From the sequence record JX560968: a DNA stretch of 64,000 nt, one strand, 5' to 3'. The notes beneath the pieces were generated by a model. It searched no databases. It had not been told where the DNA came from and saw only the letters and a program-made list of their open reading frames with translations. This DNA is from Escherichia phage EC6. Every line of letters begins with the position of its first letter. Positions within the stretch are counted from its first letter, which is position 1. The translations under genes and the position numbers were made by a program. This document shows, piece after piece, positions 1 through 64,000 of this stretch.

Positions 1-676
1 CTACGCAACCTTCACAGGTTTTGTAGCTGAATCTCGTAATCTCTCTGAAGAAGCTGTAAAGAATACTGAGGCGAATGTTTATTCTGCTCAGGAAGCTCTT
101 GAACTTGGTTTAATTAACTCAATCATGTCTCAAGATGATTTCTTAAATTACTTACAAGGTTCTGAAGAGGCTCCTGTAAGTTTAAACGTTAACAATTCAG
201 GTGAAGAAATGACTGAACAAGAAAAGCAAGAACTAGAAGCTTTGCGTCTTCAGGTTGCTCAAATGAAAGCTAAAGAACAGGAAGCTGCTTTGTCAGATTT
301 GACTAATAAGATTTCTGCTTCTGCTGAAGCTTTTGGATTTGATGCAAAAGAAGCTGCAACGACTATTTTAGGTGCTGGTCTTGATAACCCTCTGAGTGTT
401 CTGTTTATGAATGCTATGGAAGGTGCTAACCAGAAACTTAATGAAACTATCGCATCCCATGCTTCTGCAATGGAAGAAAAAGAATCAGAAATTACCAAGC
501 TGAAAGAAACTGCTGGTGCTGTTCTTGAACATTCCAATGCTATGGAAGAAGTGGGTAATGACGGCGAAGCTGATTTGGTTGAAGAAGAAAAAGAACCAGC
601 TAAGAATGCTTCCGAAGACACCGCTGAACAACGCAAACTGGCTCTCCAGAACGCTCTAAAATCTCTTATCAAATAA
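1..676 (+). CDS. prohead protease C-terminal part fused in frame to an acidic scaffold-like domain (5' end outside window)
   Basis: Frame of ORF 125..676 stays open back to position 2; upstream part reads ...EANVYSAQEALELGLIN (S49/ClpP-type peptidase C-terminal signature); downstream part is Ala/Glu-rich and coiled-coil-like; lies directly upstream of decoration and capsid genes. Confidence 0.5.
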   Translation, partial: YATFTGFVAESRNLSEEAVKNTEANVYSAQEALELGLINSIMSQDDFLNYLQGSEEAPVSLNVNNSGEEMTEQEKQELEALRLQVAQMKAKEQEAALSDLTNKISASAEAFGFDAKEAATTILGAGLDNPLSVLFMNAMEGANQKLNETIASHASAMEEKESEITKLKETAGAVLEHSNAMEEVGNDGEADLVEEEKEPAKNASEDTAEQRKLALQNALKSLIK

Positions 677-687
677 GGAACACAATA

Positions 688-1065
688 ATGGCATATCAAG
701 GTTTTACTAAGTTAGGTAAAAGAGAACCTCTGAATGATATCATTCTTTGGGAACAGATTACCCCAACAGGCCACTCTCGTAAAGAGTACACACCGGTTGC
801 TTCAACAGAATACCGTGTAGGTGAAGTTCTGAAAGCAGATGGTACTAAGGTTACAGCAGGGCAAGAAGCTCAGGCTGACTCTGTATGTATCGTTAACTTT
901 TATGCAGACTCACAACTGTCTTATCACGGTCAGTTGAAAGTTGTAGGTATCTACCGCGATGCAGAACTGAAAGACATGCTGACTCTTGAGTCTGGTGTTG
1001 ATGCTGCCGCAGTCAAGACAGCTCTGGCTGCTAAAGGTATTGATTTCGTACCAACTGGCCTGTAA
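688..1065 (+). CDS. head decoration-like protein (putative)
   Basis: 125-aa ORF with strong RBS between scaffold and major capsid genes; position and size typical of decoration proteins. Confidence 0.35.
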   Translation: MAYQGFTKLGKREPLNDIILWEQITPTGHSRKEYTPVASTEYRVGEVLKADGTKVTAGQEAQADSVCIVNFYADSQLSYHGQLKVVGIYRDAELKDMLTLESGVDAAAVKTALAAKGIDFVPTGL

Positions 1066-1098
1066 TAACAATAATAAGACATTCTGGAGAATTTTACA

Positions 1099-2202
1099 AT
1101 GTTGACTAATTCTGAAAAAAGCAGATTTTTCCTTGCTGACCTGACTGGTGAAGTCCAGTCTATCCCAAATACTTATGGGTATATTTCCAACTTAGGTCTG
1201 TTCCGTTCAGCACCAATCACCCAAACTACTTTCCTTATGGACTTGACTGATTGGGATGTTAGCTTGCTTGATGCGGTAGACCGTGATAGCCGTAAAGCAG
1301 AGACTAGCGCACCTGAGCGTGTTCGTCAAATCAGCTTCCCAATGATGTACTTCAAAGAAGTTGAAAGCATCACTCCTGATGAAATTCAGGGTGTACGTCA
1401 GCCAGGCACTGCAAACGAGCTTACTACTGAAGCTGTAGTACGTGCTAAGAAGCTGATGAAGATTCGTACCAAGTTCGATATTACTCGTGAGTTCCTGTTT
1501 ATGCAAGCTCTGAAGGGTAAAGTTGTTGATGCTCGTGGTACTCTGTACGCTGACCTGTACAAGCAGTTCGATGTTGAGAAGAAGACTGTTTACTTCGACC
1601 TTGACAACCCTAATGCTGATATCGACGCTTCTATTGAAGAACTGCGTATGCACATGGAAGATGAAGCTAAGACTGGCACTGTAATCAACGGTGAAGAAAT
1701 TCACGTAGTTGTTGACCGTGTGTTCTTCAGCAAGCTGACTAAACATCCTAAGATTCGTGACGCTTATCTTGCACAGCAGACTCCGCTGGCTTGGCAACAG
1801 ATTACTGGTTCTCTGAGAACTGGTGGTACTGACGGCGTTCAGGCTCACATGAACACTTTCTACTACGGTGGTGTTAAGTTTGTCCAGTACAACGGTAAGT
1901 TCAAGGACAAGCGTGGTAAGGTTCACACTCTGGTGAGTATTGATAGTGTAGCAGCAACTGTTGGTGTAGGTCACGCTTTCCCTAACGTTTCTATGCTGGG
2001 TGAAGCAAACAACATCTTCGAAGTGGCTTATGGTCCATGTCCTAAGATGGGTTATGCAAATACACTTGGTCAGGAACTGTATGTATTCGAATACGAAAAA
2101 GACCGTGACGAAGGTATTGACTTTGAAGCTCACTCTTACATGCTGCCATACTGTACTCGTCCTCAGTTGCTGGTAGATGTTCGTGCTGACGCTAAAGGCT
2201 AA
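1099..2202 (+). CDS. major capsid protein (lambda gpE-like family, putative)
   Basis: 367-aa ORF after protease/scaffold/decoration genes; size and order typical of E-like major capsid proteins. Confidence 0.6.
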   Translation: MLTNSEKSRFFLADLTGEVQSIPNTYGYISNLGLFRSAPITQTTFLMDLTDWDVSLLDAVDRDSRKAETSAPERVRQISFPMMYFKEVESITPDEIQGVRQPGTANELTTEAVVRAKKLMKIRTKFDITREFLFMQALKGKVVDARGTLYADLYKQFDVEKKTVYFDLDNPNADIDASIEELRMHMEDEAKTGTVINGEEIHVVVDRVFFSKLTKHPKIRDAYLAQQTPLAWQQITGSLRTGGTDGVQAHMNTFYYGGVKFVQYNGKFKDKRGKVHTLVSIDSVAATVGVGHAFPNVSMLGEANNIFEVAYGPCPKMGYANTLGQELYVFEYEKDRDEGIDFEAHSYMLPYCTRPQLLVDVRADAKG

Positions 2203-2223
2203 TATTCTTAAGGAGGGTTATGA

Positions 2224-2673
2224 ATGTGTTATACAGGCGACCCAGCCAATAACCCTCTTGATAGAGTAAGAATCCTCTGCACAGACACCAATAATGATGA
2301 AATTCTTATTGAACAGTCTGTGCTAGAGTGGTTCTATCTAGAATCTGGAAAGGATGAAAAGAAAGCAGCCATCAAAGCTCTTAAATATTTACTCTTTCAA
2401 GTAGCCAAGATGGGAGATGAGAAAGTTGGTGGTGTTTATTTACGTAACTCTTCCAGATTCAAATCTCTGAAAGCTGTTTATGACGACCTTGTTAAAAGCT
2501 CTGTTTCAGGACTACCCTATGCAGGTGGTATTAATCAGTGTGATATTGACATGCGTCGTCATAATCCTTGCTCTGTCAAGAAATACACAGAATATGGTGA
2601 TGCTGCCAGATACGAAGGCAGAGATTACTGCAACCGTGTTAATGGCGTATTTATTATCGAGCGAGATGAATAA
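2224..2673 (+). CDS. hypothetical head-tail joining/neck protein
   Basis: ORF with AAGGAGGG RBS 8 nt upstream; between capsid and sheath genes. Confidence 0.3.
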   Translation: MCYTGDPANNPLDRVRILCTDTNNDEILIEQSVLEWFYLESGKDEKKAAIKALKYLLFQVAKMGDEKVGGVYLRNSSRFKSLKAVYDDLVKSSVSGLPYAGGINQCDIDMRRHNPCSVKKYTEYGDAARYEGRDYCNRVNGVFIIERDE

Positions 2674-3155
2674 TGGTTAAAAGGGTTATTCACCCCGCTA
2701 GAGCAAAATTAGTCGGGGCTATGAAGAACTTGCAAACGGCTAATGCTCAAGTTGGGTATTTTCAAGAACAAGGTCAACATAGCTCTGGTTTTTCTTATCC
2801 TGCTTTAATGTATTTACAAGAAGTTATTGGGGTTCCTTCAGCTTCTGGTAAAGTATATCGTAGGTTGTTTGAAATCACTATGATGCTAAACAAACAGACC
2901 TTGTTAGAGCAGACTAAGAAGAATCTATATAAGCAACTTAGCAGTCTCAACACAGACCCTTCAAATACCTTAGAAGCATTTGCAAAGAATACTCAAAAGG
3001 CAATTAAAAGGGGTTTTGGTAATTCTGCTATCCTCCCTCCTAACGCACCTTCCACAGTCAAGAAAAAAGGCTTTAACGCACCTCTTGTTGAGACAGGTGA
3101 CTTAAGAGATAACCTTGCTTATAAAATTTCTACTAAGAAGGGTATTAAGAAATGA
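2673..3155 (+). CDS. hypothetical head-tail joining/neck protein
   Basis: Start overlaps stop of upstream ORF (translational coupling); morphogenesis module. Confidence 0.3.
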   Translation: MVKRVIHPARAKLVGAMKNLQTANAQVGYFQEQGQHSSGFSYPALMYLQEVIGVPSASGKVYRRLFEITMMLNKQTLLEQTKKNLYKQLSSLNTDPSNTLEAFAKNTQKAIKRGFGNSAILPPNAPSTVKKKGFNAPLVETGDLRDNLAYKISTKKGIKK

Positions 3156-3553
3156 GACTCTTAAACAGACACAGCTTTGTAGTAAAGCGTAAAGTCTCTG
3201 AAGACGGTTATTATAATGATGATGGTGATTGGGTAGCTTCACAAGATATTGTAGAGGTTAACTGTAAAGGTAATATCCAGCCGTATATCAAAGGTTCTGT
3301 AAAGAATGGTACACAGATTGCTTTACCGGAAGGTATTAGACTTACTGATACAAGAATCCTGTATACCACATATAAACTTAGAACTTCAGATGATGTAGAG
3401 TGGAATGAGTCTGATATTGTTATGATTGATGGTCATGAGTATGAAGTATTTATGACTATGGATTGGTCACAGCAATTAGCCCATACATCCCATTATGAGT
3501 ATATCATTATTAGAAGGGATAAAATGAATGCAGTTAGAAACAGCAGAACTTGA
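3152..3553 (+). CDS. hypothetical virion assembly protein
   Basis: Overlapping start/stop with neighbours in structural module. Confidence 0.3.
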   Translation: MRLLNRHSFVVKRKVSEDGYYNDDGDWVASQDIVEVNCKGNIQPYIKGSVKNGTQIALPEGIRLTDTRILYTTYKLRTSDDVEWNESDIVMIDGHEYEVFMTMDWSQQLAHTSHYEYIIIRRDKMNAVRNSRT

Positions 3554-4127
3554 AAAAGGTCTAGTTAGAACCTTAGTGGATGTTATTGGTCACAGACTAG
3601 CTCGTGATAAAAATAATAGACCAAATGTAATTAGAGCTTACCCTTCTGATAACTCAAATGACAAAGGTTTAAAACCTGACCAGCCATTTATTACCGTATA
3701 TTGTCAAGACGCTGCAACACCTTATGGTTGGGTTCTTGATAAGTTTGTTGAGGATGATGTAGTTTGCTACAGAATTGCTTTTCAGATTCCAGTATTAATT
3801 ACGGTAAATGGTAAAGGTGCTCACAGTATTATGCTTGAGCTTAAACAACGATTAGAGATGAGTTCAGTCAGAGATTTAATTCTTGAAGAGACAGGAGCTA
3901 CAGTTTTAGACACTGGAGCTATCCCAAATGACTACACTTATCTTAATACAGATTTCGAAAATTCTGCACCTCTTGTTGTAACTCTTGTAAAAAATTCAGT
4001 CCTGAAAGATGAACGTGGAAGTATTATTGAGCGTGTCATTGTTGATGGTGAATTAGTTTACGAAGAAGGACAAGAGCCACCAGAATATACTATCCATCTA
4101 GATGTAGACTCCAAAGGGGTAAAATAA
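3528..4127 (+). CDS. hypothetical tail completion/terminator-like protein
   Basis: 199-aa ORF immediately upstream of sheath gene. Confidence 0.3.
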   Translation: MQLETAELEKGLVRTLVDVIGHRLARDKNNRPNVIRAYPSDNSNDKGLKPDQPFITVYCQDAATPYGWVLDKFVEDDVVCYRIAFQIPVLITVNGKGAHSIMLELKQRLEMSSVRDLILEETGATVLDTGAIPNDYTYLNTDFENSAPLVVTLVKNSVLKDERGSIIERVIVDGELVYEEGQEPPEYTIHLDVDSKGVK

Positions 4128-5480
4128 ATGTGGAATCCAATTGTTAATGTAGATATTACATTGAACACCGCAGGAACTACAAGAGAAGGTTTTGGGCTGC
4201 CACTATTTTTAGCTTCAACAGATAACTTTGAAGAAAGAGTCCGTGGTTACACTTCCTTAACTGAAGTTGCTGAAGATTTCGATGAAAATTCTGCTGCATA
4301 TAAGGCTGCTAAACAACTTTGGAGTCAGACTCCTAAAGTAACTCAGCTTTATATTGGTAGACGTGCTATGCAGTACACTGTATCAATTCCTGATGAGGTT
4401 ACTGAGAGCACCGACTATTCTTTAACTGTAGCTGTGAGCGGTGGAGTTTCTCAGCCATTCCAGTACACTTCACAGTCAGAAGATACTGCTGAGAAGGTGC
4501 TACAGCAGCTTAAAACTCAGATTGAAGCAGAACCTTCTGTAAAAGACCTTGTTACTGTCAATGTAACTGGTGCTGGCGGTTCAGCAACAATGGTAATCAC
4601 CAAAGCTGGTGTCAACGACTTCGTGAAGGTTACTACTACAGCACAAACAGTGTCAATTGCAAGCACAACTGCTGACACAGCATCGACTGCTCTGGCAGCT
4701 ATTGAAGCGTATTCAACTGACTGGTATTTCATTGCAGCAGAAGACAGAACTCAACAGTTTGTCTTAGCAATGGCTTCTGAGATTCAAGCTCGTAAGAAGA
4801 TTTTCTTTACAGCTAACTCCGATGTAGCAGCACTGCAAGGTACAGAATTAGCGAGTGCAAATGATGTTCCAGCACAGCTTGCTAAGAATCAGTACACTCG
4901 TACAGTTTGCTTGTGGCATCACACAGCAGCAGAAGACTATCCAGAAATGGCTTATATTGCTTATGGTGCTCCGTATGATGCAGGTTCAATTGCTTGGGGT
5001 AACGCACAGCTAACTGGCGTAGCTGCTTCTCTACAGCCATCTAATCAGAGACCTCTGACAAGTATTCAGAAGTCAGCTTTAGATGCACGTCACTGTAACT
5101 TTATTGACCTTGATGGTGGTGTTCCAGTGGTTCGTAGAGGGATTACTTCTGGTGGGGAATGGATTGATATCATCCGTGGTGTTGACTGGTTAGAATCAGA
5201 CCTGAAAACTTCTCTGAGAGACTTGCTAATTAACCAGAAGGGTGGTAAGATTACTTATGATGATACTGGTATTACCCGTATTCGTCAAGTCATTGAAACC
5301 TCTCTGCAAAGAGCAGTCAACAGAAACTTCCTGTCATCTTACACAGTTAATGTTCCTAAAGCCTCTCAAGTTGCTTTGGCAGACAAGAAAGCTCGTATCC
5401 TGAAAGATGTTACCTTCGCAGGTATCTTGGCAGGGGCTATCTTGGATGTTGACTTGAAAGGTACAGTGGCTTACGAATAA
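4128..5480 (+). CDS. tail sheath protein (putative)
   Basis: 450-aa ORF followed by a 148-aa tube-sized ORF, chaperone pair and tape measure: canonical contractile-tail order. Confidence 0.5.
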   Translation: MWNPIVNVDITLNTAGTTREGFGLPLFLASTDNFEERVRGYTSLTEVAEDFDENSAAYKAAKQLWSQTPKVTQLYIGRRAMQYTVSIPDEVTESTDYSLTVAVSGGVSQPFQYTSQSEDTAEKVLQQLKTQIEAEPSVKDLVTVNVTGAGGSATMVITKAGVNDFVKVTTTAQTVSIASTTADTASTALAAIEAYSTDWYFIAAEDRTQQFVLAMASEIQARKKIFFTANSDVAALQGTELASANDVPAQLAKNQYTRTVCLWHHTAAEDYPEMAYIAYGAPYDAGSIAWGNAQLTGVAASLQPSNQRPLTSIQKSALDARHCNFIDLDGGVPVVRRGITSGGEWIDIIRGVDWLESDLKTSLRDLLINQKGGKITYDDTGITRIRQVIETSLQRAVNRNFLSSYTVNVPKASQVALADKKARILKDVTFAGILAGAILDVDLKGTVAYE

Positions 5481-5495
5481 TAGAGGTAAATTGGA

Positions 5496-5942
5496 ATGGC
5501 TATGTATCAGCAATATTCCCCTAAAGACGTTGTGTGTAGCTGGAATGGTATTGCCATTGAAGGCTTTGCCCCAGACTCATTCTTACGTCTACAGAGAACA
5601 TCACCACTTGTGACACCAGTTGTAGGTGCAGGTGGTCAGGTTGCTCTGACAAGAAGTGCAGACAAGACAGGTACTATTGAGATTGAGCTAATGCAGACTT
5701 CTCTCTCTAATCAGATGCTTTCTGCAATTCAAGCTAAACAAGACAATATGGAACTTGAAGAAGATATCTCTTCTAACTTCGTAATCTACGACCCATCAGG
5801 CTCTGTTCTGGCAACTGGTATTAATGCTTGGTTGCAGGAATTACCACAGATTGAACTTGGTCGTGACCAGAACTCTAAAACTTGGATTTTTGGTTGTGAG
5901 AAGCTAGACTACACTTCTACAATTCCAGCGTCAAGTGTTTAA
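5496..5942 (+). CDS. tail tube protein (putative)
   Basis: 148-aa ORF between sheath and chaperone genes. Confidence 0.45.
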   Translation: MAMYQQYSPKDVVCSWNGIAIEGFAPDSFLRLQRTSPLVTPVVGAGGQVALTRSADKTGTIEIELMQTSLSNQMLSAIQAKQDNMELEEDISSNFVIYDPSGSVLATGINAWLQELPQIELGRDQNSKTWIFGCEKLDYTSTIPASSV

Positions 5943-5954
5943 TAAATCCTATAA

Positions 5955-5994
5955 GGGGGAGACTTTAAAAGGTCTTCCCCTTTTTGTTTCTTTT
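5955..5994 (+). terminator. rho-independent terminator
   Basis: GGGGGAGAC...GTCTTCCCC stem (9 bp with one G-U) followed by TTTTTGTTTCTTTT. Confidence 0.6.
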
Positions 5995-6014
5995 AAAAGT
6001 ATTAAGGAATCACA

Positions 6015-6413
6015 ATGAAAACAGAATCTAGAGTAATTAACGGTAAGAAAGTAAATATCGTTCTGCTTGGGGCAAGAGATGGTATTAAGATGTCTATGAA
6101 GTTGGGTAAAATTGTTGTTCCAACATTTGCACAGATGCTGTCAAGCCTGACTGATAAAGATAAGAAAGAAGCTCCAATGGTTCCATTTAAAGAACTTGTT
6201 GAAGCTTGTTTTGACAGAATTGAAGAAATTAACCTTGAAGAAATGGCTACCCTGTTATTTCAAGGTGCAACTGTTGATGACTTCCCACTTAATATTGATA
6301 CATACTTCCAAGCAAACTACGGTGAATTTATTGATTACTTAGCATTTGCGCTGGAGGCAAACTTCGGAAGTTTTTTCGAAGCAAGCATTTTCAAAAGCCT
6401 AACTTCTCAGTAA
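6015..6413 (+). CDS. tail assembly chaperone (gpG/E-like)
   Basis: 132-aa acidic ORF immediately upstream of tape measure gene; followed by -1 frame ORF. Confidence 0.5.
   Translation: MKTESRVINGKKVNIVLLGARDGIKMSMKLGKIVVPTFAQMLSSLTDKDKKEAPMVPFKELVEACFDRIEEINLEEMATLLFQGATVDDFPLNIDTYFQANYGEFIDYLAFALEANFGSFFEASIFKSLTSQ
6371..6377 (+). other. putative -1 programmed ribosomal frameshift slippery heptamer T TTT TTC
   Basis: Heptamer X XXY YYZ in frame of ORF 6015..6413, 12 codons before its stop; -1 frame is open from here through ORF 6416..6655. Confidence 0.45.
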
Positions 6414-6415
6414 AC

Positions 6416-6654
6416 ATGGGTAACACTCTACAGACACCACTGACTGATGCTGCTGTAGAGGCAACCTATGAAGAAGCAGACGAGATGAAATTTGTGCTTG
6501 CTATTTATGGTATGGAAGGGTGTAAAGAAACACTTGACCAACTCTTTGCTATGACATTCTCTGATTTATTATCATTGAGACAATTTCTTGAGATTCAGAG
6601 GTCGTATAAAGAGGAAATTGCTTACAACGAACTTAGAAGAGCAGGAAAAATGTA

Positions 6655-6655
<1 letters not shown>
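6416..6655 (+). CDS. tail assembly chaperone frameshift extension (gpGT/E'-like)
   Basis: 79-aa ORF in -1 frame relative to 6015..6413, ends at tape measure start. Confidence 0.45.
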
Positions 6656-12054
<5,399 letters not shown>

Positions 12055-12055
<1 letters not shown>

Positions 12056-13524
12056 TGGCAGGACTAACTACAACAGGATTACAAACTCTAAGATATCAGG
12101 AGATTTTTGATAATATCAAATCAAGACTTCTTAGAGATATTTCACCAAACCTTGACGTTTCTGAAGATAGTCAATTAGGACTCTTCCTAGCTTCAATTGC
12201 AAGGTCTTTAGCAGATACCCATGAGATTCTATCAGAAGTCTATGACGGTGGAACAATTGACAAGGCCGAAGGCTTTAACCTTGATGATATTACAGCTTTA
12301 AATGCTGTATATAGATATGTTGCTCAGGCAACAAGAGGTCAGGTAGAGTTTACTGGAACGACTGGTGCTACCATTCCTTCAACAACAAGACTAAGAAGTA
12401 CTGCCGGAAATATCTTTTATCCAGTTAACAACATTACCCTAACCCCATCATATTGTGTTGAAGCTGTCCTTGAAGTTAACTCTTTACGAACTGATGCAGA
12501 TTATGTTATTATTATTGATAACGTCATTTTCTCATATAAACCAACCTCATCAGACACAATCACCACACTTCTAACAAAATTAGCAGAAGCTATTAATGGT
12601 GGTATTGTAGCAAAGGCAGAAGTCATTAATGATGGAGCATCATTAAGAGTCTATAAAGATGAGGGTGATATCATTGCCAGAACAAACCCTATGGTTGTCA
12701 CTGCGACAACGTTTCTGACCTTTACAAAAATTACAACTATTTCAGATGTAGTAGCTGAAGAGGTGGGTGCTACTCCTGCTTTGGCTGGTACACTTATTGA
12801 GATTGAGACAACTGTTGATGGTCTTGACAGTATTTATAACAGGTATGACTTAACAACTGGTAGAAACGAAGAAACTGACACAGAACTTAGACAGAGATAT
12901 TTAGAATCCTTAGCAGTTACTGGTGTAGGGACTTTAGATGCAATTGTAGCTGCTGTTAAAAGAGTTCAAGGTGTCTCAGATGCTTCAGGTGTTGAAAATG
13001 ATACTGAAGAGACAAACTCAGAAGGTCTTCCACCAAAATCTTTTAAGATTGTCGTAGTTGGTGGTCAAAATGATAATGTAGCTCAGGCAATCTGGGATAC
13101 AAAACCTGCTGGTATTAGGGCTTATGGCTCAATTTTTGGTACAGCCTATGATTTAGGTGGTTTGGCACATAATATCTATTTTAGCAGACCAACACCAAAA
13201 TACGCATTTGTTAAGGTGTCTTACTCACTATATGATGAAGAAAGCTTGACAATCCCTGAAGAGGATATCAGAGACAGTATTGTACAAGGTATTAATGCCT
13301 ACGGAAGAACTCTTAAGGTTGGTAATGACGTTATCCCTAACAGAATCTATGGATATATCTATGACGTAATTAAAGGTATTGAGATTAATGAAGTTAAAGT
13401 AGCATTATCAAACAGTCAATCAGTTCCACCTAGTGACGGACAATATACTACAGCAAGAATTACTGTTGACGGTGACCAATATACTGTTTGGGAAAGCAGC
13501 CAGTATACCATCACTAAGGAGTAA
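12055..13524 (+). CDS. baseplate J-like protein (putative)
   Basis: 489-aa ORF following W-like ORF. Confidence 0.35.
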
Positions 13525-13526
13525 TA

Positions 13527-14381
13527 ATGTTTGAAAAGATTGATAGTGTTTATTACAAAACACTTGATGAACGAACTGTAACACAGTTTAAAGATAAGTT
13601 TATCTACACAAGCATCTTGAAAGCAATCACTGATGAGTTACAAACACTAGAGGATGTTTGCTGGCAGATGCACACAGAGAGAAATATCAGGACATCAGTA
13701 GGTCAACAACTTGATAATATTGGCTCACTGATTAAAGTTCCTAGACCTTTAGGTGCTGATGATGAAACATATAGAGCTATGCTTTATATCCAAATCTTCC
13801 TAAGACGCTCTGACACTACTCCAACATTCTTGCAAAAAGCAATTATGACACTGTATGGTGCAACTTTCTCTCAGATTTTTGAGCATATTACCCCTAAGAC
13901 TGGGGGTATCGTTATCCGTATCAACACTAGGAAAAGTGTTCTAGATGCTGCATATACACTGTCAAAGATTTCTGCAACAACTACTGGCTCCGCTGTTATC
14001 TTAAGAGATGTTACTTTAAAAGGAACTGCTTGGACTCCTGTAGAGGTTGCTGATTCATCACTTGCTATTGTTGATGATAAAGAGAACTGGTTTGTAACTG
14101 ACGCTAACAGAGGTCTTGTCACAAATAACACTGGTGGCTCTCTGGAGTCCAACATAGTAGGGAGCCTTGCAGATGCTGGTGTTATTGATGGTTACTTTAA
14201 GGTTGACAGAACAGCAAACTCACAGAGTGATGATTATATGACTGTAGATAGGTCTAATAACAGTGGATATTTCATCGTTGGTAAAGAAGCTATCGCAGGT
14301 GGTGCATACGGAATCATGGCTGAGGTTGCACAAATTGTCAAAGGCAGAAAAGATAAATCACAACAAGAAGGAAATTCTTAA
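13527..14381 (+). CDS. baseplate/tail fiber attachment protein (putative)
   Basis: 284-aa ORF between J-like and fiber genes. Confidence 0.3.
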
Positions 14382-14683
14382 TGGCAGTTTTAAATTGGTC
14401 TACAAATGAAGTAGATACTGATGGTAATCAGTTAAAAGTTTTACCACCACCGGAAATTCAAGAGACAGGTCTTTTAAAGGGTGAGCCTATGGGTAGACAG
14501 TGGTTCAACTATATTATCAACTACCTGCTGAATAAAGTAAACGGCACTGTCGGTGAAGTTCGCTCATATGCAACTGAGCAACCAGATTTAGTGGCTAATG
14601 GCTGGAATCTGATTAAGTCTGAGACAGGGACTGCATCAACAAGTACAAGAAACCTTTACACATATGAATATGTAGGAGCTTAA
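14381..14683 (+). CDS. hypothetical tail protein
   Basis: 100-aa ORF with overlapping start. Confidence 0.25.
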
Positions 14684-14685
14684 TA

Positions 14686-15861
14686 ATGGCAGTAGGTGAA
14701 ATTCAAATTAGTGCCTTGCCACAAGCGGCCTTACCAGTTGATTTAAGTGATATCTTCCACCTTAAGCAAGGTGTTGAAGATAAAAGATGTACGCTTGAAC
14801 AGTTGTTAGCACCTCACGCATCTCTGAGGAATAACCCTCATGGTGTAACTAAATCACAAGTTGGTCTTGATAATGTTATTAACTCTCTTCAATTAGTTGC
14901 AGCTAATAACTTATCAGACATTGTGAATGTTGCTGAGGCAAGAGCAAATCTACAAATTATGTCGTCAGAGGAAGTGAATAACTTAATTCAGCAACATATT
15001 GACGACAAAAGTAACCCACACAATACAACGAAAGCACAGGTTGGTTTAAGTAATGTTCAGAACTGGACAACATCTAATCTGTACAATGAAGATGCTGATA
15101 AGTATGCTACCGCGAGAGCAGTGAATAATTTATACAAAGCTATCCAAACATCATATCCAGTAGGGACTATTCATCTATCTGTTAACTCTGCTAACCCGTC
15201 CACTTACTTGCTTTGTGGAGGTACTTGGGAGTTAGTTTCTAAAGGTAGGGCGCTTGTTGGTTATGATACAGAAGCTAGACCTGTTGGTTCAACGTTCGGT
15301 TCTCAGACTGTAGCATTAACAAATAATAATTTACCAGCACACACCCACTCTATCTATTTAACAGGTGGTGGTCATACACACTCTGCAAGTGTATCTATCT
15401 CTAGTTTTGATTATGGTTCAAAGAGTACATCAACTTTTGACTACGGTACGAAGGCAACTAACAGTGCTGGTGCTCACACCCACACATTTAGTGGAACGAC
15501 AAGTAATGAGGGTAACCACAACCATAGAGTACCTCTGAGGGGTAATGATAGAAGTGGGTTAAATGCTATTACCGCATCTGCTGATGCTGGGGTTGGTAAT
15601 GCTTCGTATACTGATTTAGCTGGTGCTCACACCCATAGCTTCTCAGGTACAACTGCATCATCTGGTGCTCATAGTCATACTGTTGCAATTGGTGCTCACA
15701 GCCACACTGTTAATATTGGTTCACACAGTCATACGGGCACTGTTACTGTTTCTAGCTCTGAGCATACACACTCAGGGACATCTGGTTCTGTTGGTGGTGG
15801 TCAAGCTTTCAGTGTTGAGCAGCCATCTTTTGTAGTATATGTGTGGCAGAGAACAGCTTAA
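14686..15861 (+). CDS. tail fiber protein with His-x-His-rich C-terminal tip
   Basis: Repeated NPH(G/N)xTK(S/A)QVGL motifs; C-terminal AHTHSFSGTT, AHSHTVAIGAHSHTVNIGSHSHTG repeats (HxH boxes as in metal-binding fiber tips); ends ...AFSVEQPSFVVYVWQRTA. Confidence 0.5.
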   Translation: MAVGEIQISALPQAALPVDLSDIFHLKQGVEDKRCTLEQLLAPHASLRNNPHGVTKSQVGLDNVINSLQLVAANNLSDIVNVAEARANLQIMSSEEVNNLIQQHIDDKSNPHNTTKAQVGLSNVQNWTTSNLYNEDADKYATARAVNNLYKAIQTSYPVGTIHLSVNSANPSTYLLCGGTWELVSKGRALVGYDTEARPVGSTFGSQTVALTNNNLPAHTHSIYLTGGGHTHSASVSISSFDYGSKSTSTFDYGTKATNSAGAHTHTFSGTTSNEGNHNHRVPLRGNDRSGLNAITASADAGVGNASYTDLAGAHTHSFSGTTASSGAHSHTVAIGAHSHTVNIGSHSHTGTVTVSSSEHTHSGTSGSVGGGQAFSVEQPSFVVYVWQRTA

Positions 15862-15870
15862 TTTCTTTAC

Positions 15871-15893
15871 AGGGGCTTTATAGCCCCTTTTAA
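15871..15893 (+). terminator. rho-independent terminator
   Basis: AGGGGCTTTATAGCCCCTTTT hairpin plus T-tract. Confidence 0.55.
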
Positions 15894-15907
15894 GAGGAAA
15901 ATTTATA

Positions 15908-17533
15908 ATGGCAGATTACAAATTGAGTCAATTAAACTCAATCGACACAATTCGTTCAGAAGACCTATTGCACATCAGAGTTAAGAAAAGACCTGAAATG
16001 TTGGGTGACGAAGACCGTAGAATGACCTATCAAGACTTCTTAGCTTCTTTCAAACTAGAAAGGTTTGTTCAGATTGCTGGGAGCACTATGACGGGGGATT
16101 TAGGTATTGTCAAGTTACTTTACGGTGGTAAGGTAGTATTTGACCCTACAGATTCTTCTGAGATTACTCTTGGGGATATTTTAAAGACTTTTAAAATCAA
16201 CTCAAATGGGCTTAAACTCACTATTGCAGATGCCACAAGGTCAGCAACTGTTTATCATACTTTGAATAAACCAAGTCCTAATGAACTTGGCATGAGAACT
16301 AATGAAGAGAATGATGCAAGATATTCAAGGCTTGCTGTTACAAATAACTTCAGTATTAGGCAAGCAATTGTAACTGATGGTGAGCAGTTAACTCTTAAGA
16401 AGGCAACCAATACAGGTGCTTCATATATTCAAGGTAGAGATGCTAATAACCAGCAAACTTGGTATGTTGGACAGGGAAATGCAAACAGTACTAATGTTTA
16501 TTTGTACAATCATGCTACTGGTGCAATGTTAACCCTTGATGCAACAGCAGCATTTAACAAGTCACTTAGAATCGTTGGTCAAGTTCAACCTTCGGATTTC
16601 TCTAACTTAGATGCTAGATACTTCACTCAGACAGTCGCTAATCAGAGATTTGCACAGTTAGCTGGCAATAATACTTTTACAGGTGCTAATACATTTAATA
16701 ACTATATCAGTGTGAACTCTAATGCTGCTGCTATCGTGCTAAAAAATAAGTCTGCTAATGAGTCTTTGTACATCCTAGCAAAAGATGTTGAAAACAATAA
16801 TCTGTGGTTTATTGGTAAAGGTAGTGCAAATGACAATATCACATTTTATGATTACAAGGGCAATACTTCTATTGTATTAAACTCGTCTGGTGCTGCATTC
16901 AGCAAGACTGTAAAAATCACTGGTCAAGTCCAACCTTCAGATTGGACTAACATTGACTCTAGATATATTCCGGCAGCTACTTTGAGCAATCTTGCTAAAA
17001 TTAATGTAGCTAACACATTTACCTCCCAGCAAATTATCCAAGCAAATGGTGAAGCTATTAGGCTAAAAAACTCTTCTGAGAACTCACCATTGTATATCAG
17101 AGCACAGGACAACACTGGTGCTTATAGGTGGTATGTAGGTAATGGCTCGGGGGGTGATGATGTCACCATCCGCAATCACAAGACAGATTGTGAGGTTATC
17201 CTATCTAGTGTCGTTGCTATTAATAAAACATTAAGCATCACTGGTCAAGTTAAACCCTCAGATTTCTCTAACTTAGATGCTAGATATTACACGCAATCTA
17301 CCGCAAACTCTAGGTATATGCTTGCTTACTCTTCTGGCAGTGGTACAGAGGTGGGTGAGAGTGATGGTATTGTTTGGAATGCTAAAACTGGTCTGTATAA
17401 TGTGTATGATAAATCTGGTGGCGCAACACAGCTAGTCTACCATATGTATCAGGGTGCAAGTTCTACACCATCTGCACAGTTTAAGTTTATCTACAGGAAT
17501 GGTGGTAGTTTTTTACAGGACAGCACGAGATAG
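15908..17533 (+). CDS. tail fiber protein with three internal ~110-aa repeats
   Basis: Each repeat ends ITGQV(Q/K)PSD(F/W)(S/T)N(L/I)D(A/S)RY; near-identical DNA copies at 16576-16620 and 17243-17287. Confidence 0.55.
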   Translation: MADYKLSQLNSIDTIRSEDLLHIRVKKRPEMLGDEDRRMTYQDFLASFKLERFVQIAGSTMTGDLGIVKLLYGGKVVFDPTDSSEITLGDILKTFKINSNGLKLTIADATRSATVYHTLNKPSPNELGMRTNEENDARYSRLAVTNNFSIRQAIVTDGEQLTLKKATNTGASYIQGRDANNQQTWYVGQGNANSTNVYLYNHATGAMLTLDATAAFNKSLRIVGQVQPSDFSNLDARYFTQTVANQRFAQLAGNNTFTGANTFNNYISVNSNAAAIVLKNKSANESLYILAKDVENNNLWFIGKGSANDNITFYDYKGNTSIVLNSSGAAFSKTVKITGQVQPSDWTNIDSRYIPAATLSNLAKINVANTFTSQQIIQANGEAIRLKNSSENSPLYIRAQDNTGAYRWYVGNGSGGDDVTIRNHKTDCEVILSSVVAINKTLSITGQVKPSDFSNLDARYYTQSTANSRYMLAYSSGSGTEVGESDGIVWNAKTGLYNVYDKSGGATQLVYHMYQGASSTPSAQFKFIYRNGGSFLQDSTR

Positions 17534-18278
17534 GTATGGTTTTGAGCAGGCATGGGCTAAAATCTATACAGACCAAGATAAACCAACCCCTTCAGAGATT
17601 GGTGCATACACTAAAGCTGAAACTGACCAGAAGATTGCAGAAGCAATCAGTGACTCTACAGACTTGAATAAAATCTATCCAGTAGGTATTGTAACGTGGT
17701 TTAACAGTAATGTTAACCCTAATACAGCACTTCCTGGTCTAACTTGGACGTACCTGAATAATGGTGTTGGTAGAACTATCAGAATTGCAGCAGCAAATGG
17801 TTCAGATGTTGCTACAACTGGTGGTTCAGACTCTGTAACGTTATCTGTTGGTAACTTACCTTCACATACGCATAGCTTCTCTGCTACCACTTCATCATTT
17901 GATTATGGTACTAAGACTTCTAGTACAACTGGTAACCATAACCATAACAGAGGTACTATGGAAATCTCAGGTGCATTTGGTTGGTTCAGAAGTGACAATA
18001 GTTCATTCTACACTGCGAGTGGAGCATTCGTGATGGGGAGCAGTCAGGCTTCGCATGGCTTCACAGGCTCTAACTTCACTTATGGTGCTCCTGTTGATTT
18101 CCACGCGTCAAGAACTTGGACAGGTGCAACCAACACAACAGGTAACCATAGCCATACTGTAGGTATTGGTGCTCACAGCCACACAGTTAGTGGTAACACA
18201 GGTGGTACTGGTTCTGGTTCAGCATTTAGTGTTACTAACCAGTTCTACAAGTTAATGGCTTGGGTAAGAACTGCTTAA
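17454..18278 (+). CDS. tail fiber C-terminal tip domain (separate ORF, or 3' part of 15908 gene after a +1 frame change at T6 run 17509-17514)
   Basis: HxH boxes (SHTHSFSATT, NHNHNRGT, NHSHTVGIGAHSHTVSG) and C-terminus ...AFSVTNQFYKLMAWVRTA paralogous to tip of 14686..15861; no convincing own RBS/start. Confidence 0.45.
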   Translation: MQVLHHLHSLSLSTGMVVVFYRTARDRYGFEQAWAKIYTDQDKPTPSEIGAYTKAETDQKIAEAISDSTDLNKIYPVGIVTWFNSNVNPNTALPGLTWTYLNNGVGRTIRIAAANGSDVATTGGSDSVTLSVGNLPSHTHSFSATTSSFDYGTKTSSTTGNHNHNRGTMEISGAFGWFRSDNSSFYTASGAFVMGSSQASHGFTGSNFTYGAPVDFHASRTWTGATNTTGNHSHTVGIGAHSHTVSGNTGGTGSGSAFSVTNQFYKLMAWVRTA

Positions 18279-18357
18279 TCCCTTGTTGACTGATTGTTAA
18301 GATGGTGTTAATATTCTTTATGGGTATTCTCACCATCTTGGCTGATGAGGTGATTAA

Positions 18358-18555
18358 ATGCCTACAATCCTAGCAATTCTTCTAAAAAATCTAGGTAGCT
18401 TCTTCTGGAAACTCATTTTATCCCTTCTAAGTGAATACATGATTGAGAAAGTGTTCTTTAGACTTGCAAGATACCTTGCGAGTAAAACAGACACACCTAT
18501 TGATGATGAGTTCGTAGATAACTTAGAAAAAGCTTTTAAGGGGGAGAATAAATGA
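18358..18555 (+). CDS. small hydrophobic protein (possible holin-class or fiber-associated)
   Basis: 65 aa, hydrophobic N-terminus, charged C-terminus. Confidence 0.25.
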   Translation: MPTILAILLKNLGSFFWKLILSLLSEYMIEKVFFRLARYLASKTDTPIDDEFVDNLEKAFKGENK

Positions 18556-18923
18556 AGTGGCTAGAGGAAGCTTTTAAAAATAATATTGGTGCAATTGTAG
18601 TTGGTATTTTTAGTGTTATTGGGATGTATACCACCATGCAAGTTTCGGATGGTAAACAAGAAGTGTCTATCACAACAAAGTTACAGCAGTTAGATAATTA
18701 TTCCAAAAGTAATTATTCAGCTATTCGTGATTTACAGTCTGATATGAGGCTGCTTCAGCTAGGGATGGAGAACCAGAAAGTCCAGTTAGAGAATGTTAAG
18801 GGTGAGAACGCAAAACTTACTAAGACTCTTGATAAATTCTCTGATAGTGTAAACAATCTGGCTCAATCAGTATCAGCCCTCCAAGCTATTACTGAAAAGA
18901 ACACAAAGAATACTGAAAAGTAA
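18552..18923 (+). CDS. membrane-anchored coiled-coil protein
   Basis: 123 aa, one N-terminal TM segment (IGAIVVGIFSVIGMY) then coiled coil. Confidence 0.25.
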   Translation: MKWLEEAFKNNIGAIVVGIFSVIGMYTTMQVSDGKQEVSITTKLQQLDNYSKSNYSAIRDLQSDMRLLQLGMENQKVQLENVKGENAKLTKTLDKFSDSVNNLAQSVSALQAITEKNTKNTEK

Positions 18924-18928
18924 AGTTT

Positions 18929-18960
18929 AAGGCTCCTTTTTACGGGAGCCTTTTTGTTTT
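18929..18960. terminator. terminator hairpin at convergence of plus and minus transcription units
   Basis: GGCTCC-TTTTTAC-GGGAGCC hairpin followed by TTTTTGTTTT; next genes are on minus strand. Confidence 0.55.
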
Positions 18961-19858
18961 ATTTACCTACTGACAAAGGTGCTTCAATCTTTCCTGCATG
19001 TTGATAGTTGCTAATACCACCAATAAAGTCACTTGCAGTGAGATGTTTTAAGTCACTTAAAGTGTTAAGTGGGATACCAATCTCAAAAGTTGGTGCATGG
19101 AACTCTTCATTGTTCATCAGTTCATAAACCTGCTTCATGTGGTTCTGATAAATCTGAGTATCTCCAAAGACACCTATCAAATATCGTGGAGTGTATCCAG
19201 TCATCTTACAAAGAACTTCCAGAATAAAACCATAAGATGCAATATTAAACGGAAGTCCTAAAAAGGTGTCTACAGAACGCTGATACCATTGTAAGTCAAC
19301 TTCACCCTCGTTAGTGATATAAATCTGAAACAGAACATGACAAGGTGCTAGAGCCATTGAGTTTGCTGCAATATCTGCTGCATTCCAAGCATTAACAAGC
19401 ATGTAACGGTCTGTGATATCACCCTTCATCTTCGTTACTAAGGTCTCTAACTGGTCTACAACACAACCATTATGACCTTCAAAGTTTCTCCACTGAACTC
19501 CATAGATTCTTCCACCTGCATCTTCTAACCAATCTTGTTCAGAAGAATAATTAGAGCTTAACCAACGTTTAAAATCATCTGACCAGATAGTCCAGCGTTC
19601 CCCATCATTTTCACTCCAAGTACGATAACGGAGTTCACCCAGTTTATTCTCACCGTTCAGGAACCATAAAGCTTCCCCAATAACTTGCCGTGTAAACACC
19701 TGCTTAGATGTTAAGAGCGGGAAACCAGTTCGCATATCAAAACGAAACTGAGGTGGAGCAAATGCAGAGATAACATCTCCAGTTCGTGTAGTACGTAGTT
19801 CACCAACTGATAAAACATGGTTCAGGATATTTTTGTAACTTGAATCTGCTTGTGACAT
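18959..19858 (-). CDS. thyA: thymidylate synthase
   Basis: 299 aa; ThyA signatures incl. ...LAPCHVLFQIY... (active-site Cys), FPLLT, IWSDD. Confidence 0.85.
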   Translation of the reverse strand: MSQADSSYKNILNHVLSVGELRTTRTGDVISAFAPPQFRFDMRTGFPLLTSKQVFTRQVIGEALWFLNGENKLGELRYRTWSENDGERWTIWSDDFKRWLSSNYSSEQDWLEDAGGRIYGVQWRNFEGHNGCVVDQLETLVTKMKGDITDRYMLVNAWNAADIAANSMALAPCHVLFQIYITNEGEVDLQWYQRSVDTFLGLPFNIASYGFILEVLCKMTGYTPRYLIGVFGDTQIYQNHMKQVYELMNNEEFHAPTFEIGIPLNTLSDLKHLTASDFIGGISNYQHAGKIEAPLSVGK

Positions 19859-19859
19859 A

Positions 19860-20405
19860 TCAAAAGTGTCCTTTTACTTGTGGAACATAAATTTCAAAGG
19901 TTGCTTTACCATCCTCTGATGGTTTTGACTGTACCTTTGTAAATACACGACCATCATACAACTTCTCGAAGAAGTTTTCAAAAGGTAAATGCACAGTGAC
20001 CTCTTCAGTAACTTTATGAAAGACTGTATGGAACACTACATCAGCATACGGTAAAGCATTGACAAGGACACCTGCACCACCAATTACAAAGACATCTTCA
20101 TCAATAGAGCTATCAAGATACTTCAAAAATGCTCCAAATGACTCTTTACTGGCTTTAGCATACATTACACCATCTTTGCCAAAGTCTATGCCTAAGTATG
20201 GTACAGAGTTTGTTAAGATGAGGTTTGCACGTTCTGGTAAAGGTTTACTACCCAGAGTCTTAAAAGTCTCATTACCCATTACCACTAAGTTGTTTTTAGT
20301 GAGTCTCTTAAACTCTTGCATGTCCTGTTTATGTCGAGGCCACGGCATACCAGTTGGAGTACCAAACTCACCATTTTCACCACTTGCAAAGATTAATTTA
20401 ATCAT
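19860..20405 (-). CDS. frd: dihydrofolate reductase
   Basis: 181 aa; MIKLIFASGENGEFG...MPWP, VVMGNETF, LPERANLILT motifs; adjacent to thyA. Confidence 0.8.
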   Translation of the reverse strand: MIKLIFASGENGEFGTPTGMPWPRHKQDMQEFKRLTKNNLVVMGNETFKTLGSKPLPERANLILTNSVPYLGIDFGKDGVMYAKASKESFGAFLKYLDSSIDEDVFVIGGAGVLVNALPYADVVFHTVFHKVTEEVTVHLPFENFFEKLYDGRVFTKVQSKPSEDGKATFEIYVPQVKGHF

Positions 20406-20662
20406 TTTGTAAACCCTCTCTTAATGAACCAGTTGATAACAGTCTTCACAGCTTTATTACTATGGTAGATTAAGTGTGGTGTAGGTTGGTATGAACCATA
20501 AGCCCAGAAAGCAATGATTTCACTACACCCTGTACACCTTGTACTCTCTTCAGCAATATGACCGTTGACTATCTCACTCACCTCACCTTGCAAGTCTGTA
20601 CACCCACAATGTGGACAACGTATAGGTGTTCCATCAGACTCATAGCAGTGTTCAATTTTCAT
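20402..20662 (-). CDS. small zinc-ribbon protein
   Basis: CPHCGC...CTGC cysteine pairs. Confidence 0.3.
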   Translation of the reverse strand: MKIEHCYESDGTPIRCPHCGCTDLQGEVSEIVNGHIAEESTRCTGCSEIIAFWAYGSYQPTPHLIYHSNKAVKTVINWFIKRGFTK

Positions 20663-21178
20663 TTATTTAACCTCAAAAACTGGCTCAAGAGCCAATATAA
20701 AGTCTACACAGTCATCTTCTTCATCCAGAATACCATCAAAGTTTTTAGGAACGAAGTCGAAGAGGCTCATAACAAAACAGTCAGAAGTAACCCTAATAGT
20801 TCCTCCCATATTCTCTACAGTCAACACTGTACGACTTTCTTTTACCTCTCGCAGAAGATTGCTCACAAAGTCATCTAAGAAGTACTTCATCAGTGACTTA
20901 AAACCTTTAGGGTAATCTGTACCAGAGTATGTTTCAATCTGAGGTACAAGCTTAACATTTATACTAGTCTTTGTTAAGAACGTGCTAGAGAACATGCTAT
21001 CAGGTAATTTACAAACAATCTTTCCAGTGCCTTCATGCTCAATCTCAACAAAACCAGCTTCATCGCCACACGTAACTATTTTAAAAGATGCTTCATTCTC
21101 ATACTGTGAAGCCATAAACTTTTTAAGCATTTCTTTAAGGAAATCTGCATGAGCATCTTGTAAGTAGATATCAATCAT
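20663..21178 (-). CDS. hypothetical protein
   Basis: 171-aa ORF co-oriented in minus-strand block. Confidence 0.3.
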   Translation of the reverse strand: MIDIYLQDAHADFLKEMLKKFMASQYENEASFKIVTCGDEAGFVEIEHEGTGKIVCKLPDSMFSSTFLTKTSINVKLVPQIETYSGTDYPKGFKSLMKYFLDDFVSNLLREVKESRTVLTVENMGGTIRVTSDCFVMSLFDFVPKNFDGILDEEDDCVDFILALEPVFEVK

Positions 21179-21191
21179 AATTCATCACCTA

Positions 21192-21551
21192 TTATGGGAA
21201 CAGACACTTAATGTCATCGTTTTTGAAAACGAAGCTTGTGTAGTTGTGACCGTCAACATCCAGCCAAACAGCCTGAACATCTACACCATCAAGATTGTGG
21301 TAAAGCTCTTTGATGAAGAGGTCTTTCACAATCTGGCTGCTAGTTGTTTCCAGCTTAATGTTTGAGATTGCTGAACCTACAGCCATATAACCCATTACAC
21401 GTTTCTTCTCAGTATTCTTAATCTTACCATCTTTGTAAGTCATAATGAGATTGGAAAGAATCTTCACACCATAATACTTCTCAAGGTGAGTAGGTGCACC
21501 ATAAAAGCCTAATGCGAAGTTTTCAGAGTGGATAATGTTTTCACGTTTCAT
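21192..21551 (-). CDS. hypothetical protein
   Basis: 119-aa ORF. Confidence 0.3.
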   Translation of the reverse strand: MKRENIIHSENFALGFYGAPTHLEKYYGVKILSNLIMTYKDGKIKNTEKKRVMGYMAVGSAISNIKLETTSSQIVKDLFIKELYHNLDGVDVQAVWLDVDGHNYTSFVFKNDDIKCLFP

Positions 21552-21552
21552 A

Positions 21553-21882
21553 TTAATCTGCCAACCTTAAGTTAAAATTAACACCAAATTTTTCGCATAC
21601 TTCCAACATAAACTCAAGAGAGACATTACCAGTGAGATTGATTATGTTGGATACACGAGCCTGAGAGATACCACAAATTTTAGCAACTTGCTCTTGAGAA
21701 AGACCTCTGGATTTAATCTCTCTCTTAAAACGATGTGCAACGAAATCTCTCATTTCGTCTACATCCATTGGACAAATATAACTCTCCATTTCAGCTTCTC
21801 TGTCAGCCTCCCAATCATCTTGTGGAGCATAAGGGTCAAAAACCTCATTCATCTTTCTTCTTCCGTTTGCGTGAAGTGTCAA
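21553..21882 (-). CDS. helix-turn-helix DNA-binding protein (putative regulator)
   Basis: LSQEQVAKICGISQARVSNII resembles XRE-type HTH. Confidence 0.4.
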   Translation of the reverse strand: MTLHANGRRKMNEVFDPYAPQDDWEADREAEMESYICPMDVDEMRDFVAHRFKREIKSRGLSQEQVAKICGISQARVSNIINLTGNVSLEFMLEVCEKFGVNFNLRLAD

Positions 21883-22057
21883 TCAATGAATCTATGCTTG
21901 TAGCCCTAACCTTTTCACGTTCATCGTTAAGATAATCATCAAGAGCCTTTTCAATCTGTGAATCATCTTGGCAGATAACTGTAAAGACTGTAAAGCCGTC
22001 TGTATCATCAATTATCTTACCATAACCGCTTCTGGGATGTAACTTTTTAAGAGCCAT
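21845..22057 (-). CDS. hypothetical protein
   Basis: 70-aa ORF, overlapping neighbours. Confidence 0.25.
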   Translation of the reverse strand: MALKKLHPRSGYGKIIDDTDGFTVFTVICQDDSQIEKALDDYLNDEREKVRATSIDSLIDTSRKRKKKDE

Positions 22058-22058
22058 A

Positions 22059-22442
22059 TCAAATACCTGTGCAGCTTCTGTTTTCTAAGAAATACTCAAC
22101 GCCATACATAGCTTTTTGCATCAAATCTTCTTTAAACTGGATGCGATGATTGAGCATAGCCTGTACATCAATATCATCATGGTGCTTCTCTTTAATATTT
22201 GCAGATTGCAGGAAATACTCTGCAAGAACACGATACTGATAGTCAGTCACCTTATCAGTCATCTCTGTCAAAGACTCTTCAGAGATTGGTTTAAGTAACT
22301 CACCATTAGCTAAAGCAACACCTTTAACAATCTGGCAAGTGTCTTCTGGAACACCTGATAAGTCCACATTTGGGAGTTCTGTTGCATTGACTGGTAAATT
22401 CATTGCCATAACCATTGCAGCAGCTAATAAAATCTTTTTCAT
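22059..22442 (-). CDS. secreted/periplasmic protein with signal peptide
   Basis: N-terminus MKKILLAAAMVMAMNLPVNA-TE; GAGGT RBS. Confidence 0.4.
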   Translation of the reverse strand: MKKILLAAAMVMAMNLPVNATELPNVDLSGVPEDTCQIVKGVALANGELLKPISEESLTEMTDKVTDYQYRVLAEYFLQSANIKEKHHDDIDVQAMLNHRIQFKEDLMQKAMYGVEYFLENRSCTGI

Positions 22443-22487
22443 AATGACCTCAAAGCTATATTAAATTTTGTATTACGTTGAGTATAA

Positions 22488-22534
22488 AAATAAGCTATAA
22501 CACCTGACTTGTCAACAGATTTTATAGCTTATTT
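22488..22534. repeat. 13-bp perfect inverted repeat (AAATAAGCTATAA / TTATAGCTTATTT) flanking a minus-strand TTGACA element
   Basis: Arms at 22488-22500 and 22522-22534; loop contains TGTCAA (TTGACA on minus strand). Confidence 0.5.
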
Positions 22535-22680
22535 GGCAGATTTTTTATAAGGCTACTGCCATCCTTCCATACCTTACACTACAAGACCCAACAGCACCGA
22601 GCCACACACTACCTCACTTAAAAACCCTCTTAGAAGACTCTTAAGTGATGCTGGTGAGTACCCGTTGGTTTATGCTGCTC

Positions 22681-22708
22681 AGTATACTCACCAAATTATC
22701 TATGTCAA
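22681..22708 (-). promoter_or_regulatory. sigma70-like promoter (TTGACA-N16-TATACT) on minus strand
   Basis: Minus-strand TTGACA at 22708-22703 and TATACT at 22686-22681, just downstream of ligase stop. Confidence 0.35.
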
Positions 22709-22715
22709 CAACTTT

Positions 22716-23855
22716 TTATTCATAATCCCTAATAACTAGCCCAACAGGGAACTGTAAAGAACCCTTACGAGTCATCTTCTGGAACTGAACCGTTAGAGGT
22801 TTCCCGATAAACTCTTCAGGATGCTCAGCAAGATACTGTTTCTTCTCATGAGTAGTCTTCCATGAGACATCTACAAAGACGTTAGGAAGAGTCTCTACAA
22901 CGAACTTGCCATGACCACGCTTATCAGTCTTTACACCAGTCACTTTAAACTCTTCAGTGTGCATCTTCTTGTGCTTAATCAAGAAGTATGAACGGTGACA
23001 ACACTCATAGAAGGAGTCTTCAGAGATTGAACGGTACATTGCACCTTCAAACTTAGCTTCAACCCACTTATCATGAGCTTCATCAAACTCTTCCCAAGAA
23101 TTTACACGACGAGACTTAACAGGAACAACTTTACAGCCGTCTCTGAAGTCATTCAATGGTGAAGTCTCAATGATATCTCTACGCTCAGGCCACGTCTTAG
23201 TACTATCACAGATATCGTACCAGTAAAACTTGAGTAGGTGTCGGTCAGGATTGTCTTCATTTTTAATCATAGAGACAATATCTTCTAAGTCCCACCCATG
23301 AGCATAAATCTCACCATCAAACTCATCAACATCTTTGTGGAGCCTTAACATTGCCATAATGTCAGGTATTAGTTCAGTAGGGATTTTGTAAACAGTATTC
23401 TCACGAGAGTATGCTGTAAATACACTGCCAATGCTCAAGTTCCTTGAAATCCTACAACGTACACCATCAAGTTTCGGTTGAGCATCAGCAGGGAACTTCA
23501 GATACTTTGTATGGCTAACCTTTGCAGCATCATGAGCAAGCTGTACACCTACCTTCTCAGTATTCTGTGCAGACTCTTTTGTGTAAGCATAACCTTTGCG
23601 GTCAACCTGCTTTTTATACTTTGCAGCAACTTCAAAGAGAGCTTGCTGTTCAGCGTTACGCTCATTCTTTTTACCAATGTTTTTAGGTTCTGCTGTATAC
23701 TCTTCAAACATCATCTTGCCATTTTCTTTACCGTAGGTTGTAATAACTTTGTCACCTACAGCAACGCATGACCAGACGTTGAAAGAGCCATCTTTATTTT
23801 GTTTGTACAGTATTGTCATTTTATTCCTCTGAGTGATACCAAGTATTGCAAGCAT
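22716..23855 (-). CDS. ATP-dependent DNA ligase (nucleotidyltransferase family)
   Basis: KLDGVRC (motif I KxDGxR), DGEIYAHG (motif III-like), EGAMYRS, LIKHKK (motif V-like); true start may be the downstream Met. Confidence 0.6.
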   Translation of the reverse strand: MLAILGITQRNKMTILYKQNKDGSFNVWSCVAVGDKVITTYGKENGKMMFEEYTAEPKNIGKKNERNAEQQALFEVAAKYKKQVDRKGYAYTKESAQNTEKVGVQLAHDAAKVSHTKYLKFPADAQPKLDGVRCRISRNLSIGSVFTAYSRENTVYKIPTELIPDIMAMLRLHKDVDEFDGEIYAHGWDLEDIVSMIKNEDNPDRHLLKFYWYDICDSTKTWPERRDIIETSPLNDFRDGCKVVPVKSRRVNSWEEFDEAHDKWVEAKFEGAMYRSISEDSFYECCHRSYFLIKHKKMHTEEFKVTGVKTDKRGHGKFVVETLPNVFVDVSWKTTHEKKQYLAEHPEEFIGKPLTVQFQKMTRKGSLQFPVGLVIRDYE

Positions 23856-24012
23856 TACATGCGTAAAGCTCTAAGTCATTTTTATCTGGTTTATGGAAAC
23901 AGTTTGCTCCGCAGTGGCAACGAAACGGCTTTCCACCAACTGTCAGGATGAAGGATTGAACCTTTCCATCAGGAGTTCGTACAGCATTTTTATGCTTATC
24001 TTCTTTGTTCAT
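23821..24012 (-). CDS. small zinc-ribbon protein, paralog A
   Basis: FRCHCGANCFHKPD...YACNACN; paralogous to 24337..24540. Confidence 0.35.
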   Translation of the reverse strand: MNKEDKHKNAVRTPDGKVQSFILTVGGKPFRCHCGANCFHKPDKNDLELYACNACNTWYHSEE

Positions 24013-24091
24013 TTATCTCTTGCCTCACAAGCTATGCAGCCTTTTGAGTAGAAGGAGTGCCAAGCGTGTACACCAAAGTCTTCTTTGATAA

Positions 24092-24340
24092 TTAAATTGA
24101 ATTTATAGCTTCCATGTGTTTTTCGTAGAAATCTAAACATTTTTCATCTTGCTCCTTTATGTAACTATCATAAAATTCAGGTGATTCTGGTCTTTCGCCA
24201 AAAGAAATAACCTTCAGGTAGTACTTCCCATATGTGGAGTTATCTAACCAAGAGTCAAATAGTAATTTCTTAGTATTAGTCTTTGGAGGGATTACCAAGC
24301 TTTTCTCATACAATTCCTTCATCTCTTGAGTTATCTTCAT
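24092..24340 (-). CDS. hypothetical protein
   Basis: 82-aa ORF between the two paralogs. Confidence 0.3.
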   Translation of the reverse strand: MKITQEMKELYEKSLVIPPKTNTKKLLFDSWLDNSTYGKYYLKVISFGERPESPEFYDSYIKEQDEKCLDFYEKHMEAINSI

Positions 24341-24540
24341 TGCATATCCTTAATCTTACCTAAGAACCTTACACCACAACTATTACACTCGTATATGTCT
24401 AAATTTGTGTTATCAGGTTTATGGAAACAGTTTGACCCACAACGACACCGGAATAGTTTACCATCAACACGGAGAATGAATGTTTCAAGCTCACCATCTT
24501 CTGTAAGAACTGCATTCTTAAATTTATCTTCTACAGTCAT
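24337..24540 (-). CDS. small zinc-ribbon protein, paralog B
   Basis: FRCRCGSNCFHKPD...YECNSCG; shares (E)DK.KNAV...FIL.V.GK.FRC.CG.NCFHKPD with 23821..24012. Confidence 0.35.
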   Translation of the reverse strand: MTVEDKFKNAVLTEDGELETFILRVDGKLFRCRCGSNCFHKPDNTNLDIYECNSCGVRFLGKIKDMQ

Positions 24541-24743
24541 TTTCTCTTACCACCAATCTCTACGTCGATAACTTGAACATCACCAGCAACATCAAACTTA
24601 TGAATGATGCTTCCCACAGTGTAAGTCCAACCCTCTATGCGAACCAACTCACCTTCTCGTGGGACGATTGGATTACGTTGAGCTACGGTTGTAGTGGAGT
24701 GAACAACATCATAACAATAGATATAGTTTACTAGGACTTCCAT
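24537..24743 (-). CDS. hypothetical protein
   Basis: 68-aa ORF. Confidence 0.3.
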   Translation of the reverse strand: MEVLVNYIYCYDVVHSTTTVAQRNPIVPREGELVRIEGWTYTVGSIIHKFDVAGDVQVIDVEIGGKRK

Positions 24744-24752
24744 ATCTTCACC

Positions 24753-25007
24753 TTAAAAGAATAAGTCAGATGCTTTTGGGTTGATTAAACTCATGCAGTT
24801 TTGAAGCATGGCTTCATTGTATCCATCTTGGCAAACTGCGTAGAGTTTATCGAAAGTTTCTTTTGATACGGGGGAGACTGATAACTCTTGGCATACACTA
24901 AGATACCATTCGTAATCTAAGCCTCTGCTCCAAGCGTCAGCGATTATGGCTGTAGCTTTGTCTTTGCTTCTGATAACTTCATCAGACTTTCCAATTTTAC
25001 TGTTCAC
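24753..25007 (-). CDS. hypothetical protein
   Basis: 84-aa ORF. Confidence 0.3.
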   Translation of the reverse strand: MNSKIGKSDEVIRSKDKATAIIADAWSRGLDYEWYLSVCQELSVSPVSKETFDKLYAVCQDGYNEAMLQNCMSLINPKASDLFF

Positions 25008-25169
25008 GATGTTCTACCTCTCTGTACGTTCGTCGATAGTTTATAATAAGCTGTGCTAACTCGTTACTTTTAACATCTGAACGTAGCAGTTGCCAATCAA
25101 AACCTTTACCGACTCTCCCATATAAACTAAATAATTTTACTTTGCGTTTCATTTTGATGTTTCCAATAC

Positions 25170-25382
25170 TCAGAGGTCAATACTAATACGTTCACCCTTA
25201 AGAACACCTGTGCGGTCTCTTGCAATCTTTCCGTCAATGATAATGATATGCGCAGACATTAAGGAATCACGATTAAAACCTTTTACGAACTTACTAGGCA
25301 TCACCACAATAAGCATCTCTTGAATCAACTCTGGAGTGTAGCAGTTGTTGTGAAGTTGCTGAATAACGTCTGAAAGTGTCAT
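25170..25382 (-). CDS. hypothetical protein
   Basis: 70-aa ORF. Confidence 0.3.
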   Translation of the reverse strand: MTLSDVIQQLHNNCYTPELIQEMLIVVMPSKFVKGFNRDSLMSAHIIIIDGKIARDRTGVLKGERISIDL

Positions 25383-25443
25383 ATAACCTCCTATATAAGA
25401 TATTGTATAAGGTACTCTTCCATGAGCACCTTGTCAATACTAA

Positions 25444-26000
25444 TTAGTGTACTTCAAGCCAGCTTTTACCAACCTTACCAGTACCTGTAACAAGCGTTTC
25501 TTTCTTAAGACCTAAGTTTTTAGAAGCTTGCCCATAATACCAGTCAGTAACTGCTTTCACTTCTGCCGTCATACTTTCTGGACATTCCCAACTCGTCTCG
25601 TCGTGATAGGAGCACAATAAACGAGCACCTATAGCTGGTTTGCGACCGTTCAACTTCATCAAACCTTCGTCAATCATACGACGGCAAGCAAGGTTAATTG
25701 CTTCATTCTGAACCTGCGCCTCACTACCCATTAGGGTATAGTTTAATAGTTTATGCGGTGATTTACACCATAACCACGCCCCAGCGACCTGAATGTACCC
25801 ACCCTTAGCGATTGCAGCACTCTTGCCGAAAACCTCTTCTAATGCCTTCTTAGTGGCCTTAAAATCGGCTTCTAAGTTATCAAGTAGTTTCTTAATCTTT
25901 GGTAGACGCATATAGTAGGTCTGCTTAGTTAATGCACCTTCCTCTGTAGAAGCTGCCTTAATGGTCTTGGCAAACTTCTCATCACCTGCACCGAACAATA
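25444..26000 (-). CDS. family A DNA polymerase, exon 2 (C-terminal part incl. motif C)
   Basis: Begins ..LFGAGDEKFAKTIKA (second half of Pol A motif B, cf. T7 ...YGAGDEK) and contains LLCSYHDETSWECP (motif C HDE); track ORF starts at TTG. Confidence 0.7.
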
Positions 26001-26805
26001 CATCTGGTCAATACACTCGCAAGGTGTACCAGTTCTCTTATGAACTTCTCCGCATTTCTACGGAGTGTCGGACTATATCACGCAGTAGTAATACTACCGT
26101 TGCACTTGGGAATGGTCATTAGCTTACCACCCTACTCTACTCAGTTCATACATTAAGTATGCTTTTCGATAGTCTCTGAACGTTTCTCTGTTAGGAACTC
26201 TAAAATACTATTATTTACTAAGGTATGCAATTGCTCTCTTCATGTTCTCTATACTATCTGAGAACAGCCCAAGACCTCTGTTACAGTTGTGACACAGCAT
26301 ACCTCTTACCTGTCCTGTTTTGTGGTCATGGTCAACAACCAGCTTGGCTTTATGTCTTGAACCATCCATGATAAAACCTTCACCACCGCAGATTTGACAC
26401 TTGTGACCACACTTACTTAGTAACTCTTCGACCTCTTCTCTTTCTAAGCCGTAAGTCCTTAAGTAATAGTTCTTTACCCTTCCCTTTTCTCCACAAGCAG
26501 AACTGCAATACGTCTGTCTTGCTGTTCTAGGTGTAAACTGGTTATTGCAGCTTGGACATATTTTCTCTATGACACGACTTGCTGCTCTTCTGTCTACTTC
26601 AAGAACGCAGTTTCTACAACGTTTTTGATTGTACTGATATGGCTTAAACTCTTCGCCACATCTGGAACAAACTCTTTCTTTATAACCTGCCATTGTCTCT
26701 CTCCCATTTCTACTATAGGAGTCCTAACAGAGACTTCGCTGCTGATTACCATATCTTTACAGACTTAGGCTTCCAGCAATTCACAACGTTTTACATGCGC
26801 CACTG
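26001..26805 (-). mobile_element. group I intron (about 805 nt) in DNA polymerase gene, carrying an HNH homing endonuclease ORF
   Basis: Exon 1 ends ...AUCUAUGCGU; intron starts CAGUG-GCGCAU (P1: exon AUGCGU pairs with GCGCAU, U-G at splice site); intron ends ...GACCAGAUG; 3' part has GACUAUCG, GUAGGGU, GAUAUAGUCC elements like T4 td-type introns; joined exons restore ...KAKNGIYA-LLFGAGDEK. Confidence 0.6.
26211..26693 (-). CDS. HNH homing endonuclease (endonuclease VII-like) inside the intron
   Basis: Cys-rich zinc-binding N-terminus and HNH core LVVDHDHKTGQVRGMLCHNCNRGLG. Confidence 0.7.
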   Translation of the reverse strand: MAGYKERVCSRCGEEFKPYQYNQKRCRNCVLEVDRRAASRVIEKICPSCNNQFTPRTARQTYCSSACGEKGRVKNYYLRTYGLEREEVEELLSKCGHKCQICGGEGFIMDGSRHKAKLVVDHDHKTGQVRGMLCHNCNRGLGLFSDSIENMKRAIAYLSK

Positions 26806-28948
26806 ACGCATAGATACCATTCTTAGCCTTCTTACGGCCTTTAGTTATCTCGTGAAGAAGTTCTTCATCCTGAGTTTCTCTACAACGAATAATGTCATCC
26901 TCTTTGTTCAATGCAAAGTAGATGCTGTTAAGCGTATGTGCATCAGTACCTGTATACACCTCATATAAGTCATTATCCATATCGTAACGACAATACTTGT
27001 CAGTCTCTGGATTGAGGTACTTGTCAAGATGTTTGCAGTAGTACCGTCCATCATCCTGTTTAGTGAACTCGACAAACTCTTTACCTTCAGTTACTGCTTT
27101 AGTGAACTCTTTATCACCCATAAAGTTACACAGTAAAACAAGCTGTGCAGAGTTCTGGTCAACTGAAACGATGTTAGTCCCTTCCTCACAAATCCACACC
27201 TCCCTCATAGGTGCTCCATAGACAGCAGCACCAGATGGTACGTTTACAATACCATACTGCGTCATACGTCCAGTTGAAGTACCAAACACCATTGCACCAG
27301 CACTAAGGCGACCATCTGGACGAATCTGGTTCAACCAACCTTTTTCATCATCCTTTGAGTTCTCAATAGTTCTGCGTCGGTGCATCAAAGTATAGTACTT
27401 AGCAATCTTCTGTCCAAGTTCACCTTCAATCGTATCATAAGATGATTCAGTAAGTTTTGGTGAAGTACGGATTAAGCAAGGCTCAAGCAAATCTGTGTAC
27501 TTCTTCACAGACCAGTTATGCTCAATGTACTGTACACCTTCATGTTCAACATAACTCAAACCACACCGCTCAACCATTTCCTGCCACTTAGGATGCTTTG
27601 TAATCATCTTTTTATTGTCTTTGAAACGACAAACTTTGACAGGGTGACCATCTGAGTCTTTCTTGTAGTTCCAGTCATCTGGAATCCAACCAACTGATTT
27701 CAAGTAGTCTTTAACAACTGCTACCTGAGTCATACGAGAAACTTCAAACTCAATTGGTGTATATGGTGCATCAATCAAACCTGTGTAGCGACTTGACTCA
27801 AGTTCAAAGTGGTTAACAACGTGGCTGTTATAGTACTTCACAGTTTTGACTGTTTTTACTGGCTTCCAGTCTTTGCATTTCTTACCAATCTTTGCATTCA
27901 ACTCATTGCAAATTGCACGAGCATCCTTCATTGCTACAAAGCCTTCCTTGTACTCTTCACCAGTTACAGAGTTGGTTGGTGTATAGCAATTTCTCTTTTC
28001 AATGTTAAAAATCTTTGTAGTTGGCTTACCAAATGGCTTGATTTCGTATGTCTGCATCTCACCGTTACGTACCTGCTGACGATACTTTGTCTTAGGATAC
28101 TTGGTAATCCTCTTCAGTCCATCTGCATGACCAAATGTTTCAACATACTCATTCCAAGCTTTTGCAAACTCTTCTCCAGTGACTTTACCTTTGGTCTTAA
28201 TAGTTGGAGGAAGATGTGGTTCAACCTCTGAAGCAAGCTCATTAGTCAACTTGTCAAGTTCCTTTACATGGAACTCCATAAGCTCTTTATCAGCTTTCCA
28301 ACCATTGATAGCTTGTTGACTCATCCAGAAAGATGTTTCTTTAGCTCGCATGTAAGTTTCATAAGTGTCTATACCACACTTCTTAAGCTTGAGATACTCG
28401 TTATCAAGTGCCCGTTTAGTTTTGGCGTTAATACGGATATCTTCTACAACACGAGTGAAGATTTCTGCATTCCACACACCCCAATGTTCAATCTCTGGTT
28501 TACGAACACCAACACGAGCACCCCATGCAGCCAAACCATGAGCACCTTTATAACCCTTTGGAGTTGGTCTATCCATCCACTGAACACGAGACTGGATAAG
28601 AGAATCCTGAAAGAAATTACTCCACGGTTTACACTTTGGATTATCAAAGTTCCATAAATCAGGTGCAATGTGATTGAAAACCCACCAGTCATAACCGAGA
28701 CCGTTGTGGATGCAAAGACGTTTTGCCTTTAACGCAAACTCAATACCTTCACGTAAGCCACCCTTGATGTACTTGGTATACTTGTGACCGAGGATAGGCT
28801 CATCTGTAAAGACCCATACAGGTGGCTCTTCATCATCAGATTTATAGTCTGCGAAAGCCATTACGTGCACTTTAGTGAACTCAAGGAGTAAACCATCAGT
28901 TTCTGTATCACCAACTAAATGTAAGTTTTTAAAATCTACGTTTTCCAT
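26806..28948 (-). CDS. family A DNA polymerase, exon 1 (3'-5' exonuclease and N-terminal polymerase domains)
   Basis: Exo motif LVGDTETDGL (cf. Pol I DTETDSL); ends ...GRKKAKNGIYA (first half of motif B); likely start is ATG at 28948 (GAGGGAG RBS) rather than track start 28978. Confidence 0.75.
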
Positions 28949-28978
28949 TTTTACTCCCTCTAAAATCATTAACCTCAT

Positions 28979-29205
28979 ACATTACTGCAAAAAATTATAA
29001 AAAGCAAGTTGACAATGCACTTGACAAGGTGTTAATCTTTGCGAAGTGGGTTTTTACTTAAAAGGTTACTTAACAGTTTAACTATACAGATACTTTAAAA
29101 CTCTTAAAAGATTATTTAATAGCTTTTAAAAAGCTTTAAAGTATAACGTATAGAATACGTTAAGATAAAAGATTAAAACTTAATAGTTACTTAAAAGAGG
29201 CTTAC
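28979..29205. promoter_or_regulatory. AT-rich divergent control region between minus-strand DNA polymerase and plus-strand gene block
   Basis: Tandem TTGACA elements at 29028-29033 and 29040-29045; palindromes AGCTTTTAAAAAGCT (29121-29135) and TAACGTA-N5-TACGTTA (29144-29162). Confidence 0.35.
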
Positions 29206-29628
29206 ATGCAGAAAATGTTTGCTCACCCAGACATAGCTGACTTTGTTAGAGCTTTGCAGAAGTTGGAAGAACTTGACATTGCTGCTCAACGGGAATATGC
29301 TCACCATCACAGGAGAATGGTTGATATACAACATGAAATAGAGTTGTCTGAAAACTATGAAGATGACTTAAAATGCTCTGTATTTGAGCATATGAAAGAT
29401 GTTGCTACAGCGAGACGCAAAGCTAAAGACACAGTTGCTTTACTAGATTCTCTTAAAAAGAGGTTGCAAAGTGGTACAGACCTGTGTAATCTAGCGTCAC
29501 TGATTAACGATGTTGAAACTTCTTGGGATAGGCACTATTATCCACGTTCTGAAAAGACACTTGACTTTTCTTCATCCGAAAACTTAAAATGTTCTAGAAA
29601 GAAACTTAACCAACTGAGAGAGAAATAA
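29206..29628 (+). CDS. hypothetical protein
   Basis: 140-aa ORF, first gene of plus-strand block. Confidence 0.35.
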   Translation: MQKMFAHPDIADFVRALQKLEELDIAAQREYAHHHRRMVDIQHEIELSENYEDDLKCSVFEHMKDVATARRKAKDTVALLDSLKKRLQSGTDLCNLASLINDVETSWDRHYYPRSEKTLDFSSSENLKCSRKKLNQLREK

Positions 29629-29629
29629 T

Positions 29630-29893
29630 ATGAATATCGATGTAGAAAAGATGCTTGAAGAGAAAGGTGTTGATGAAGCATTCTTAATCAATGCCGTAGA
29701 AAGCATGGCTATGATTCTTCGTGGTAATAACTACACAGAACAGTTTATGCCTGCAAGCTATAACTTGCCTGAAGACAAGTCTGATAACGGTGCTTTTGCA
29801 GAACAGGTTAATATGATGTTGACAGACACTACACTTGCTCTGGCATCTATTGCGGTTGGTGTTGATGCACTTGCTGAGTTCAGTTTTTTATGA
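29630..29893 (+). CDS. hypothetical protein
   Basis: 87-aa ORF. Confidence 0.3.
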   Translation: MNIDVEKMLEEKGVDEAFLINAVESMAMILRGNNYTEQFMPASYNLPEDKSDNGAFAEQVNMMLTDTTLALASIAVGVDALAEFSFL

Positions 29894-29894
29894 A

Positions 29895-30440
29895 ATGCAA
29901 AAGAATGACTATATCAGGATGTCAGACGAAGATAAGGAACTGTTGCTGACTAAGGACACTGATTTCATTATTGATACACTTATCTCATCAACAAGTGCTG
30001 TTATGGCTGTTCTTGAGAAGCGTATGGAAGAGAAACTTTCACGATATGAAAAACTTGATTGGGGCGTAGAAGAATTAAACCCACGAATCAAAGAGATTAT
30101 CCAGCAAACTAAAGAGTCTTTGGAAGAAGCTGTTGAAAATGACTCTGTAGCTGACATTGAACCACTTCAGGTGAAAGTTGCACTGATGATTCCAGCTATC
30201 TCTACGATGATGAATATCGTTGCACTAATCCAACTGTCACAGATGATGGGTGTGAGTATTGAGTTCATTGAGGAAATGACTGGTGGCGTTAGTATGCAAG
30301 CAATCAATGATGTTTTGGTGAACATTGGTGCTTCAATCATTGAAGAGAAACTACGCATTAACTTCGGTGATGATTTTGTGAAGCAAATCTCAGCTATGGC
30401 TGAAAAGAGTCTGCTGAGCAACTGCACTAAGTCTTTATAA
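29895..30440 (+). CDS. hypothetical protein
   Basis: ATG at 29895 overlaps upstream stop (ATGA-type coupling); track ORF 29835 starts further upstream. Confidence 0.3.
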   Translation: MQKNDYIRMSDEDKELLLTKDTDFIIDTLISSTSAVMAVLEKRMEEKLSRYEKLDWGVEELNPRIKEIIQQTKESLEEAVENDSVADIEPLQVKVALMIPAISTMMNIVALIQLSQMMGVSIEFIEEMTGGVSMQAINDVLVNIGASIIEEKLRINFGDDFVKQISAMAEKSLLSNCTKSL

Positions 30441-30447
30441 ATCTTAC

Positions 30448-30473
30448 AAGCCTCCTTAGTTGGGGGCTTTTTA
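30448..30473 (+). terminator. rho-independent terminator
   Basis: AAGCCTCC-TTAGTT-GGGGGCTT hairpin then TTTTT. Confidence 0.5.
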
Positions 30474-30491
30474 GTAATTAAGGGAGATAAA

Positions 30492-31235
30492 ATGAGTAAT
30501 ATTATCGCATTTACTGGAAAGGCACGTTCTGGAAAAGACACCTCATGTTCTATTGTGAAGAACATCTTAGAGGATGAGTATGGCTACAATGTTGCTGTAA
30601 TGGCCTTTGCAGACAACCTTAAACTATCTGCATCAAAGATATTTGACTTGACTTGGAATGACCTGTACGGTGAAACTAAAGAGACTCCACAGGTATTTGA
30701 CTTATCATATTATGAACTGATGTTTAAAGTTACGGAAGCTATGGAGTTCACCTTCAGAGATGAACGTTATCATATGGACTTCAAGCTTATGTCAGAGTTA
30801 ACCGGACGATTAATCATGGAGCTTAAGAAGGTTGCTAAACCTACCATACTAACACGTCTGGGATTTAGTAAAAAGTATAAATTCTCATCAAGACAAATTC
30901 AACAAATTTGGGGTACTGAAGTTGTCCGTAAGGTAATGGGCGACAAGTTCTGGTCTAAAGACCTTGAAAAAAGAATGGTTAGATTCCATGAAATGTGCTC
31001 ACTTAGAAATCAGTATGGTTTTGTCTTAATCAGTGATTTAAGATTTGACTCTGAAGCTGAATGGCTGAGTAGATTTGCACACCAAACTATTGAAGTAAAA
31101 AGAGACAATGTGGACAAAGTTTCATCACATGTTTCAGAAAATGGGATTTCTACAAAATATGAGCGTGACATTATTCATAATAATGGTACTCTTGCAGACC
31201 TTGAGAACAAGCTAAGAGCCATCATTAAAGTTTAA
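30492..31235 (+). CDS. deoxynucleoside monophosphate kinase (T4 gp1-like)
   Basis: N-terminal Walker A IIAFTGKARSGKDT closely resembling T4 gp1; 247 aa. Confidence 0.6.
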   Translation: MSNIIAFTGKARSGKDTSCSIVKNILEDEYGYNVAVMAFADNLKLSASKIFDLTWNDLYGETKETPQVFDLSYYELMFKVTEAMEFTFRDERYHMDFKLMSELTGRLIMELKKVAKPTILTRLGFSKKYKFSSRQIQQIWGTEVVRKVMGDKFWSKDLEKRMVRFHEMCSLRNQYGFVLISDLRFDSEAEWLSRFAHQTIEVKRDNVDKVSSHVSENGISTKYERDIIHNNGTLADLENKLRAIIKV

Positions 31236-31243
31236 AAGAGAGA

Positions 31244-31444
31244 ATGAAGATGAGAGTAAAAGACAATTTTAAAGTTATTGACCACCGTTTAGTGGAACTC
31301 TCATCTCTTTCCAATGAGGTAATGATTGAACGTCTTAAGAGAGTTGAATCACGAAGGAAAGAGATTGCAGATGAAATTCATGAACTGGACAAGATTGAAA
31401 ATGGATTGAAGGCAGAACTACAACGAAGAGGTGCTAATGTCTAA
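31244..31444 (+). CDS. hypothetical coiled-coil protein
   Basis: 66-aa ORF. Confidence 0.3.
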   Translation: MKMRVKDNFKVIDHRLVELSSLSNEVMIERLKRVESRRKEIADEIHELDKIENGLKAELQRRGANV

Positions 31445-33422
31445 AGGTCGTAAATTGAAAGAGGCTGGTCAGTTTGTTGGTCATTGCGCATGTCCACGTT
31501 GTGGTTCATCAGATGCTGGTTCAATCTACCATCATGACGATGATTCTTATTCAATGACTTGCTTTAGCTGTAACAAAGGTTTCCCAGAGTGGGATTTTGA
31601 TAAAGGACAAATCGTGAGCACTTATTCTACTGGTTCAGATAATAAAAACCGTACTTTTCGTGGAATGGATTTAGACGATGTAAAAGAAAACCTAGAAGCG
31701 ATGGACTTGAAAGACAGGAAGATTCCTGCAAAAGTTCTTGAGCGTTTGGGTATTAAGGTTGACATTGACAGTGATGGTGAAATTGACGCGCATTTCTACC
31801 CAACTTACAAACGCAATGAAGATGGCAAGCTAGAGCATGTTGGCTACCGTGTTCGTCACCGTTACCCAGAAGACCATCCAAAAGAGCACCTACGAGGTAA
31901 GTTAAAAGACTTTTCTGGTGGTGTTGGAGACATTAAAGGTGAACTGGCAATGTTCGGTTCATGGATTGCTCCAGAAGGTGGTAACCGTCTATTCATCTGG
32001 GAAGGTGAGATGGAATGTGCGACAGCAATCTATATGACTTCTCTTGCGATTAAGGACAAATCTCGTCGTAAGAATTACTGTCATGTATCTGTTCCGTCAG
32101 GTGCAAACATCAAGTCTATCAAAGATAACTATCAGTACATCACATCATTTGATGAAATTTACTTGTGCTTTGATAACGATGAAGCAGGTGCTAAAGCTAC
32201 CAAAGAGGCTGCTGGTATCTTACCTATTGAGAAAGTTCGTTTATTCCAGTATCCAGAGGGTGTAAAAGACCTTAACGAATGGTGGACAAAGTTCTATAAA
32301 GAGAAAGACACAGTTCTGGAAGGATTTAAGCAGCGTATCTACAACGCACCTCGTTATTGCCCTGCTGGTATCAAGAACTTTGCAGATGGTTTTGAGGCAA
32401 TGAAGAACCGTGGTCAGATTCCATTGATTCCTTTCCCAGAATCTTTCGGGGATTTGAACAGACTGACTTATGGTGGTTACGGTTTAGGCGAGATTACGAC
32501 TATCGCAGCACCATCTTCAGTAGGTAAGTCAGCTTACACTCGTGAGATGATTTATTCAGCTTGGAAAGAAACTGATTATAATATCGGTGTAATTCCTGTA
32601 GAAGATACCTATGAAGAGTTGATGGAGATGCTCTGTGCAATCCACCTAAGCAAGCAGATTTCTGAGATTCCTTATGACGAACGTGATTGGGATGAATTGA
32701 AGGAAGCACACGCAGAGCTATCTAAAGGTCGTCGTATCCATATCGTTGACCATCAAGGGGCAATTGACCAAGATAACCTGCTGGAGTTTGTTGACTATCT
32801 TGTTAATAGCTTAGACTGTAAGATTATTATTCTTGACCCTATTACGTTGGCTCTGTCACGTTCTGATACGGATGAAGAGGAAGTTTTGTCTGAGCTATTG
32901 CGTCGTTGCAAACGCTACCAGTATGCGCAGGTAAACGTATGTCACGTTCGTAAGAGTGCAGGTGGTCAGAAAGCCAACTCTGAAGGTGGAGATATCTCTG
33001 AAGAGGATATTAAGGGTTCTGGTGCATACTTCCAGATTTCTATGAACAACATTCTGTTAATGCGTAACAAGGTTGACCCAGACCCTGTTAAGAAAAACTT
33101 GACAAAAATCAAGTTAACTAAGTGTCGTCGTCATGGTAAGTCAACAGGTATTGCTGGCCATACTTGGTACAATCCAGATACAGGACGTCTCATCAAAGCT
33201 TCTGGATGTGGTGTTGACATTGATGGTGCAGCAGAAAATATTCGGCAACAGTTTGGTATTGGTGAAGCTGAAGACCATTACGATGACTCTTTACCTCATT
33301 ATGAGGATGAAGTGTTTGACCGTGAGACTGGTGAAGTCTATACTGAAGAACAGCGTCAAAGCTCAACGATTCCACCTGTATTAATTGAGGATGCAGATGA
33401 CTGCCCGTTTGAAACTGAGTGA
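31437..33422 (+). CDS. DNA primase-helicase (T7 gp4-like)
   Basis: Zinc-ribbon CPRCGSSD...CFSCN; TOPRIM FIWEGEMECA and LCFDNDEAG; helicase Walker A APSSVGKSAYT; start taken at ATG 31437. Confidence 0.7.
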   Translation: MSKGRKLKEAGQFVGHCACPRCGSSDAGSIYHHDDDSYSMTCFSCNKGFPEWDFDKGQIVSTYSTGSDNKNRTFRGMDLDDVKENLEAMDLKDRKIPAKVLERLGIKVDIDSDGEIDAHFYPTYKRNEDGKLEHVGYRVRHRYPEDHPKEHLRGKLKDFSGGVGDIKGELAMFGSWIAPEGGNRLFIWEGEMECATAIYMTSLAIKDKSRRKNYCHVSVPSGANIKSIKDNYQYITSFDEIYLCFDNDEAGAKATKEAAGILPIEKVRLFQYPEGVKDLNEWWTKFYKEKDTVLEGFKQRIYNAPRYCPAGIKNFADGFEAMKNRGQIPLIPFPESFGDLNRLTYGGYGLGEITTIAAPSSVGKSAYTREMIYSAWKETDYNIGVIPVEDTYEELMEMLCAIHLSKQISEIPYDERDWDELKEAHAELSKGRRIHIVDHQGAIDQDNLLEFVDYLVNSLDCKIIILDPITLALSRSDTDEEEVLSELLRRCKRYQYAQVNVCHVRKSAGGQKANSEGGDISEEDIKGSGAYFQISMNNILLMRNKVDPDPVKKNLTKIKLTKCRRHGKSTGIAGHTWYNPDTGRLIKASGCGVDIDGAAENIRQQFGIGEAEDHYDDSLPHYEDEVFDRETGEVYTEEQRQSSTIPPVLIEDADDCPFETE

Positions 33423-33491
33423 TAGTTATAAAAGAGAGGGGTTCATACCCTTCTTTGAAGAAAAAGTTTAAATGAATTTCAGGAAGAGTGT

Positions 33492-33520
33492 TTGACAAAG
33501 GTTGATAGGTTCTATAGAAT
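33492..33520 (+). promoter_or_regulatory. sigma70-like promoter TTGACA-N17-TAGAAT
   Basis: TTGACA 33492-33497, TAGAAT 33515-33520. Confidence 0.5.
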
Positions 33521-33673
33521 GCTCTACATGAAATGTGATGGAGGCGTTGAGGTAGAAGAAAAGTTCCATCACAGTATAATAACAGTCACTATTACTATAC
33601 CTCGACATAATATTGGTTGGCTGTTTATAATTAAAGAAAATGTGTTTGAATATCAAGTATATCGGAGAATATC

Positions 33674-33823
33674 ATGAAACACTCTAAAGCATTTGAAAAA
33701 GTTTTTGGGGATTCCTTAAAAGCCACTGCTGGTAAACCAGCAAAATACTATGAAGAGAAGCGTGTAAGAACTGGAAAAACTGCACGTAAAGCAGCTTCTA
33801 AAGATAAGCACAACTTCCAGTAA
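33674..33823 (+). CDS. small basic protein (49 aa), not in ORF track
   Basis: ATG with GGAG RBS 9 nt upstream; MKHSKAFEKVFGDSLKATAGKPAKYYEEKRVRTGKTARKAASKDKHNFQ. Confidence 0.3.
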   Translation: MKHSKAFEKVFGDSLKATAGKPAKYYEEKRVRTGKTARKAASKDKHNFQ

Positions 33824-33830
33824 TTAATGT

Positions 33831-33859
33831 TTGACAATAGAGTATCAACAAATTAGAAT
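33831..33859 (+). promoter_or_regulatory. sigma70-like promoter TTGACA-N17-TAGAAT
   Basis: TTGACA 33831-33836, TAGAAT 33854-33859, upstream of 33896 gene. Confidence 0.55.
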
Positions 33860-33895
33860 TGGTACTCTTCATAAATTGAGATAGAGGTTTAAATA

Positions 33896-34753
33896 ATGTC
33901 TAAAGTTGTTAAAATGAAAGCTCCGGTAGAGAAGTACAATGGTACTGAGCGTCAAACTCTGCGTTACCTGTTGAAAGATGTTTGGTTTTATTACCTGAAC
34001 ACTTCACCACGTCCGGCAAAAGGTAAATCCATTGATAAGAAATTCCCAGGAAAAGATTGTAACTACAGTGTTTCAATTCTGGCAGAAGATGGTAACAAAC
34101 TATTTAAAGAGTTTACTAAGTCTAAGAAAAACCCAGAAGGTTGGGATAAAGTTACTACTGAAGCAGTTGATGCAGATGACTTCGAAGAGAAGTTTGGTTG
34201 CAAACCACCATTTGAAGCAGACACTTACCACATCTTGAAAGTAAGTCGTGCAGCAGCTTATAAAGATGGTGCTGTGTGGACAGCTAAACAGTCATTCCCT
34301 GTGATGCTGATTGAAGAAGTAAATGGTAAGCGTGTAGCTGTTAAACAGCCGATGAAGAAAATCAAAGCTCAAGCATCTGACAAACATGAAGATGACAAGA
34401 ACTATGATGTAATTCATCCAGATATTGCAGTTGGTAACGGTTCTTTTGGTAGTGTGATTCTTTCTACTCACTTCTACACTTTTGAGAACAATGTTCTGAC
34501 AAAACCTATTCAGGAACAGTTTATCATTGATACTCTTGTACCTTACACTGGTGGTAACGGTGCTAATGGCGAACCTGAACTGGATGAAGACGAACTGGCT
34601 ATGCTTGGTCTTGATGGTGTTGAAGATAACGGTGAAATCACTGAAGAAGACGCAAAAGACCACAAACCTTCGAATGATTCTGATGATGGTGACGATGAAG
34701 ACTTGCCAGACCCAGATGACGAAGAAGATGAAGACTTCGATACAGAAGACTAA
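33896..34753 (+). CDS. single-stranded DNA-binding protein (putative; acidic C-terminal tail)
   Basis: 285 aa; C-terminus DDGDDEDLPDPDDEEDEDFDTED typical of phage SSBs; strong promoter and RBS; among replication genes. Confidence 0.4.
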   Translation: MSKVVKMKAPVEKYNGTERQTLRYLLKDVWFYYLNTSPRPAKGKSIDKKFPGKDCNYSVSILAEDGNKLFKEFTKSKKNPEGWDKVTTEAVDADDFEEKFGCKPPFEADTYHILKVSRAAAYKDGAVWTAKQSFPVMLIEEVNGKRVAVKQPMKKIKAQASDKHEDDKNYDVIHPDIAVGNGSFGSVILSTHFYTFENNVLTKPIQEQFIIDTLVPYTGGNGANGEPELDEDELAMLGLDGVEDNGEITEEDAKDHKPSNDSDDGDDEDLPDPDDEEDEDFDTED

Positions 34754-34770
34754 TCTCTAAAAGTTACTTT

Positions 34771-34800
34771 AAAGCCCTGTACTTAGTATGGGGCTTTTTC
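34771..34800 (+). terminator. rho-independent terminator
   Basis: AAAGCCC...GGGGCTTT hairpin then TTTTC. Confidence 0.5.
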
Positions 34801-34815
34801 ATATGGAGAGTCACA

Positions 34816-35863
34816 ATGGAGAAGTACACATTAAAAAAACCTTCCCGATTCAGTTACACATGTTTTTATCGACTCTGACAGTATTGCCTATAAAGGGGCT
34901 TGTGTAGTTGAGAAAGCAAAATATAAATACGTCAATAAACTCACAGCAGAAGAGTCTGAACCATTTGATAATGCAAAAGATGCTGCAAGATGGTTAGCAG
35001 ACCAGAGAATCCTTGTGGAAGAGCTTGGCCTAGCATTTGATGAAGATGAATGGGAAAGACAGACTTGGAAAGAAGCTAAGAGTGAAAAAGAAGCTATCAT
35101 GGCTACTCAACAGGTGCTTCAGGAATGGCTTAAGGTTGTTGGTAAAGAAAGAACTTGGGTAGGTTATTTAACAGAGAAAGGTGTGCATAAACATAAAGAC
35201 ATTAAAGGTCTTGAGCACCAATATCAAGGTAACCGCAAAGATGCTGTCACACCAACACACTTAGTTGCTTGTCGTGAATATCTTCTGTCAAGACCAGAGT
35301 TCAAACTAATTCTTGATGGATTTGAAGCTGACTCTATCGTGATTGCTAAAGCTGAAAAGATGGGTAAAAAGGCTGCCTTAATGAGTATTGATAAAGACCT
35401 TCGACAAGCTGAAGGTACTTACTGTATTGATATGACTTATGAAAAGTCGCCTTTGATTTTCATTGCTGATAACAACGTTGGTGAAATTTGGGATTGTCCA
35501 ATAAAATCGACACCAAAAGCTAAGAAGACAGTTGGGGTAGGTTTTAAATTTCTTTGCTATCAAGCCGTGGCTGGTGATAATGCGGATAATTATTTCGGTT
35601 TAAAGGGTGTTGGTAAGGTTACTATAATGAAAGCCCTTGAAGGTAAAACCACTTACAAAGAGTGTCTTGATGCAATTTATGAGCTTTATGCTAAGAAAGA
35701 GTCATACACTTATGTCTCGTGGGATGGTCAAACAATTACCAGAACACCTTTAGAGTTAATGCAGCAACACTTTTTCTTAGCTTATCAGGAAAGAAACAAG
35801 AAAGATGATTTCACTTTTGATAAGTATGGGTGGACACCAAATGTTAACTCAACAAACTCTTAA
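34816..35863 (+). CDS. 5'-3' exonuclease / flap endonuclease (RNase H-like), reading frame interrupted at A7 run 34833-34839
   Basis: ATG 34816 gives MEKYTLKK then stop; +1 frame continues ...VFIDSDSIAYKGAC (FEN N-terminal motif) into track ORF 35015..35863 with H3TH motif AGDNADNYFGLKGVGKVT. Confidence 0.6.
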
Positions 35864-36332
35864 AGAATACCTACACTATGACCCCGAAACAGGGGTCTTT
35901 ACTTGGATTAAGAAGTCTGCTAAGCACACAAAAATTGGTTCTGTTGCAGGTACAAACTTAAAAGGTTACATCCGAATTTACTTGTTTGGTAAAGGGTACT
36001 ATGCGCATTCATTAGCTGTCCTATATATGGATGGTTATCTTCCTGAGTGTGTTGACCACAAGAACCATGTAACTCTAGACAATCGTTGGTTAAATCTGAG
36101 GGCATGTACACTATCAGAGAACCAATGCAATAGGTTGCTTAACAAAAACAATAAATCCGGTGTCAAAGGTGTGTACTACAACAAGAGGTATGGTAAGTGG
36201 TCTACACAGATAACTTTTCAGAAGAGAGTTTACTTCTTCGGCAACTATGACACGATTGAGGAAGCAGCAGAAGTTGTGAATAGAGAACGTCAACGTTTAC
36301 ACAAAGAGTTTGCTAATAAAGGTGATGAATGA
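35841..36332 (+). CDS. free-standing HNH homing endonuclease with AP2 DNA-binding domain
   Basis: HNH core VDHKNHVTLDNRWLNLRACTLSENQCN; AP2-like SGVKGVYYNKRYGKWSTQITFQKRVYFFGNYDTIEEAA. Confidence 0.6.
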   Translation: MLTQQTLKEYLHYDPETGVFTWIKKSAKHTKIGSVAGTNLKGYIRIYLFGKGYYAHSLAVLYMDGYLPECVDHKNHVTLDNRWLNLRACTLSENQCNRLLNKNNKSGVKGVYYNKRYGKWSTQITFQKRVYFFGNYDTIEEAAEVVNRERQRLHKEFANKGDE

Positions 36333-36830
36333 GAAAAATTAAAGGTTTTGGTAATTGCCCTGAGTATGGACATTGGATTTCACTTTGTGGGGAAATTGAC
36401 CCAGCAAAGCATTTTGGTTTTGTCTACCTAGTGTACTGCAAAAAGACTGGGCAGTACTATTTGGGTAAGAAACAGTTTAACAGTGTGACCAAAAGAAAAG
36501 TTGCTGGGAAGACTCGGAAGAAGGTAGTCACTAAGGAGAGTGATTGGATGACTTATGAGACTTCTTCTGAGTATATTAAAAAACGATATTGAGAGCTTTG
36601 GAAAAGAATTTTTTGACTTTTACATTATTCAAACCTACTACACAAAAGGTGGCCTAGTCTATGGTGAAGCAAACCTTCAACATAAATTCGATGTAATGAC
36701 AAAAAGGATTGACTCTAAGCTCAGACTCTTCTACAATGCCAACATTGCAGCAATTAAGTTTATCACTAAAGAAACTTATGAAGATGCTGAAAAAAGAATC
36801 CATAAGGTAATGAAAGCAAATTGTGCTTGA
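36329..36830 (+). CDS. GIY-YIG-like endonuclease, two overlapping ORFs (36329..36592 and 36555..36830) separated by a frame change at A6 run 36578-36583
   Basis: N-terminal GFVYLVYCKKTGQYYLGKK resembles GIY-(10)-YIG motif; second ORF continues in +1 frame. Confidence 0.35.
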
Positions 36831-36851
36831 TAACTATTGAGAGAGAATAAA

Positions 36852-37100
36852 ATGTTTAACAAAAGTAAAGCTGTGAGTCATGTAGCAAAGGTTGACAGCA
36901 AGATTGAAGAACTTGAGCGCATCCTTGCAAATGCCAGAGAGTCAATAATTAAAGAAGTTGAAGCTGTTGAATCTCAAATGCAGCACCTAATGCTTAAACG
37001 CCAAGAGCTACGTGAGCATCTAGAATATATTGAAACACGAGAGCTAAAAGTTAACAGATATTTTAAGGAGTCCGAATGTTTAACTCAAGAGAATCAGTAA
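36852..37100 (+). CDS. hypothetical coiled-coil protein
   Basis: 82 aa from ATG 36852. Confidence 0.3.
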   Translation: MFNKSKAVSHVAKVDSKIEELERILANARESIIKEVEAVESQMQHLMLKRQELREHLEYIETRELKVNRYFKESECLTQENQ

Positions 37101-37831
37101 AAAACTGGAACCTTCGTTGTGGAAACACTCAAAAGCAACCTTACAGTAATGAGTATTGGGAATCTTTAAAATCTCAATCTCTGTGTATGCTTGAAGAAGC
37201 AAAAGAGCTTGTAAAAGCAATTGAAGAGAAAGACCCCATTGAGACACTGGATGCTCAGGCAGATTTGCAATATGTTCTTGACGGTCTGATTTATCTGTCA
37301 CAGCATGACCATAATGGTGCTATGAAAGCTGTTTGCCATAATAATGACCTGAAGTACACAGATGACTATGAAGAAGCTTTAAAACGTCTTGCAGATATTG
37401 AGAAGCGTACTGGTCAAGAGTGTATTATCAGAATGTCAGTGGTTGATGGTAAAGAGTGGTATGCGATTGTCCGTGCAGCCGATGGGAAGATTATGAAGCA
37501 ATCAAATCTCCCTAAAGTACAGCTTGGTGAATACATTGTAGAGCTTGAAAGCCAAGAACTTTTTGTGGTAGTATCTGATACATGCGTTATCTGCAAAGGT
37601 ATTGTAGGTAGCTTAAAGGATTTGGGTGTAGATGGTTTTGTAGAAGTTAATCCAATTACCTCTAAAGCAGATAAAGATTTCTGTAAAGAGAATGGACTAT
37701 GGATTGCAGATATTGTCTACTACGATGGTGAGCAGTTCCATGTAACCTCATACCCGAAACTGAATTATGATGCTAATAACCTGAAGTGCTGGTTAAAAGG
37801 GGTTGGTTATAATGGATTCACAGAACATTAA
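37076..37831 (+). CDS. MazG-like nucleotide pyrophosphohydrolase (putative)
   Basis: EEAKELVKAIEE...LDAQADLQYVLDGL matches the all-alpha NTP-PPase EExxE...D pattern. Confidence 0.35.
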   Translation: MFNSRESVKNWNLRCGNTQKQPYSNEYWESLKSQSLCMLEEAKELVKAIEEKDPIETLDAQADLQYVLDGLIYLSQHDHNGAMKAVCHNNDLKYTDDYEEALKRLADIEKRTGQECIIRMSVVDGKEWYAIVRAADGKIMKQSNLPKVQLGEYIVELESQELFVVVSDTCVICKGIVGSLKDLGVDGFVEVNPITSKADKDFCKENGLWIADIVYYDGEQFHVTSYPKLNYDANNLKCWLKGVGYNGFTEH

Positions 37832-38135
37832 TAAAGAAGGTGTGGCTCAGAAGAGCCACTTCTCAAACTATAATATTTCTATGACGGTGTTTATGTATGA
37901 CCCGTTACTTGAGAAGTATGGTGAGACTCCAGATACACTTCTGGATAATGAACAAGTTTTAAAAGCAGTCCTGTACAAATATGGGATTGATATTGAGAAA
38001 GAGTATTCCTTTGAAATCTGCCAACACAGAAATACTTTTGGTAAGGTTGTGATGGCTCCACTCTTTATGGGTGTAGAAAGGACTGACTACGGTTGGTTAT
38101 ATCTAAAAAGAAACTTGGAGAAATACCGTGTCTAA
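37803..38135 (+). CDS. hypothetical protein
   Basis: 110-aa ORF. Confidence 0.3.
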   Translation: MVIMDSQNINKEGVAQKSHFSNYNISMTVFMYDPLLEKYGETPDTLLDNEQVLKAVLYKYGIDIEKEYSFEICQHRNTFGKVVMAPLFMGVERTDYGWLYLKRNLEKYRV

Positions 38136-38463
38136 AGTAAAAAAGCTATCTTATGATGACATTATCTCAGGTGCTAAGTTAGGTGTTGATAGTATAGGAC
38201 AAGATATCAAGCACGGAGACACAGTTATGTACTGTGATGACCGAAGAGGAAGAAGTGCAATCTTGTTTGGAAGAATTGTTTGCAAGATACGAGGCAATTA
38301 CGTTGTTGCAGACATGTGTGAGAACACTACACAAGAGCTTGAAGCAATTATGAATGGCAACACATCATCGTGGTTCCTGGATTGTATGCACACTTCTTCA
38401 GTCACAAAAGTAAGTGATAAGTTTTACGATATGTGGCAGAATGAGCAAATTTTCAAGATTTAA
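38128..38463 (+). CDS. hypothetical protein
   Basis: 111-aa ORF. Confidence 0.3.
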   Translation: MSKVKKLSYDDIISGAKLGVDSIGQDIKHGDTVMYCDDRRGRSAILFGRIVCKIRGNYVVADMCENTTQELEAIMNGNTSSWFLDCMHTSSVTKVSDKFYDMWQNEQIFKI

Positions 38464-38469
38464 ACTAGG

Positions 38470-38492
38470 GAGCCTCTTCGGAGGCTCTTTTC
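38470..38492 (+). terminator. rho-independent terminator with UUCG tetraloop
   Basis: GAGCCTC-TTCG-GAGGCTC then TTTT. Confidence 0.6.
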
Positions 38493-38509
38493 ACCTGTAG
38501 GATTTAAAA

Positions 38510-40744
38510 ATGATTAAGACAATTAAAAAATCAAACGGTACAGTAGTAAGCTTTGACCCAGAAAGACTGAATAAGTGGGCATCATGGGCAGATAAGCGTG
38601 GTATTATTTGGTCAGAAGTCACTATGGAAGCCATGAAACGTGTCTATGAAGGTTGCACTACAAAAGAGATGCACCAAGCTATGATTGATGTTTGTGTTGA
38701 TAAACAAACTCAAGAGTACTCAGACATGGCTGGACGGCTACTTCTAGGGATTATCTACAAAGAAGCCTTTGGAGGCTTTACTAAGGTTCCTACGCTGGTT
38801 ACCTTCGTTAAAAATATGGAGAGAGCAGGACTTTGGGAGAAGATGGACTATTCTCAGGAAGAGCTTGAATACCTGCAAGGATACATTGTGCACTCAAAAG
38901 ATATCTCTTATGGTTATGCAGTCCTGAAACAGTTCAGAGATAAATATGGAATCCGTGATATTAAAACGGGAAGACTTTTTGAGTCACCACAATTTATGTT
39001 TATGGGTATGGCTATGAAAGCCTTTGAGAAGCAACCAAAGCACCGTAGACTACAAGATGTTATTAAGCTGTACACTTACCTATCTGACCTGAAGATTAAT
39101 GCTCCTACGCCTTATCTGAATGGTTTAAGAGCTACTAAATCAGGTTATGCGTCATGCTGTTTGATTAAAGCGAATGATACTGCTGAATCTCTAGGTATTG
39201 CCGCAAAGGTTGCCTATGACATGACCACAAAGCAAGCTGGTATTGGTATGCTGATGGAGACTCGCACTATTGGTGATGGTATCCGTCAAAATACTATTGA
39301 GCATATGGGTAAACTGCCTTATTACAAGCTTGTACGTTCATCTGTAGAGGCAAACAAACAGAAGAGCCGTGGTGGTTCAGCTAACAACTTCTACACTGCT
39401 CTAGACCCGCAGATTGAAGATTTACTGCGTTTGAAGCACCCTACAACGGTTCCTTCTAAACGTATTAATGAGATGGACTACTCATTCGGTACAAATGATT
39501 ATTTCTGGCAGTGTGTTCAATATGATACAGACTGGTTGCTATTCTCTTACAAGGATGCACCAAAGCTCTATGACATGTTCTACACAGCATCTGCTGATGA
39601 GTTTGCTATGGCAGTTGGTCACGCAGTACATTCAGGTGTTAAGCACAGACGGGTGAAGGCTCGTGAAATTGCTAAACTGTTTATCCAGCAGCGTTATGCA
39701 ACAGGCCGTGTGTACCCATTCTTTACGAATAATGCAAACACACATACACCATTTAAAGAACCTTTGAAGATGTCAAATCTTTGTATGGAAATTGTGTTGC
39801 CAGTGTACGGCTTTGAGAAAGAGACAGACCTTTACAGAGACGCTGCTGTGAAAGAGGATGGTGAGGTAGCTCTTTGCTTCCTAGCTAGTTTGGTTGCAGG
39901 GAGAATTTCAGAAGATGAATACGCTGACGTTGCTTATTATGCTCTTGCAATGGTTGACTCCGTTATTGACCTTATGGATTATCCGTATCCGTCGATGCGC
40001 AACCATGTTCAGAAGCGTCGTTCTGTTGGTATTGGCCTTACAAATGTGGCTCATTACCTTGCAAAAAACTACGTGAACTACTCTTCAAGAGCAGGTAAGA
40101 CGAAGCTTCATGAGCTTGCTGAAATGCACTCTTACTACTTACACGAAGCTTCTTTAAGGCTTGCTAAAGAACGTGGTGTGCCTGAGTATATGCAGTTCAC
40201 TAAGTATCCTGAAGGTTGGGTTCCTCCGAAGACAGCTAACAGGAAGATTGATGAGAAGCATGATGCAAAACTAAGATATGATTGGGATGACTTAGCACAA
40301 CGTATTAAAGAAAATGGTGGAATCCGCAACTCTGTATTAGAAGCTTACATGCCTAATGAGAGTTCTTCACTGGCAACTAATACGACAAACGGCTTGTACC
40401 CAATTCGTGACTTTATTTTAACTAAAAAGTCTGCAACTGGTAACGTGCTGTTTATTGTTCCAGATTATGAAGAGTTGAAGTATGTCTATGAAATTGCTTG
40501 GGGTATTGACACCTTTGACCTGATTGATTGTTATGCAATTGTTCAAAAGTTCACTGGTCAAGCTATCTCTTCAGATTTCTATGTTGACTACGCAAAAGCT
40601 AAGAAGGTATCATTGGCTCAAGCTTTGAAGTACATGATTTATGCCAACTCAGTAGGTATGAAAACCATGTACTACCTTAACAGTCGCATCGGTGTAGGTA
40701 AATCTGCACTGCAAGATGCTTATTGCGAGGGTTGTGGTGTTTAG
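38510..40744 (+). CDS. nrdA: ribonucleotide reductase class Ia large subunit
   Basis: 744 aa; N-terminal ATP-cone; active-site SNLCMEI; C-terminal Cys pair. Confidence 0.85.
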   Translation: MIKTIKKSNGTVVSFDPERLNKWASWADKRGIIWSEVTMEAMKRVYEGCTTKEMHQAMIDVCVDKQTQEYSDMAGRLLLGIIYKEAFGGFTKVPTLVTFVKNMERAGLWEKMDYSQEELEYLQGYIVHSKDISYGYAVLKQFRDKYGIRDIKTGRLFESPQFMFMGMAMKAFEKQPKHRRLQDVIKLYTYLSDLKINAPTPYLNGLRATKSGYASCCLIKANDTAESLGIAAKVAYDMTTKQAGIGMLMETRTIGDGIRQNTIEHMGKLPYYKLVRSSVEANKQKSRGGSANNFYTALDPQIEDLLRLKHPTTVPSKRINEMDYSFGTNDYFWQCVQYDTDWLLFSYKDAPKLYDMFYTASADEFAMAVGHAVHSGVKHRRVKAREIAKLFIQQRYATGRVYPFFTNNANTHTPFKEPLKMSNLCMEIVLPVYGFEKETDLYRDAAVKEDGEVALCFLASLVAGRISEDEYADVAYYALAMVDSVIDLMDYPYPSMRNHVQKRRSVGIGLTNVAHYLAKNYVNYSSRAGKTKLHELAEMHSYYLHEASLRLAKERGVPEYMQFTKYPEGWVPPKTANRKIDEKHDAKLRYDWDDLAQRIKENGGIRNSVLEAYMPNESSSLATNTTNGLYPIRDFILTKKSATGNVLFIVPDYEELKYVYEIAWGIDTFDLIDCYAIVQKFTGQAISSDFYVDYAKAKKVSLAQALKYMIYANSVGMKTMYYLNSRIGVGKSALQDAYCEGCGV

Positions 40745-40799
40745 TTTTAACAACTATGAGGGTCGTAAAAGACCCTCTAAAAATAACTTTGGAGAGACC

Positions 40800-41057
40800 A
40801 TGAAAGATTTAATAGAAAAACATGAGCGACCTATATACTTGCTCCATAAGCCTCGGAAAACGATGTACTATGTGAGTAGCACAGACATGATGATAAAACA
40901 AAATGATGACTCATGGGTTGCTGGTATCTCTTACATCTCTACAGCAGATGGTAAAATCTACGCAAGACCTTATGAGATGTTTAACAAAGAAAACTGGGAA
41001 GTTTTAGACAGAAAACAAGCCTTAGAAATGATAAAGAAAGGAGAAATCACGCTATGA
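40800..41057 (+). CDS. hypothetical protein
   Basis: ATG 40800 with GGAGAGACC RBS; preceded by GAGGGTC-GTAAAA-GACCCTC hairpin. Confidence 0.3.
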   Translation: MKDLIEKHERPIYLLHKPRKTMYYVSSTDMMIKQNDDSWVAGISYISTADGKIYARPYEMFNKENWEVLDRKQALEMIKKGEITL

Positions 41058-42127
41058 TTAACCAGCACCCAATCTTTTTAGGTGGTGAGAGAAAAACTTT
41101 TGACTCACTTAATAAACACTACCCAAAAATCTTTGAGCTTTATAAGCAACAAAAAGCACAAGACTGGTCAGAAGATGAGTTCCCTTTTGAACAATCACGT
41201 CTTGATTTTGAGAGTGTCCCAGCATCAATGTCAGGTGTAATGCTTGAGATTCTTAAGTGGCAATGGGAAGCAGATACCCAAGTTGCTAAGAGCTTGGCAT
41301 TCGCCTTTGCACCATTCATCTCTGATGACATCTATGCAACTGCAATTATGAAGCAGTCTGAGATTGAAAACCTACATGCTCTTACTTACTCAGAGATTGT
41401 AAGGCAATGTATTAAAAATCCTGAAACAATCTTAGATGAGATTAACCAGAATGTTGCTGTGCAAGACCGATTAAAAACTGTGAATCGTGTTCTTGAAGAA
41501 TTACTGGATGAAGGTATAAACTATCGTCTGAGTTATGTGCGTGATTCACTTCTGGACAAAGACCCTTTACACTTCCATAAAGTGATTCTGAAAGGGCTGT
41601 TTGCAGTGACTGCGCTTGAAGGTATATCTTTTATGGCATCCTTTGCATGTACTTTTGCACTTGATGCTCAAGATAAATTTCAGGGTATTGCTCAAGCTGT
41701 CCAGAAAATTATGCTTGACGAAATCCTTCACACTAAAATTGATATTGAAGTTTTAAAAGAAACTTTAAGAGATGATGAGTGGCAGAAAGCTTTTCAACAA
41801 ATTCTTCCAGAGATTAAAGTAATCTTAGATGAAGTAGTTGAAAGTGAAGAGAAATGGTCGTATTATATCTTCTCCGAAGGACGTGCTGTAGTTGGTTTAA
41901 ATACAAAGCTTCTTCATGAGTGGGTTTACTATAATGCTGCCCCACTGTATGATATGTTTGGCATTCAAAGAGACTTTGTAGCTCCTAAAGAACCACCTTT
42001 GAAGTACATGATTAAGAAGATGGAAATTGATAAAGAGCAGAATGCTAATCAGGAGCAACAGAACGGTGCGTACCTATTGAATACTGTTGTAGATGACTTA
42101 AATAGTGGATTTTTAGAGGTTCCTTAA
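41054..42127 (+). CDS. nrdB: ribonucleotide reductase class Ia small subunit
   Basis: 357 aa; ferritin-like motifs incl. VTALEGISFMASFA; directly after nrdA. Confidence 0.75.
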   Translation: MINQHPIFLGGERKTFDSLNKHYPKIFELYKQQKAQDWSEDEFPFEQSRLDFESVPASMSGVMLEILKWQWEADTQVAKSLAFAFAPFISDDIYATAIMKQSEIENLHALTYSEIVRQCIKNPETILDEINQNVAVQDRLKTVNRVLEELLDEGINYRLSYVRDSLLDKDPLHFHKVILKGLFAVTALEGISFMASFACTFALDAQDKFQGIAQAVQKIMLDEILHTKIDIEVLKETLRDDEWQKAFQQILPEIKVILDEVVESEEKWSYYIFSEGRAVVGLNTKLLHEWVYYNAAPLYDMFGIQRDFVAPKEPPLKYMIKKMEIDKEQNANQEQQNGAYLLNTVVDDLNSGFLEVP

Positions 42128-42369
42128 TGACTTATGTAATTTACTCCAAAACTGGATGCCCTCAGTGTGAGACTGCAAAGAATTTTGCAAAAGCTCGTGG
42201 TATTGACCATGTTGTGAGAATGTTAGGGCAGGACTATGAACTATCAGACCTGATTGATATTGCACAGATGCCAGTTCGTCAGATGCCATTCATCATGAAA
42301 ACTGATGGTCAAAATCTAAAACCTGTTGGGACGCTACAGAATTTTATGGCAGAGGTGAATAATGCTTAA
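42127..42369 (+). CDS. glutaredoxin/thioredoxin-like redoxin (NrdC/NrdH-like)
   Basis: 80 aa, N-terminal CPQC active-site motif; adjacent to nrdAB. Confidence 0.55.
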   Translation: MTYVIYSKTGCPQCETAKNFAKARGIDHVVRMLGQDYELSDLIDIAQMPVRQMPFIMKTDGQNLKPVGTLQNFMAEVNNA

Positions 42370-42568
42370 ACGCCTTTGGGAAGGTTTGGTTATTGATGCA
42401 CCAGTTATTGTAATTGGTATGCTTATTGCTAACCTATTTACTGACTTTAAACAAGGTTTGTTGTTTGGAGTCATGTTACTATGGGTTATATTTGAAATTC
42501 TAGAGATACATCTGGGCATCACTGAAAAACTAAGAGAACTCTTTTCTAAGTTTTCTAAAAAGATTTAA
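42362..42568 (+). CDS. small membrane protein
   Basis: 68 aa, two hydrophobic segments. Confidence 0.3.
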   Translation: MLKRLWEGLVIDAPVIVIGMLIANLFTDFKQGLLFGVMLLWVIFEILEIHLGITEKLRELFSKFSKKI

Positions 42569-42575
42569 AATGAAA

Positions 42576-42597
42576 GGGTCTCTTCGGAGACCTTTTT
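42576..42597 (+). terminator. rho-independent terminator with UUCG tetraloop
   Basis: GGGTCTC-TTCG-GAGACC then TTTTT. Confidence 0.6.
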
Positions 42598-42616
42598 AGC
42601 ATGTAAAGGGGCAATA

Positions 42617-43813
42617 ATGAACAAAGTACAAATTATTAAAAAGAATGGCTCACTTGAAGAACCGGATATCAAAAAAGTTTTAGCAGCAGTCACAAAGTCG
42701 GCTAATAGGGTTGGTTATAAAGAGCTTCCACCAGATGTTACTCAAGCTCTTGAGTCAGCATTTATGAGGATTCTGGTAAAATCTACTAAACAGAATAATT
42801 TGCTAATCTCGGTAAATGATATCCACAGTATTGTTGAGGGTGCTTTGGCAGAAGTCAATCATGAGATTTATGAGTCTTACTCAACATATAGAAATTACCG
42901 TAAAGAGGTTGCTCAAAATTGGGATGAGCTTTACCAAAAGACTAAAGACACACTCTTCTTAGGTGACCGTGAAAACGCTAACTTTGACAGTAGTTTAATT
43001 TCTACAAAAGGTTCAATTATTCGTGGTTACCTGACTAAAGAAATCTTTAAACAGTACCATTTAACACCAGAGGAACTTGAAGCCATTGAAAAAGGGTTTA
43101 TCTATATTCATGATTTAAGAGACCTGATTTTTGGTGGTATCAACTGTTGCCTGTTTGACATTGGTAAAGTGCTGAAAGGTGGCTTTGAAATGTCTGGCAT
43201 TGAATACTGTGAACCAAAGTCTGTACTGTCAGCTTTACAGGTTATTGGTGATGTAGTTCTTTCAGCAACTGCACAGCAATTTGGTGGCTTTACTTTAGCA
43301 GAGATTGATAAGGTACTTGTACCGTATGCTAAGAAGTCTCTACGTTACCATGCTGAAAAAGCAACAGCTTATGGTATTCCTAAAGAACATTACCACAACT
43401 ATGTCATGGAGCAGCTACAGATTGAATTAACTCAAGGTTTTCAGTCTCTTGAAATGAAGCTCAATACCGTACCTTGTAGCCGTGGTGATTTTGCATTCAC
43501 AACTTTAACATTTGGTTTACTTGACCCAGACATGTCTAATGAAGACAACCGATTACAATACATGATTGCAAGTACCCTCCTAGATGTTCGTATGAATGGA
43601 CAAGGTAAGAGCAAGAAGCCTGTTGTATTTCCTAAACTGGTTTATATTTATGACCAGAAGAGACACGATGAGAATATCTGTCAAGGACACCTGTACAGTA
43701 AAGCCATTGAGTGTTGCTCTAAAGCAATGTATCCAGATTTCTTAAGTGTATCTGGTCATGGTGCTGTAGCAGAGGCTTTTGAGCGTTCTGGTAAGGTTAT
43801 TTCACCGATGGGT
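42617..43813 (+). CDS. nrdD: anaerobic ribonucleoside-triphosphate reductase, exon 1
   Basis: N-terminal ATP-cone (IIKKNGSLEEPDIKKV); ORF ends ...ISPMG where intron begins with UAA. Confidence 0.75.
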
Positions 43814-44129
43814 TAACAAGCTCTATAGCTCATCTAAAACGTGCCTAAACAGGGAAACTCTACAGATGTAGACAATCCTGTGCTAAATGATGTATGATGT
43901 AAGAAACTATACAACATAGGAGTCTTACATGCCAAATAACTTCGAATATGAGTTTGAATACATCTAAATGCCGAACGACTAACCGTGATGAATGTAGCGG
44001 TGTAGGGTCAAGCGACTCGAAATGGTACGCTACTTAGAAATAAGTAGAAGATATAGTCTGGACTTACTGGCGACAGTAAGCAGCTTGAATAAAGCGGGGT
44101 AAGCTTAGCGAACTTACCTGAACAACAAG
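43814..44129 (+). mobile_element. ORF-less group I intron (about 316 nt) in nrdD
   Basis: Starts UAACAAGCUC right after exon AUGGGU (P1 with intron GCUCAU at 43828-43833); core resembles T4 td-type introns (CUAAACAGGGAAACUCUACAGAUGUAGACAAUCCUGUGCUAAAU; GUAGGGUCAAGCGACUCGAAA; GAUAUAGUCUGG); ends ...CUGAACAACAAG; exon 2 resumes in frame. Confidence 0.7.
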
Positions 44130-45077
44130 TGTAGAGCATTTTTATCACCATACCATAACGAATATGGCGAAGAGTTTTATGTAGGTCGTGCTAACATCGG
44201 TGCTGTTTCTTTGAACTTACCAATGATTTACCAGTATTCTAAAGAGAATGGTTTAGATTTCTGGAAGGAGCTTGATAAGTACCTAGAGATGATTCGCAGC
44301 TTCCACAAGAAACGCTACGAAATGATTGCTAACATGCCAGCAAGTTCTAACCCTCTGGCATTCACACAAGGTGGTCTGTACAAAGGGACTAAGAAACCTA
44401 CTGACAAGGTTGGTTGGGATATCGTGAAGTCCTTCACAGCTTCTTTTGGGGTTACTGCGCTTGATGAACTATCTGTTCTTGCTGAAGGTAAACGACTTCA
44501 TGAAGTTGGAAGTTCTAGTTTTGCATACGATGTTCTGGCATACATTAACATGAAAACTGAAGAGTTTAAGAATGAAGATGGCTTCCTGTATGCAGTATAT
44601 GGCACTCCAGCAGAGTCATTGTGTGGAACTCAGCTAAAACAGTTCAGAGATATGTTTGGCGTTATCAAAGGCGTTTCTGATAAGGAATATTTTACAAACA
44701 GTTTCCATATGAATGTTGCAGCAGATATCTCACCATTTGAGAAGCAGGACTTAGAAGAGCCATTCTTCCATATCTGTAGAGGCGGCAGAATCCAGTATGT
44801 GAGGGTAGCTAACCCAGAAAACTTACCAGCACTTAAAAGTTGTATTACAAGAGGGATGTTGAAAGGCTTTTATCAGGGACTTAACTTTGACTTAGCAATC
44901 TGCGAACATTGTGGCAACAGGCCAAAGGCTGATGTTGAAGAATGTGAGGTTTGCCATTCACATGACATCTCTGTGATTAACAGAGTGTGTGGATATCTTG
45001 GGTGGACTAAGATTAAAGGTGAATCCCGAATGAATGATGCAAAAATTGCTGAGATTCGTGATAGGGTTTCTATGTAA
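44130..45077 (+). CDS. nrdD: anaerobic ribonucleoside-triphosphate reductase, exon 2
   Basis: Begins CRAFLSPYHNEYGEEFYVGRANIGAVSLNLP; C-terminal zinc ribbon CEHCG...CEVCH and glycyl-radical motif RVCGYLG; spliced product about 714 aa. Confidence 0.75.
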   Translation, partial: CRAFLSPYHNEYGEEFYVGRANIGAVSLNLPMIYQYSKENGLDFWKELDKYLEMIRSFHKKRYEMIANMPASSNPLAFTQGGLYKGTKKPTDKVGWDIVKSFTASFGVTALDELSVLAEGKRLHEVGSSSFAYDVLAYINMKTEEFKNEDGFLYAVYGTPAESLCGTQLKQFRDMFGVIKGVSDKEYFTNSFHMNVAADISPFEKQDLEEPFFHICRGGRIQYVRVANPENLPALKSCITRGMLKGFYQGLNFDLAICEHCGNRPKADVEECEVCHSHDISVINRVCGYLGWTKIKGESRMNDAKIAEIRDRVSM

Positions 45078-45087
45078 AACTTGACAA

Positions 45088-45126
45088 GGTGGTGTGAGTC
45101 TTGATAGGCTTACATCACCTTTTTAT
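45088..45126 (+). terminator. rho-independent terminator
   Basis: GGTGGTGTGAG...CTTACATCACC stem (11 bp incl. two G-U) then TTTTTATT. Confidence 0.5.
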
Positions 45127-45230
45127 TGGATGTTAGATATGGCAGAGAGCATCATTGGCCTGTTCATAGGTTCTGTCTTACTGGGGTTCTTTTTAGGACT
45201 CTCTTATTGTGAGTTGAGAGATAAGTTAAA

Positions 45231-45431
45231 ATGTTTAAAATATCAAAAACGTTGATATACATACTTCACATTCTAATCTTCTTCTTTGGAGTTAGCGTTA
45301 TGGTATGGGGTTTTTCAGACCCACAATGGAGTTTCACATATCATGGTCAGATGGATTTATGGTCATGCTTCAAACCATTTTTAGGGTTAGCTATAGCATT
45401 CAGTGCATTGCCAGCTAAGGTGAAATTATGA
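45231..45431 (+). CDS. small membrane protein
   Basis: 66 aa, two hydrophobic segments. Confidence 0.3.
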   Translation: MFKISKTLIYILHILIFFFGVSVMVWGFSDPQWSFTYHGQMDLWSCFKPFLGLAIAFSALPAKVKL

Positions 45432-45537
45432 TTAAGTTGAACAAAAACAGTTAGAGTGGATTAAAGATTACGCCTCAGAGTGTGGCTCTTGCGAAAAGAA
45501 TCACGTAAGATACTCAACATTTCATACGGTCTTCACA

Positions 45538-45822
45538 TTGTACATAGGTGACAACGTTCTAAGTGATTCCGTAGAAGATGGTGTAGCGTTGCCTAAGGAA
45601 TTGCTTGACAAATTAGCTATAGTCACTGGAACTTGGTCTGAAGAAGACGGTCATGAATTATTTGACAATGTTGTCTTCTACAACATTGAAAATATTATGA
45701 ATCCAGAGTACATTATGCTAATGACTTGTGCACAAGACTGTGTGCCATTACAAAACTTCATTAAAGAACACTGTGAAGAATTTATTACTAAACAAGTTCC
45801 TTGTCATGTGGTGTTTGAATGA
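45538..45822 (+). CDS. hypothetical Cys-containing protein (possibly starts at ATG 45428 with a frame change at A5 run 45443-45447)
   Basis: Frame is open upstream to 45433; ATG 45428 overlaps previous stop but is in another frame. Confidence 0.25.
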   Translation: MYIGDNVLSDSVEDGVALPKELLDKLAIVTGTWSEEDGHELFDNVVFYNIENIMNPEYIMLMTCAQDCVPLQNFIKEHCEEFITKQVPCHVVFE

Positions 45823-45857
45823 GTAAAAGGCTTAAATAATATTGGTGAGGTAACTAG

Positions 45858-46342
45858 ATGAATTACATGGAGATTAGACCATTTGACACAGCTAATGGTG
45901 AAGGGGTTCGTGTAAGCCTCTTCGTAGCTGGCTGCAAACATCACTGTGAAGGCTGCTTTAACAGGGAGTCTTGGAAATTTAATGCTGGTAAAGAGTTTAC
46001 TTATGCAAACCTCTATGGCATCATCAAGTTAATGGATGATAATGCTATCAGTGGGCTGTCAATACTTGGTGGGGAGCCTCTGGATGATAGAAACATTCAA
46101 GACGTTACCAATATATGTAAACGTATTAAAACTGTTTACCCAGAAAAATCTATATGGCTTTGGACAGGTTTTCAGTTACACGAAAAATCCACCTCGATGT
46201 GATGAAATATGTTGACGTGGTGATTGATGGTAAGTATGATTCTTCTAAACCAACAGTTAAACCTTATCGTGGTTCTGATAACCAAAACCTCTGGAGAAAA
46301 GAGTATGGATGGCAAGGTGATTGTCAATGGCGAGCAGAATGA
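45858..46342 (+). CDS. nrdG: anaerobic ribonucleotide reductase activating protein (radical SAM), frame interrupted at A5 run 46184-46188
   Basis: N-terminal half has CKHHCEGC (CxxxCxxC) and IWLWTGFQLHE; -1 frame continues KIHLDVMKYVDVVIDGKYD...RGSDNQNLW, matching NrdG C-terminus. Confidence 0.65.
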
Positions 46343-46580
46343 TTATTCTGGTAAGTGGACTTACGACATTAACAAGTTAGATGCTTGGATGATTTATACG
46401 AGAGAAAAATTTGGTGAACGTTCATTATGTGCTCTTGCAACGATGGTGAAGAACGTTACCTTTGTCATAAACGAGTCAGATAAGTTTGGAGACTTCTACA
46501 GGATTCAAAACATCAGAGAAGGTATAACTCCAATCGGTATCACTGAAGAAGAACTTCATAAGTTCTGTATTAAACTTTAA
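46305..46580 (+). CDS. hypothetical protein
   Basis: ATG 46305 with GGAG RBS; 91 aa. Confidence 0.3.
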   Translation: MDGKVIVNGEQNDYSGKWTYDINKLDAWMIYTREKFGERSLCALATMVKNVTFVINESDKFGDFYRIQNIREGITPIGITEEELHKFCIKL

Positions 46581-46595
46581 TGAGAGAGACTAAAA

Positions 46596-46862
46596 ATGGG
46601 AATTTTAGGTAATATGAAAGCTGGCTTTTTGAAGGCACTGGCAAAAGCAGCAGCAATCATTGCTATGACTGGGAAGCAGGTTGGTGTAGATGCTTCAGCA
46701 ATTGCACAAGTTCTTGCAAGCCAAATTGAACAGCAGCCTTACATCCACGTTGGACGTGGTAAAGGTGGTAAAAAACAAGCACATCGACCAACTGGTGCAG
46801 CAGCAATTAAACGTGCAGCTAAAAAAGCTAGTAACCATAAACGTAACAAGAAGGCTAAATAA
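46596..46862 (+). CDS. hypothetical basic protein
   Basis: 88 aa, Lys/Ala-rich C-terminus. Confidence 0.3.
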   Translation: MGILGNMKAGFLKALAKAAAIIAMTGKQVGVDASAIAQVLASQIEQQPYIHVGRGKGGKKQAHRPTGAAAIKRAAKKASNHKRNKKAK

Positions 46863-46864
46863 TC

Positions 46865-47185
46865 ATGAGCAAAGTTTATAACACTCGTAAATTACAGATT
46901 TTCGTACTGTGCCAGTTTATGGCTAAAGAGTATAACTACTACTATTGTGGTACAGGATTCATTAGTGATAATGACGGCTCATATCTACCATTCAAAGAGG
47001 CTGTAAAACTCTTCAATGAAGAGAAAAGCTCTAAGAAAGATATTGAAAAGGTTAAGCTAACCTACAGTAAGAAAGATAAGAAGATTATCTGCCTAGATAA
47101 CTTTGTGAAAGTTACTGGAGAAGCAAAAGAGTTTATGGATGAGAGTGAAATCTCATTCACAAGCATCTTGAAAGTAGCTCAGTAA
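46865..47185 (+). CDS. hypothetical protein
   Basis: 106-aa ORF. Confidence 0.3.
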   Translation: MSKVYNTRKLQIFVLCQFMAKEYNYYYCGTGFISDNDGSYLPFKEAVKLFNEEKSSKKDIEKVKLTYSKKDKKIICLDNFVKVTGEAKEFMDESEISFTSILKVAQ

Positions 47186-47197
47186 ACAGATACTATA

Positions 47198-47230
47198 AGG
47201 GGACTGTAAAGGTTCCCTTTTTATTTTTAT
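47198..47230 (+). terminator. rho-independent terminator
   Basis: AAGGGGAC...GTTCCCTT hairpin then TTTTTATTTTTAT. Confidence 0.5.
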
Positions 47231-47239
47231 GGAGATACT

Positions 47240-47755
47240 ATGTACCTGTCAAACCTGAAACGTTCGGCTGCAATGTCAGTTCTAAGACTCAGCTTTGAGG
47301 AACGTCAAGAGTTCATTGACTCCCACCAATATGACCCTTCCAACTCCAATCACATGATTCTCTGGAATCGTGAGAGTACTCGTGAAAGAGCATTATTCCG
47401 ATATTACCCATACTACACCATAGACAACCTGTATGAATGTTTTGTTGTGAAGAACACCATTACAGTACTCAATAAACTTTGCAGATACACAGGTAGTCAA
47501 TCCTTCACATTAGGCCACCACAAACCTGTTACAAAGGGTGGTGAGCATCACTGTGCAAACTGGTTTATCCAGACTAAACTTGATAATCAGAAGCAAGGAG
47601 ATAGTCTTTTAAGCACCTCTAAGATGACCTATGAAGAGCAAGAGAAATATATCAAAAATAATATGCCAGATGTGCTTGACAACAACTATACAGATTTGGC
47701 AATATCTCTCCTGTTGAAGTTCGAGACAGTTTATAGGGCAACTTATAATGGCTAA
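47240..47755 (+). CDS. HNH-motif nuclease-like protein (putative)
   Basis: LGHHKPVTKGGEHHCANWFIQTKLDNQKQGD resembles an HNH core. Confidence 0.35.
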   Translation: MYLSNLKRSAAMSVLRLSFEERQEFIDSHQYDPSNSNHMILWNRESTRERALFRYYPYYTIDNLYECFVVKNTITVLNKLCRYTGSQSFTLGHHKPVTKGGEHHCANWFIQTKLDNQKQGDSLLSTSKMTYEEQEKYIKNNMPDVLDNNYTDLAISLLLKFETVYRATYNG

Positions 47756-48026
47756 AGAAAAGTGGGAGATTTTACCATTAGTCAGTGAAGGAGGTAATGG
47801 TTGTGAAATGTACATGATACGTGGTCATGTTCCAGAGCCAATTGCACTTGAGATGGTAAACAACTTTACAGATGGTTCTTACAAAGACTTAGGCGAACCA
47901 ACTGTCAAGCAACAATGGGTTAAACCTGTACCAGACAGCACAGGTAACTGTAGTGTACTTTATCACGTTGTAGACCCTGCAAAATGCAAATCTGCAATGG
48001 CAGTAACAAACGTAACTTTTGATTGA
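47748..48026 (+). CDS. hypothetical protein
   Basis: 92-aa ORF. Confidence 0.3.
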   Translation: MAKEKWEILPLVSEGGNGCEMYMIRGHVPEPIALEMVNNFTDGSYKDLGEPTVKQQWVKPVPDSTGNCSVLYHVVDPAKCKSAMAVTNVTFD

Positions 48027-48037
48027 GAGAGAAAACT

Positions 48038-48919
48038 ATGAAAACATCTATCCGTGTTACAGTTCATTCACCAACTAAAGGGACTCATGAAGAAGAGTTT
48101 AACATCGTCCAATTCCCTTCTGGTGAGATTGGTGGACACTTTTCGCCAGAGTTTGTTGATTTTACTGCTTATGCAGCATCATCCATCAACAATGTGATTA
48201 TGATTGTAAAAGGTTATGACAAGGACACATTGTTTGCTGTGGCACTTGCTAAAGAAGCAATTGATGATTTAATTCCTCATGATTATGCTTTAAAGACTGT
48301 CATCTTTTACTACTTACCAAATGCACGATATGACCGTCACATGTTTAAAGGTGACGCAGCAGCTTTAAAGGTTTTTGCTAAACAGATTAATGCAATGGGA
48401 TTTGGCGCAGTCTGTGCAGTTGACCCTCACAGCTATGTACCAGATAACCTGTTTAACTGCTTCCAGAGTATTCCTCAAAAGGAGATTGCAGTTCACTATG
48501 CAAATGACCCACTGGTTGATTACTTAGTAGCCCCAGATGCAGGTGCTGCTAAGAAGGTTGCAGAGACCGCTAAAGAGGTGGATAAACCATATATCACAAT
48601 GTCTAAGGTGCGTAACCTTAAGACTGGTGAAATTACTGGTATGCGAATCCTTGATGATGTTGATTTGACAGATAAAACCGTCATGATTCTGGATGATATC
48701 TGTGATGGTGGTCGAACCTTCATAGAAGCAGCTAAGCATCTCCGTGAAGCAGGTGCAAAACGTGTGGAACTCTATGTAACACATGGTATCTTCTCTAAAG
48801 ATGTTGAAAACCTTCTTGACAATGGCATTGACCACATCTACACTACAAACTCTTTAGGGGAAGCTAAAGACCGTGGCTTAACACATTATAGCCAAGTTAC
48901 TGTAGCAAACCTTGATTAA
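48038..48919 (+). CDS. ribose-phosphate pyrophosphokinase-like protein (Prs-like; candidate ADPR-pyrophosphate synthetase)
   Basis: PRPP-synthetase-type nucleotide-binding loop VMILDDICDGGRT; about 293 aa; directly upstream of NAMPT-like gene. Confidence 0.6.
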   Translation: MKTSIRVTVHSPTKGTHEEEFNIVQFPSGEIGGHFSPEFVDFTAYAASSINNVIMIVKGYDKDTLFAVALAKEAIDDLIPHDYALKTVIFYYLPNARYDRHMFKGDAAALKVFAKQINAMGFGAVCAVDPHSYVPDNLFNCFQSIPQKEIAVHYANDPLVDYLVAPDAGAAKKVAETAKEVDKPYITMSKVRNLKTGEITGMRILDDVDLTDKTVMILDDICDGGRTFIEAAKHLREAGAKRVELYVTHGIFSKDVENLLDNGIDHIYTTNSLGEAKDRGLTHYSQVTVANLD

Positions 48920-48928
48920 AACTTTATA

Positions 48929-48950
48929 GGGGGCTTCAAAGCCCCATTTT
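48929..48950 (+). terminator. hairpin with short U-tract (weak terminator/attenuator) between Prs-like and NAMPT-like genes
   Basis: GGGGC-TTCAAA-GCCCC then ATTTTG. Confidence 0.4.
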
Positions 48951-48965
48951 GAGAGAGATTAAAAG

Positions 48966-50747
48966 ATGACTAAATCACTTTATGCAGTACCAGCAGGTCT
49001 TAATGCAGATGCTTACAAGGCATCACATATATATCAGTATCCAGATGTCACACAGTACCTTATGCTGAACCTGACACCACGTAGTGATAAATGGTTTAAC
49101 AGCCCTTTAGCAATTGATGGTGTAGTAGCTTTTGGTATTCAACGTTTTATTAAAGATTACTTGATAGACCACTGGAATGCCACCTTCTTTGGACGTGACA
49201 AAAAAGAAGTAATTGACGAAATCTTAGAAGTCATGAACGGTGTTCTGGGTAAAGATGCTATTGGTCGAGAACATTGGGAAGCACTTCACGACTTAGGTTA
49301 TCTACCAGTTGAAGTATACGCTGTAGAAGAAGGTACAGTTGTCCCTATGCGTGTACCAATGATTGTCTTCCAGAACACTGTTTCAGGTTTCCATTGGGTA
49401 GCAGGGTATCTAGAAGATGCTTTCTCTGCTGAGATTTGGAAGGCTTGTACCATTGCAACTATTGCATTGCACTACAAACGTATCTGTAAGAAGTGGTCTG
49501 ACCTTACTTGTGATAACGACTTACATTTGCCTTATCAGTGCCATGACTTTGCTATGCGTGGTATGTCCGGCTTTACTGATGACGCATTTAACGCTGTAGG
49601 CCACTTAACCAGCTTTAAAGGTACTGACAGTTTCCCTACTGTGTATACGGCTAAACGAATCTATGGACAGTCCTACCCAATCTCTGATATTGGCAGCTCT
49701 GTACCAGCCACTGAACACTCTGTAATGTGTGCAAACATTGCTTGGGAAGGTGGTAATGAGTTGATTGAAGAAGAAAGACGCTTTAAAGGTGAGTTACAAA
49801 CCTTCCGTCGTTTCTTAACAGAAACTTACCCAACTGGTATTGCAAGTGTTGTTTCAGACACTTATAATTTCTGGAGAACTGTATCAGAAATCTTACCAGC
49901 GCTTCGTAAAGAGATTATGGAACGTGATGGCAAACTGGTCATCCGTCCTGACTCTGGTGACCCTGTACATATTGTCACAGGTTATAAAGCAATCCACTTA
50001 GAGTGTGCTAAAAAGGCTTATTATGAACATCTTAGCAAGCTGGAAGCTAGTGATACAATGCTGAATGCTGTTCTGAACATGAAGCTTGAAAACATCAGCT
50101 ATGGTATTGCTGGATGGCTACTGTCAGAAGGCTACGAAATGGTTGTTGACCGAGAAGACTTTGAAGTTGCTGATACAGTGATGTTGAAAAATGCTTATAT
50201 GGTTGGCTCTGCAAACGTTGTAACACGTCCTGTAGCAGAGATTGATGGAGCTATTAAGACCCTGTACAACATCTTCGGAGGGACTATCAACTCTAAAGGT
50301 TTTAAGGTACTGGATGAGCACATTGGACTTATCTATGGTGACTCTATCACGTTGGAACGTGCAAACGAAATCCTGAAGCGTCTGTATGAAATGGGTTTTG
50401 CAAGCTCTAACGTAGTTTTTGGTGTAGGTTCTTACACTTATCAGTATATGACTCGTGACACCTTTGCATTTGCTGTTAAAGCAACTCTTGCAAGCATCGG
50501 TGGTAAAGAGATTATGCTTGCAAAAGACCCTAAAACAGATAGTGGTGTTAAGAAATCTGCCTTTGGTGGTGTAGCACCTATGTGGGATGGTGATAAGCTG
50601 AAAGCTGTAGATGGCTACGGATTCCAGAGTTTTGCAGATGTACTTGACCACCCAGCTTGTGCTTTACGTTTAGTCTTTAGTGACTCTGAGCAGTTTGGTT
50701 ACACAACTCTTGGTGATATTCGAAATAATATTGACAAGCAGCTTTAA
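48966..50747 (+). CDS. nicotinamide phosphoribosyltransferase-family protein (NAMPT/NadV-like; candidate nicotinamide ADPR transferase)
   Basis: NAMPT signatures IRPDSGDPV, GLIYGDS, NVVFGVGSYTYQ; 593 aa. Confidence 0.65.
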   Translation: MTKSLYAVPAGLNADAYKASHIYQYPDVTQYLMLNLTPRSDKWFNSPLAIDGVVAFGIQRFIKDYLIDHWNATFFGRDKKEVIDEILEVMNGVLGKDAIGREHWEALHDLGYLPVEVYAVEEGTVVPMRVPMIVFQNTVSGFHWVAGYLEDAFSAEIWKACTIATIALHYKRICKKWSDLTCDNDLHLPYQCHDFAMRGMSGFTDDAFNAVGHLTSFKGTDSFPTVYTAKRIYGQSYPISDIGSSVPATEHSVMCANIAWEGGNELIEEERRFKGELQTFRRFLTETYPTGIASVVSDTYNFWRTVSEILPALRKEIMERDGKLVIRPDSGDPVHIVTGYKAIHLECAKKAYYEHLSKLEASDTMLNAVLNMKLENISYGIAGWLLSEGYEMVVDREDFEVADTVMLKNAYMVGSANVVTRPVAEIDGAIKTLYNIFGGTINSKGFKVLDEHIGLIYGDSITLERANEILKRLYEMGFASSNVVFGVGSYTYQYMTRDTFAFAVKATLASIGGKEIMLAKDPKTDSGVKKSAFGGVAPMWDGDKLKAVDGYGFQSFADVLDHPACALRLVFSDSEQFGYTTLGDIRNNIDKQL

Positions 50748-50761
50748 AAGTATATGATAAG

Positions 50762-50784
50762 AGGCTCCTACGGGAGCCTTTTTA
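50762..50784 (+). terminator. rho-independent terminator
   Basis: AGGCTCC-TAC-GGGAGCCT then TTTTAATTT. Confidence 0.6.
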
Positions 50785-50800
50785 ATTTCTGGAGAAGACT

Positions 50801-51136
50801 ATGAAAATCAAAGAGATGAACATTAACATTGTCCTAGAAGAACGCTGGGATAACATCAAGAAGCCTGAAAATGGTCATAAGTTCCTCAACAAAATCTTAG
50901 TAGCAGCTAAAGAAGAACTGACTGGCAAGGTTGCAGCGGCAATCACAATAAAGGTCTGTGTAAAAGGTCTTCCAGATAATCACCAATTTGCACTTGACGA
51001 GTTTAAAGAAAGCTTCTACAATCCAAACAAACAGATGCTTGAAAGTAACTTTGCAGTATCTACAAGTATCGTCCATGACAGAAGCTTTATCCTTTACAAA
51101 AATATGAGAGGTGAGTCATGCAAGCATATTGGATAG
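50801..51136 (+). CDS. hypothetical protein
   Basis: 111-aa ORF. Confidence 0.3.
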   Translation: MKIKEMNINIVLEERWDNIKKPENGHKFLNKILVAAKEELTGKVAAAITIKVCVKGLPDNHQFALDEFKESFYNPNKQMLESNFAVSTSIVHDRSFILYKNMRGESCKHIG

Positions 51137-51294
51137 AAATTTTACTGTCACTTGGTAGTGTAGCAGTATTTGTTTACCTTCTTTGCAAGTACTATGCAGA
51201 GTACAAAAAATGTGACTACTGTAATGGGGAAGGTTATACAAGAGCAGGTTGTTGCCCTATGTGTGGTGGTTCTGGTAAAATGTTTAACAAGTAA
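51118..51294 (+). CDS. small membrane protein with DnaJ-type zinc finger (58 aa), not in ORF track
   Basis: MQAYWIEILLSLGSVAVFVYLLC (TM) followed by CDYCNGEG...CPMCGGSG (CxxCxGxG repeats). Confidence 0.3.
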   Translation: MQAYWIEILLSLGSVAVFVYLLCKYYAEYKKCDYCNGEGYTRAGCCPMCGGSGKMFNK

Positions 51295-51322
51295 TTTAAC
51301 AGTAAACTAAGAGGAAAGTATT

Positions 51323-53690
51323 ATGCGCATGGTAAACGACCACGCAGAAGTGATTAAGAGTTCAACTTCTTTAGAGACGTCTCAGGCACAGATTACAATG
51401 ACACCTGAAATGTTCAGCCTTTTGAGTTCTGGTGTATATACCTTTAAAGAAAGGGCAGTCATTCGTGAACTGTCATGTAACGCAGTAGATGCTCAGAAAG
51501 AAGCTGGAAAAGAGAACATCCCTTTCCATGTGCATTTACCTACTCGTTTTGAGCCTTACTTTGAAGTTCGTGATTTTGGAACTGGATTGACTCATGATAA
51601 AGTTATGAGTTTGTATCTAAACTACGGGGCTTCTACGAAGAATGACTCTAATGACTACATTGGTGCAATGGGTATCGGCTCAAAATCTCCATTTGCAATT
51701 GCTCAGTCATTCACAGTATCTAGCTATGTTGATGGTGTTGTTAATAAGTACTCTGTTTATCTTGAGAATGGTATCCCTCAAGTAACTAAGCTGACTACTA
51801 ACCCAATAAAAGAACCTAATGGTTTAGCTGTACGTGTAGCAGTTGCTGACCATCGTATCTCAAAGTTCTTTGAAGAGGCTGGTCACGTATACTCATACTT
51901 TGCTGTAAAACCAGAAAGTAATATCGAGTATGACGATATATTAGCAGATATGAACGTCATTGCCCGTGAAGAAGGTGTTTATGATGCCATGATTCATAAG
52001 CAAAGCTGGCGTTCTAGTGGTAACAGGACAGAGTTTAATGTGGTGATGGGTAATATTGCCTATCCAGTGAACATGGAAGCATTACTTGGTGATGATTTCT
52101 TCAAAGTATTGCCAGAATTTTTCCGTAGGAGCGTAGACCTTGTAAACATCTACATGCCTATTGGTTCAGTTGCTATTGCAGCTTCTCGTGAAGCATTGCA
52201 GATGAATGACACGACAAAAAACTGTTATCATTGAGGCTACTAAAAAGATAACTGAAGCAATTACAAAGGATGTTATCAAGAAAGTTAACAGTCAACCTAC
52301 ACTTATGGATGCTGCACAGGCTTATGCTGAGTTACGTTTGAACTCACGAGAGATGTTTAATGCTGTGTGTCCAAAGCTAGAGTGGGGTGGTGTTAAGCTT
52401 GATTCTCTGGAAGAAGAATTACTAAACATTCGTCGTGGAATTATCTACGCAGAAGACGGCTCAGTTATCTATGAACGTGATGGTAAAGGTAATATTAAGG
52501 TTGATAGGAACGGAAACAATATCCCTAAAGTAGATTATCTTTATAATCCAGTTGCTTATGTTAAGTTCAACTCTTTAGAAAGTAAGATTCGTGCAACAGC
52601 ACTTTCCTACACTCAAGAGGCAAGTATGTTCAATATCTTTGGCGCAATGCGTAAAAGTCAAATTGAACAGTTTTTGTTTGTTATAAACGACCGTCGCAAT
52701 AAAAATGGTACTGAGAAGACTGTAGGACGCAATCAGATTCTGCGTGGTGCATGTCGAGACTATGCCAGTGAGTCTAGTCTGTTTCACAGATACAACGGTA
52801 TCGTCTTTGTATTCTCGACTGAAAAAGAGTTAGACAACCTAATCAATCTGCACAAACTTGATAAAAGCTTGTTAAAGATTGTGAAGATGTCTGATAAGGA
52901 ACATCATTATCAGCGTAAAGAAGCTGTAAGAGGTGTTGTAAAACTTTGGAAAGCTGTTCCAGCAGAAGGTGTAGCTTCATACAAAGAGGTGTCAGAGGAC
53001 TTAGATACGATTGAAGAACCTCAGCTTTACATTAAGGCAATTGGTGACACAGTTGATGGTGAATGTTTTTGCTCATCTCCAGAAGATGTAGCTAAGTCAG
53101 TTGCTAATGTTACAGGTAAGACAGTCTATGTTTTCCGAAAAGCAAATTGGAAAAAGATACCAGAAGATTGGATTGAAGTAGATGAGAAACTCTTGAACGA
53201 CAGCTTAACTGATGTTCACTGGATTAACCATAACAGATATATGACGCGTATCTATATGAATGGTGTCCTTGACCTTACAAGCAGTTGGATTATTGCCAGA
53301 AACTTTACATTCAATAACAGGAAGATTTCTCGTGGTTATTGCTATTCACGGGATACAAACAAAACTATCTTCCTAGAAGGAAATGAAGAGGCTGTAGAGG
53401 CAATGTTCGGTAAAATCCAATACGTTGCTGCACCGTTTGCATACACTTATACTATTAGTAGATTGCAAACTTTGAAAGAATGTCTTGACAACGATACAAA
53501 GCTGTACAAGAAAATCAAGAAAGCTGGTGACCGTATGGTCATTAAGGTGACAAACTACCTTTCAAAAAGAAAACAAGAAAACTTCTTGCTTTCTCATTTA
53601 GATTGGAATAAAGTGTCACCCATCGAAGTGAGTAAGTTCTTGGGCTTTGATGTGAAGTGTGTTCCAGAAGGGACTACAATTTACGATTAA
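51323..53690 (+). CDS. rIIA: rIIA-like protein with GHKL ATPase N-terminal domain; two overlapping ORFs (51323..52234, 52206..53690) joined by a frame change at A6 run 52216-52221
   Basis: Bergerat-fold motifs ELSCNAVDA, RDFGTGL, GAMGIGSKS; combined about 797 aa; followed by rIIB-like gene as in T4. Confidence 0.5.
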
Positions 53691-53769
53691 AGTATTTGAC
53701 AAGGGGCTTTGAAGCCCCTTAAAATAGCATCACAAAATGATTTATTAACTAACAAGAGAGAGTAATAAG

Positions 53770-54879
53770 ATGACTACTAAAACTAAAGCACAGATTGACG
53801 CAGAAATTTACAAACTGGTTAAAGAAGGTAAGCTGACTAAAACAGCTATTGCACAGAAATTTAATACTTCAACCCGTTCAGTCGGTCGTGCTGTAGAGCG
53901 TCATGAAGCAACCTTAAAAGGGAATAAGAAGGCAACTTCTACACCAGCTACGAAGACTTTGAAACAAGTTGCTAAGACCTTTAAGAAGAAAGCTGGAAAA
54001 CCAGTTGAAAAGGTAGTTAAAGACGCTGTACAGAAAGCTCCAGTAAATAAACTGCACGAAGCTATGCAGAAAGATGACAAGATTGAGTACATGATTACTG
54101 GTGACTCTGTAATTATGACTTACGGTTCAGAATCTGAAATTGTTGAGTCTACTCATCCGAACTATCAAGAGATTGTAGTTCATGTTGTGAAAGGTGAGTT
54201 CAAGAAAGCTTTCGAACTGATGAACATTCGTAAATCTATCGAAAACTTCACTCAGGGTGCTATCACAATCAAAGGTGACAAGTTATTCTACGGTGCTGTT
54301 GAGATGCGTTCTACTCTGGTTGACCGTATTCTTCACATGATGAAGACTGGTGATAAAGGTTTTGAACGACTTGTAATGTTCTTCGAAAAACTGATGGAAA
54401 ACCCATCTAAAGACTCTGTAGAACAACTTTGGGGATTTGTATCTCACCTTGATGTTGAAATTGATGAAGAAGGCTACATCATTGGTTGGAAGAAAGTCTC
54501 TACTCGTGAAGGCAAGCTGGTTGACTCTCACACCTACAAAGTACCTAATGATTTGGGTAACATTGTAGAAATGCCACGTTGGATGGTTGATAACAACCGT
54601 AACGTGACTTGCTCTCAGGGTCTTCATGTTGGTGCTTGGGATTATGTCCGTTGCTTCTCAGGTGATACAATTCTGAAGGTTCGTGTCCATCCACGAGATG
54701 TTGTATCTGTTCCGACTGATTACAACGATATGAAGATGCGTTCATCCCGTTATGAAGTTGCAGCAATCGTTGATAATCAACGTAAAGTGTTGAAAGCATG
54801 GGACGGTAAGACTGACGCTTTGCATGTCATCGTTGGCACTGCTGGTGAACTCATCTCTCAACGTAAACGTGAAATCTAA
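53770..54879 (+). CDS. rIIB: rIIB-like protein
   Basis: 369 aa directly after rIIA-like gene; C-terminal region incl. VHPRDVVSVPTDYNDMKMR recalled as rIIB-like (from memory, unverified). Confidence 0.45.
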   Translation: MTTKTKAQIDAEIYKLVKEGKLTKTAIAQKFNTSTRSVGRAVERHEATLKGNKKATSTPATKTLKQVAKTFKKKAGKPVEKVVKDAVQKAPVNKLHEAMQKDDKIEYMITGDSVIMTYGSESEIVESTHPNYQEIVVHVVKGEFKKAFELMNIRKSIENFTQGAITIKGDKLFYGAVEMRSTLVDRILHMMKTGDKGFERLVMFFEKLMENPSKDSVEQLWGFVSHLDVEIDEEGYIIGWKKVSTREGKLVDSHTYKVPNDLGNIVEMPRWMVDNNRNVTCSQGLHVGAWDYVRCFSGDTILKVRVHPRDVVSVPTDYNDMKMRSSRYEVAAIVDNQRKVLKAWDGKTDALHVIVGTAGELISQRKREI

Positions 54880-54896
54880 TAAGTAATTTCTTAAAA

Positions 54897-54918
54897 GGCT
54901 GCTTCGGCGGCCTTTTTT
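54897..54918 (+). terminator. rho-independent terminator with UUCG tetraloop
   Basis: GGCTGC-TTCG-GCGGCC then TTTTTTATTT. Confidence 0.55.
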
Positions 54919-54979
54919 ATTTGTATTTTGTGCAGAGTGCTGTATAATTGTTGTCACGATAAACTAAACAGGAGAACCA

Positions 54980-55528
54980 ATGAAGAAGTTGATTCTAGGT
55001 TTGTGCTTAATGTTTACAGCACACTTATCTTATGCAGTTGACTGCCCAGAGCTATCAATTAGTCAAAAAGTAAACATGTTAAAAGCTTACCAGTATGGTG
55101 AGAATAATATGGGTAAAGGTTGGGGTATCACTCTAGCTGCTATAGCCTTACAAGAGTCAGAGTTAGGTCTGAAGGTAGAGAATAAAAAGACCCATGACTA
55201 TGGTATCTTCCAGAATCACTTGAAGACTGTTGTAAAGCGTAACAAAATCAGTCCTAATGTGGCTAAAAAGAAACTCTTAAAAGATTTTGACTATGCTGCA
55301 AAGGAAACACACAAAGAGCTTGAGTTTTGGACGAAGGTACATGGTCAACCAAAGTCAAAGAAGACTTTACAAAAAGTTTTAGCATCATATAATGCTGGGT
55401 ATTCGTACAAAATTCCTAAAGCTAAGAAATACTCTCAGGATGTCTATAACAATATGAAAGTTATCGCTCAATGTGAATTTGCAACAAACATTTCTAAGGT
55501 AAATCATGAAAAAATTAAGAAAGTCTGA
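54980..55528 (+). CDS. secreted lytic transglycosylase-like protein (SLT domain; candidate endolysin)
   Basis: Signal peptide MKKLILGLCLMFTAHLSYA; SLT-like AIALQESELG...DYGIFQ. Confidence 0.45.
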   Translation: MKKLILGLCLMFTAHLSYAVDCPELSISQKVNMLKAYQYGENNMGKGWGITLAAIALQESELGLKVENKKTHDYGIFQNHLKTVVKRNKISPNVAKKKLLKDFDYAAKETHKELEFWTKVHGQPKSKKTLQKVLASYNAGYSYKIPKAKKYSQDVYNNMKVIAQCEFATNISKVNHEKIKKV

Positions 55529-56201
55529 TGAAGTACTGTGTCATGCTTATGACTTGCATCCTCATGAGTTAGGTCTTGATTCCTGTGTATGGACTCCAGA
55601 ACAGTGCAGAGATTTTGAAGATACTGCAAGAGAAGTTGTATGTTCACTTGAAGAGTTCCACACGCCAGAAACAATTGTGAACGTTGTGGACAAAGAGACT
55701 GGACAATCTATAGGTGTAAGACGTGACAGTTTAGTTATAGTCAATAAAGACCTTGTAGAAAAAGGTAACCTCATCTTAGCAGATATTGATGGTGTTCTTA
55801 CAAATTTTAATCACGAAGACTGCTCAACGGAACTGATTGATGGGTCATTTTCACAGTACACTAATTTGCTTGACTCTGTAAGTGCAAAACCAACGTATGT
55901 TTTCAATATTATTGATGCAATTGCTAACCATGCTGCCATTGGACTCTTGACAGCGAGGGGTGAATCTCAGAGAATACCTACTGAGATGTTTTTAAGGCAT
56001 TACATAGAGCATGATTACATGCTTTTCATGCGTGGTTTTGGAACTAACTCTATAAGTGCAGAAAGTTTAAAAGTTAGGATGATTCAGTCTTGCATTCTTC
56101 CTTACTTTAATATAGTATGCTTTATAGAAGATACAGAGAAGAATGTTCAGAAGGTAAACAGAATCCTTCCACACATTAAAACCATGTTAGTTAAACATTG
56201 A
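55506..56201 (+). CDS. HAD-superfamily hydrolase-like protein (putative)
   Basis: LILADIDGVLTNF resembles HAD motif I DxDG. Confidence 0.3.
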   Translation: MKKLRKSDEVLCHAYDLHPHELGLDSCVWTPEQCRDFEDTAREVVCSLEEFHTPETIVNVVDKETGQSIGVRRDSLVIVNKDLVEKGNLILADIDGVLTNFNHEDCSTELIDGSFSQYTNLLDSVSAKPTYVFNIIDAIANHAAIGLLTARGESQRIPTEMFLRHYIEHDYMLFMRGFGTNSISAESLKVRMIQSCILPYFNIVCFIEDTEKNVQKVNRILPHIKTMLVKH

Positions 56202-56212
56202 GAGAAAAACTT

Positions 56213-56677
56213 ATGAACAATATCATTACGGTAGCACTGGACGATACGACAAACAAATCTGTAGTAGTTCGTAAATTGATTCAAGGTAACTTTGAAGGTA
56301 AAATTTTTCGTGCTGTCAATGTAAAAGCTGATGGCAGCATTCGTGAATATCGTGCATTGTTGAATGTTAAAAAGCACGTAAAAGGTGCTGGTTCAACGAC
56401 TGCACACAAAGAAAACCTGATGACTATTTATGATATGGGTAAGGCTTCAGAGTTAGGTGCTGAAGGTATCGTTAAAGAAGGTGCTCCGTATCGCTCTTTC
56501 AATCTGGAAACTACTCTTATGCTTTCCTTTACAAGTGGTTCTAAAACAATCACTTACCTCTTTACTGATGCTGCAACGGTATCTGCTATTAAGGATGGCA
56601 CTGTCAAAGCTGGCGTAGTTGCTGCTGCAAAAGCTTCTTCGATGGCTGCGAATATCCTTGCTAAAGTCCTCAGTTAA
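56213..56677 (+). CDS. hypothetical protein
   Basis: ATG 56213; 154 aa. Confidence 0.3.
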   Translation: MNNIITVALDDTTNKSVVVRKLIQGNFEGKIFRAVNVKADGSIREYRALLNVKKHVKGAGSTTAHKENLMTIYDMGKASELGAEGIVKEGAPYRSFNLETTLMLSFTSGSKTITYLFTDAATVSAIKDGTVKAGVVAAAKASSMAANILAKVLS

Positions 56678-56688
56678 GGTTAAGATAC

Positions 56689-56710
56689 AGGCTCCTTCGG
56701 GAGCCTTTTT
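56689..56710 (+). terminator. rho-independent terminator with UUCG tetraloop
   Basis: AGGCTCC-TTCG-GGAGCCT then TTTTTC. Confidence 0.6.
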
Positions 56711-56729
56711 CATTTCAGGAGATTGTTAA

Positions 56730-57077
56730 ATGACATTTAAAGAGTTCTGCCAAGATACTTTCATAATTGTTTTCTTAGTTGGAGCAGGTGTCTGGGGAGG
56801 ATACTCTTACAGAGACTACCAAGTTGCTGAAGCTGAGCTAAATAATGAGAAACTAATAAGTGTTGCTAAAGATGCTTATCAGGAAGGTTTAGCCACACTC
56901 AGCACCAATTACAAAAATGATTTGAAAGACGTGCTTGCTAAGAATAAGCACACAAAAGAGGTACTAACATATGAAAAGACTAAGCCAGAGTTTTATAATG
57001 TTTGTGTTACTGATAATTATGTCAGGGTGTTCAACGAACAAAGTGAACAGTACATTCAAAAACTCCCAAGTAAGTGA
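56730..57077 (+). CDS. i-spanin-like protein (Rz-like)
   Basis: N-terminal TM FIIVFLVGAGVWGGY then coiled-coil periplasmic domain; overlapped by a lipoprotein ORF in another frame. Confidence 0.4.
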   Translation: MTFKEFCQDTFIIVFLVGAGVWGGYSYRDYQVAEAELNNEKLISVAKDAYQEGLATLSTNYKNDLKDVLAKNKHTKEVLTYEKTKPEFYNVCVTDNYVRVFNEQSEQYIQKLPSK

Positions 57078-57240
57078 GAGTGACAAGTACACTCAAGAAG
57101 AGTCAAGATTCACTGTCAAAGGTAATACTGGTAGTGATGTGGCAGCAGCCCTTGAGTTTTATCGTGATGGTTTTTACCAGTGCACAATCAAAGCTAATAA
57201 CCTTATTGACATGATTTTATTAGGGAACAAACAGCAATGA
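56971..57240 (+). CDS. o-spanin-like lipoprotein (Rz1-like), overlapping 3' end of i-spanin gene
   Basis: Signal peptide with lipobox-like IMSGC (MKRLSQSFIMFVLLIIMSGCS); AGAGG RBS; starts inside 56730..57077. Confidence 0.4.
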   Translation: MKRLSQSFIMFVLLIIMSGCSTNKVNSTFKNSQVSESDKYTQEESRFTVKGNTGSDVAAALEFYRDGFYQCTIKANNLIDMILLGNKQQ

Positions 57241-57506
57241 CAGAGAATGAAGACACTTTCTATGTAGAAGGGTACTTACTGCTACCACGACCAAAAGAAA
57301 CTTATATGCGGGTTGATTTCTCACCAACCATTATGGATAATGTGATGTGTCATATCTTTATGCAAGGTGTCACAGCACAGCTTAATCATGTTGGTAAAGA
57401 GTGCAAAATAAAGGTTGACACTCATCCAGAAATCAAAGAGAATCACTACACATGGTTCTTACCAGACTCTAAAGAAATCTTAGCAATTCTTAAAACGAGG
57501 AAATGA
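57237..57506 (+). CDS. hypothetical protein
   Basis: 89-aa ORF. Confidence 0.3.
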   Translation: MTENEDTFYVEGYLLLPRPKETYMRVDFSPTIMDNVMCHIFMQGVTAQLNHVGKECKIKVDTHPEIKENHYTWFLPDSKEILAILKTRK

Positions 57507-57817
57507 TTATGCAATTCCAGCCAACAAATCGTGGATTTTCTTATGCAGAATTTAAAGATGCTAAAGGAGAGATTTGTACTTTACAAGAAAGTTCATCATA
57601 TGAACCATGTATCTGGTTAGGTGCTAAAGAGGTCTCTGTTCAGTACCTAGATGGTGGCTGGAAAACACTTGATATCCCAGCATTAGTAGGCAAAGATTTT
57701 GTAGGTAACCAAAGAATGAAACTCAACCAAGAACAGGTGAAAGAGTTGTTACCGTACCTTCAATACTTTGCTGAAAATGGTGAATTACCAACAGAGGAAC
57801 TTACAAATGCAGATTAA
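57503..57817 (+). CDS. hypothetical protein
   Basis: 104-aa ORF. Confidence 0.3.
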   Translation: MIMQFQPTNRGFSYAEFKDAKGEICTLQESSSYEPCIWLGAKEVSVQYLDGGWKTLDIPALVGKDFVGNQRMKLNQEQVKELLPYLQYFAENGELPTEELTNAD

Positions 57818-58130
57818 TGGAAGAGACTTTGTAGCCGTTTACTACGAGAAAGATAAAGAAGTTGGCGTAGCACAAGTATCTTATGGTAATGGTAAGTGGT
57901 TGTATGGGACAATCGCAGTAGTCGGGGCAAGAAGTGATACAAAAACTTTTAAAGATTGTGTTGACCTTCTTGAAGAATCCATCCACAATCATTGGTGTCT
58001 GATATGGATGACTGACAACGAAGTGGTAGAACGCTTCAAAAAGATTGGTATCAACATTGATAGCATTGAGCATGTTGATTTATATGAACTAACCGAAAAG
58101 GTAAGCTATGAAAGCTCTAGAGGTAATTGA
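57807..58130 (+). CDS. hypothetical protein
   Basis: ATG 57807 overlapping upstream stop. Confidence 0.3.
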   Translation: MQINGRDFVAVYYEKDKEVGVAQVSYGNGKWLYGTIAVVGARSDTKTFKDCVDLLEESIHNHWCLIWMTDNEVVERFKKIGINIDSIEHVDLYELTEKVSYESSRGN

Positions 58131-58335
58131 TAAAGACACTGGAGAAGTCACATCAGCATGTGTTTTCGTTAGTAACGACACAGTGATACCATTTTACAAT
58201 CTCGATAGTTTTAGCTTTACAGGGATAACTCCAGAAGAATACTTTGAAGACCTTACCTTTGCCAGAATTTCTATAGATACATTCTATAAATGCTTCTATG
58301 ATGAAGGTAAAGAATTACGAGAAACTGAACTATAA
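58108..58335 (+). CDS. hypothetical protein
   Basis: 75-aa ORF. Confidence 0.3.
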   Translation: MKALEVIDKDTGEVTSACVFVSNDTVIPFYNLDSFSFTGITPEEYFEDLTFARISIDTFYKCFYDEGKELRETEL

Positions 58336-58347
58336 GGTGTATATTAT

Positions 58348-58548
58348 ATGGCTGACTTCTGCAAAGACTGTTCTATCGAAATGTTCGGACGTGATACAGG
58401 TGACTTAAAAGGTCTTATCACTGAAGATGACTTTAAAGCTGGCTATGCAATGCCAGTAATCTGTGAAGGTTGTGGATGTATCTGGGTAGACCACGAAGGA
58501 CAACGTGTAAAACCTTCAGAAGACAAAGAATCTTGGGAGAGATGTTAA
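58348..58548 (+). CDS. small zinc-ribbon protein
   Basis: CKDC...CEGCGC cysteine pairs. Confidence 0.3.
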   Translation: MADFCKDCSIEMFGRDTGDLKGLITEDDFKAGYAMPVICEGCGCIWVDHEGQRVKPSEDKESWERC

Positions 58549-59334
58549 ATGGGTATTGTAAAAATAATCAATGGTGATATCTTTTCCGCCTTTGATAAAG
58601 GTAAGTTTGACATCATTGGTCACGGCTGCAACTGTATGAACTTAATGGGTGCAGGTATCGCTGACAAGATTTCTAAACTTTACCCAAAAGCATATGAGAC
58701 CGATACAGAAGTTTATTTGTATGCAGGTGGCATAGGCCACAAACCCTGTGAAAATTTACTAGGTAATTTCTCTGTAGCACGTTTAGAACAAGGCCGTATA
58801 GCTAACCTTTACACTCAGCTTAAGACTGGTAAAGATGCCCGATATAGTGCTTTAGAGTCATCTTTGAAACAGCTTAACAGATACTGTGAAGTCAATCAGT
58901 TGAAGAAAGTTGGGTTACCTATGATTGGTGCAGGTATCGGTGGGCTAGACCCTCAAGCAGTCACCGTTATCATTAATCAGGTGATGAAGAGTGTAGATGT
59001 GTATCTGTATGTCTACGAAGGAGAGATGTACCACAAGTTACGCTCAGGTTGGAAGAACTACTGTGAACCAGAATACTTTGCAGGTGTAGTAGTATTCACG
59101 GATGATGCAGTTACCCTCTTCAGACGAAGAAAAGGTAAGATACATCAAAGTAACCCTCCGGTTGAAAAGATGTCTCTAAGTAACGCTCTAGTTACCCACC
59201 TGTCGAAGAGCAATCACAGGATTGCAGTAACATTTGGCAGTGATGCAGATACATATATCTATGCAAGAACTGATGAGGATGTTGAGGAAATTTTCTCTTC
59301 ACAGGAAGTTACCTTCTTAGACGCAAAGAACTAA
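58549..59334 (+). CDS. macro-domain-like protein (ADP-ribose binding/processing, putative)
   Basis: N-terminus INGDIF...FDIIGHGCNCMNLMGAGIADKI aligns by eye with macro motif GDIT...DAIVNAANxxLLGGGGVDGAI. Confidence 0.45.
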   Translation: MGIVKIINGDIFSAFDKGKFDIIGHGCNCMNLMGAGIADKISKLYPKAYETDTEVYLYAGGIGHKPCENLLGNFSVARLEQGRIANLYTQLKTGKDARYSALESSLKQLNRYCEVNQLKKVGLPMIGAGIGGLDPQAVTVIINQVMKSVDVYLYVYEGEMYHKLRSGWKNYCEPEYFAGVVVFTDDAVTLFRRRKGKIHQSNPPVEKMSLSNALVTHLSKSNHRIAVTFGSDADTYIYARTDEDVEEIFSSQEVTFLDAKN

Positions 59335-59365
59335 GATACTCTGTAGAATATTCACAATAGACTAA

Positions 59366-59411
59366 GCCTTTCTTATCTGGGAAATCTTTCAGGTAAGGAG
59401 GGCTTTTTCAT
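59366..59411 (+). terminator. imperfect long hairpin with U-tract (terminator-like)
   Basis: AGCCTTTCTTATCTGG...CAGGTAAGGAGGGCT then TTTTTCATTTC. Confidence 0.35.
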
Positions 59412-59592
59412 TTCAGGATTGTGCAGGTAGAGTTCTGTAGAGAAATCTGTAGAGAAAATTTTGAACTCCAAAGAGAAAATTCATTTTCAAACTGTGCAGG
59501 TAATCTCCAAAGAGCTTTTTCATTTTCAAAACGTGCAGATAAAAATCAGGTCGGGCAAGAAAAATCATTTTAGAATTGTGCAGGTAGGTGGG
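59404..59592 (+). repeat. array of four ~26-nt direct repeats (consensus TCATTTTCAAAAnTGTGCAGGTA)
   Basis: Copies at 59404-59430, 59477-59503, 59516-59543, 59560-59590 with 40-70 nt spacing; extra AGAGAAA sub-repeats. Confidence 0.6.
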
Positions 59593-59763
59593 TGTAGGTG
59601 GGGATGTCGCCATTTCTCACAAGGCTACCACATCTGGAAATAAAAGTCAACAGAAAAATTTGTAGCGGATTGAAAAATAATTCTTGATTGTAGTTCTGTT
59701 TTGTGGTAGTCGCGTGCGCCCGTTTCATTACAGTTTTTTGCAAAAATATTTTTAAAATTTTTC

Positions 59764-59859
59764 TTGACTCCTCGAACGGGTTTTTATAGTATTTGCATCA
59801 GACGGGGAGGGAGTGACCTTCCCCACTAAATAACTAACCTTAAACTAGGAGATTCAAAA
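59764..59859 (+). promoter_or_regulatory. promoter + 5' stem-loop + SD cassette (type I variant)
   Basis: TTGACT-N17-TAGTAT, then GGGGAGGGAGTGACCTTCCCC hairpin, then AACTAGGAGATTCAAAAATG. Confidence 0.55.
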
Positions 59860-60240
59860 ATGGCTTATCGTGCACCTAAATTCATCAATAAAGACAACTT
59901 CCGCAACGCACTGGAAAAATCACTTGATGAGAACTTTACAGGTCAGATTATTATTGTTCACGCATATAATTTTAAGTATGATATTAACGGGAATAAAATC
60001 AATCATTACACGGCAACAATGGTAGATGGTACACTATCAAGTGAAAAAGCCGTACTGAATGCACTTGCAGGACGTGGCAAAAACCTGATAAAATGCAATA
60101 AGAGACGTTATCAAGGCGGCGCATATGGTTATGATGATGCTGTTTACCATCTTGAAAATATGGGCTATCAGGTGGAAAAAGCCGGAATATCTCAAATAAT
60201 TGGCAGTGATGGATATGTGACAATTTTCAAAATTAAATAA
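59860..60240 (+). CDS. early hypothetical protein
   Basis: 126 aa; own promoter/stem-loop cassette and AGGAGA RBS. Confidence 0.45.
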   Translation: MAYRAPKFINKDNFRNALEKSLDENFTGQIIIVHAYNFKYDINGNKINHYTATMVDGTLSSEKAVLNALAGRGKNLIKCNKRRYQGGAYGYDDAVYHLENMGYQVEKAGISQIIGSDGYVTIFKIK

Positions 60241-60247
60241 AAAGTAC

Positions 60248-60329
60248 TTTACAAGGGGCTTATAGTTCGATAAAGTAAGCCCCAGATAAAGAGCTTTACC
60301 ACTAAATCCTTAAACTAGGAGATTCAAAA
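60248..60329 (+). promoter_or_regulatory. promoter-hairpin-SD cassette (type II)
   Basis: TTTACA-N17-TAAAGT with GGGGCTTA...TAAGCCCC hairpin spanning spacer and -10; then CCTTAAACTAGGAGATTCAAAAATG. Confidence 0.5.
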
Positions 60330-60842
60330 ATGAAAACTGTAGACGCTACCTTTGAAGTTGTAAAAGAAAAATTTTCCATCATTTACGAAGCGGTTAACTG
60401 CTACGAAGCAAGTCATAGCCTTGATAATTGGGAATTTACAGATAATCATCAAGGTGGTGTTACTGTTAAAAATCCTAACTATCAGCGTAATGAGTTTAAA
60501 TATGCAATCCCTTTACATTACAGCCTGAAACAGCTTTCGAGTGACTATGCAAAACAAGGACGGGCAAATCCATCAAAAGAGGCTTATATCAGCTTACAGG
60601 AAGAACTAGAAAGGGATTTGGAGGCTTCAGAGTATAATATCTCTGCAAAAGTTGTGGATGTAAACGGGAAAACGGTTTTAGACAGCTTTTACATTGGTTA
60701 CGCTTTCGATTGGTGCTACAGTGACGGCGATGATTTAGATGAAAGACTAAAAGAGGAAGTGAACAACGCAGACGCAGAATCTGAAGTATTAGAACGCTTG
60801 GAAGCCTTAAAAGATTCAGTGATGAATATCTTTAAAAATTAA
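60330..60842 (+). CDS. early acidic hypothetical protein
   Basis: 170 aa, acidic C-terminal half (DGDDLDERLKEEVNNADAESE). Confidence 0.45.
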   Translation: MKTVDATFEVVKEKFSIIYEAVNCYEASHSLDNWEFTDNHQGGVTVKNPNYQRNEFKYAIPLHYSLKQLSSDYAKQGRANPSKEAYISLQEELERDLEASEYNISAKVVDVNGKTVLDSFYIGYAFDWCYSDGDDLDERLKEEVNNADAESEVLERLEALKDSVMNIFKN

Positions 60843-60858
60843 ATTAAGAGGGAACACC

Positions 60859-61191
60859 ATGTTAATGATGGGTATCACTGCAATCATCGCCATTATAGCA
60901 CTTTATAAGGCTTACAGCGCCTATAATCTGGCAAGTAAGGCAATCACGCAACAGGTTAACAATAATCTCGTGATGAGCTTTCTCGAGCGTTTAAGCGATG
61001 AGCAATTGAAACGGTTAGAAATGAGCTTCAGATTTCAATCAAAAACTTATCAAATCAGCGACATTTTCAAAGAGGATTTTCAGCTTGTCGATGATTATAA
61101 CGCACTGATAAATGCTTTAAATATCAGTGACTTAAAAGACTACTATGCTGTAATTGTTCAAGAAATGAGCAAACGAAAAAATTCCTCTTGA
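60859..61191 (+). CDS. early membrane-anchored hypothetical protein
   Basis: 110 aa, N-terminal TM MLMMGITAIIAIIALY. Confidence 0.4.
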   Translation: MLMMGITAIIAIIALYKAYSAYNLASKAITQQVNNNLVMSFLERLSDEQLKRLEMSFRFQSKTYQISDIFKEDFQLVDDYNALINALNISDLKDYYAVIVQEMSKRKNSS

Positions 61192-61281
61192 TTTTGGTTT
61201 TTAAAGCAAGTAAATTACTAATCAACGGGGAGGGGATGACCTTCCCCACTAAGTAAAACCCTTAAACTAGGAGATTCTAAA
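61188..61281 (+). promoter_or_regulatory. promoter + 5' stem-loop + SD cassette (type I)
   Basis: TTGATT-N17-TAAATT, ACTAATCAACGGGGAGGGGATGACCTTCCCCACTAAGTAAAACCCTTAAACTAGGAGATTCTAAAATG. Confidence 0.55.
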
Positions 61282-61554
61282 ATGTATACTACTAACAACG
61301 GTCGCACCTTAAACGTAACCCTTCGCCACTATGTGAACGGTGTAATGCACTTCGAAGATTTACAAGCTGAACAACATATTCTGAATTGGCAACTTGCAGG
61401 ATTCCAAAAAACTGCTACCGGATACGGGAAAAAGATTCCAACTAGTTGGAAAGTATACTACGAAGGACGTTTGCGCAGAATTTATCAGGATGTTTACAGC
61501 AATAGCGCAACAAGTTACATCATGGTAAAAGGTAAAAAATTGCACTTAGTGTAA
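61282..61554 (+). CDS. early hypothetical protein
   Basis: 90 aa. Confidence 0.4.
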   Translation: MYTTNNGRTLNVTLRHYVNGVMHFEDLQAEQHILNWQLAGFQKTATGYGKKIPTSWKVYYEGRLRRIYQDVYSNSATSYIMVKGKKLHLV

Positions 61555-61559
61555 AGTAC

Positions 61560-61641
61560 TTTACAAGGGGCTTATAGTTCGATAAAGTAAGCCCCAGATA
61601 AAGAGCTTTACCGCATTAACCTTAAACTAGGAGATTCAAAA
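61560..61641 (+). promoter_or_regulatory. promoter-hairpin-SD cassette (type II)
   Basis: Near-identical copy of 60248..60329. Confidence 0.5.
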
Positions 61642-62046
61642 ATGGCTATCAATAAACGCGAATTATCAATTTTAAAAGCACGTTTGACCGTTAACCGGAT
61701 TAATGTTATTACGTCATCAGCACCAGACGAGACACTGCAAAACATTATTGGGAAGATTCAAAGTGTTATCTTAGACGTTGAAAGCGTAAAAAACTCACTG
61801 ACTGACGTTGCAGCAGGTATCACCTTAAACGGTGCACAATATGAAATGGCTGACATGTTAGGCAAATCTAAGGTAATGAATAAAGAGCTTGATTTGAAAA
61901 TGTTCAGATTCGCCGTAAAAGTATGGTTATCCGTCGATTATGACGCAAATTTTGCAATCGCTGACTTTTTCGCAACATGGTTACAACGTAATTTGACAAA
62001 TCACGATTTTCGTGATATCTGCGATGCAATTTATGCAGAACTTTAA
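61642..62046 (+). CDS. early hypothetical protein
   Basis: 134 aa. Confidence 0.4.
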   Translation: MAINKRELSILKARLTVNRINVITSSAPDETLQNIIGKIQSVILDVESVKNSLTDVAAGITLNGAQYEMADMLGKSKVMNKELDLKMFRFAVKVWLSVDYDANFAIADFFATWLQRNLTNHDFRDICDAIYAEL

Positions 62047-62061
62047 AAAAAAAAACTTTTG

Positions 62062-62156
62062 TTGACACTGGTTTTTAAATAGATTAAATTGTCAATCAAC
62101 GGGGAGGGAATGACCTCCCCCACTAAGTAAAACCCTTAAACTAGGAGATTCAAAAA
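62062..62156 (+). promoter_or_regulatory. promoter + 5' stem-loop + SD cassette (type I)
   Basis: TTGACA-N17-TAAATT; hairpin GGGGAGGGAATGACCTCCCCC (compensatory T-to-C change gives a perfect stem). Confidence 0.55.
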
Positions 62157-62357
62157 ATGGCTATTATTAACGGTTTAAATATTGAGACTACTCACATCAA
62201 AGACATTAAAGTTGGCGATATAGTCCTTTTTCACGGCGTAGAAAAAACCGTCACCGCAAAGGATATCAAAGAGGATTCATTCATGGGCCGGTCTCTCTTC
62301 GGTGATTCGTATTGCTTAGGTTACCGTGCAGTTTTAAAAGTTGTCAAAAATAACTAA
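62157..62357 (+). CDS. early hypothetical protein
   Basis: 66 aa. Confidence 0.35.
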   Translation: MAIINGLNIETTHIKDIKVGDIVLFHGVEKTVTAKDIKEDSFMGRSLFGDSYCLGYRAVLKVVKNN

Positions 62358-62365
62358 TAAAGTAC

Positions 62366-62447
62366 TTTACAAGGGGCTTATAGTTCGATAAAGTAAGCCC
62401 CAGATAAAGAGCTTTACCACTAAATCCTTAAACTAGGAGATTCAAAA
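62366..62447 (+). promoter_or_regulatory. promoter-hairpin-SD cassette (type II)
   Basis: Third near-identical copy (TTTACAAGGGGCTTATAGTTCGATAAAGTAAGCCCC...). Confidence 0.5.
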
Positions 62448-62990
62448 ATGAAATGCTTTCACGGTACTACTCAAGAAAACTTCACCAACCTGATTAATAA
62501 CGGCGATAAGCCATCAGGTGCATGGAATTGTTCGGATATGGACGGCAATTTTTACGTGTATCCAGAAAATAAAATCTATGGCGACGATGCGGAAGAGATA
62601 GCATCCGAAGGTATCCAGCAAGCTCTGGGCAATGCCACTATCACCGCAGCTTTCCAGATGAAAACTCAAAACATTGTTATCTTGGAACTTGATATTCCAG
62701 AAGACGAGTTAAATGATGATTATTCTTGCGATAATATGTCTGGCGTGGCAAGTTTTACGGAATATTTCGATTTAAACTGGATTAAAAAGGTTTACACCAC
62801 TGAATTTAATGCCATGTTTTCACCATTTTGTCTGCCTTCACTGGATAACCCGAATTTAAACTATATTGATGAGTCTCTGGAACTCCTCGCTAAAAGCGTT
62901 CAACAGTCCGACAGTATTCAGGTTTTTTGTGACATCATGGACACACTGACGGAAAACATCATAGAAAGAGATTTGAAGGGCTTTTTCTGA
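62448..62990 (+). CDS. early acidic hypothetical protein
   Basis: 180 aa, Asp/Glu-rich. Confidence 0.4.
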   Translation: MKCFHGTTQENFTNLINNGDKPSGAWNCSDMDGNFYVYPENKIYGDDAEEIASEGIQQALGNATITAAFQMKTQNIVILELDIPEDELNDDYSCDNMSGVASFTEYFDLNWIKKVYTTEFNAMFSPFCLPSLDNPNLNYIDESLELLAKSVQQSDSIQVFCDIMDTLTENIIERDLKGFF

Positions 62991-63022
62991 AAACCTATAC
63001 AATCACCTTATAAACACTATTC

Positions 63023-63043
63023 AGCCCCTTGCAGGGGCTTTTA
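63023..63043 (+). terminator. rho-independent terminator
   Basis: AGCCCCT-TGC-AGGGGCT then TTTT. Confidence 0.45.
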
Positions 63044-63056
63044 AAGGGCTTTAATC

Positions 63057-63290
63057 ATGCTTACAACCGTTTACCTTATCCTTTCCATCTGTAATGGACA
63101 TTCATGTGATTTTAAAGGTCTCGAGGAGTTTACAGGGAGTAAAGAAAATGCTATTCAGGTTTGCCAGATAGCAAGACAAGACTACCCCGCCAGTGATGAT
63201 ATTCAATGTTACTTTAAGACAGAAGACAGCGACGGCGTTTATTTTGACAGCGTTGATGGTCAATATGAAATTATCATTGATAAAGACTAG
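63057..63290 (+). CDS. early hypothetical protein with hydrophobic N-terminus
   Basis: 77 aa; MLTTVYLILSICNG. Confidence 0.35.
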   Translation: MLTTVYLILSICNGHSCDFKGLEEFTGSKENAIQVCQIARQDYPASDDIQCYFKTEDSDGVYFDSVDGQYEIIIDKD

Positions 63291-63380
63291 ACAAGCCGGA
63301 TAAAAGTCTGTAAATTACTAATCAACGGGGAGGGGATGAACTTCCCCACTAAGTAAAACCCTTAAACTAGGAGATTCAAA
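63288..63380 (+). promoter_or_regulatory. promoter + 5' stem-loop + SD cassette (type I)
   Basis: TAGACA-N17-TAAATT overlapping upstream stop; GGGGAGGGGATGAACTTCCCC hairpin. Confidence 0.5.
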
Positions 63381-63722
63381 ATGGCTTATGTAACTGTAAT
63401 TACTGATAAAGCTGATTCATCTTGGCCAACTCAAGTAAGCGATAAGATGACACCTATGCAGTGCCTAAAATACTTTGAGCAATGGAATAAAGGAGAAGGT
63501 GTCAGCCCCTTTCAAGTGATGCAGGTTATCCATGTAAGCGATAAAGGGATTAAAACAGTTTTAAACAGTGAACACTATACAACACGATTTGAAACGAGAT
63601 GTAAAACGATGAAACTGTTACGCGAATCCGGTTATTCTCATATTGCCGCGCTAATCTGGGATGACTTGCTAAAAAATCAGCGTATCAGCTACGTAAAACC
63701 TGAAAAAATATTCATCAGTTAA
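63381..63722 (+). CDS. early hypothetical protein
   Basis: 113 aa. Confidence 0.4.
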   Translation: MAYVTVITDKADSSWPTQVSDKMTPMQCLKYFEQWNKGEGVSPFQVMQVIHVSDKGIKTVLNSEHYTTRFETRCKTMKLLRESGYSHIAALIWDDLLKNQRISYVKPEKIFIS

Positions 63723-63754
63723 TCAATAACTTACAAAAAACTTCTAAAAAAGTG

Positions 63755-63783
63755 TTGACAATACCCCTTGACATTGGTAACTT
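63755..63783 (+). promoter_or_regulatory. sigma70-like promoter TTGACA-N17-TAACTT
   Basis: TTGACA 63755-63760; second overlapping TTGACA at 63768-63773. Confidence 0.35.
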
Positions 63784-63852
63784 TGTTCGAGGGGGTTTAT
63801 CTTAAAGGGATTCACTTAAAAGATTTCTTTAAAGATAAACTTAAAAAATTGC

Positions 63853-63946
63853 TTGCAATCAGATATCAAAACAAGTAAATTACTAATCAACGGGGAGGGA
63901 ATGACCTTCCCCACTAAGTAAAACCCTTAAACTAGGAGATTCTAAA
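63853..63946 (+). promoter_or_regulatory. promoter + 5' stem-loop + SD cassette (type I)
   Basis: TTGCAA-N17-TAAATT; GGGGAGGGAATGACCTTCCCC hairpin; AGGAGATTCTAAAATG. Confidence 0.5.
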
Positions 63947-64000
63947 ATGAACAAATTTCAAGCTATCAACTATATTCGTTCCGTCAATGTCATGTCTAAA
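63947..64000 (+). CDS. early hypothetical protein (3' end outside window)
   Basis: ATG after type I cassette; reads MNKFQAINYIRSVNVMSK to window end. Confidence 0.35.
   Translation, partial: MNKFQAINYIRSVNVMSK

What the first reader, a model, noticed from the sequence alone, without database searches (positions are those of the whole stretch)
6371..6377. Probable -1 programmed frameshift in the tail assembly chaperone pair
The heptamer T TTT TTC sits in the zero frame 12 codons before the stop of ORF 6015..6413. The -1 frame is open from that point through ORF 6416..6655, which has no independent RBS and ends where the tape measure gene starts. This is the conserved arrangement of chaperone frameshift products upstream of tape measure genes. 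The T6 run could alternatively be a homopolymer error.
Basis: partly seen in the sequence, partly recalled or inferred. Interest (0 to 1): 0.45.

Follow-up and report, generated by a model that had tools for sequence, protein, structure and literature searches.

The report
Known tail-chaperone frameshift, Felix O1-type phage
This is the standard programmed -1 ribosomal frameshift that lets a tailed phage make a short and a long version of its tail assembly chaperone, here in a Felix O1-like phage; the site is real and strongly conserved, but it is already annotated in sister genomes and so is ordinary.

Summary
T TTT TTC (6371-6377) lies in the zero frame of the 132-aa tail assembly chaperone gene (6015-6413). 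The -1 frame is open for 92 codons from 6377 to a stop at 6653-6655, which overlaps the tape-measure ATG (6655).

The window is a Felixounavirus, 99.7% identical to Escherichia phage vB_EcoM_DE17.

The T6 run is not a sequencing error. 200 phage records carry the identical 61-mer, and only one (CL1) has T7.

The same in-frame heptamer, with a 92-131 codon -1 ORF ending at or just before the tape-measure gene, is present in every relative examined:
- Ounavirinae: Mooglevirus, Suspvirus, Kolesnikvirus, and Hafnia and Pectobacterium phages.
- Vequintavirinae (rV5-like), where the chaperone is only 26-29% identical.

In Kolesnikvirus, Hafnia and Pectobacterium phages the -1 ORF has no start codon at its head. 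Identity of synonymous codons peaks at the site.

I found no conserved stimulatory RNA structure. A GGAGG 13 nt upstream is present in only 5 of 9 lineages.

The frameshift is already deposited as a joined CDS. My modelled fusion for Salmonella phage Mushroom is residue-for-residue identical to AJF40599.1, and the window's product differs from it by one residue. Genome announcements for Moogle and Mijalis also mention it. I found no direct experimental proof for this phage group.

Verdict: interpretation supported, already known, low interest.

The parts
4128..5480 (+). Tail sheath gene (450 aa); context only
   Evidence: phrog_205 tail sheath 1.6e-125 and PF11863. Annotated as tail sheath in vB_EcoM_H12.
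5496..5942 (+). Tail tube / virion structural protein gene (148 aa). It is the presumed binding partner of the T domain.
   Evidence: phrog_280 3.8e-47 and PF11681 KPP10_Orf10. Annotated as 'tail tube protein' in Erwinia phage Omen.
5953..5992 (+). Intrinsic terminator-like hairpin with a T tract, between the tube gene and the chaperone gene
   Evidence: 13-bp stem with 6 GC pairs, followed by TTTGTTTCTT. The equivalent site is annotated as a terminator in Citrobacter phage Mordin.
6004..6008 (+). Shine-Dalgarno-like AAGGA, 6 nt before the ATG of the chaperone gene
   Evidence: Read from the sequence. A ribosome_binding_site is annotated at the same place in Mushroom and Mordin.
6015..6413 (+). 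Zero-frame product 'G': tail assembly chaperone of 132 aa, made by ribosomes that do not shift
   Evidence: PF21822 Phage_TAC_15 at 1.2e-19 (71.5 bits against a cutoff of 22), and phrog_1613 at 7.9e-49.
6353..6357 (+). Internal GGAGG 13 nt upstream of the heptamer. It is a candidate Shine-Dalgarno-like stimulator, not a required part.
   Evidence: Read from the sequence. It is present in 5 of 9 lineages compared and lost through synonymous changes in Hafnia, Kolesnikvirus, CR8 and W70. Sharma et al. 2014 searched for stimulatory SD-like sequences 6-17 nt upstream of such motifs (PMC4066793).
6371..6377 (+). Slippery heptamer T TTT TTC, the site of the -1 shift. Two tRNA-Phe re-pair from UUU UUC to UUU UUU.
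   Evidence: GTTTTTTC is invariant in all 9 lineages aligned. U_UU.Y is the second most shift-prone tetramer class in E. coli (PMC4066793).
6377..6655 (+). -1 frame extension 'T': 92 codons plus a stop. Joined to residues 1-121 of G it gives the 213-aa GT fusion. It includes the mechanically listed ORF 6416..6655.
   Evidence: phrog_4963 at 2.8e-55. The equivalent fusion deposited for Mushroom (AJF40599.1) is identical to the model built the same way.
6655..8898 (+). Tape measure protein gene (747 aa). Its ATG overlaps the stop of the -1 ORF by one base.
   Evidence: phrog_4036 (1511 bits) and PF20155 TMP_3.

Best explanation
The site is a programmed -1 ribosomal frameshift in the tail assembly chaperone gene of a Felix O1-like myovirus.

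Most ribosomes read 6015..6413 straight through and make the 132-aa chaperone (G). A minority slip back one base when the two tRNA-Phe sit on UUU-UUC (6372-6377). They re-pair on UUU-UUU (6371-6376), read CGA (6377-6379) next, and continue for 92 codons to the stop at 6653-6655. This makes a 213-aa fusion (GT).

By analogy with lambda gpG/gpGT, the shared G part binds the tape measure protein. The T part recruits the tail tube protein. The fixed G:GT ratio set by the slip frequency is needed for correct tail assembly, and neither protein ends up in the virion.

What is shown here: the sequence anatomy, the family assignments, the deep conservation, and the agreement with deposited joined CDSs.

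What is inferred: that the shift actually occurs, how often it occurs, and the binding roles of G and T.

The signal appears to consist essentially of the heptamer alone. An upstream GGAGG may help in some lineages.
For: Anatomy and gene order. The order sheath, tube, terminator, TAC, -1 ORF, TMP is seen. The heptamer is in the correct register, and the -1 frame is open for 92 codons ending on the TMP start.

Baseline. This is the longest -1 opening among 86 in-frame heptamers in the window; the next is 50 and most are 0-10 codons.

Conservation in Ounavirinae. The same heptamer with a 92-98 codon -1 ORF occurs in Mooglevirus, Suspvirus, Kolesnikvirus, Hafnia phage SarahDanielle, Pectobacterium phage Wc4-1 and metagenomic L067.

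Conservation in Vequintavirinae. CR8, W70 and Av-05 carry it at the homologous N[FY]G[SC]FF motif, with 129-131 codon -1 ORFs, although their chaperone is only 26-29% identical.

No independent start. In Kolesnikvirus, Hafnia and Pectobacterium phages the -1 ORF has no ATG before its conserved N-terminal part. That part can therefore only be reached by a shift.

Nucleotide-level constraint.
- blastn of Erwinia phages matches only window positions 6360-6400, at 92.7% identity.
- Codon identity among identical residues rises from about 0.3-0.6 to 0.86-0.91 across the site, the maximum in the gene.

T6 is the wild-type state: 200 records have the identical 61-mer.

Prior annotation.
- Joined CDSs exist in Mushroom and Mordin.
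- My modelled fusions are identical to AJF40599.1/YP_009600435.1 and to YP_009177317.1.
- The frameshift is stated for Moogle (PMC4319497) and Mijalis (PMC5543628).

Motif class. U_UU.Y is a shift-prone class in E. coli, and motifs with X and Z of the same base class (all purines or all pyrimidines), as in this all-U heptamer, shift best (PMC4066793).

Mechanistic model. The gpG/gpGT model is taken from the review PMC5009743.
Against: I found no experimental demonstration for any Felix O1-like or rV5-like phage in the literature library.

There is no conserved downstream stimulatory structure:
- The alifold consensus energy is -0.46 kcal/mol with no compensatory pairs.
- The only stable hairpin in the window starts 44 nt downstream of the heptamer.

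The upstream GGAGG is present in only 5 of 9 lineages.

In Felixounavirus itself the -1 ORF does carry an ATG (6416), 2 nt after the G stop. Some independent translation of a 79-aa product by termination-reinitiation therefore cannot be excluded.

A +1 U insertion by RNA polymerase would give the same protein sequence.
Confidence: 0.88

Rival explanations
1. There are two separate genes. The 79-aa ORF 6416..6655 is translated on its own by termination-reinitiation at the TAA-AC-ATG junction, and no fusion protein is needed.
For: An ATG lies 2 nt after the ORF1 stop in Felixounavirus and Suspvirus. Most deposited records annotate two separate CDSs. In Mordin an ATG in the -1 frame is preceded by GGAAGG.
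Against: There is no SD before 6416.

In Kolesnikvirus, Hafnia, Pectobacterium and L067 relatives no ATG precedes the conserved N-terminal part of the T region. Gene callers there produce either nothing or spurious fragments.

This model does not explain several observations:
- The in-frame heptamer is invariant over two subfamilies.
- The -1 frame stays open between the heptamer and the ATG in every lineage.
- Synonymous codon identity peaks at the site.
Confidence: 0.06
2. The same GT fusion is made by transcriptional slippage. RNA polymerase inserts one extra U in the U6 run, and translation is then standard.
For: A T7 allele (phage CL1) encodes exactly the predicted fusion in a single ORF, so a +1 U mRNA would give the same protein. 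The terminator scan flagged a weak hairpin (6351-6367) directly before the T run. Nascent-RNA hairpins can stimulate slippage (the review PMC5009743, citing Penno et al. 2015).
Against: From my own knowledge, not tested here: a run of six is short for productive slippage by bacterial RNA polymerase, which usually needs about 8-9 or more.

The upstream hairpin is neither conserved nor more stable than shuffled sequence. The consensus energy is 0 with no predicted pairs, and the z-score for the window is -0.66.

Selection keeps the precise X XXY YYZ register, including the T at the end of the preceding codon (AGT or TGT) and the C after the run. That register matters for tRNA re-pairing and not for polymerase slippage.
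Confidence: 0.04
3. The frame break is a sequencing or assembly error, or a pseudogenising indel, in a homopolymer. The true gene is one continuous 213-aa ORF.
For: One record (Escherichia phage CL1, OK040806.1) has T7 and a single 213-aa CDS.
Against: 200 independently deposited phage records carry the identical T6 61-mer, and only CL1 carries T7.

About 29 related IMG/VR contigs have the T6 form. Neither of the two T7 16-mer hits is related, and no T5 form was found.

T6 is kept in genera as far apart as 26-44% protein identity.
Confidence: 0.01

Closest known systems
Deposited frameshifted tape measure chaperone of Salmonella phage Mushroom (AJF40599.1 / YP_009600435.1; Felixounavirus), and of the Mooglevirus phages Mordin, Michonne and Moogle
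   Same: Same gene, same heptamer and same join. The fusion modelled by a -1 shift at T TTT TTC reproduces the deposited Mushroom protein exactly. The window's fusion differs from it at one residue, S5F. The region is 97.2% identical at the DNA level.
   Different: Nothing of substance differs. The closest records (99.6-99.7% identical) annotate two separate CDSs rather than a join: hypothetical proteins in vB_EcoM_DE17 and tail assembly chaperone x2 in vB_EcoM_H12.
Phage lambda gpG/gpGT -1 frameshift, and the conserved tail-assembly frameshift of dsDNA phages (Levin et al. 1993; Xu, Hendrix & Duda 2004, 2013, 2014, as cited in PMC5009743)
   Same: - Two overlapping ORFs lie between the tail tube gene and the tape measure gene.
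- The slippery heptamer is near the end of the first ORF.
- The second ORF is in the -1 frame and ends at the TMP gene.
- No strong stimulatory structure is needed.
- A long fusion is made as a minor product.
   Different: - The heptamer is T TTT TTC. From my own knowledge, not tested here, lambda uses G GGA AAG.
- This phage has a contractile tail, with a sheath gene upstream.
- The chaperone belongs to the Pfam family Phage_TAC_15, and I did not test sequence similarity to lambda gpG.
- The frameshift frequency and the protein interactions have not been measured.
E. coli dnaX -1 frameshift (A AAA AAG, with an upstream SD-like element and a downstream hairpin)
   Same: It is a -1 shift on a homopolymeric heptamer. 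In this window a GGAGG sits 13 nt upstream, inside the 6-17 nt range that Sharma et al. 2014 searched for stimulatory SD-like sequences.
   Different: There is no conserved downstream hairpin. The SD-like element is not conserved. The shifted product here is longer than the zero-frame product, not shorter.
Tail assembly chaperone locus of rV5-like phages (Vequintavirinae: CR8, W70, Av-05)
   Same: The TAC is homologous at 26-29% identity. The same T TTT TTC sits at the homologous ...GCFF motif, and the -1 ORF of 129-131 codons ends just before the TMP gene.
   Different: The -1 extension is longer and is not alignable by tblastn. The three records examined annotate the downstream part as a separate hypothetical protein and not as a join.

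Membership tests
Conserved tail assembly chaperone -1 programmed frameshift (lambda G/GT type; Xu, Hendrix & Duda 2004) | Two ORFs located between the major tail (tube) gene and the tape measure gene | tested here: met
   The order is tube 5496-5942, ORFs 6015-6413 and 6416-6655, then TMP 6655-8898.
Conserved tail assembly chaperone -1 programmed frameshift (lambda G/GT type; Xu, Hendrix & Duda 2004) | [quoted passage not shown] | tested here: met
   T TTT TTC lies at 6371-6377, 12 codons before the stop. The -1 frame is open from 14 codons upstream of it.
Conserved tail assembly chaperone -1 programmed frameshift (lambda G/GT type; Xu, Hendrix & Duda 2004) | The second ORF is in the -1 frame and lacks its own translation start signals | tested here: met
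   The frame offset was verified. No SD precedes 6416. No ATG stands at the head of the -1 ORF in Kolesnikvirus, Hafnia, Pectobacterium or L067 relatives. Caveat: an ATG does exist in Felixounavirus itself.
Conserved tail assembly chaperone -1 programmed frameshift (lambda G/GT type; Xu, Hendrix & Duda 2004) | The arrangement and the slip site are conserved among diverged relatives | tested here: met
   Nine lineages in two subfamilies keep GTTTTTTC and the open -1 frame. Synonymous codon identity peaks at the site.
Conserved tail assembly chaperone -1 programmed frameshift (lambda G/GT type; Xu, Hendrix & Duda 2004) | The first ORF belongs to a recognised tail assembly chaperone family | tested here: met
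   PF21822 Phage_TAC_15 scores 71.5 bits against a cutoff of 22. phrog_1613 scores 7.9e-49, and phrog_4963 matches the second ORF.
Conserved tail assembly chaperone -1 programmed frameshift (lambda G/GT type; Xu, Hendrix & Duda 2004) | Both the G and GT proteins are made, in a fixed ratio; both are required for tail assembly and absent from virions | not testable with these tools
   This needs protein-level experiments. I found no such data for Felix O1-like phages.
Conserved tail assembly chaperone -1 programmed frameshift (lambda G/GT type; Xu, Hendrix & Duda 2004) | The G part binds the tape measure protein and the T part binds the tail tube protein | not tested
   This is inferred from lambda (PMC5009743). 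A PDB sequence search with the fusion found no solved relative; the best E-value was 0.62.
dnaX-type stimulated -1 frameshift | A conserved SD-like element about 10-14 nt upstream of the heptamer | tested here: inconclusive
   GGAGG lies at 6353-6357, 13 nt upstream, but is present in only 5 of 9 lineages.
dnaX-type stimulated -1 frameshift | A conserved stable hairpin or pseudoknot 5-9 nt downstream of the heptamer | tested here: not met
   The consensus structure energy is -0.46 kcal/mol with no compensatory changes. The window's stable hairpin begins 44 nt downstream.
Programmed transcriptional slippage | A long homopolymer run (about 8-9 or more), or a shorter run with a conserved upstream nascent-RNA hairpin | tested here: not met
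   The run is T6 in all lineages. The upstream hairpin is not conserved and is no more stable than shuffled sequence.

The most novel reading that the evidence does not exclude
The frameshift signal of this large phage clade (Ounavirinae plus Vequintavirinae) works without either canonical stimulator. The 24 nt immediately downstream of the heptamer (CGAAGCAAGCATTTTCAAAAGCCT) is invariant across five Ounavirinae genera that otherwise share only about 43% protein identity. On this reading that segment would be a new kind of linear (unstructured) mRNA or nascent-peptide stimulator, rather than a simple by-product of dual coding.
Probability: 0.08. Interest if true: 0.35.

Novelty: already known. 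Interest (0 to 1): 0.1.

Why it matters
The practical value is for annotation. The closest records examined (vB_EcoM_DE17, vB_EcoM_H12, ekra and the Felix O1 RefSeq entry) annotate two separate genes here. A few records even label these genes as 'head closure protein' or 'tail completion protein'. The three rV5-like records I examined do not annotate the fusion at all.

A correct annotation would give one 132-aa chaperone plus one 213-aa product of ribosomal slippage, joined at 6377.

Biologically, the G:GT ratio set by this site is expected to be essential for making tails of the correct length. The site should therefore be left intact when such phages are engineered or recoded, since Felix O1-like phages are used for Salmonella and E. 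coli biocontrol.

It does not open any new question.

Tried and rejected
1. Downstream stimulatory RNA structure. RNAalifold on six genera gave essentially no structure (-0.46 kcal/mol, no covariation). The single-sequence fold places the only stable hairpin 44 nt downstream. Rejected as a conserved stimulator.

2. Upstream hairpin plus T run as a terminator-like element that promotes transcriptional slippage. It was flagged. It is not conserved (consensus energy 0, no pairs) and in the window is no more stable than shuffles. Rejected.

3. Homopolymer error. Rejected, and by scans of IMG/VR for T7 and T5 variants. The two T7 hits, L081 and L082, are unrelated sequences.

4. The 16-mer scan of viral contigs. 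It returned 69 loci, of which only about 29 are relatives. About 35 belong to an unrelated recurrent family where the 16-mer lies inside a different long ORF, and L025 is a chance match in an acidic repeat protein. These were not used as evidence.

5. PDB sequence search with the 213-aa fusion. No significant hit.

6. A measured frameshift frequency for U_UUU_UUC in Sharma et al. 2014. Only the class rules were retrievable from the text, with no number for this heptamer.

7. Experimental evidence for the fusion protein in Felix O1-like or rV5-like phages. Nothing was found. The Bas63 cryo-EM paper does not discuss it, because chaperones are not virion components.

8. A phage-encoded tRNA-Phe that might affect slippage. 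There are no tRNA genes in this window.

9. I did not run structure prediction or the large protein searches, because the answer did not depend on them.

Full report
**What is there**

The window is a Felix O1-like myovirus (genus Felixounavirus, subfamily Ounavirinae). Positions 5400-7000 are 99.7% identical to Escherichia phage vB_EcoM_DE17, and 293 phage records match.

Around the finding the + strand encodes, in order:
- the tail sheath (4128-5480; phrog_205, PF11863);
- a tube/virion structural protein (5496-5942; phrog_280, PF11681);
- a strong terminator-like hairpin (5953-5992);
- a 132-aa ORF (6015-6413; Pfam PF21822 Phage_TAC_15 at 1.2e-19; phrog_1613 'tail assembly chaperone' at 7.9e-49);
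- a 79-aa ORF (6416-6655; phrog_4963 'tail assembly chaperone' at 2.8e-55);
- the 747-aa tape measure protein (6655-8898; phrog_4036, PF20155).

**Check of the observation**

The sequence reads ...GGA AGT TTT TTC GAA..., with zero-frame codon starts at 6369, 6372 and 6375. T TTT TTC at 6371-6377 is therefore in the X XXY YYZ register. TTC is 12 codons before the TAA at 6411-6413.

The -1 frame continues from CGA (6377) as RSKHFQKPNFSVN-MGNTLQ... for 92 codons, to TAA at 6653-6655. The last base of that stop is the A of the tape-measure ATG. The predicted fusion is 213 aa.

No GGA, GAG or AGG occurs in the 20 nt before the ATG at 6416. ORF1 and the TMP gene both have AGGA-type sites.

**Is it more than chance?**

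I selected about 100 non-overlapping ORFs in the window (~19,900 codons). They contain 86 in-frame X_XXY_YYZ heptamers. After these heptamers the -1 frame is open for mostly 0-10 codons. The second longest is 50 codons, and this site has 92.

TTTTTTC occurs just once on the + strand of the 64-kb window. Both strands together have 10, against 28 expected from shuffles.

**Not a homopolymer error**

A 61-nt query centred on the run is 100% identical in 200 phage records. The T7 version is found in only one, Escherichia phage CL1, where the two ORFs are fused into a single 213-aa CDS. The CL1 protein has exactly the sequence predicted for the frameshift product apart from two unrelated substitutions.

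IMG/VR holds about 29 related contigs with the T6 form, no related contig with T7, and none with T5.

**Comparative evidence**

In every Ounavirinae lineage examined, T TTT TTC sits in frame 12-22 codons before the stop of the chaperone gene. The -1 frame then runs 92-98 codons and ends at, or within 9 nt of, the tape-measure start. The lineages are:
- Felixounavirus (Felix O1, Mushroom, ekra, H12);
- Mooglevirus (Mordin);
- Suspvirus (SUSP2);
- Kolesnikvirus (phiEa21-4, Omen);
- Hafnia phage SarahDanielle;
- Pectobacterium phage Wc4-1;
- metagenomic contig L067.

The same holds in three Vequintavirinae (Cronobacter phage CR8, Escherichia phages W70 and Av-05). Their chaperone is only 26-29% identical. 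The heptamer lies at the homologous N-Y-G-C-F-F motif, and the -1 frame is open for 129-131 codons. In an alignment of nine lineages, GTTTTTTC is the only invariant block.

In Kolesnikvirus, Hafnia and Pectobacterium phages the -1 ORF has no ATG ahead of its conserved N-terminal segment. Annotators there left the stretch empty or called spurious fragments. The conserved T region can therefore only be reached by a change of frame.

Constraint is also visible at the nucleotide level. blastn against Erwinia phages aligns nothing of the 751-nt query except window positions 6360-6400, at 92.7% identity. In a codon alignment of seven lineages, codon identity among identical residues rises from about 0.3-0.6 to 0.86-0.91 across the site, which is the maximum in the gene. 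One caveat is that L067 was found through the motif itself.

**Stimulators**

I found no conserved downstream structure. The consensus energy is -0.46 kcal/mol with no compensatory pairs. The window's only stable hairpin starts 44 nt downstream of the heptamer.

The terminator scan flagged a weak hairpin just upstream. It is not conserved, and in the window it is no more stable than shuffled sequence.

GGAGG at 6353-6357 lies 13 nt upstream. That falls in the 6-17 nt range in which Sharma et al. 2014 searched for stimulatory SD-like sequences (PMC4066793). It is present in only 5 of 9 lineages, and it is lost through synonymous changes in Hafnia. It may help but cannot be essential.

The 24 nt after the heptamer are invariant in five Ounavirinae genera but not in Pectobacterium phage Wc4-1, L067 or the rV5-like phages. 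The simplest reading is dual coding: FEASIFK in frame 0 and RSKHFQKP in frame -1.

In E. coli the U_UU.Y tetramer class ranks second only to A_AA.G. Heptamers in which X and Z are of the same base class (all purines or all pyrimidines), as here, are the most shift-prone (PMC4066793). A bare T TTT TTC is therefore a plausible low-level signal, as in lambda, where the G:GT ratio is about 30:1 (PMC5009743).

**Mechanism proposed**

Two tRNA-Phe on UUU-UUC slip back one base to UUU-UUU. Decoding resumes at CGA (6377). The result is a major 132-aa G product and a minor 213-aa GT product.

By analogy with lambda (PMC5009743), G and the G part of GT coat the tape measure protein. The T part recruits the tube protein. 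Both proteins leave the finished tail.

The sequence logic and its conservation are shown here. The occurrence and frequency of the shift, and the binding roles, are inferred.

**Rivals**

- Independent translation of the 79-aa ORF by reinitiation cannot be excluded in Felixounavirus itself. It does not explain the conservation pattern in the genera without an ATG.
- Transcriptional insertion of one U would give the same protein. A run of six is short for this, the hairpin is not conserved, and the register-specific conservation points to tRNA re-pairing.
- Sequencing error is excluded.

**Comparison with what is known**

This is the conserved tail-assembly frameshift of Xu, Hendrix and Duda (2004), and it has already been recognised in this very phage group:
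- Joined CDSs are deposited for Salmonella phage Mushroom (Felixounavirus) and Citrobacter phage Mordin.
- The fusions I built by a -1 shift at the heptamer are residue-for-residue identical to AJF40599.1/YP_009600435.1 (Mushroom) and to the Mordin/Michonne entry YP_009177317.1.
- The window's fusion differs from Mushroom's at one residue.
- The genome announcements of Moogle (PMC4319497) and Mijalis (PMC5543628) state the frameshift.

I found no experimental demonstration for this clade.

**Verdict**

The feature is already known. Interest is low (0.1). Its main use is to correct annotation, since most of the records examined, and all three rV5-like records I looked at, still list two separate genes.

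Noticed in passing
L007 757-763 (Escherichia phage CL1, OK040806.1, record ~84507-84513): CL1 has T7 instead of T6 at the slip site. Its chaperone is therefore annotated as one continuous 213-aa CDS that would make only the fusion and no short product. It is the only such record among about 290, so it is probably a homopolymer sequencing error, though it could be a real mutant.
   Followed up: partly
window 5953-5992 (+): A strong intrinsic-terminator-like hairpin (13-bp stem plus a T tract) lies between the tube gene and the chaperone gene, only about 20 nt before the chaperone RBS. The same site is annotated as a terminator in Mordin. It suggests that chaperone and tape-measure expression depends on read-through, and so is lower than sheath and tube expression.
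   Followed up: partly
window 17509-17515 (+): A second in-frame homopolymeric heptamer, T TTT TTA, lies 6 codons before the stop of the 541-aa ORF 15908..17533. Its -1 frame is open for 50 codons (small ORF 17536..17667), the second longest -1 opening in the window. The region is overlapped by a 274-aa ORF in the other frame (17454..18278), so this is probably chance.
   Followed up: no
L083 1248-1254, L084 1248-1254, L085 1173-1179 (Cronobacter phage CR8, Escherichia phages W70 and Av-05): rV5-like phages (Vequintavirinae) carry the same in-frame T TTT TTC in their homologous chaperone gene, with a 129-131 codon -1 ORF running to just before the tape measure gene. These three records annotate the downstream part as a separate hypothetical protein rather than as a frameshift product.
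   Followed up: partly
Relatives of window 6015-6655: records OQ871556/OQ871557 (SUT_S820/S920), OK040807 (C600M2), LR597658 and LR699048 (VpaE1_ev108/ev035): In several deposited genomes, features overlapping this locus are labelled 'head closure protein', 'tail completion protein' or similar. Cluster members of the 79-aa ORF carry the name 'head closure protein' for SUT_S820. These look like mis-annotations.
   Followed up: no
P0007; organism lists: A 132-aa Felixounavirus chaperone is deposited as a Staphylococcus hyicus protein (MCO4330224.1 / WP_252560994.1). Single 'Campylobacter' and 'Staphylococcus' phage records also match this enterobacterial phage locus at high identity. The likely cause is contamination or mislabelling in those assemblies.
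   Followed up: no
L014, L018, L020, L022 and about 30 other IMG/VR loci: An unrelated, recurrent family of viral contigs contains the exact 16-mer AAGTTTTTTCGAAGCA inside a different long ORF (at least 178 codons open in the frame that reads CGA after the run). It shows no similarity to the chaperone. It is presumably one abundant phage lineage that shares the word by chance.
   Followed up: no
L010 839-1044 (Erwinia phage Omen, PP278848.1): The T region, which has no start codon of its own in Kolesnikvirus, has been annotated as two short overlapping CDSs (839-958 and 931-1044). These look like gene-caller artefacts. phiEa21-4 leaves the same stretch unannotated.
   Followed up: partly
window 1-64000: ARAGORN finds no tRNA gene in the 64-kb window, although Felix O1-like phages are reported to carry about 22-25 tRNA genes (PMC5543628). 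The tRNA cluster must lie in the part of the genome outside the window.
   Followed up: no

Follow-up and report, generated by a model that had tools for sequence, protein, structure and literature searches.

The 64,000-nt stretch of sequence record JX560968 (Escherichia phage EC6) analyzed here, referred to below as the window, derives from a Felix O1-like myovirus of the genus Felixounavirus and carries the standard fiber gene pair of this group. We consider it very probable that this is a two-fiber Felix O1-like locus in which the second fiber gene (TF2) is split by a probable error and in which cassettes recombine at conserved islands. As such, it is an ordinary two-gene tail fiber locus of a known kind, for which structures have been described in close relatives. 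A preliminary description of this DNA had recognized three modular fibers with HxH-rich tips and internal repeats. The sequence features that it listed were largely found as described, as were modular fibers, T4 gp37-type HxH tips, and loci that vary among relatives, while the three-gene model and a variable repeat copy number were not upheld. The gene model is thus corrected to two fibers instead of three; the fibers of EC6 fall in a family with structures already characterized, and the current understanding is unchanged.

Two fiber genes of the Felix O1-like type

A search with the fiber locus returned 234 matching records, with names nearly all of Escherichia, Salmonella, Shigella, or Felixounavirus phages, and the best database relative was Escherichia phage PHB11 (95.5% identity). 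The gene order of the locus (Table 1) was identical in the window, PHB11, Shy, HY02, and Bas63.

Table 1 Features of the tail fiber locus, with positions in the window
Feature	Position	Strand	Basis or remark
ORF (100 aa) directly upstream of the fibers	14381..14683	+	phrog_4141, full length (E = 8e-61)
TF1, short tail fiber (391 aa)	14686..15861	+	Orthologue of Bas63 gp26 and Sf14 gp52
TF1 needle/head region (aa 219-362)	15340..15771	+	9 HxH motifs
TF2, long tail fiber gene	15908..18278	+	Orthologue of Bas63 gp27 and Sf14 gp53
Shaft repeat 1 (aa 127-241)	16286..16630	+	hmmsearch and Pfam gp37_trimer
Junction motif copy 1 (...GQVQPSDFSNLDARY...)	16554..16629	+	Repeat family D1
Shaft repeat 2 (aa 242-356)	16631..16975	+	Linker insertion of 6 aa, as is typical at position 2
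Junction motif copy 2 (...GQVQPSDWTNIDSRY...)	16899..16974	+	Family D1; 67% identity with copy 1
Shaft repeat 3 (aa 357-463)	16976..17296	+	Core also found at position 1 in other phages
Junction motif copy 3 (...GQVKPSDFSNLDARY...)	17220..17295	+	Family D1; 82% identity with copy 1
gp37_C/Mu tail fiber protein S-like domain (aa 473-577 of repaired TF2)	17324..17639	+	Match to 8JU3; frameshift inside
Extra G (GGTA[G]TTTTTT) splitting TF2	17508..17508	+	Comparison with PHB11 and database records
TF2 receptor-binding tip	17649..18275	+	Homology to the TF1 tip and T4 gp37

In Bas63 (Escherichia phage JohannRWettstein), cryo-EM published in 2025 (Sci Adv) assigned the short tail fiber (STF) to gp26 and the long tail fiber (LTF) to gp27; both end in collar/needle/head tips like that of T4 gp37, with 7 and 6 HxH motifs, respectively, and the LTF contains beta-helix repeat domains (PMC12609058). 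Our recount for the two Bas63 fibers likewise gave 7 and 6 motifs. Fibers gp52 and gp53 of Shigella phage Sf14 measure 391 and 792 aa (PMC11821841), and cryo-EM of both phages has shown the long fiber attached to a baseplate platform and docked, as a trimer, along the sheath (PMC12609058, PMC11821841).

TF1 corresponds to the short fiber of the Bas63 gp26 type in full-length similarity (75% identity; 391 and 382 aa), length class, and gene position, lying between the 100-aa platform gene and the long fiber gene, downstream of the baseplate wedge genes. It also matched phrog_2097 (E = 2e-137), and its ORF was intact in all relatives examined (375 to 402 aa). The platform on the baseplate to which the long fiber of Bas63 belongs is formed by gp25 (PMC12609058). 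Its gene, bas63_0025, has the same 303-nt length and the same place as the ORF directly upstream of the EC6 fibers, which we therefore assign, by position, as the counterpart of gp25. A fiber chaperone gene was sought downstream of the fibers, where the ORFs at 18358-18555 and 18552-18923 matched only PHROG families of unknown function.

EC6 and Bas63 are alike in gene order, sizes, HxH tips (in EC6, of predicted collar/needle/head form), and the repeat domains of the long fiber shaft. They differ in that gp26 has 7 HxH motifs versus 9 in TF1, that the gp27 tip has 6 motifs and an insert of about 35 aa versus 4 motifs and about 70 aa in TF2, that the cassettes of repeats 1 and 3 are of other types, and that TF2 is frameshifted in the window. 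By analogy with these relatives, TF1 and TF2 would each form a homotrimer composed of an N-terminal baseplate-binding part, a shaft, and a T4 gp37-type tip; the TF2 shaft would include three beta-domain repeats of about 110 aa with conserved linker motifs between them. From what has been found in studied relatives, the receptor is presumably lipopolysaccharide (LPS).

A long fiber gene in two reading frames

In the window, TF2 appears as two ORFs (15908-17533 and 17454-18278) that overlap by 80 nt in different frames. The preliminary description had treated these as a separate middle fiber and a second tip, but they are one long fiber gene in two pieces, encoding 789 aa after removal of an extra G at 17508. 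They share the family model phrog_4277 (780 positions), of which the first ORF accounts for 1-537 and the second for 534-780, and a conserved domain spans the junction. The extra G is the sole indel relative to PHB11 over the entire 2,371-nt gene. TF2 is a single coding sequence in PHB11, Shy, HY02, and Bas63, and of the 32 genomes that we compared for repeat number and TF2 intactness, 31 have it as one ORF (gene length, 777 to 849 aa). On the basis of this family coverage, the single-base indel, the relatives, and the domain across the junction, we conclude that TF2 is one gene.

The long fibers of the gp27 type are single proteins of about 780 to 850 aa composed of an N-terminal part, three gp37_trimer repeats, a post-repeat module, a collar, and an HxH tip. 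All of these parts are present and collinear in TF2, with the frame broken at 17508. The repaired protein (...YRNGGIFYRTARD... across the frameshift site) aligned with Bas63 gp27 over its full length, collinearly and across the ORF junction, at 66% identity. Residues 473-577 matched residues 324-427 of Mu tail fiber protein S (8JU3; gp37_C, PF12604; E = 8.5e-24) in an alignment that also runs across the break (YRNGGIFYRTARDRYGFE versus YRNGGIFYRSARDGYGFE), and PF12604 itself is cut, with positions 1-58 on the first ORF and 61-95 on the second. The Mu fiber requires a chaperone and has this domain close to its distal end, whereas in EC6 the domain is internal, between the repeats and the gp37-type tip.

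The extra G has most probably arisen in sequencing or assembly. All 14 database records covering 17380-17640 have one base fewer. Five further conserved genes in the window (a "minor tail protein," an exonuclease, a 165-aa protein, NrdG, and rIIA) are broken by 1-nt indels, at positions 29883, 34840, 36584, 46188, and 52222, all of them at A/T runs, and four of these five indels share one signature, namely, a C added on the 3' side of at least 6 consecutive A's, read on either strand. Five of the six gene-breaking indels lie directly beside A/T runs of at least 6, and in the sixth an A6 run has become A5; positions in or adjoining such runs make up 0.58% of the window. With so many conserved genes broken at A/T runs, four of them by the same kind of indel, a sequencing artifact is the likeliest explanation for 17508 as well. 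The record thus contains several probable homopolymer-associated frameshifts, and its gene calls should be used with caution. The exact 24-nt frameshifted allele had no matches in IMG/VR, GTDB genomes, or JGI metagenomes; these zeros are uninformative because the unshifted PHB11 allele, used as a control, was also absent from IMG/VR and the metagenomes. A look-up for a protein identical to the 541-aa ORF gave no match.

If the frameshift were instead a genuine mutation, the phage would make a tipless long fiber fragment of 541 aa, perhaps accompanied by a tip fragment with its own start, and would infect via the short fiber only; it could then be a laboratory-adapted or host-range variant. The extra base does stand in the given sequence, the G was inserted beside a T6 run whose own length is unchanged, and the public genome L029 likewise has a split TF2. 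Bas63 particles carry 0 to 6 long fibers each (PMC12609058), and a phage without functional long fibers may therefore be viable. We nevertheless regard this reading as unlikely: five other conserved genes in the window are broken at A/T runs (four showing one signature), all relatives lack the insertion, and the break falls within a folded domain conserved with Mu tail fiber protein S. In addition, the downstream part lacks a credible start: the ATG at 17499 directly adjoins an AGGA, and no ribosome-binding site precedes the GTG at 17454.

It is highly improbable that the A6C and GT6 sites are recoding signals, at which transcriptional slippage or +1 ribosomal frameshifting would bring the parts back into frame and so control how much of the long fiber and of the other affected proteins is made. 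The location of the indels, five of six directly beside slippage-prone A/T runs of at least 6 and the sixth turning A6 into A5, would fit such a role, but programmed recoding sites are normally conserved, and a run of 6 is on the short side for slippage to be efficient. The indels are all missing from PHB11 (about 95% identity), in which the genes are intact, and the TF2 insertion occurs in no relative; we rejected programmed recoding on this lack of conservation. The arrangement that remains, of a tip-bearing fiber, a middle fiber of repeats, and an independent second tip docking on it, has next to no likelihood: mechanical ORF calling does yield three ORFs, and some phages, such as T4, assemble fibers from several proteins, but the two TF2 ORFs overlap out of frame while remaining collinear with one protein family model, they are one gene in 31 of 32 relatives, their boundary cuts a conserved domain, and the GTG-initiated downstream ORF has neither a proper start nor a ribosome-binding site, on which grounds an independent third gene was rejected.

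As separate observations on the public records, the split of TF2 in L029 is at another place, and a REP7 "tail fiber protein" of 314 aa suggests that more split annotations exist.

Receptor-binding tips

Both fibers end in HxH-rich tips of shared architecture, as the preliminary description had noted, and the two tips are 34% identical (E = 6e-17). TF1 carries 9 HxH motifs (residues 219, 230, 264, 278, 315, 329, 338, 347, and 360) in its predicted needle, alongside a collar and an N-terminal baseplate-binding part, and it terminates in ...QAFSVEQPSFVVYVWQRTA. The TF2 tip would comprise a collar, a short needle with 4 HxH motifs (aa 653, 677, 747, and 756), a head insert of about 70 aa that separates motif 2 from motif 3, and a C-terminal strand that is conserved and ends in ...SAFSVTNQFYKLMAWVRTA. 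Among relatives, TF1 has 9 or 7 motifs and the TF2 tip has 4, 6, or 7. The tip module is also 43 to 51% identical to prophage fibers of Providencia, Morganella, Erwinia, and Photorhabdus.

By sequence comparison, both tips are homologous to the receptor-binding tip of T4 gp37 (PDB 2XGF), reportedly described by Bartual et al. in 2010. TF1 residues 146-362 matched 2XGF with an E value of 1.9e-27 and with their HxH motifs aligned to those of 2XGF; the TF2 tip matched it with an E value of 5e-4 as a single sequence and of 1.1e-37 with a profile of 52 homologues. Among these 52 homologues (37 to 75% identity), the four histidine pairs of TF2, numbered H119/121, H143/145, H213/215, and H222/224 in a 255-aa fragment, either do not vary or show conservation of at least 90%. 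In both TF1 and TF2, the motifs form two groups that flank a central non-HxH segment, the presumed head. This resembles T4 gp37 and is consistent with an out-and-back topology, in which each chain would run out along the needle, form a small receptor-contacting head, and return to the collar.

The T4 fiber differs in having 7 HxH motifs and in being assembled from gp34 to gp37 rather than from a single protein; the EC6 tip is fused to a different shaft, and no gp38- or gp57A-type chaperone gene was seen beside the EC6 locus. In T4 gp37, the copies of each HxH motif from the three chains together hold one iron ion on the axis of the needle, coordinated octahedrally by the histidines (PMC12609058), and the motifs of both EC6 tips may, by homology, bind iron in the same way.

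An AlphaFold2 monomer of the TF2 tip, based on the 52-sequence alignment, had a mean pLDDT of 59.5 and a pTM of 0.32, with the collar alone being confident, and a Foldseek search of this model against the PDB yielded nothing significant (best, T4 gp10 C-terminal domains; E = 0.26). A poor monomer model is expected for an intertwined trimer, and the four-motif TF2 tip is consequently read, from sequence and profile homology, as a putative needle and head.

Shaft repeats and junction motifs

The TF2 shaft contains three tandem repeats of 115, 115, and 107 aa (DNA spacing, 345 and 321 nt), in agreement with the three repeats of about 110 aa proposed previously. They share 29 to 40% protein identity, and each ends in GQV(Q/K)PSD..N.D.RY. 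Pfam gp37_trimer (PF20744) matched three stretches of TF2 (E = 1e-64; 215 bits versus a cutoff of 21.7), as it did in five relatives, and the core of repeat 2 showed a weak match to the T7 gp17 fiber (4A0T/4A0U; E = 4e-5).

The near-identical DNA copies of about 45 bp reported within the repeats do exist: 16576-16620 and 17242-17286 match at 42 of 45 bases, with a longest exact run of 26 nt. The second copy had been placed one base further on, at 17243-17287, where 12 of 45 bases match. Across relatives, junction copy 1 forms an island of 80 to 98% nucleotide identity between cassettes at 50 to 65%, and a conserved island also lies at junction copy 2 (16928-16987).

Cassette exchange among relatives

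Comparison of the fiber loci for domain swaps, as the preliminary description had proposed, showed that they are far from invariant and strongly mosaic. Repeat cores, post-repeat modules, and tips have been exchanged independently among relatives, and the breakpoints fall within the conserved junction motifs. The shaft repeats comprise at least 34 types of cassette. In some relatives, the post-repeat module is replaced by a different one (15 to 30% identity). The repeat 1 cassette type of EC6 is shared only with five of the compared genomes (L001, L002, L003, L005, and L028; 87 to 97% identity), and position-2 cassettes form a separate pool. In L016 and L022, the cassette at position 1 shares 80 to 93% nucleotide identity with the core of EC6 repeat 3, but the cassette at position 3 of L016 itself shares only 36 to 66%. 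In the phage database, HMD-P10, Tf, and LF82P1 carry the repeat 3 core of EC6 at position 1; PHB11 and LF110P1 carry it at position 3. Cassettes thus swap between positions 1 and 3, and cassette exchange itself is well supported.

Recombination-driven host-range change had been suggested from the repeats. Recombination-driven modularity is borne out by the mosaic cassettes at the junctions, change in repeat copy number is not, as all 32 genomes have three repeats, and no link between shaft-cassette exchange and host range emerged. Copy-number variation was rejected on this count and because the match spans in the best 30 of the 234 records (4,050 to 4,280 nt) do not fit the gain or loss of units of 321 to 345 nt. 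We propose that, over evolutionary time, homologous recombination between phages has diversified the locus. It would act at conserved islands, namely, the N-terminus, the three junction motifs, the collar, and the C-terminus, and would exchange repeat cores, post-repeat module, and tips as cassettes while the repeat number stays at three. Movement between positions 1 and 3 would follow from their nearly identical junctions (42 of 45 nt).

Comparable processes are familiar from other phages: Tetart, Krisch, and colleagues (1998) reportedly found recombination at conserved motifs ("His boxes") in distal fiber genes of T-even phages, and horizontal exchange of fiber modules among P2/Mu/P1-type phages is said to have been described by Haggard-Ljungquist et al. 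and by Sandmeier et al. in 1992. EC6 shares with these the variable segments between short conserved DNA islands and the abrupt switches in similarity. It differs in that its islands are also repeated within one gene, with cassettes at alternative positions 1 and 3.

The shaft repeats might, as a tentative suggestion, form a combinatorial cassette system exchanged at the junctions across Felixounavirus and Mooglevirus with the copy number fixed at three. If the shaft domains bound surface glycans side-on, this would add a second, tip-independent layer of host-range variation, a functional effect on which we can only speculate; as far as we searched the literature, we found no description of such a layer for this phage group. 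The comparison yields a map useful for host-range engineering in Felix O1-like phages: the N-terminus, junctions, collar, and C-terminus are conserved anchors, and the three repeat cores, the post-repeat module, and the needle/head (4, 6, or 7 HxH motifs) can be exchanged as cassettes.

Two fiber genes at the tail-fiber locus

Mechanical calling placed three plus-strand ORFs in the interval 14686-18278, which a preliminary description had taken for three separate fibers. The second and third ORFs share 80 nt, which they read in different frames, and they cover adjoining parts of one PHROG family, phrog_4277 (780 positions; 1 to 537 by the second ORF and 534 to 780 by the third). The locus was 95.5% identical to that of its closest database relative, Escherichia phage PHB11 (a Felixounavirus), and a single CDS of 784 to 847 aa replaces both ORFs in PHB11, Shy, HY02, and Bas63. 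When 15908-18278 was aligned to the PHB11 gene, the sole indel was an extra G at 17508 (GGTA[G]TTTTTT in the window; GGTATTTTTT in PHB11), and all 14 database records covering 17380-17640 had one base fewer than the window. The ORF was uninterrupted in 31 of 32 genomes (31 further relatives and Bas63). These alignments lead us to conclude that the locus contains two genes, not three: a short-fiber gene (TF1) and a long-fiber gene (TF2) that is split by the extra G.

Without this G, TF2 encodes 789 aa that are collinear with Bas63 gp27 (66% identity). Residues 473 to 577 of the repaired protein matched the Mu tail fiber protein S (PDB 8JU3; E = 8.5e-24), and because this alignment crosses the break uninterrupted (YRNGGIFYRTARDRYGFE versus YRNGGIFYRSARDGYGFE), the break falls inside a conserved domain rather than between domains. 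As judged from its upstream sequence, the third ORF lacks a credible start; the GTG at 17454 is without a ribosome-binding site, and the ATG at 17499 is directly adjoined by AGGA.

Features of the fiber locus, genes broken by single-base indels, and other elements of the record
Feature	Position	Strand	Details
First ORF (TF1)	14686-15861	+	391 aa
Second ORF (TF2, upstream part)	15908-17533	+	541 aa
Third ORF (TF2, downstream part)	17454-18278	+	274 aa; GTG start
Peptide across the TF2 break			Predicted for the product of an intact gene, YRNGGIFYRTARD
Conserved DNA islands of TF2	16568-16687, 16928-16987, 17228-17287, 17588-17887, 18188-18278		80 to 98% identity
'Minor tail protein'	29883		Extra G before T6 run; ORFs 29630-29893 and 29835-30440
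Exonuclease	34840		Extra C after A7 run; ORF 35015-35863
165-aa protein	36584		Extra C after A6 run; ORFs 36329-36592 and 36555-36830
NrdG (activase)	46188		A6 shortened to A5; ORFs 45858-46202 and 46154-46342
rIIA	52222		Extra C after A6 run; ORFs 51323-52234 and 52206-53690
Group I intron in nrdD	43756-44080	+	Between ORFs 42617-43816 and 44211-45077
DNA polymerase gene, split	25444-28978	-	26765-28978 and 25444-25998, aa 1 to 724 and 726 to 909 of the PHB11 protein; insert ORF 26211-26693, 160 aa
Direct repeats, one family	61171, 62045, 63271, 63836		~110 nt
Direct repeats, other family	60229, 61541, 62347		~110 nt

Origin of the TF2 frameshift

A comparison of the whole window with PHB11 revealed that, besides TF2, five conserved genes were disrupted by one-base indels at A/T homopolymers. 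Among the six gene-breaking indels, that of TF2 included, five place an additional C 3' of a run of at least six A's on either strand (equivalent to a G 5' of a T run); the same signature thus occurs in four of the five other broken genes. Given that positions in or beside A/T runs of at least 6 make up 0.58% of the window, this pattern is nonrandom, and the indels are probably the result of systematic base-calling error. In flow-based sequencing with the flow order T-A-C-G, signal carry-over would produce a false C behind a long stretch of A's, and the extra C's in the window may have arisen in this way. Possibly, the TF2 frameshift is instead a genuine mutation, a reading consistent with the report that Bas63 particles carry zero to six long fibers (PMC12609058). 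Exact-allele scans were uninformative in this respect, since neither the frameshifted allele nor the unshifted control allele had an exact match in public collections. With a systematic artefact as the probable origin, the gene calls in record JX560968 need caution.

Long-fiber genes that are split, or annotated as split, at other positions were also found in other public Felixounavirus records. In one of the compared relatives (L029; IMGVR_UViG_2974574300_000001, 9380-11723), the gene is split into 453 and 311 aa at a position different from that in the window, and a 314-aa "tail fiber protein" of Escherichia phage REP7 (match P0001) covers the tip alone. Furthermore, a Felixounavirus-type fiber junction sequence (86% over 73 nt) occurs at two places in GU169904.1 (match H99; Staphylococcus phage SA1, 147 kb), which was also among the matches to the whole fiber locus, suggesting a chimeric or contaminated record.

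Identity of the fibers and their tips

This fiber system has been described before, in Bas63, Sf14, and T4. TF1 was 75% identical over its full length to Bas63 gp26, and the two EC6 genes are orthologous to Bas63 gp26 and gp27, which form a 430-Å short fiber and a 630-Å long fiber, respectively, in a 2025 cryo-electron microscopy study (PMC12609058). Sf14 has the same fiber pair, with lengths of 391 and 792 aa (PMC11821841), compared with 391 and 789 aa (repaired) in EC6.

The first ORF contains nine HxH motifs and ends in QAFSVEQPSFVVYVWQRTA, and the third contains four and ends in SAFSVTNQFYKLMAWVRTA; the two tips were 34% identical (E = 6e-17), as expected for the two homologous, HxH-rich tips proposed at the outset. 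Both are homologous to the T4 gp37 tip (2XGF), which was matched by aa 146 to 362 of TF1 (E = 1.9e-27) and by a TF2-tip profile built from 52 homologues (E = 1.1e-37). Across these homologues (37 to 75% identical to the TF2 tip), conservation of all four TF2 motifs was complete or at least 90%. HxH motifs coordinate iron in T4, and the chain of the Bas63 tips turns back on itself at the head (PMC12609058). We counted seven and six motifs in the Bas63 fibers, in agreement with that study. Modeling of the TF2 tip as a monomer with AlphaFold2 gave a poor result (pLDDT, 59.5), for which no fold was matched significantly; the trimeric needle and metal sites are thus predicted from homology. As in Felix O1 relatives, LPS is the expected receptor.

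The collar and HxH tip module of TF2 also shared 43 to 51% identity with several hundred prophage tail-fiber or "baseplate" proteins (matches P0010 to P0120) from Providencia, Morganella, Erwinia, Mixta, Photorhabdus, and Klebsiella, in which it is joined to N-terminal parts of quite another kind (PF12571, PF03406, and PF03335). These matches point to wide horizontal spread of the module.

Mosaicism and cassette exchange

The second ORF contains the three tandem ~110-aa repeats noted previously (115, 115, and 107 aa; 29 to 40% pairwise identity), each closed by GQV(Q/K)PSD..N.D.RY and matching gp37_trimer (Pfam, three domains; E = 1e-64). The reported near-identical 45-bp copies exist (42 of 45 positions; longest exact run, 26 nt), with the second at 17242-17286 and not at 17243-17287, a register in which only 12 of 45 positions match that at 16576-16620.

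Alignment with relatives indicates that TF2 is a mosaic. Its N-terminal 126 aa (88 to 98% identity in closer relatives; 72 to 79% in the most distant) and collar (94 to 100%; 63 to 71%) are conserved; the three repeats, the post-repeat module, and the tip each vary on their own, from ~95% down to 20 to 55% identity. The abrupt similarity switches coincide with the conserved DNA islands, in line with the proposal of modular fibers recombining at repeated junctions. Tip alleles carry nine or seven HxH motifs in TF1 and four, six, or seven in TF2, and in several phages the gp37_C-like module is swapped for another. The locus is thus far from invariant among relatives, but the suggested change in repeat copy number was not borne out: all 32 genomes have three repeats, and the match spans of the 30 locus records listed are incompatible with gain or loss of one unit. 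Overall, the preliminary observation was partly confirmed, and its interpretation was partly supported.

Grouping of 96 repeat cores at 70% identity yielded 34 types, three of which were common to positions 1 and 3; no position-2 core among the 96 shared a type with either position. The repeat-3 core of the window was 80 to 93% identical (nucleotides) to the repeat-1 cores of relatives L016 and L022 (Citrobacter phage Moogle) and only 36 to 66% identical to repeat 3 of L016. Likewise, repeat 3 of relative L014 and repeat 1 of L010 had 90 to 100% identical cores with unrelated flanks. As derived from offsets between locus and cassette matches in database phages, the repeat-3 cassette of the window occupies position 1 in three of them (HMD-P10, Tf, and LF82P1) and position 3 in two (PHB11 and LF110P1). 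This sharing fits the junction DNA at the repeat ends, where identity over 76 nt was 82% for copies 1 and 3 and 67% for copies 1 and 2. The one mildly new point is that shaft cassettes are exchanged between the first and third repeat positions.

Other features of the record

The nrdD gene (anaerobic ribonucleotide reductase) is interrupted by a group I intron (Rfam RF00028; 53.6 bits; E = 9e-11); PHB11 nrdD is uninterrupted (714 aa), and T4 nrdD also contains a group I intron. The DNA polymerase gene is split by a ~770-nt insertion, at which the Rfam search gave no intron match. The insert encodes a protein with an HNH/endonuclease VII-like motif (DHDHKTGQVRGMLCHNCN), probably a homing endonuclease, either free-standing or intron-borne. 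Finally, the short-gene region at 60229-63947 contains two direct-repeat families (73 to 95% identical), also multicopy in PHB11. These may represent regulatory or intergenic elements present in several copies.

Follow-up and report, generated by a model that had tools for sequence, protein, structure and literature searches.

An extra G beside a T6 run splits a single long tail fibre gene in the sequence of Escherichia phage EC6

The region 15908-18278 of the window, i.e. the whole stretch of 64,000 nucleotides of Escherichia phage EC6 DNA analysed in this study (JX560968), was shown to be one gene by ancestry, namely the long tail fibre (LTF) gene of a Felixounavirus and the orthologue of Bas63 gp27. 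The true gene is almost certainly one LTF gene of 789 codons. In the window, this gene is interrupted by an extra G at position 17508, and we consider it highly probable that the G is an artefact of sequencing or assembly associated with the adjoining homopolymer. The extra base would most likely be missing from the phage DNA itself and would have arisen by a base-calling or assembly error beside the run. An ORF of 541 codons and its continuation in the +1 frame would then represent a single LTF of 789 residues split by G 17508. In the restored chain, an N-terminal part predicted to bind the baseplate is followed by three gp37_trimer repeats, by gp37_C, and by a predicted receptor-binding HxH tip resembling that of T4 gp37.

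Frames and domains of the split gene

The features of the fibre locus are as follows.

15908..17507, + strand: 5' part of the LTF gene, extending from codon 1 to the first base of codon 534 (ORF list, Pfam, and identity to PHB11)
17508, + strand: frame-shifting extra G (alignments with relatives)
17509..17514, + strand: T6 run, the context of the G insertion (length as in the intact PHB11 gene)
17531..17533, + strand: premature stop (TAG) reached after the shift; read in the true frame, its bases belong to GAT AGG (Asp-Arg)
17509..18278, + strand: remaining 3' portion of the LTF gene, read in the +1 frame (Pfam, identity to PHB11, and codon differences)
14686..15861, + strand: short tail fibre gene, Bas63 gp26 orthologue (synteny, relatives' annotation, Pfam, and PMC12609058)

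A run of six T residues (T6) was read from the window sequence at 17509-17514 on the + strand. ORF 15908..17533 (+), encoding 541 aa, stops at a TAG (17531-17533) that lies five sense codons past this run, and the +1 frame is open from 17436 to a stop at 18276-18278 and encodes an HxH-rich C-terminal domain. A preliminary description of this DNA had reported the T6 run, the ORF ending just beyond it, and the HxH tip in the +1 frame, all of which were found as described. Between 17436 and 17533 (98 nt) the two frames overlap, and this stretch contains three start codons in the +1 frame. There was no Shine-Dalgarno match at a usable spacing for GTG 17454 and ATG 17499, and GTG 17502 was preceded only by AGGA at a spacing of 3, compared with a match of at least 4 nt in 43 of the 51 mapped real genes of the window. 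The earlier statement that the +1 frame has no convincing start or ribosome-binding site was thus borne out.

TTTTTT was matched 52 times on both strands of the window, against approximately 134 matches expected from shuffles, indicating that the T6 run as such is nothing unusual. At the junction, the sequence AGU UUU UUA has the character of a slippery sequence on which +1 re-pairing of tRNA-Phe is possible, and slippage could restore the LTF frame at no other place than T6. Since the intact gene of the related phage PHB11 carries the same T6, this slippery run is no specialised feature.

The 5' part of the gene encodes the baseplate-binding N-terminus, all three gp37_trimer repeats, and the beginning of gp37_C, whereas the 3' part encodes the rest of gp37_C and a putative receptor-binding tip, which comprises a collar/Gp10_C-like domain and an HxH needle. 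Pfam analysis divided gp37_C (PF12604, 95 positions) between the frames, positions 1-58 falling to the 541-aa ORF and 67-95 to the +1 ORF. In the repaired 789-aa protein, PF12604 was complete (1-95 of 95 positions, 77.3 bits), PF20744 (gp37_trimer) was matched in three stretches (212.9 bits), and PF21939 (Gp10_C) scored 23.5 bits, under its cut-off of 27. The domain set of an LTF is therefore present, from the gp37_trimer repeats through gp37_C to the HxH tip with its collar/Gp10_C-like domain. The shaft (15908-17330) contains three tandem repeats of approximately 110 aa, each of which matches gp37_trimer and ends in a motif like ITGQVQPSDFSNLDARY.

Known fibre structures showed similarity to the part of the protein around and beyond the junction. 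The gp37_C region matched the tail fibre protein S of phage Mu (PDB 8JU3) with an E value of 8.5e-24, and this alignment continued unbroken across the junction motif YRNGGIFYR.ARD.YGFE. The T4 gp37 tip (PDB 2XGF), which is likewise of the HxH needle type, gave a weak sequence match over LTF residues 647-768 (E = 5e-4). Unlike in T4, in which the long fibre is distributed over four proteins (gp34-37), the fibre here is one chain carrying both the baseplate attachment and the tip (PMC12609058).

In Bas63, cryo-EM identified a long tail fibre of 630 Å, formed by gp27, and a short one of 430 Å, formed by gp26 (PMC12609058), and 14686-15861 and 15908-18278 of the window were accordingly assigned to the short and the long fibre, respectively. 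The Bas63 long fibre was seen in the virion and is trimeric and receptor-binding (PMC12609058). The tip of the short fibre matched Pfam Gp10_C at 1.1e-18. Both tips match Gp10_C and are approximately 30% identical to each other by tblastn, which confirms the paralogy between the LTF tip and that of the upstream fibre noticed in the preliminary description. The DNA identity that had been located at 15697 and 18164 also proved to be real, although its coordinates had to be corrected: it is a 20-mer, ATTGGTGCTCACAGCCACAC, found in two exact copies against 0 expected.

15688..15707, + strand: copy 1 of the shared 20-mer, encoding IGAHSHT in the short-fibre tip
18165..18184, + strand: copy 2 of the shared 20-mer, in the long-fibre tip

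The fibre locus in related phages

The window genome belongs to Felixounavirus, the Felix O1-like myophages of the subfamily Ounavirinae, and shows approximately 96-97% identity to several E. coli and Salmonella phages. Its ORFs are arranged in the order of baseplate genes, short fibre, long fibre, two small ORFs, and then thyA and the DHFR gene (opposite strand), which matches the annotated order in PHB11, Shy, HY02, and Bas63. At the position of the split gene, a single tail fibre CDS of approximately 2.35-2.55 kb is annotated in PHB11, Shy, HY02, SME50, L27, Ro111lw, DE17, and Bas63. The junction motif could be located at 26 related loci from GenBank and IMG/VR. At all 26, it lay deep inside one open frame, at least 511 residues in, and the stop-to-stop frames were 785-872 aa long unless the gene was cut by the end of a record or contig; none of the 26 loci was split at the junction point. 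The alignment to related fibre genes that had been proposed as a check thus revealed one uninterrupted fibre gene in every relative examined. For the window, full-length similarity in a single chain (approximately 785-870 aa) was obtained only when G17508 was removed, since the sequence as written is distributed over two frames.

The PHB11 tail fibre (QBJ00652.1, 789 aa) shows 95.9% nucleotide identity to the window over this region. At the amino acid level, the 541-aa ORF was 95.9% identical to PHB11 LTF residues 1-537 and the +1 ORF was 94.5% identical to residues 534-789. In the alignment, the window sequence GGTGGTA-G-TTTTTT-ACAGG corresponds to GGTGGTA-TTTTTT-ACAGG in PHB11, in which T6 is the same, no G lies between GGTA and TTTTTT, and the gene is intact. 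The frame change is therefore not due to the number of T residues, and an error in the length of the run (T6 being really T5 or T7) was ruled out as its cause. G 17508, which sits directly 5' of T6 and converts the Ile codon ATT to AGTT, is absent from all aligned relatives. Furthermore, all 14 GenBank matches with full coverage of window 17380-17640 were 1 nt shorter than the window, a count that allows for a few alignments ending 1-2 nt before the query end. When G17508 was deleted, a 789-aa translation without an internal stop was obtained, which has the same length as the PHB11 protein; 102 of the 2370 bases differ. The earlier suggestion of a single fibre (about 790 aa) interrupted by an indel in a homopolymer was thus right about the single gene (789 codons) and about a break located at a homopolymer, but the lesion is the inserted G and not a change in the T count.

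Codon differences between the tip and PHB11 were 35 synonymous to 13 non-synonymous in the tip's own frame, compared with 4:43 and 3:43 in the other two frames. These ratios indicate that the tip has evolved as a coding sequence, under selection in its own frame.

Similar results were obtained with gp27 of Bas63 (Escherichia phage JohannRWettstein), which also lies between the short fibre gene and the two small ORFs, thyA, and the DHFR gene. The repaired 789-aa window protein aligned with gp27 end to end at 66% identity, and both proteins have the C-terminal end ...GIGAHSHTVSGNTGGTGSGSAFSVTNQFYKLMAWVRTA in common. They differ in that the window frame is split by the extra G 17508, and in the middle of the tip (approximately residues 680-745), where the window has another variant; four HxH motifs were read from the translation of the window tip, compared with six reported for Bas63. 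Here the head region probably represents a host-range variant. In the same part of the tip (window approximately 17945-18140), an insert, RGTMEISGAFGWFRSDNSS...FTYGAPVDFHASRTWTG, was observed that resembles the tip of Shigella phage vB_SflM_004.

In a large protein collection, the top matches to the tip domain were proteins of 239-405 aa with differing start positions. One of them (P0006) was traced to MK295205.1, the record of Shigella phage vB_SflM_004, in which the orthologous fibre region (1327-3879) is broken up into four called ORFs (101, 128, 113, and 292 aa). MK295205.1 thus seems to be another assembly with frameshifts in the LTF gene; it is comparable to the window as a broken long-fibre gene in a public Felixounavirus-like record, and differs from it by having four ORFs instead of a single break in the fibre. 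Another tip protein (P0007) is labelled partial, and the match in REP7 lies near the end of its record. Stand-alone tip proteins were rejected as support for two genes because of their varying starts, the partial label of P0007, and the fragmented record of P0006. The same search returned no full-length fibre near-identical to that of the window, such as PHB11 QBJ00652.1, and its best full-coverage matches were 64-70% identical. The collection therefore seems to be without the closest relatives, and its length distribution is no fair sample for counting intact and split fibres.

The mutated 24-mer had no match in IMG/VR or in JGI metagenomes. However, the intact 23-mer of PHB11 was likewise without a match in IMG/VR, so that the missing 24-mer there is weak evidence. 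An exact match to the 541-aa product was not found in public assemblies.

One-base indels at other A/T runs

All PHB11 proteins were mapped onto the window to detect frame changes. A change of frame was found in six window genes, encoding the long fibre, a 270-aa 'minor tail protein', hypothetical proteins of 93 aa and 165 aa, NrdG, and rIIA, and in each of them the frame switched within a few bases. Two further genes, those of an exonuclease and of a 131-aa hypothetical protein, had lost their first codons. The indel sites were then aligned with PHB11, DE17, Ro111lw, and KEP3, each site against three to four concordant relatives. The window was the odd one out at all eight sites, every one of which lies at an A/T run:

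17508: G added before T6
29883: G added before T6
34840: C added after A7
36584: C added after A6
52222: C added after A6
33460: A6 shortened to A5
46182: A6 shortened to A5
45441: one base missing at an A run

Besides 17508, an extra base beside the run was thus found at four sites and a missing base at an A run at three. When all eight indels are considered on one strand, five are identical in kind, a C being added after an A run. The gene-level test for frame switches, conducted with the same set of PHB11 genes, gave six in the window versus 0, 0, and 0 in DE17, Ro111lw, and KEP3, respectively. Since small private indels are numerous in the relatives as well, in divergent or intergenic sequence, the raw number of private indels per genome does not discriminate between the genomes, whereas the gene-level test does.

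Near the 3' end of the gene of the 270-aa 'minor tail protein', a net deficit of 13 nt compared with four relatives was observed at window 30406-30414. The PHB11 'minor tail protein' matched the window only to residue 259 of 270, indicating that the C-terminus of the window protein differs.

Two further genes of the window were found to contain insertions. A group I intron was found by Rfam (RF00028, 53.6 bits; gathering score, 50) at 43756-44080 (+) in nrdD, the gene of the anaerobic ribonucleotide reductase; in PHB11, DE17, and Ro111lw, nrdD is annotated as one uninterrupted CDS with no such insertion. The DNA polymerase gene on the - strand is interrupted at 26001-26807 by an insertion of approximately 806 nt that is absent from PHB11 and in which no Rfam intron match was found. 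This insertion holds an ORF (26211-26693, - strand, 160 aa) whose HNH-like motif, DHDHKTGQVRGMLCHNCN, suggests that the product is probably a homing endonuclease, encoded in an intron or in a free-standing insertion.

Origin of the inserted G and its meaning

The indel in the LTF gene is private to one assembly, and the relatives agree with one another at this site. Indels of the same type were found at other homopolymers of the window, where unrelated conserved genes are broken, and the control genomes were clean. Because seven further one-base indels of the same kind break other genes, G 17508 is most likely a sequencing error, and one systematic read error would account for all eight sites. 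Eight independent real frameshifts, some of them in structural genes, do not fit well with a viable phage, although rIIA, NrdG, and the small hypothetical proteins among the broken genes could be dispensable in a real phage. The inserted base is G and not T, which speaks against an artefact in that it is unlike the classic error in homopolymer length; though not classic, insertion of a G beside a run is a recurrent error type of the window assembly. Carry-over in flow-based sequencing (454 or Ion Torrent, nucleotides flowed in the order T-A-C-G) could plausibly place a spurious C behind a long A run. Both features of the window assembly, the Cs added after A runs and the under-called A runs, would be expected of such sequencing, and the chemistry used may have been of this type.

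It is unlikely that G 17508 is instead a real, recent frameshift, by which the LTF would be truncated and lose its receptor-binding tip. The phage would then have to survive with the short fibre, or by rare +1 ribosomal or transcriptional slippage on T6, where AGU UUU UUA would be read as AGU UUU (U)UAC to give a full-length fibre with Ile534Ser as the only change. By the transcriptional route, the mRNA would lack one U. Such a mutation would be consistent with the position of T6, which occupies the very site at which tRNA-Phe would have to slip by +1 for the frame to be restored, and with the presence of a second fibre with its own tip. Tail fibre genes were also selection targets in Felixounavirus challenge experiments, and the fibre changes reported in that study were substitutions, not frameshifts (PMC6669636). 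However, seven other private indels of this type occur in unrelated genes of the window, compared with none in three relatives, and eight independent frameshifts, five of which would be the same unusual event, are far less likely than a systematic read error. Furthermore, slippage by DNA polymerase alters the length of a run and adds no different base. The LTF tip bears no sign of decay, which shows only that the event would be recent. A still more demanding version, to which we assign a very low probability, is that the G is real and that the phage depends on low-level +1 slippage on T6 for a few full-length Ile534Ser fibres. If true, this would represent a natural frameshifted receptor-binding protein rescued by recoding, and the stoichiometry of the fibres or the host range might be altered.

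Programmed recoding at T6, by a +1 ribosomal frameshift or by transcriptional slippage, would yield two fibres, one short and one long, from a single locus and would make use of the slippery U-rich run at the frame junction and of the 0-frame stop close behind it. Such events are conserved across relatives, whereas the frame change found here is private to one assembly with seven other indels; the two-frame arrangement is not conserved, the gene being single-frame at every related locus at which the junction was located, and in PHB11 with the same T6. The literature yielded no account of frameshifting, whether programmed or natural, in Felixounavirus fibres, and we regard this explanation as extremely improbable. 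Hardly any more credence can be given to two real genes, in which a 541-aa shaft would be joined non-covalently, like T4 gp36 and gp37, by a separately translated tip of approximately 255-275 aa starting at GTG 17454, ATG 17499, or GTG 17502, possibly by termination-reinitiation. The 98-nt overlap of the frames (17436-17533) with its three in-frame start codons, the AGGA 3 nt upstream of GTG 17502, and the occurrence in public protein sets of short proteins that are little more than a tip would agree with this arrangement. Nevertheless, the candidate starts are ordinary internal codons that are the same in the intact PHB11 gene, and the short public proteins differ in their starts, those other than the traced one appearing to be cut by the ends of records or contigs. 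The tip was found to have no start of its own with a ribosome-binding site, and the boundary between the frames is not a domain boundary but falls inside a single Pfam domain, gp37_C, and inside a conserved motif. The preliminary description had left two separate genes as an option; with gp37_C cut in two, no proper second start, and a split at this point in 0 of the 26 related loci at which the junction was located, this option found no support.

The LTF gene is an ordinary, already known gene, and the one-base insertion by the homopolymer is very probably a mistake in the sequence as deposited. A real G would leave the shaft and the receptor-binding tip without their covalent link, which would matter for the prediction of host range and for phage engineering, but the evidence points the opposite way. 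Since at least eight one-base indels are present at A/T runs, caution is advisable for other truncations and overlapping frames in this sequence, including those of rIIA, NrdG, and the exonuclease start. The value of the finding lies mostly in quality control, in that it flags an indel-prone assembly and prevents misannotation: the locus should be annotated as one LTF gene, or as a frameshifted one, and not as a shaft gene followed by an orphan tip gene.

Follow-up and report, generated by a model that had tools for sequence, protein, structure and literature searches.

The interval at 22443 to 22715 lies between a DNA ligase gene and a gene for a 127-amino-acid protein, within the 64-kb window (the whole stretch of DNA that was analyzed) from a Felixounavirus. 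Its minus strand appears to carry a self-contained RNA gene. In the direction of transcription, the order is a predicted promoter (P1), a leader hairpin, ten pentamers, a pseudoknot tail and a terminator-like hairpin whose loop holds part of a second predicted promoter (P2). The gene that follows on the minus strand (22059..22442) encodes a signal-peptide protein (phrog_4332) and is preceded by a Shine-Dalgarno sequence (GAGG, 22451-22448) ahead of its ATG (22442-22440). This arrangement at the ligase/127-aa locus is nearly unchanged across Felixounavirus, Suspvirus and Mooglevirus, and no second copy of the interval is found elsewhere in the 64-kb window. Scans of the region revealed no tRNA or tmRNA, and searches of 22300-22900 with Rfam at a permissive threshold returned only chance matches (a plastid 3' UTR and a plant miRNA). 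The region is not mentioned in the Felix O1 genome paper. The GenBank record pinkbiff begins inside the region, probably at an assembly break in the repeats.

P1, the predicted promoter of the RNA gene, comprises TTGACA (22708-22703), a 16-nucleotide spacer and TATACT (22686-22681) on the minus strand, and scores 11/12 as a sigma-70 site; its predicted transcription start is near 22674. The initial annotation had noted this promoter after the ligase gene, and it is the sole minus-strand site among seven in the 64 kb that score at least 11/12, compared with 2.4 expected in shuffled sequences. P2 is the predicted promoter of the 127-aa gene. It consists of TTGACA (22515-22510), a 17-nucleotide spacer and TATTTT (22492-22487) on the same strand, and scores 10/12. 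Both predicted promoters have sigma-70 -35 and -10 hexamers with 16-18 nucleotides between them, both are conserved in three genera, and their homologous sites in AYO145A are annotated as promoters. A 9-bp inverted repeat, TGGTGAGTA/TACTCACCA (22693-22685 / 22660-22652), spans the -10 hexamer and transcription start of P1. The repeat had been described as GGTGAGTA/TACTCACC overlapping the promoter and is present there, but such repeats are no more frequent than chance predicts (17 in the window versus 12 +/- 5.5 in shuffles). It is invariant in all relatives, and a transcript from P1 would hold only its 3' arm.

The 5' leader hairpin (22647-22615, minus strand), termed type A, is predicted to fold as CACUUAAGAGUCUUC-UAA-GAGGGUUUUUAAGUG, with a 15-pair stem that includes G-U pairs. 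It runs into a tract of ten pentamers in strict NNGGY register (22615-22566, minus strand), whose units are GAGGT AGTGT GTGGC TCGGT GCTGT TGGGT CTTGT AGTGT AAGGT ATGGA. The nine guide dinucleotides are GA AG GT TC GC TG CT AG AA; the tenth (AT) is part of an invariant junction with the tail, not of the guide. The 5-nucleotide register is unbroken over all ten units. G2 and Y3 are kept in 9/9 guide units and G1 in 5/9, the remaining four reading UGU. Nothing else in the 64 kb shows so strong a period-5 signal: the tract has in-phase GT in 9/10 units versus at most 6 elsewhere, at a site that is coding. No comparable pentamer tract occurs elsewhere in the window or in the rest of the genome of JN01, a 97%-identical relative. 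Tandem Repeats Finder did not report the tract, presumably because the variable NN dinucleotides push copy identity under its threshold.

The 3' tail (22566-22535, minus strand) is predicted to form an H-type pseudoknot, AAGG AU GGCAG UAG CCUU AUAAAAAAU CUGCC, in which AAGG/CCUU is stem 1 and GGCAG/CUGCC is stem 2. Covariation argues for this structure: among 16 distinct tails, 98.6% of cells are paired and both sides have changed in 8/9 pairs, whereas slid pairings, used as a control, pair at 30-42%.

The terminator-like hairpin (22534-22486, minus strand) has 13 perfect pairs and 5 more, a 9-nucleotide loop and a following UUUUUAU. Its 13-bp perfect inverted repeat (22488-22500 / 22522-22534) lengthens to 18 pairs when one mismatch is allowed. 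No other perfect 13-bp inverted repeat occurs in the window, and none was found in 30 shuffles. The initial annotation had recognized this palindrome, the TTGACA that it brackets (that of P2, in the loop) and the U-rich tract that follows on the minus strand, and all three are present; RNA folding, which had been proposed as a check, bears out the hairpin (-17.8 kcal/mol, z = -4.5). A consensus terminator scan did not call this hairpin, probably because of its 9-nucleotide loop and A+U-rich stem. The earlier idea of a terminator with an embedded promoter is thus partly supported, by sequence and conservation, as regards the hairpin, the U-tract and P2 in the loop, except that P1 and the terminator would bracket a separate RNA gene. 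The contents between P1 and P2, namely the 33-nucleotide hairpin, the ten pentamers in 5-nucleotide register and the pseudoknot, had been missed.

This set of features is that of the vrRNAs, the guide RNAs of VIPR, which have 9-16 YNNGG repeats, with GGY conserved and NN hypervariable, and an invariable pseudoknot tail (bioRxiv 10.64898/2026.04.26.720920, 10.64898/2026.04.26.720927). The vrRNAs of phage SUSP1, small RNAs of about 100 nucleotides, have been seen by small-RNA sequencing and co-purify with Vipr protein (10.64898/2026.04.26.720920). According to the VIPR preprints, in relatives with the vipr-vap gene pair at this locus, each pentamer is bound by one protomer of Vipr, a RAMP-like protein of about 20 kDa, which hides the GGY bases. 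The NN dinucleotides stay exposed and recognize double-stranded DNA, passing over one base after every two that are read. VIPR silences transcription where it binds, and the tail pseudoknot of SUSP1 VIPR has been resolved by cryo-EM (VIPR preprints).

The correspondence to SUSP1 extends over most of the interval. The segment from P1 to the leader hairpin is identical at 100/101 positions to the upstream part of SUSP1 vrRNA1, and the segment from the tail to near the ATG, which contains P2, is identical at 109/112 positions to the last SUSP1 vrRNA, with the 32-nucleotide tail itself unchanged. The window layout is therefore that of SUSP1 P1 and hairpin A fused to a last-position vrRNA. The type A hairpin precedes SUSP1 vrRNA1 and also the last vrRNA of relatives; a type B hairpin keeps the apical GUCUU..UAAGAGGGU and has a different basal stem, UUAAAAG/CUUUUAA. 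The number of units falls within the published 9-16. In relatives, the modules of hairpin, tract and tail occur in up to five copies that flank both sides of an inserted gene pair, and an optional 195-aa protein at the same locus is the 'SUSP1 Vipr protein' of PDB 36pp (E = 6e-128). Pfam gave nothing above threshold for Vipr or for the 127-aa protein. A scan of viral contigs for (GGTNN)5GGT, made independently of the VIPR paper, led to long intergenic tracts, and a Vipr homologue was present in the fetched stretch at 18/24 loci.

Judged by this homology, the interval is almost certainly a vrRNA homologue rather than chiefly a leader of the gene that follows. Its homologues in SUSP1 have been sequenced as small RNAs and found bound by Vipr. 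Several other candidates for the interval were dropped once the link to Vipr was found: a two-tetrad G-quadruplex array, a binding site for a TRAP-like ring protein, an RfaH ops-like motif (GGTAGTGTG) in the tract, an R-loop replication origin and a packaging site (compare the start of the pinkbiff record).

The protein partner appears to be missing. Searches by tblastn found neither vipr nor vap in the 64-kb window or in the remaining 24 kb of JN01, so that absence outside the window is that of this 97%-identical relative and not of the phage's own genome; a profile of 28 diverse Vipr proteins gave no match (best E = 0.08). Because vipr and vap are lacking by these searches, the vrRNA of this phage is classed as an orphan, that is, the RNA component only and not a complete VIPR system. 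This state is common. Vipr is carried by approximately 118/258 related phage records, and among Felix O1-like phages in GenBank approximately half are without it, one of these being Felix O1 itself, the classical typing phage (record FO1a, species Felixounavirus felixO1). Those examined still have between one and three vrRNAs at this position.

GGY is complete in only 5/9 guide units of the window vrRNA. Among guides of vipr-carrying loci, UGU or AGU accounts for approximately 17% of units. Those orphan guides that match vipr (see below) retain GGY in 18/31 units (58%), compared with 519/647 (80%) in vipr-carrying loci (p = 0.006). Taken as a whole, orphan vrRNAs show no significant decay (GGY 75% versus 80%, p = 0.12), and only the anti-vipr subset is lower. 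Perturbed GGY motifs abolish silencing (10.64898/2026.04.26.720920), so the degenerate GGY of the window vrRNA may cause it to be loaded poorly by Vipr.

Guides were decoded by the published rule of skipping one nucleotide, by which nine guide units yield 18 read positions. As a control on decoding, 23/54 guides of vipr-carrying loci match an E. coli satellite at 80% or more and above all shuffles. There is little doubt about the match of the window guide: it corresponds to the vipr gene of SUSP1-type relatives. All 18/18 read positions agree with the antisense strand of vipr nucleotides 40-65 in 8/18 vipr-carrying loci, and with its units in shuffled order the best score is 13/18 within the cassettes and 15/18 over 329 kb. 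The target follows closely on the start codon, and the skips coincide with codon wobble positions; in the Moogle vipr, the wobble bases of nucleotides 40-65 differ and the read bases are kept. The guide fits the SUSP1-type allele only, the AYO145A/wV8 allele giving 14-16/20. As a target of the window guide, the E. coli satellite was rejected, the match across six islands being 13-14/18, no better than shuffles and with no perfect sub-block beyond chance. A search of public collections for the exact 9-unit pattern, which used units 2-10 (including the tail-junction AT) instead of the nine guide units behind the vipr match, returned one match in viral contigs and seven in unrelated genomes, which is chance level.

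Two further orphan families have a clear target, and it is again vipr. The guides of Felix O1/FO1a/skuden match nucleotides 466-497 at 20/20 to 22/22 positions (22/22 in skuden), and that of ESCO49/SLAM_phiST56 matches nucleotides 1-32 at 20/22. In each of these three families, the sole remaining guide thus matches vipr, and the NN dinucleotides differ completely from family to family. Among 64 guides from 20 vipr-carrying loci, none targets vipr or vap, and none is self-targeting or matches the Felix-type core genome. The VIPR preprint likewise reports no self-targeting by vrRNAs.

Variation in vipr is concentrated where such guides would read it. Across 16 related vipr alleles, 10/15 variable sites at codon positions 1 and 2 fall inside four guide target sites, which were defined by this analysis itself and hold 82/392 such positions (Fisher p = 1.2e-4). 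Wobble variation in the target sites is not enriched in the same 16 alleles. Several of the changes exchange the leucine codons CTG and TTG, which leaves the protein unaltered yet is visible to the NN code. This variation at read positions suggests that such guides exert selection in nature.

Taken together, the interval is best explained as a complete vrRNA gene that is an orphan and most likely provides an anti-VIPR guide in trans, an account that we favor somewhat. Host RNA polymerase would start at P1 near 22674, produce the leader hairpin, the ten NNGGY pentamers and the pseudoknot tail, and stop at the A+U-rich hairpin and U-tract near 22486, and P2 in the loop of that hairpin would serve the 127-aa gene. 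During co-infection with a relative that carries vipr, the orphan vrRNA may be loaded by that rival's Vipr, and the resulting complex would then occupy the very gene that encodes Vipr, near its promoter, so that vipr and the downstream vap would be shut down. For the specific proposal that the window vrRNA acts in trans as an anti-VIPR guide, we infer about an even chance. A precedent for use in trans is a vrRNA in a satellite that has no vipr (1/6 satellites). More tentatively, perhaps Vipr-less Felix O1-type phages keep a single 'Trojan' guide in general, and vipr escapes by changes at the codon positions that the gapped code reads. The trans mechanism requires co-infection. What a lytic phage would gain from silencing the vipr of a rival is not obvious, the sampled VIPR guides being directed at the satellite.

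The main rival to an anti-VIPR guide acting in trans is that the vrRNA is a relic of gene loss. An ancestral vipr phage might have gained a guide against its own vipr, whereupon the system silenced itself and the last vrRNA was left as functionless DNA. The vipr-vap cassette and the other vrRNAs would have been lost by recombination between the repeated vrRNA modules, and P1 and the terminator/P2 would persist because of their service to neighboring genes. Such a history is conceivable if rather unlikely. It accords with the absence of Vipr in cis, with the union of SUSP1 P1 and hairpin A with a last-position vrRNA, and with the tendency of repeated hairpin, tract and tail modules to favor deletions, vipr-less relatives keeping one, two or three vrRNAs. 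Relaxed constraint also predicts the lower GGY of anti-vipr orphans (58% versus 80%). However, every read (NN) position is preserved, 18/18 for the window guide and 22/22 for skuden, and the departures from GGY occur at G1 only; the sparing of NN, G2 and Y3 argues against uniform neutral decay. Moreover, three independent guide families directed at three different vipr sites each survive as the sole vrRNA, variation among vipr alleles favors the read positions of these very sites, and a self-targeting guide, the intermediate of such a history, was found in no sampled vipr-carrying phage.

A different function in trans would be that of a sponge, in which the RNA serves as a decoy that absorbs approximately ten rival Vipr protomers per RNA regardless of its guide. 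The published binding of one protomer per repeat, the retention of a strong predicted promoter in P1 and the lack of vipr in cis are all consistent with this idea. A decoy needs no specific guide, yet the guides of the window and of the other orphan families match vipr, and a decoy should hold the best GGY motifs, whereas those of anti-vipr orphans are the poorest in the sample. A sponge is therefore quite improbable. Even less probable is the view of the initial annotation, that the interval is essentially a cis-regulatory leader of the 127-aa gene (an attenuator, an operator or a terminator-promoter) with no RNA product. In its favor, P2 lies within the terminator-like hairpin that immediately precedes that gene, and an inverted repeat overlaps the P1 -10 hexamer. 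Nevertheless, that 9-bp repeat occurs at chance frequency, and the region from P1 to the hairpin is homologous, module by module, to small RNAs that were sequenced and Vipr-bound in SUSP1. The modules are also not tied to the 127-aa gene, because relatives carry them up to five times, on both sides of the inserted gene pair. By this homology, the attenuator or operator proposed for 22059-22442 gives way to a vrRNA gene.

The closest known system is the type II VIPR of SUSP1, whose vrRNAs share with the window the position between the ligase and 127-aa genes, the promoter, the leader hairpin, the register, the tail, the terminator, and a guide that follows the rule of skipping one nucleotide with its skips on wobble positions. 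In contrast to SUSP1, the window has neither vipr nor vap, one vrRNA instead of four, and complete GGY in only 5/9 units; most identifiable guides of the SUSP1 clade match the E. coli satellite, whereas the window guide targets vipr itself. Satellite islands of E. coli resemble the window in carrying a vrRNA without a Vipr of their own, which makes them dependent on Vipr in trans. Among six islands, one has its own vrRNA, with a promoter, a tract, a variant of the pseudoknot and a terminator, and none has vipr. Satellites encode vrRNAs against related satellites (10.64898/2026.04.26.720920). The carrier in that case is an integrated satellite instead of a lytic helper-type phage, and the reported targets are other satellites, not vipr. 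In the same VIPR preprint, vrRNAs of the P. fulva clade target other VIPR systems, a use that its authors call defensive. These vrRNAs are, like the window guide, aimed at VIPR loci themselves, but their loci have their own vipr, whereas the carrier of the window lost its effector or never had one.

Other parallels come from CRISPR biology. Virus-borne mini-CRISPR arrays or solitary repeats without cas, and RNA anti-CRISPRs, use or disturb an effector from another genome. The spacers of the mini-CRISPR arrays often target close relatives. RNA anti-CRISPRs mimic CRISPR repeats, and a Vipr sponge would resemble them. The window vrRNA differs from these examples in belonging with a different protein family and in having a gapped NN code instead of contiguous spacers. 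Also, mini-CRISPR arrays use the host's Cas, whereas the window vrRNA would rely on an effector supplied by the rival phage and would be aimed at the gene for that effector.

VIPR, first described in 2026, was discovered through a survey for the Vipr protein, which left guide-only genomes out. If such guides work in trans, they would represent a new way for a virus to disarm a rival, by reprogramming its effector against its own gene. They would also be a natural counterpart of anti-CRISPR RNAs, acting in a sequence-specific manner, and the locus would document an arms race over the effector gene of an RNA-guided system, fought by a guide-only genome. The vipr alleles would form a natural escape set for the study of how a target evades a gapped NN code. 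If the guides are instead relics, they would record an RNA-guided system that switched itself off and was then lost.

The interval at 22443-22715 lies in a Felix O1-like myovirus (top match Escherichia phage JN01, 97% identity over 2.5 kb), in a stretch whose genes are all carried on the minus strand. An ATP-dependent DNA ligase gene (22716-23855, minus strand) ends with its stop codon at one border of the interval, and a gene for a 127-amino-acid signal-peptide protein (22059-22442, minus strand) starts at the other. The mechanically called ligase ORF begins at an upstream ATG and encodes 379 amino acids; because most relatives are annotated with 366-367 amino acids (1101-1104 nt), the downstream start is probably the true one. 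On the minus strand, the interval comprises promoter P1 (TTGACA-N16-TATACT, 22708-22681), a leader hairpin of 33 nt (22647-22615), a run of ten pentamers that keeps strict register (22615-22566; GAGGT AGTGT GTGGC TCGGT GCTGT TGGGT CTTGT AGTGT AAGGT ATGGA), a 32-nt H-type pseudoknot (22566-22535; AAGG AU GGCAG UAG CCUU AUAAAAAAU CUGCC), and a long hairpin with a U-tract that holds a second promoter, P2, in its loop (22534-22486). All of these coordinates were checked. The ribosome-binding site of the 127-amino-acid gene follows 3' of the U-tract. The period-5 signal of the pentamer tract is the strongest in the window, and neither the window nor the remainder of the JN01 genome has a second such tract. 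Tandem Repeats Finder reports a 27-nt repeat in 2.7 copies at 15663-15734 and a 39-nt repeat in 2 copies at 59466-59542.

The initial annotation interpreted the interval as a promoter combined with a terminator, attenuator or operator. P1 is present after the ligase gene as described, and is the sole minus-strand site among seven matches of at least 11/12 in 64 kb (2.4 expected). On the plus strand, 33492-33860 holds three near-consensus sigma-70 promoters (11/12 each) within 340 bp and may be where the divergent early promoters of the phage lie. The perfect 13-bp inverted repeat is likewise present at 22488-22500/22522-22534, its loop enclosing a second TTGACA and a T-run following it; the repeat is unique in the window, occurred in 0 of 30 shuffles, and the long hairpin containing it folds with z = -4.5. 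A 9-bp inverted repeat, TGGTGAGTA/TACTCACCA, does surround the -10 hexamer of P1, at a frequency no different from chance. The promoter-terminator reading is correct as far as it goes, but it covers the frame of the element and not its content, which is a vrRNA, the kind of guide RNA that VIPR uses.

Among the relatives compared, the interval is the most variable spot within an otherwise well-conserved region. It spans 272-282 nt in JN01 and Felix O1 (record FO1a), 419 nt in NBEco004 and 722 nt in JK55, and in AYO145A, wV8, tootiki, Moogle and SUSP1 it contains two extra genes with 244-565 nt of noncoding DNA on either side. All of this noncoding DNA consists of one module, present one to five times, of a hairpin, 9-17 NNGGT pentamers and a pseudoknot. 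In 317 pentamers, positions 3-5 are G (77%), G and T (85%), the middle G being partly fixed by the detection rule itself, and positions 1-2 are free. The pseudoknot is paired in 98.6% of cells across 16 distinct tails, with both sides changed in 8 of 9 pairs; slid controls gave 30-42%. Between the end of the ligase gene and P1, many relatives, JK55, L27, tootiki and Moogle among them, also have a small ORF of approximately 49 codons whose product is hydrophobic and membrane-like; this ORF is absent in the window, JN01 and Felix O1. The record of phage pinkbiff (MN850603.1, positions 1-202) starts inside the vrRNA region, more likely because assembly broke within the repeated modules than because the genome physically ends there. 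Two records, MG065668.1 ('Campylobacter phage A126', unverified) and GU169904.1 ('Staphylococcus phage SA1'), contain sequence of Felix O1 type that exceeds 90% identity to the enterobacterial phage locus described here; mislabelling or contamination of both records is probable.

When viral contigs were scanned for the pattern (GGTNN)5GGT, the matches listed included long intergenic tracts in many unrelated contigs. Some form arrays of 7 to more than 12, and most share the sense strand with adjacent genes. The ORF preceding several of these tracts resembles the 195-amino-acid protein of the optional two-gene cassette. This protein has no Pfam family and belongs to phrog_4652, of unknown function, and it matches PDB entry 36pp, 'SUSP1 Vipr protein' (E = 6e-128). 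An iterative search confirms that tract and protein go together: a Vipr homologue lies within the fetched stretch at 28 of 120 pattern-found loci and at 18 of the 24 with long noncoding tracts. In unrelated IMG/VR contigs, 4 to more than 12 tracts form arrays in which short, conserved linkers such as AAGGAATGGTTTAATGAATTTAATT or AAGGCTAATGGGT separate the tracts (L046, plus strand, 2217-3400; L034, minus strand, 3396-3850; L055, minus strand, 11519-12040; L032, plus strand; L106, minus strand), and other contigs carry single tracts immediately 5' of the ribosome-binding sites of small genes. Because a Vipr homologue adjoins most of these, they presumably represent other VIPR types.

This kind of RNA is already known from preprints of April to June 2026. 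As two of these describe it, the Viral Interference Programmable Repeat (VIPR) system comprises Vipr, an ancestral RAMP protein, an accessory gene, vap, and vrRNAs of 9-16 YNNGG repeats with an invariable tail, which is a pseudoknot in the SUSP1 clade. Each repeat is bound by one Vipr protomer that sequesters GGY, the NN pairs read double-stranded DNA with every third base skipped, and binding represses transcription. One SUSP1 vrRNA lies upstream of vipr-vap and three lie downstream, and most SUSP1-clade guides with an identifiable target are directed at a satellite phage in E. coli (10.64898/2026.04.26.720920; 10.64898/2026.04.26.720927).

The window contains one vrRNA and, unlike SUSP1, no detected vipr-vap. 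Its segment from P1 to the hairpin is identical at 100 of 101 positions to the region upstream of SUSP1 vrRNA1, and its segment from the tail to the ATG matches the end of the last SUSP1 vrRNA at 109 of 112, an arrangement that recombination between two leader-hairpin copies would leave. Neither the window nor the 24 kb of JN01 beyond the window's coverage gave a tblastn match to vipr or vap, and a profile of 28 diverse Vipr proteins likewise detected nothing (best E = 0.08). Because the defining protein gene was sought and not found, the locus is not a VIPR system; the RNA component stands alone. In the phage collection, vipr is present in approximately 118 of 258 records with this ligase region. 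It is missing from 13 of 32 loci examined, and each of these 13 retains one to three vrRNAs. Such orphan vrRNAs are not clearly decayed as a class (GGY in 75% versus 80%, p = 0.12).

Guides were decoded by the published rule, with NN pairs concatenated, one free base between them and both strands searched. As a positive control, the satellite was located via its baseplate gene (474 of 5426 complete E. coli genomes) and six islands were fetched. Guides matched satellites at 80% or more and above every shuffle in 23 of 54 cases from vipr-carrying loci and 6 of 20 from vipr-less loci. The islands (L155-L160, e.g., NZ_CP012379.1, 1322300-1334200) are approximately 11.5 kb each, carry a tape-measure gene, a Felix-type-related baseplate gene, one or two serine recombinases and often a Dam-type methylase, and are integrated at yciI/tonB, a DUF72 gene or lafU/dinB; evidently, these are the satellite at which SUSP1-clade guides are directed. 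All six lack vipr. One, L160 (NZ_CM177078.1), carries its own vrRNA on the minus strand at approximately 10226-10350 of the island segment, with a TATAAT-type promoter, 14 pentamers, a G+C-rich terminator and a further compensatory variant of the pseudoknot (GTGG..GTCG..CCAC..CGAC). The preprint also states that satellites encode vrRNAs (10.64898/2026.04.26.720920).

The window guide scored 13-14/18 against the six islands, the same as shuffles. Against all Felix-type DNA compared, units 2-10, including the tail-junction AT, reach 16/18 at a single homologous site shared by eight loci, above the maximum of 15 for shuffles, and this site is vipr itself. When the 5' unit GA is included, nine consecutive units match the antisense strand of vipr nt 40-65 at all 18 read bases; this segment comprises codons 14-22 (FLSHADTLS). 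These include His17, which contacts G1 according to the structure paper (10.64898/2026.04.26.720920; 10.64898/2026.04.26.720927). The bases skipped are wobble positions, and the sole mismatching unit is the last (AT), part of a tail junction invariant in all relatives. Moogle vipr has four changed wobble bases at the target and keeps every read base; the AYO145A/wV8 allele is unmatched (14-16/20). The exact nine-unit pattern of units 2-10, which includes the AT that mismatches vipr, gave chance matches alone among viral contigs and genomes. The window element has the register, unit number, tail pseudoknot and sequence homology of a vrRNA, and a rule-conforming target; four of its nine guide units read UGU in place of full GGY.

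Eight further single-vrRNA loci were fetched and decoded. In the Felix O1/FO1a/Si3/skuden family, the guide matches vipr nt 466-497 on the sense strand at 20/20 to 22/22; in ESCO49/SLAM_phiST56, it matches nt 1-32, spanning the start codon, on the antisense strand at 20/22; and in A126/L136 the match is marginal (15/18 at nt 97-122). The JLBYU28 family guide targets the satellite, and no target was found for three other families. Of the 64 guides taken from 20 vipr-carrying loci, not one exceeds shuffles in its match to vipr or vap, and no guide matches the Felix-type core genome.

A plain Vipr sponge would leave the specific guide unaccounted for, and the homology to RNAs that SUSP1 was shown to make would go unexplained by a purely cis-regulatory leader. 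The main rival holds that the guide is a dead relic of an ancestor that silenced its own vipr and then lost the cassette. In its favour, GGY is less frequent in anti-vipr orphans (18/31 versus 519/647, p = 0.006). However, all of these departures are at G1, with NN, G2 and Y3 untouched, and three independent anti-vipr guides each survive as the sole vrRNA. The pattern of variation in vipr, which resembles escape, also argues against a relic. Across 16 alleles, 10 of 15 variable first- and second-codon positions fall within the four target sites, which make up 21% of such positions (Fisher p = 1.2e-4); wobble variation, which the NN code ignores by design (10.64898/2026.04.26.720920; 10.64898/2026.04.26.720927), is not enriched there (38% inside versus 33% outside). 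Several of the target-site changes are swaps between the leucine codons CTG and TTG, which leave the protein unchanged but alter bases that the NN code reads. Such swaps, a rare kind of synonymous change that alters an NN-read base, distinguish loci L004 and L140 from L009 at vipr nt 43, 61 and 487.

A lytic phage that carries a sole guide but no effector, the guide being directed against its relatives' effector gene, is absent from the available preprint text, in which guides against other VIPR systems are mentioned solely for loci with their own vipr and the survey started from the protein (10.64898/2026.04.26.720920). In the proposed mechanism, the window vrRNA would be made as RNA and, in a mixed infection, would be loaded by the Vipr of the rival phage; satellites, with no vipr in six and a vrRNA in one, offer a precedent for dependence on Vipr in trans. 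The resulting complex would then repress the rival's vipr and the downstream vap.
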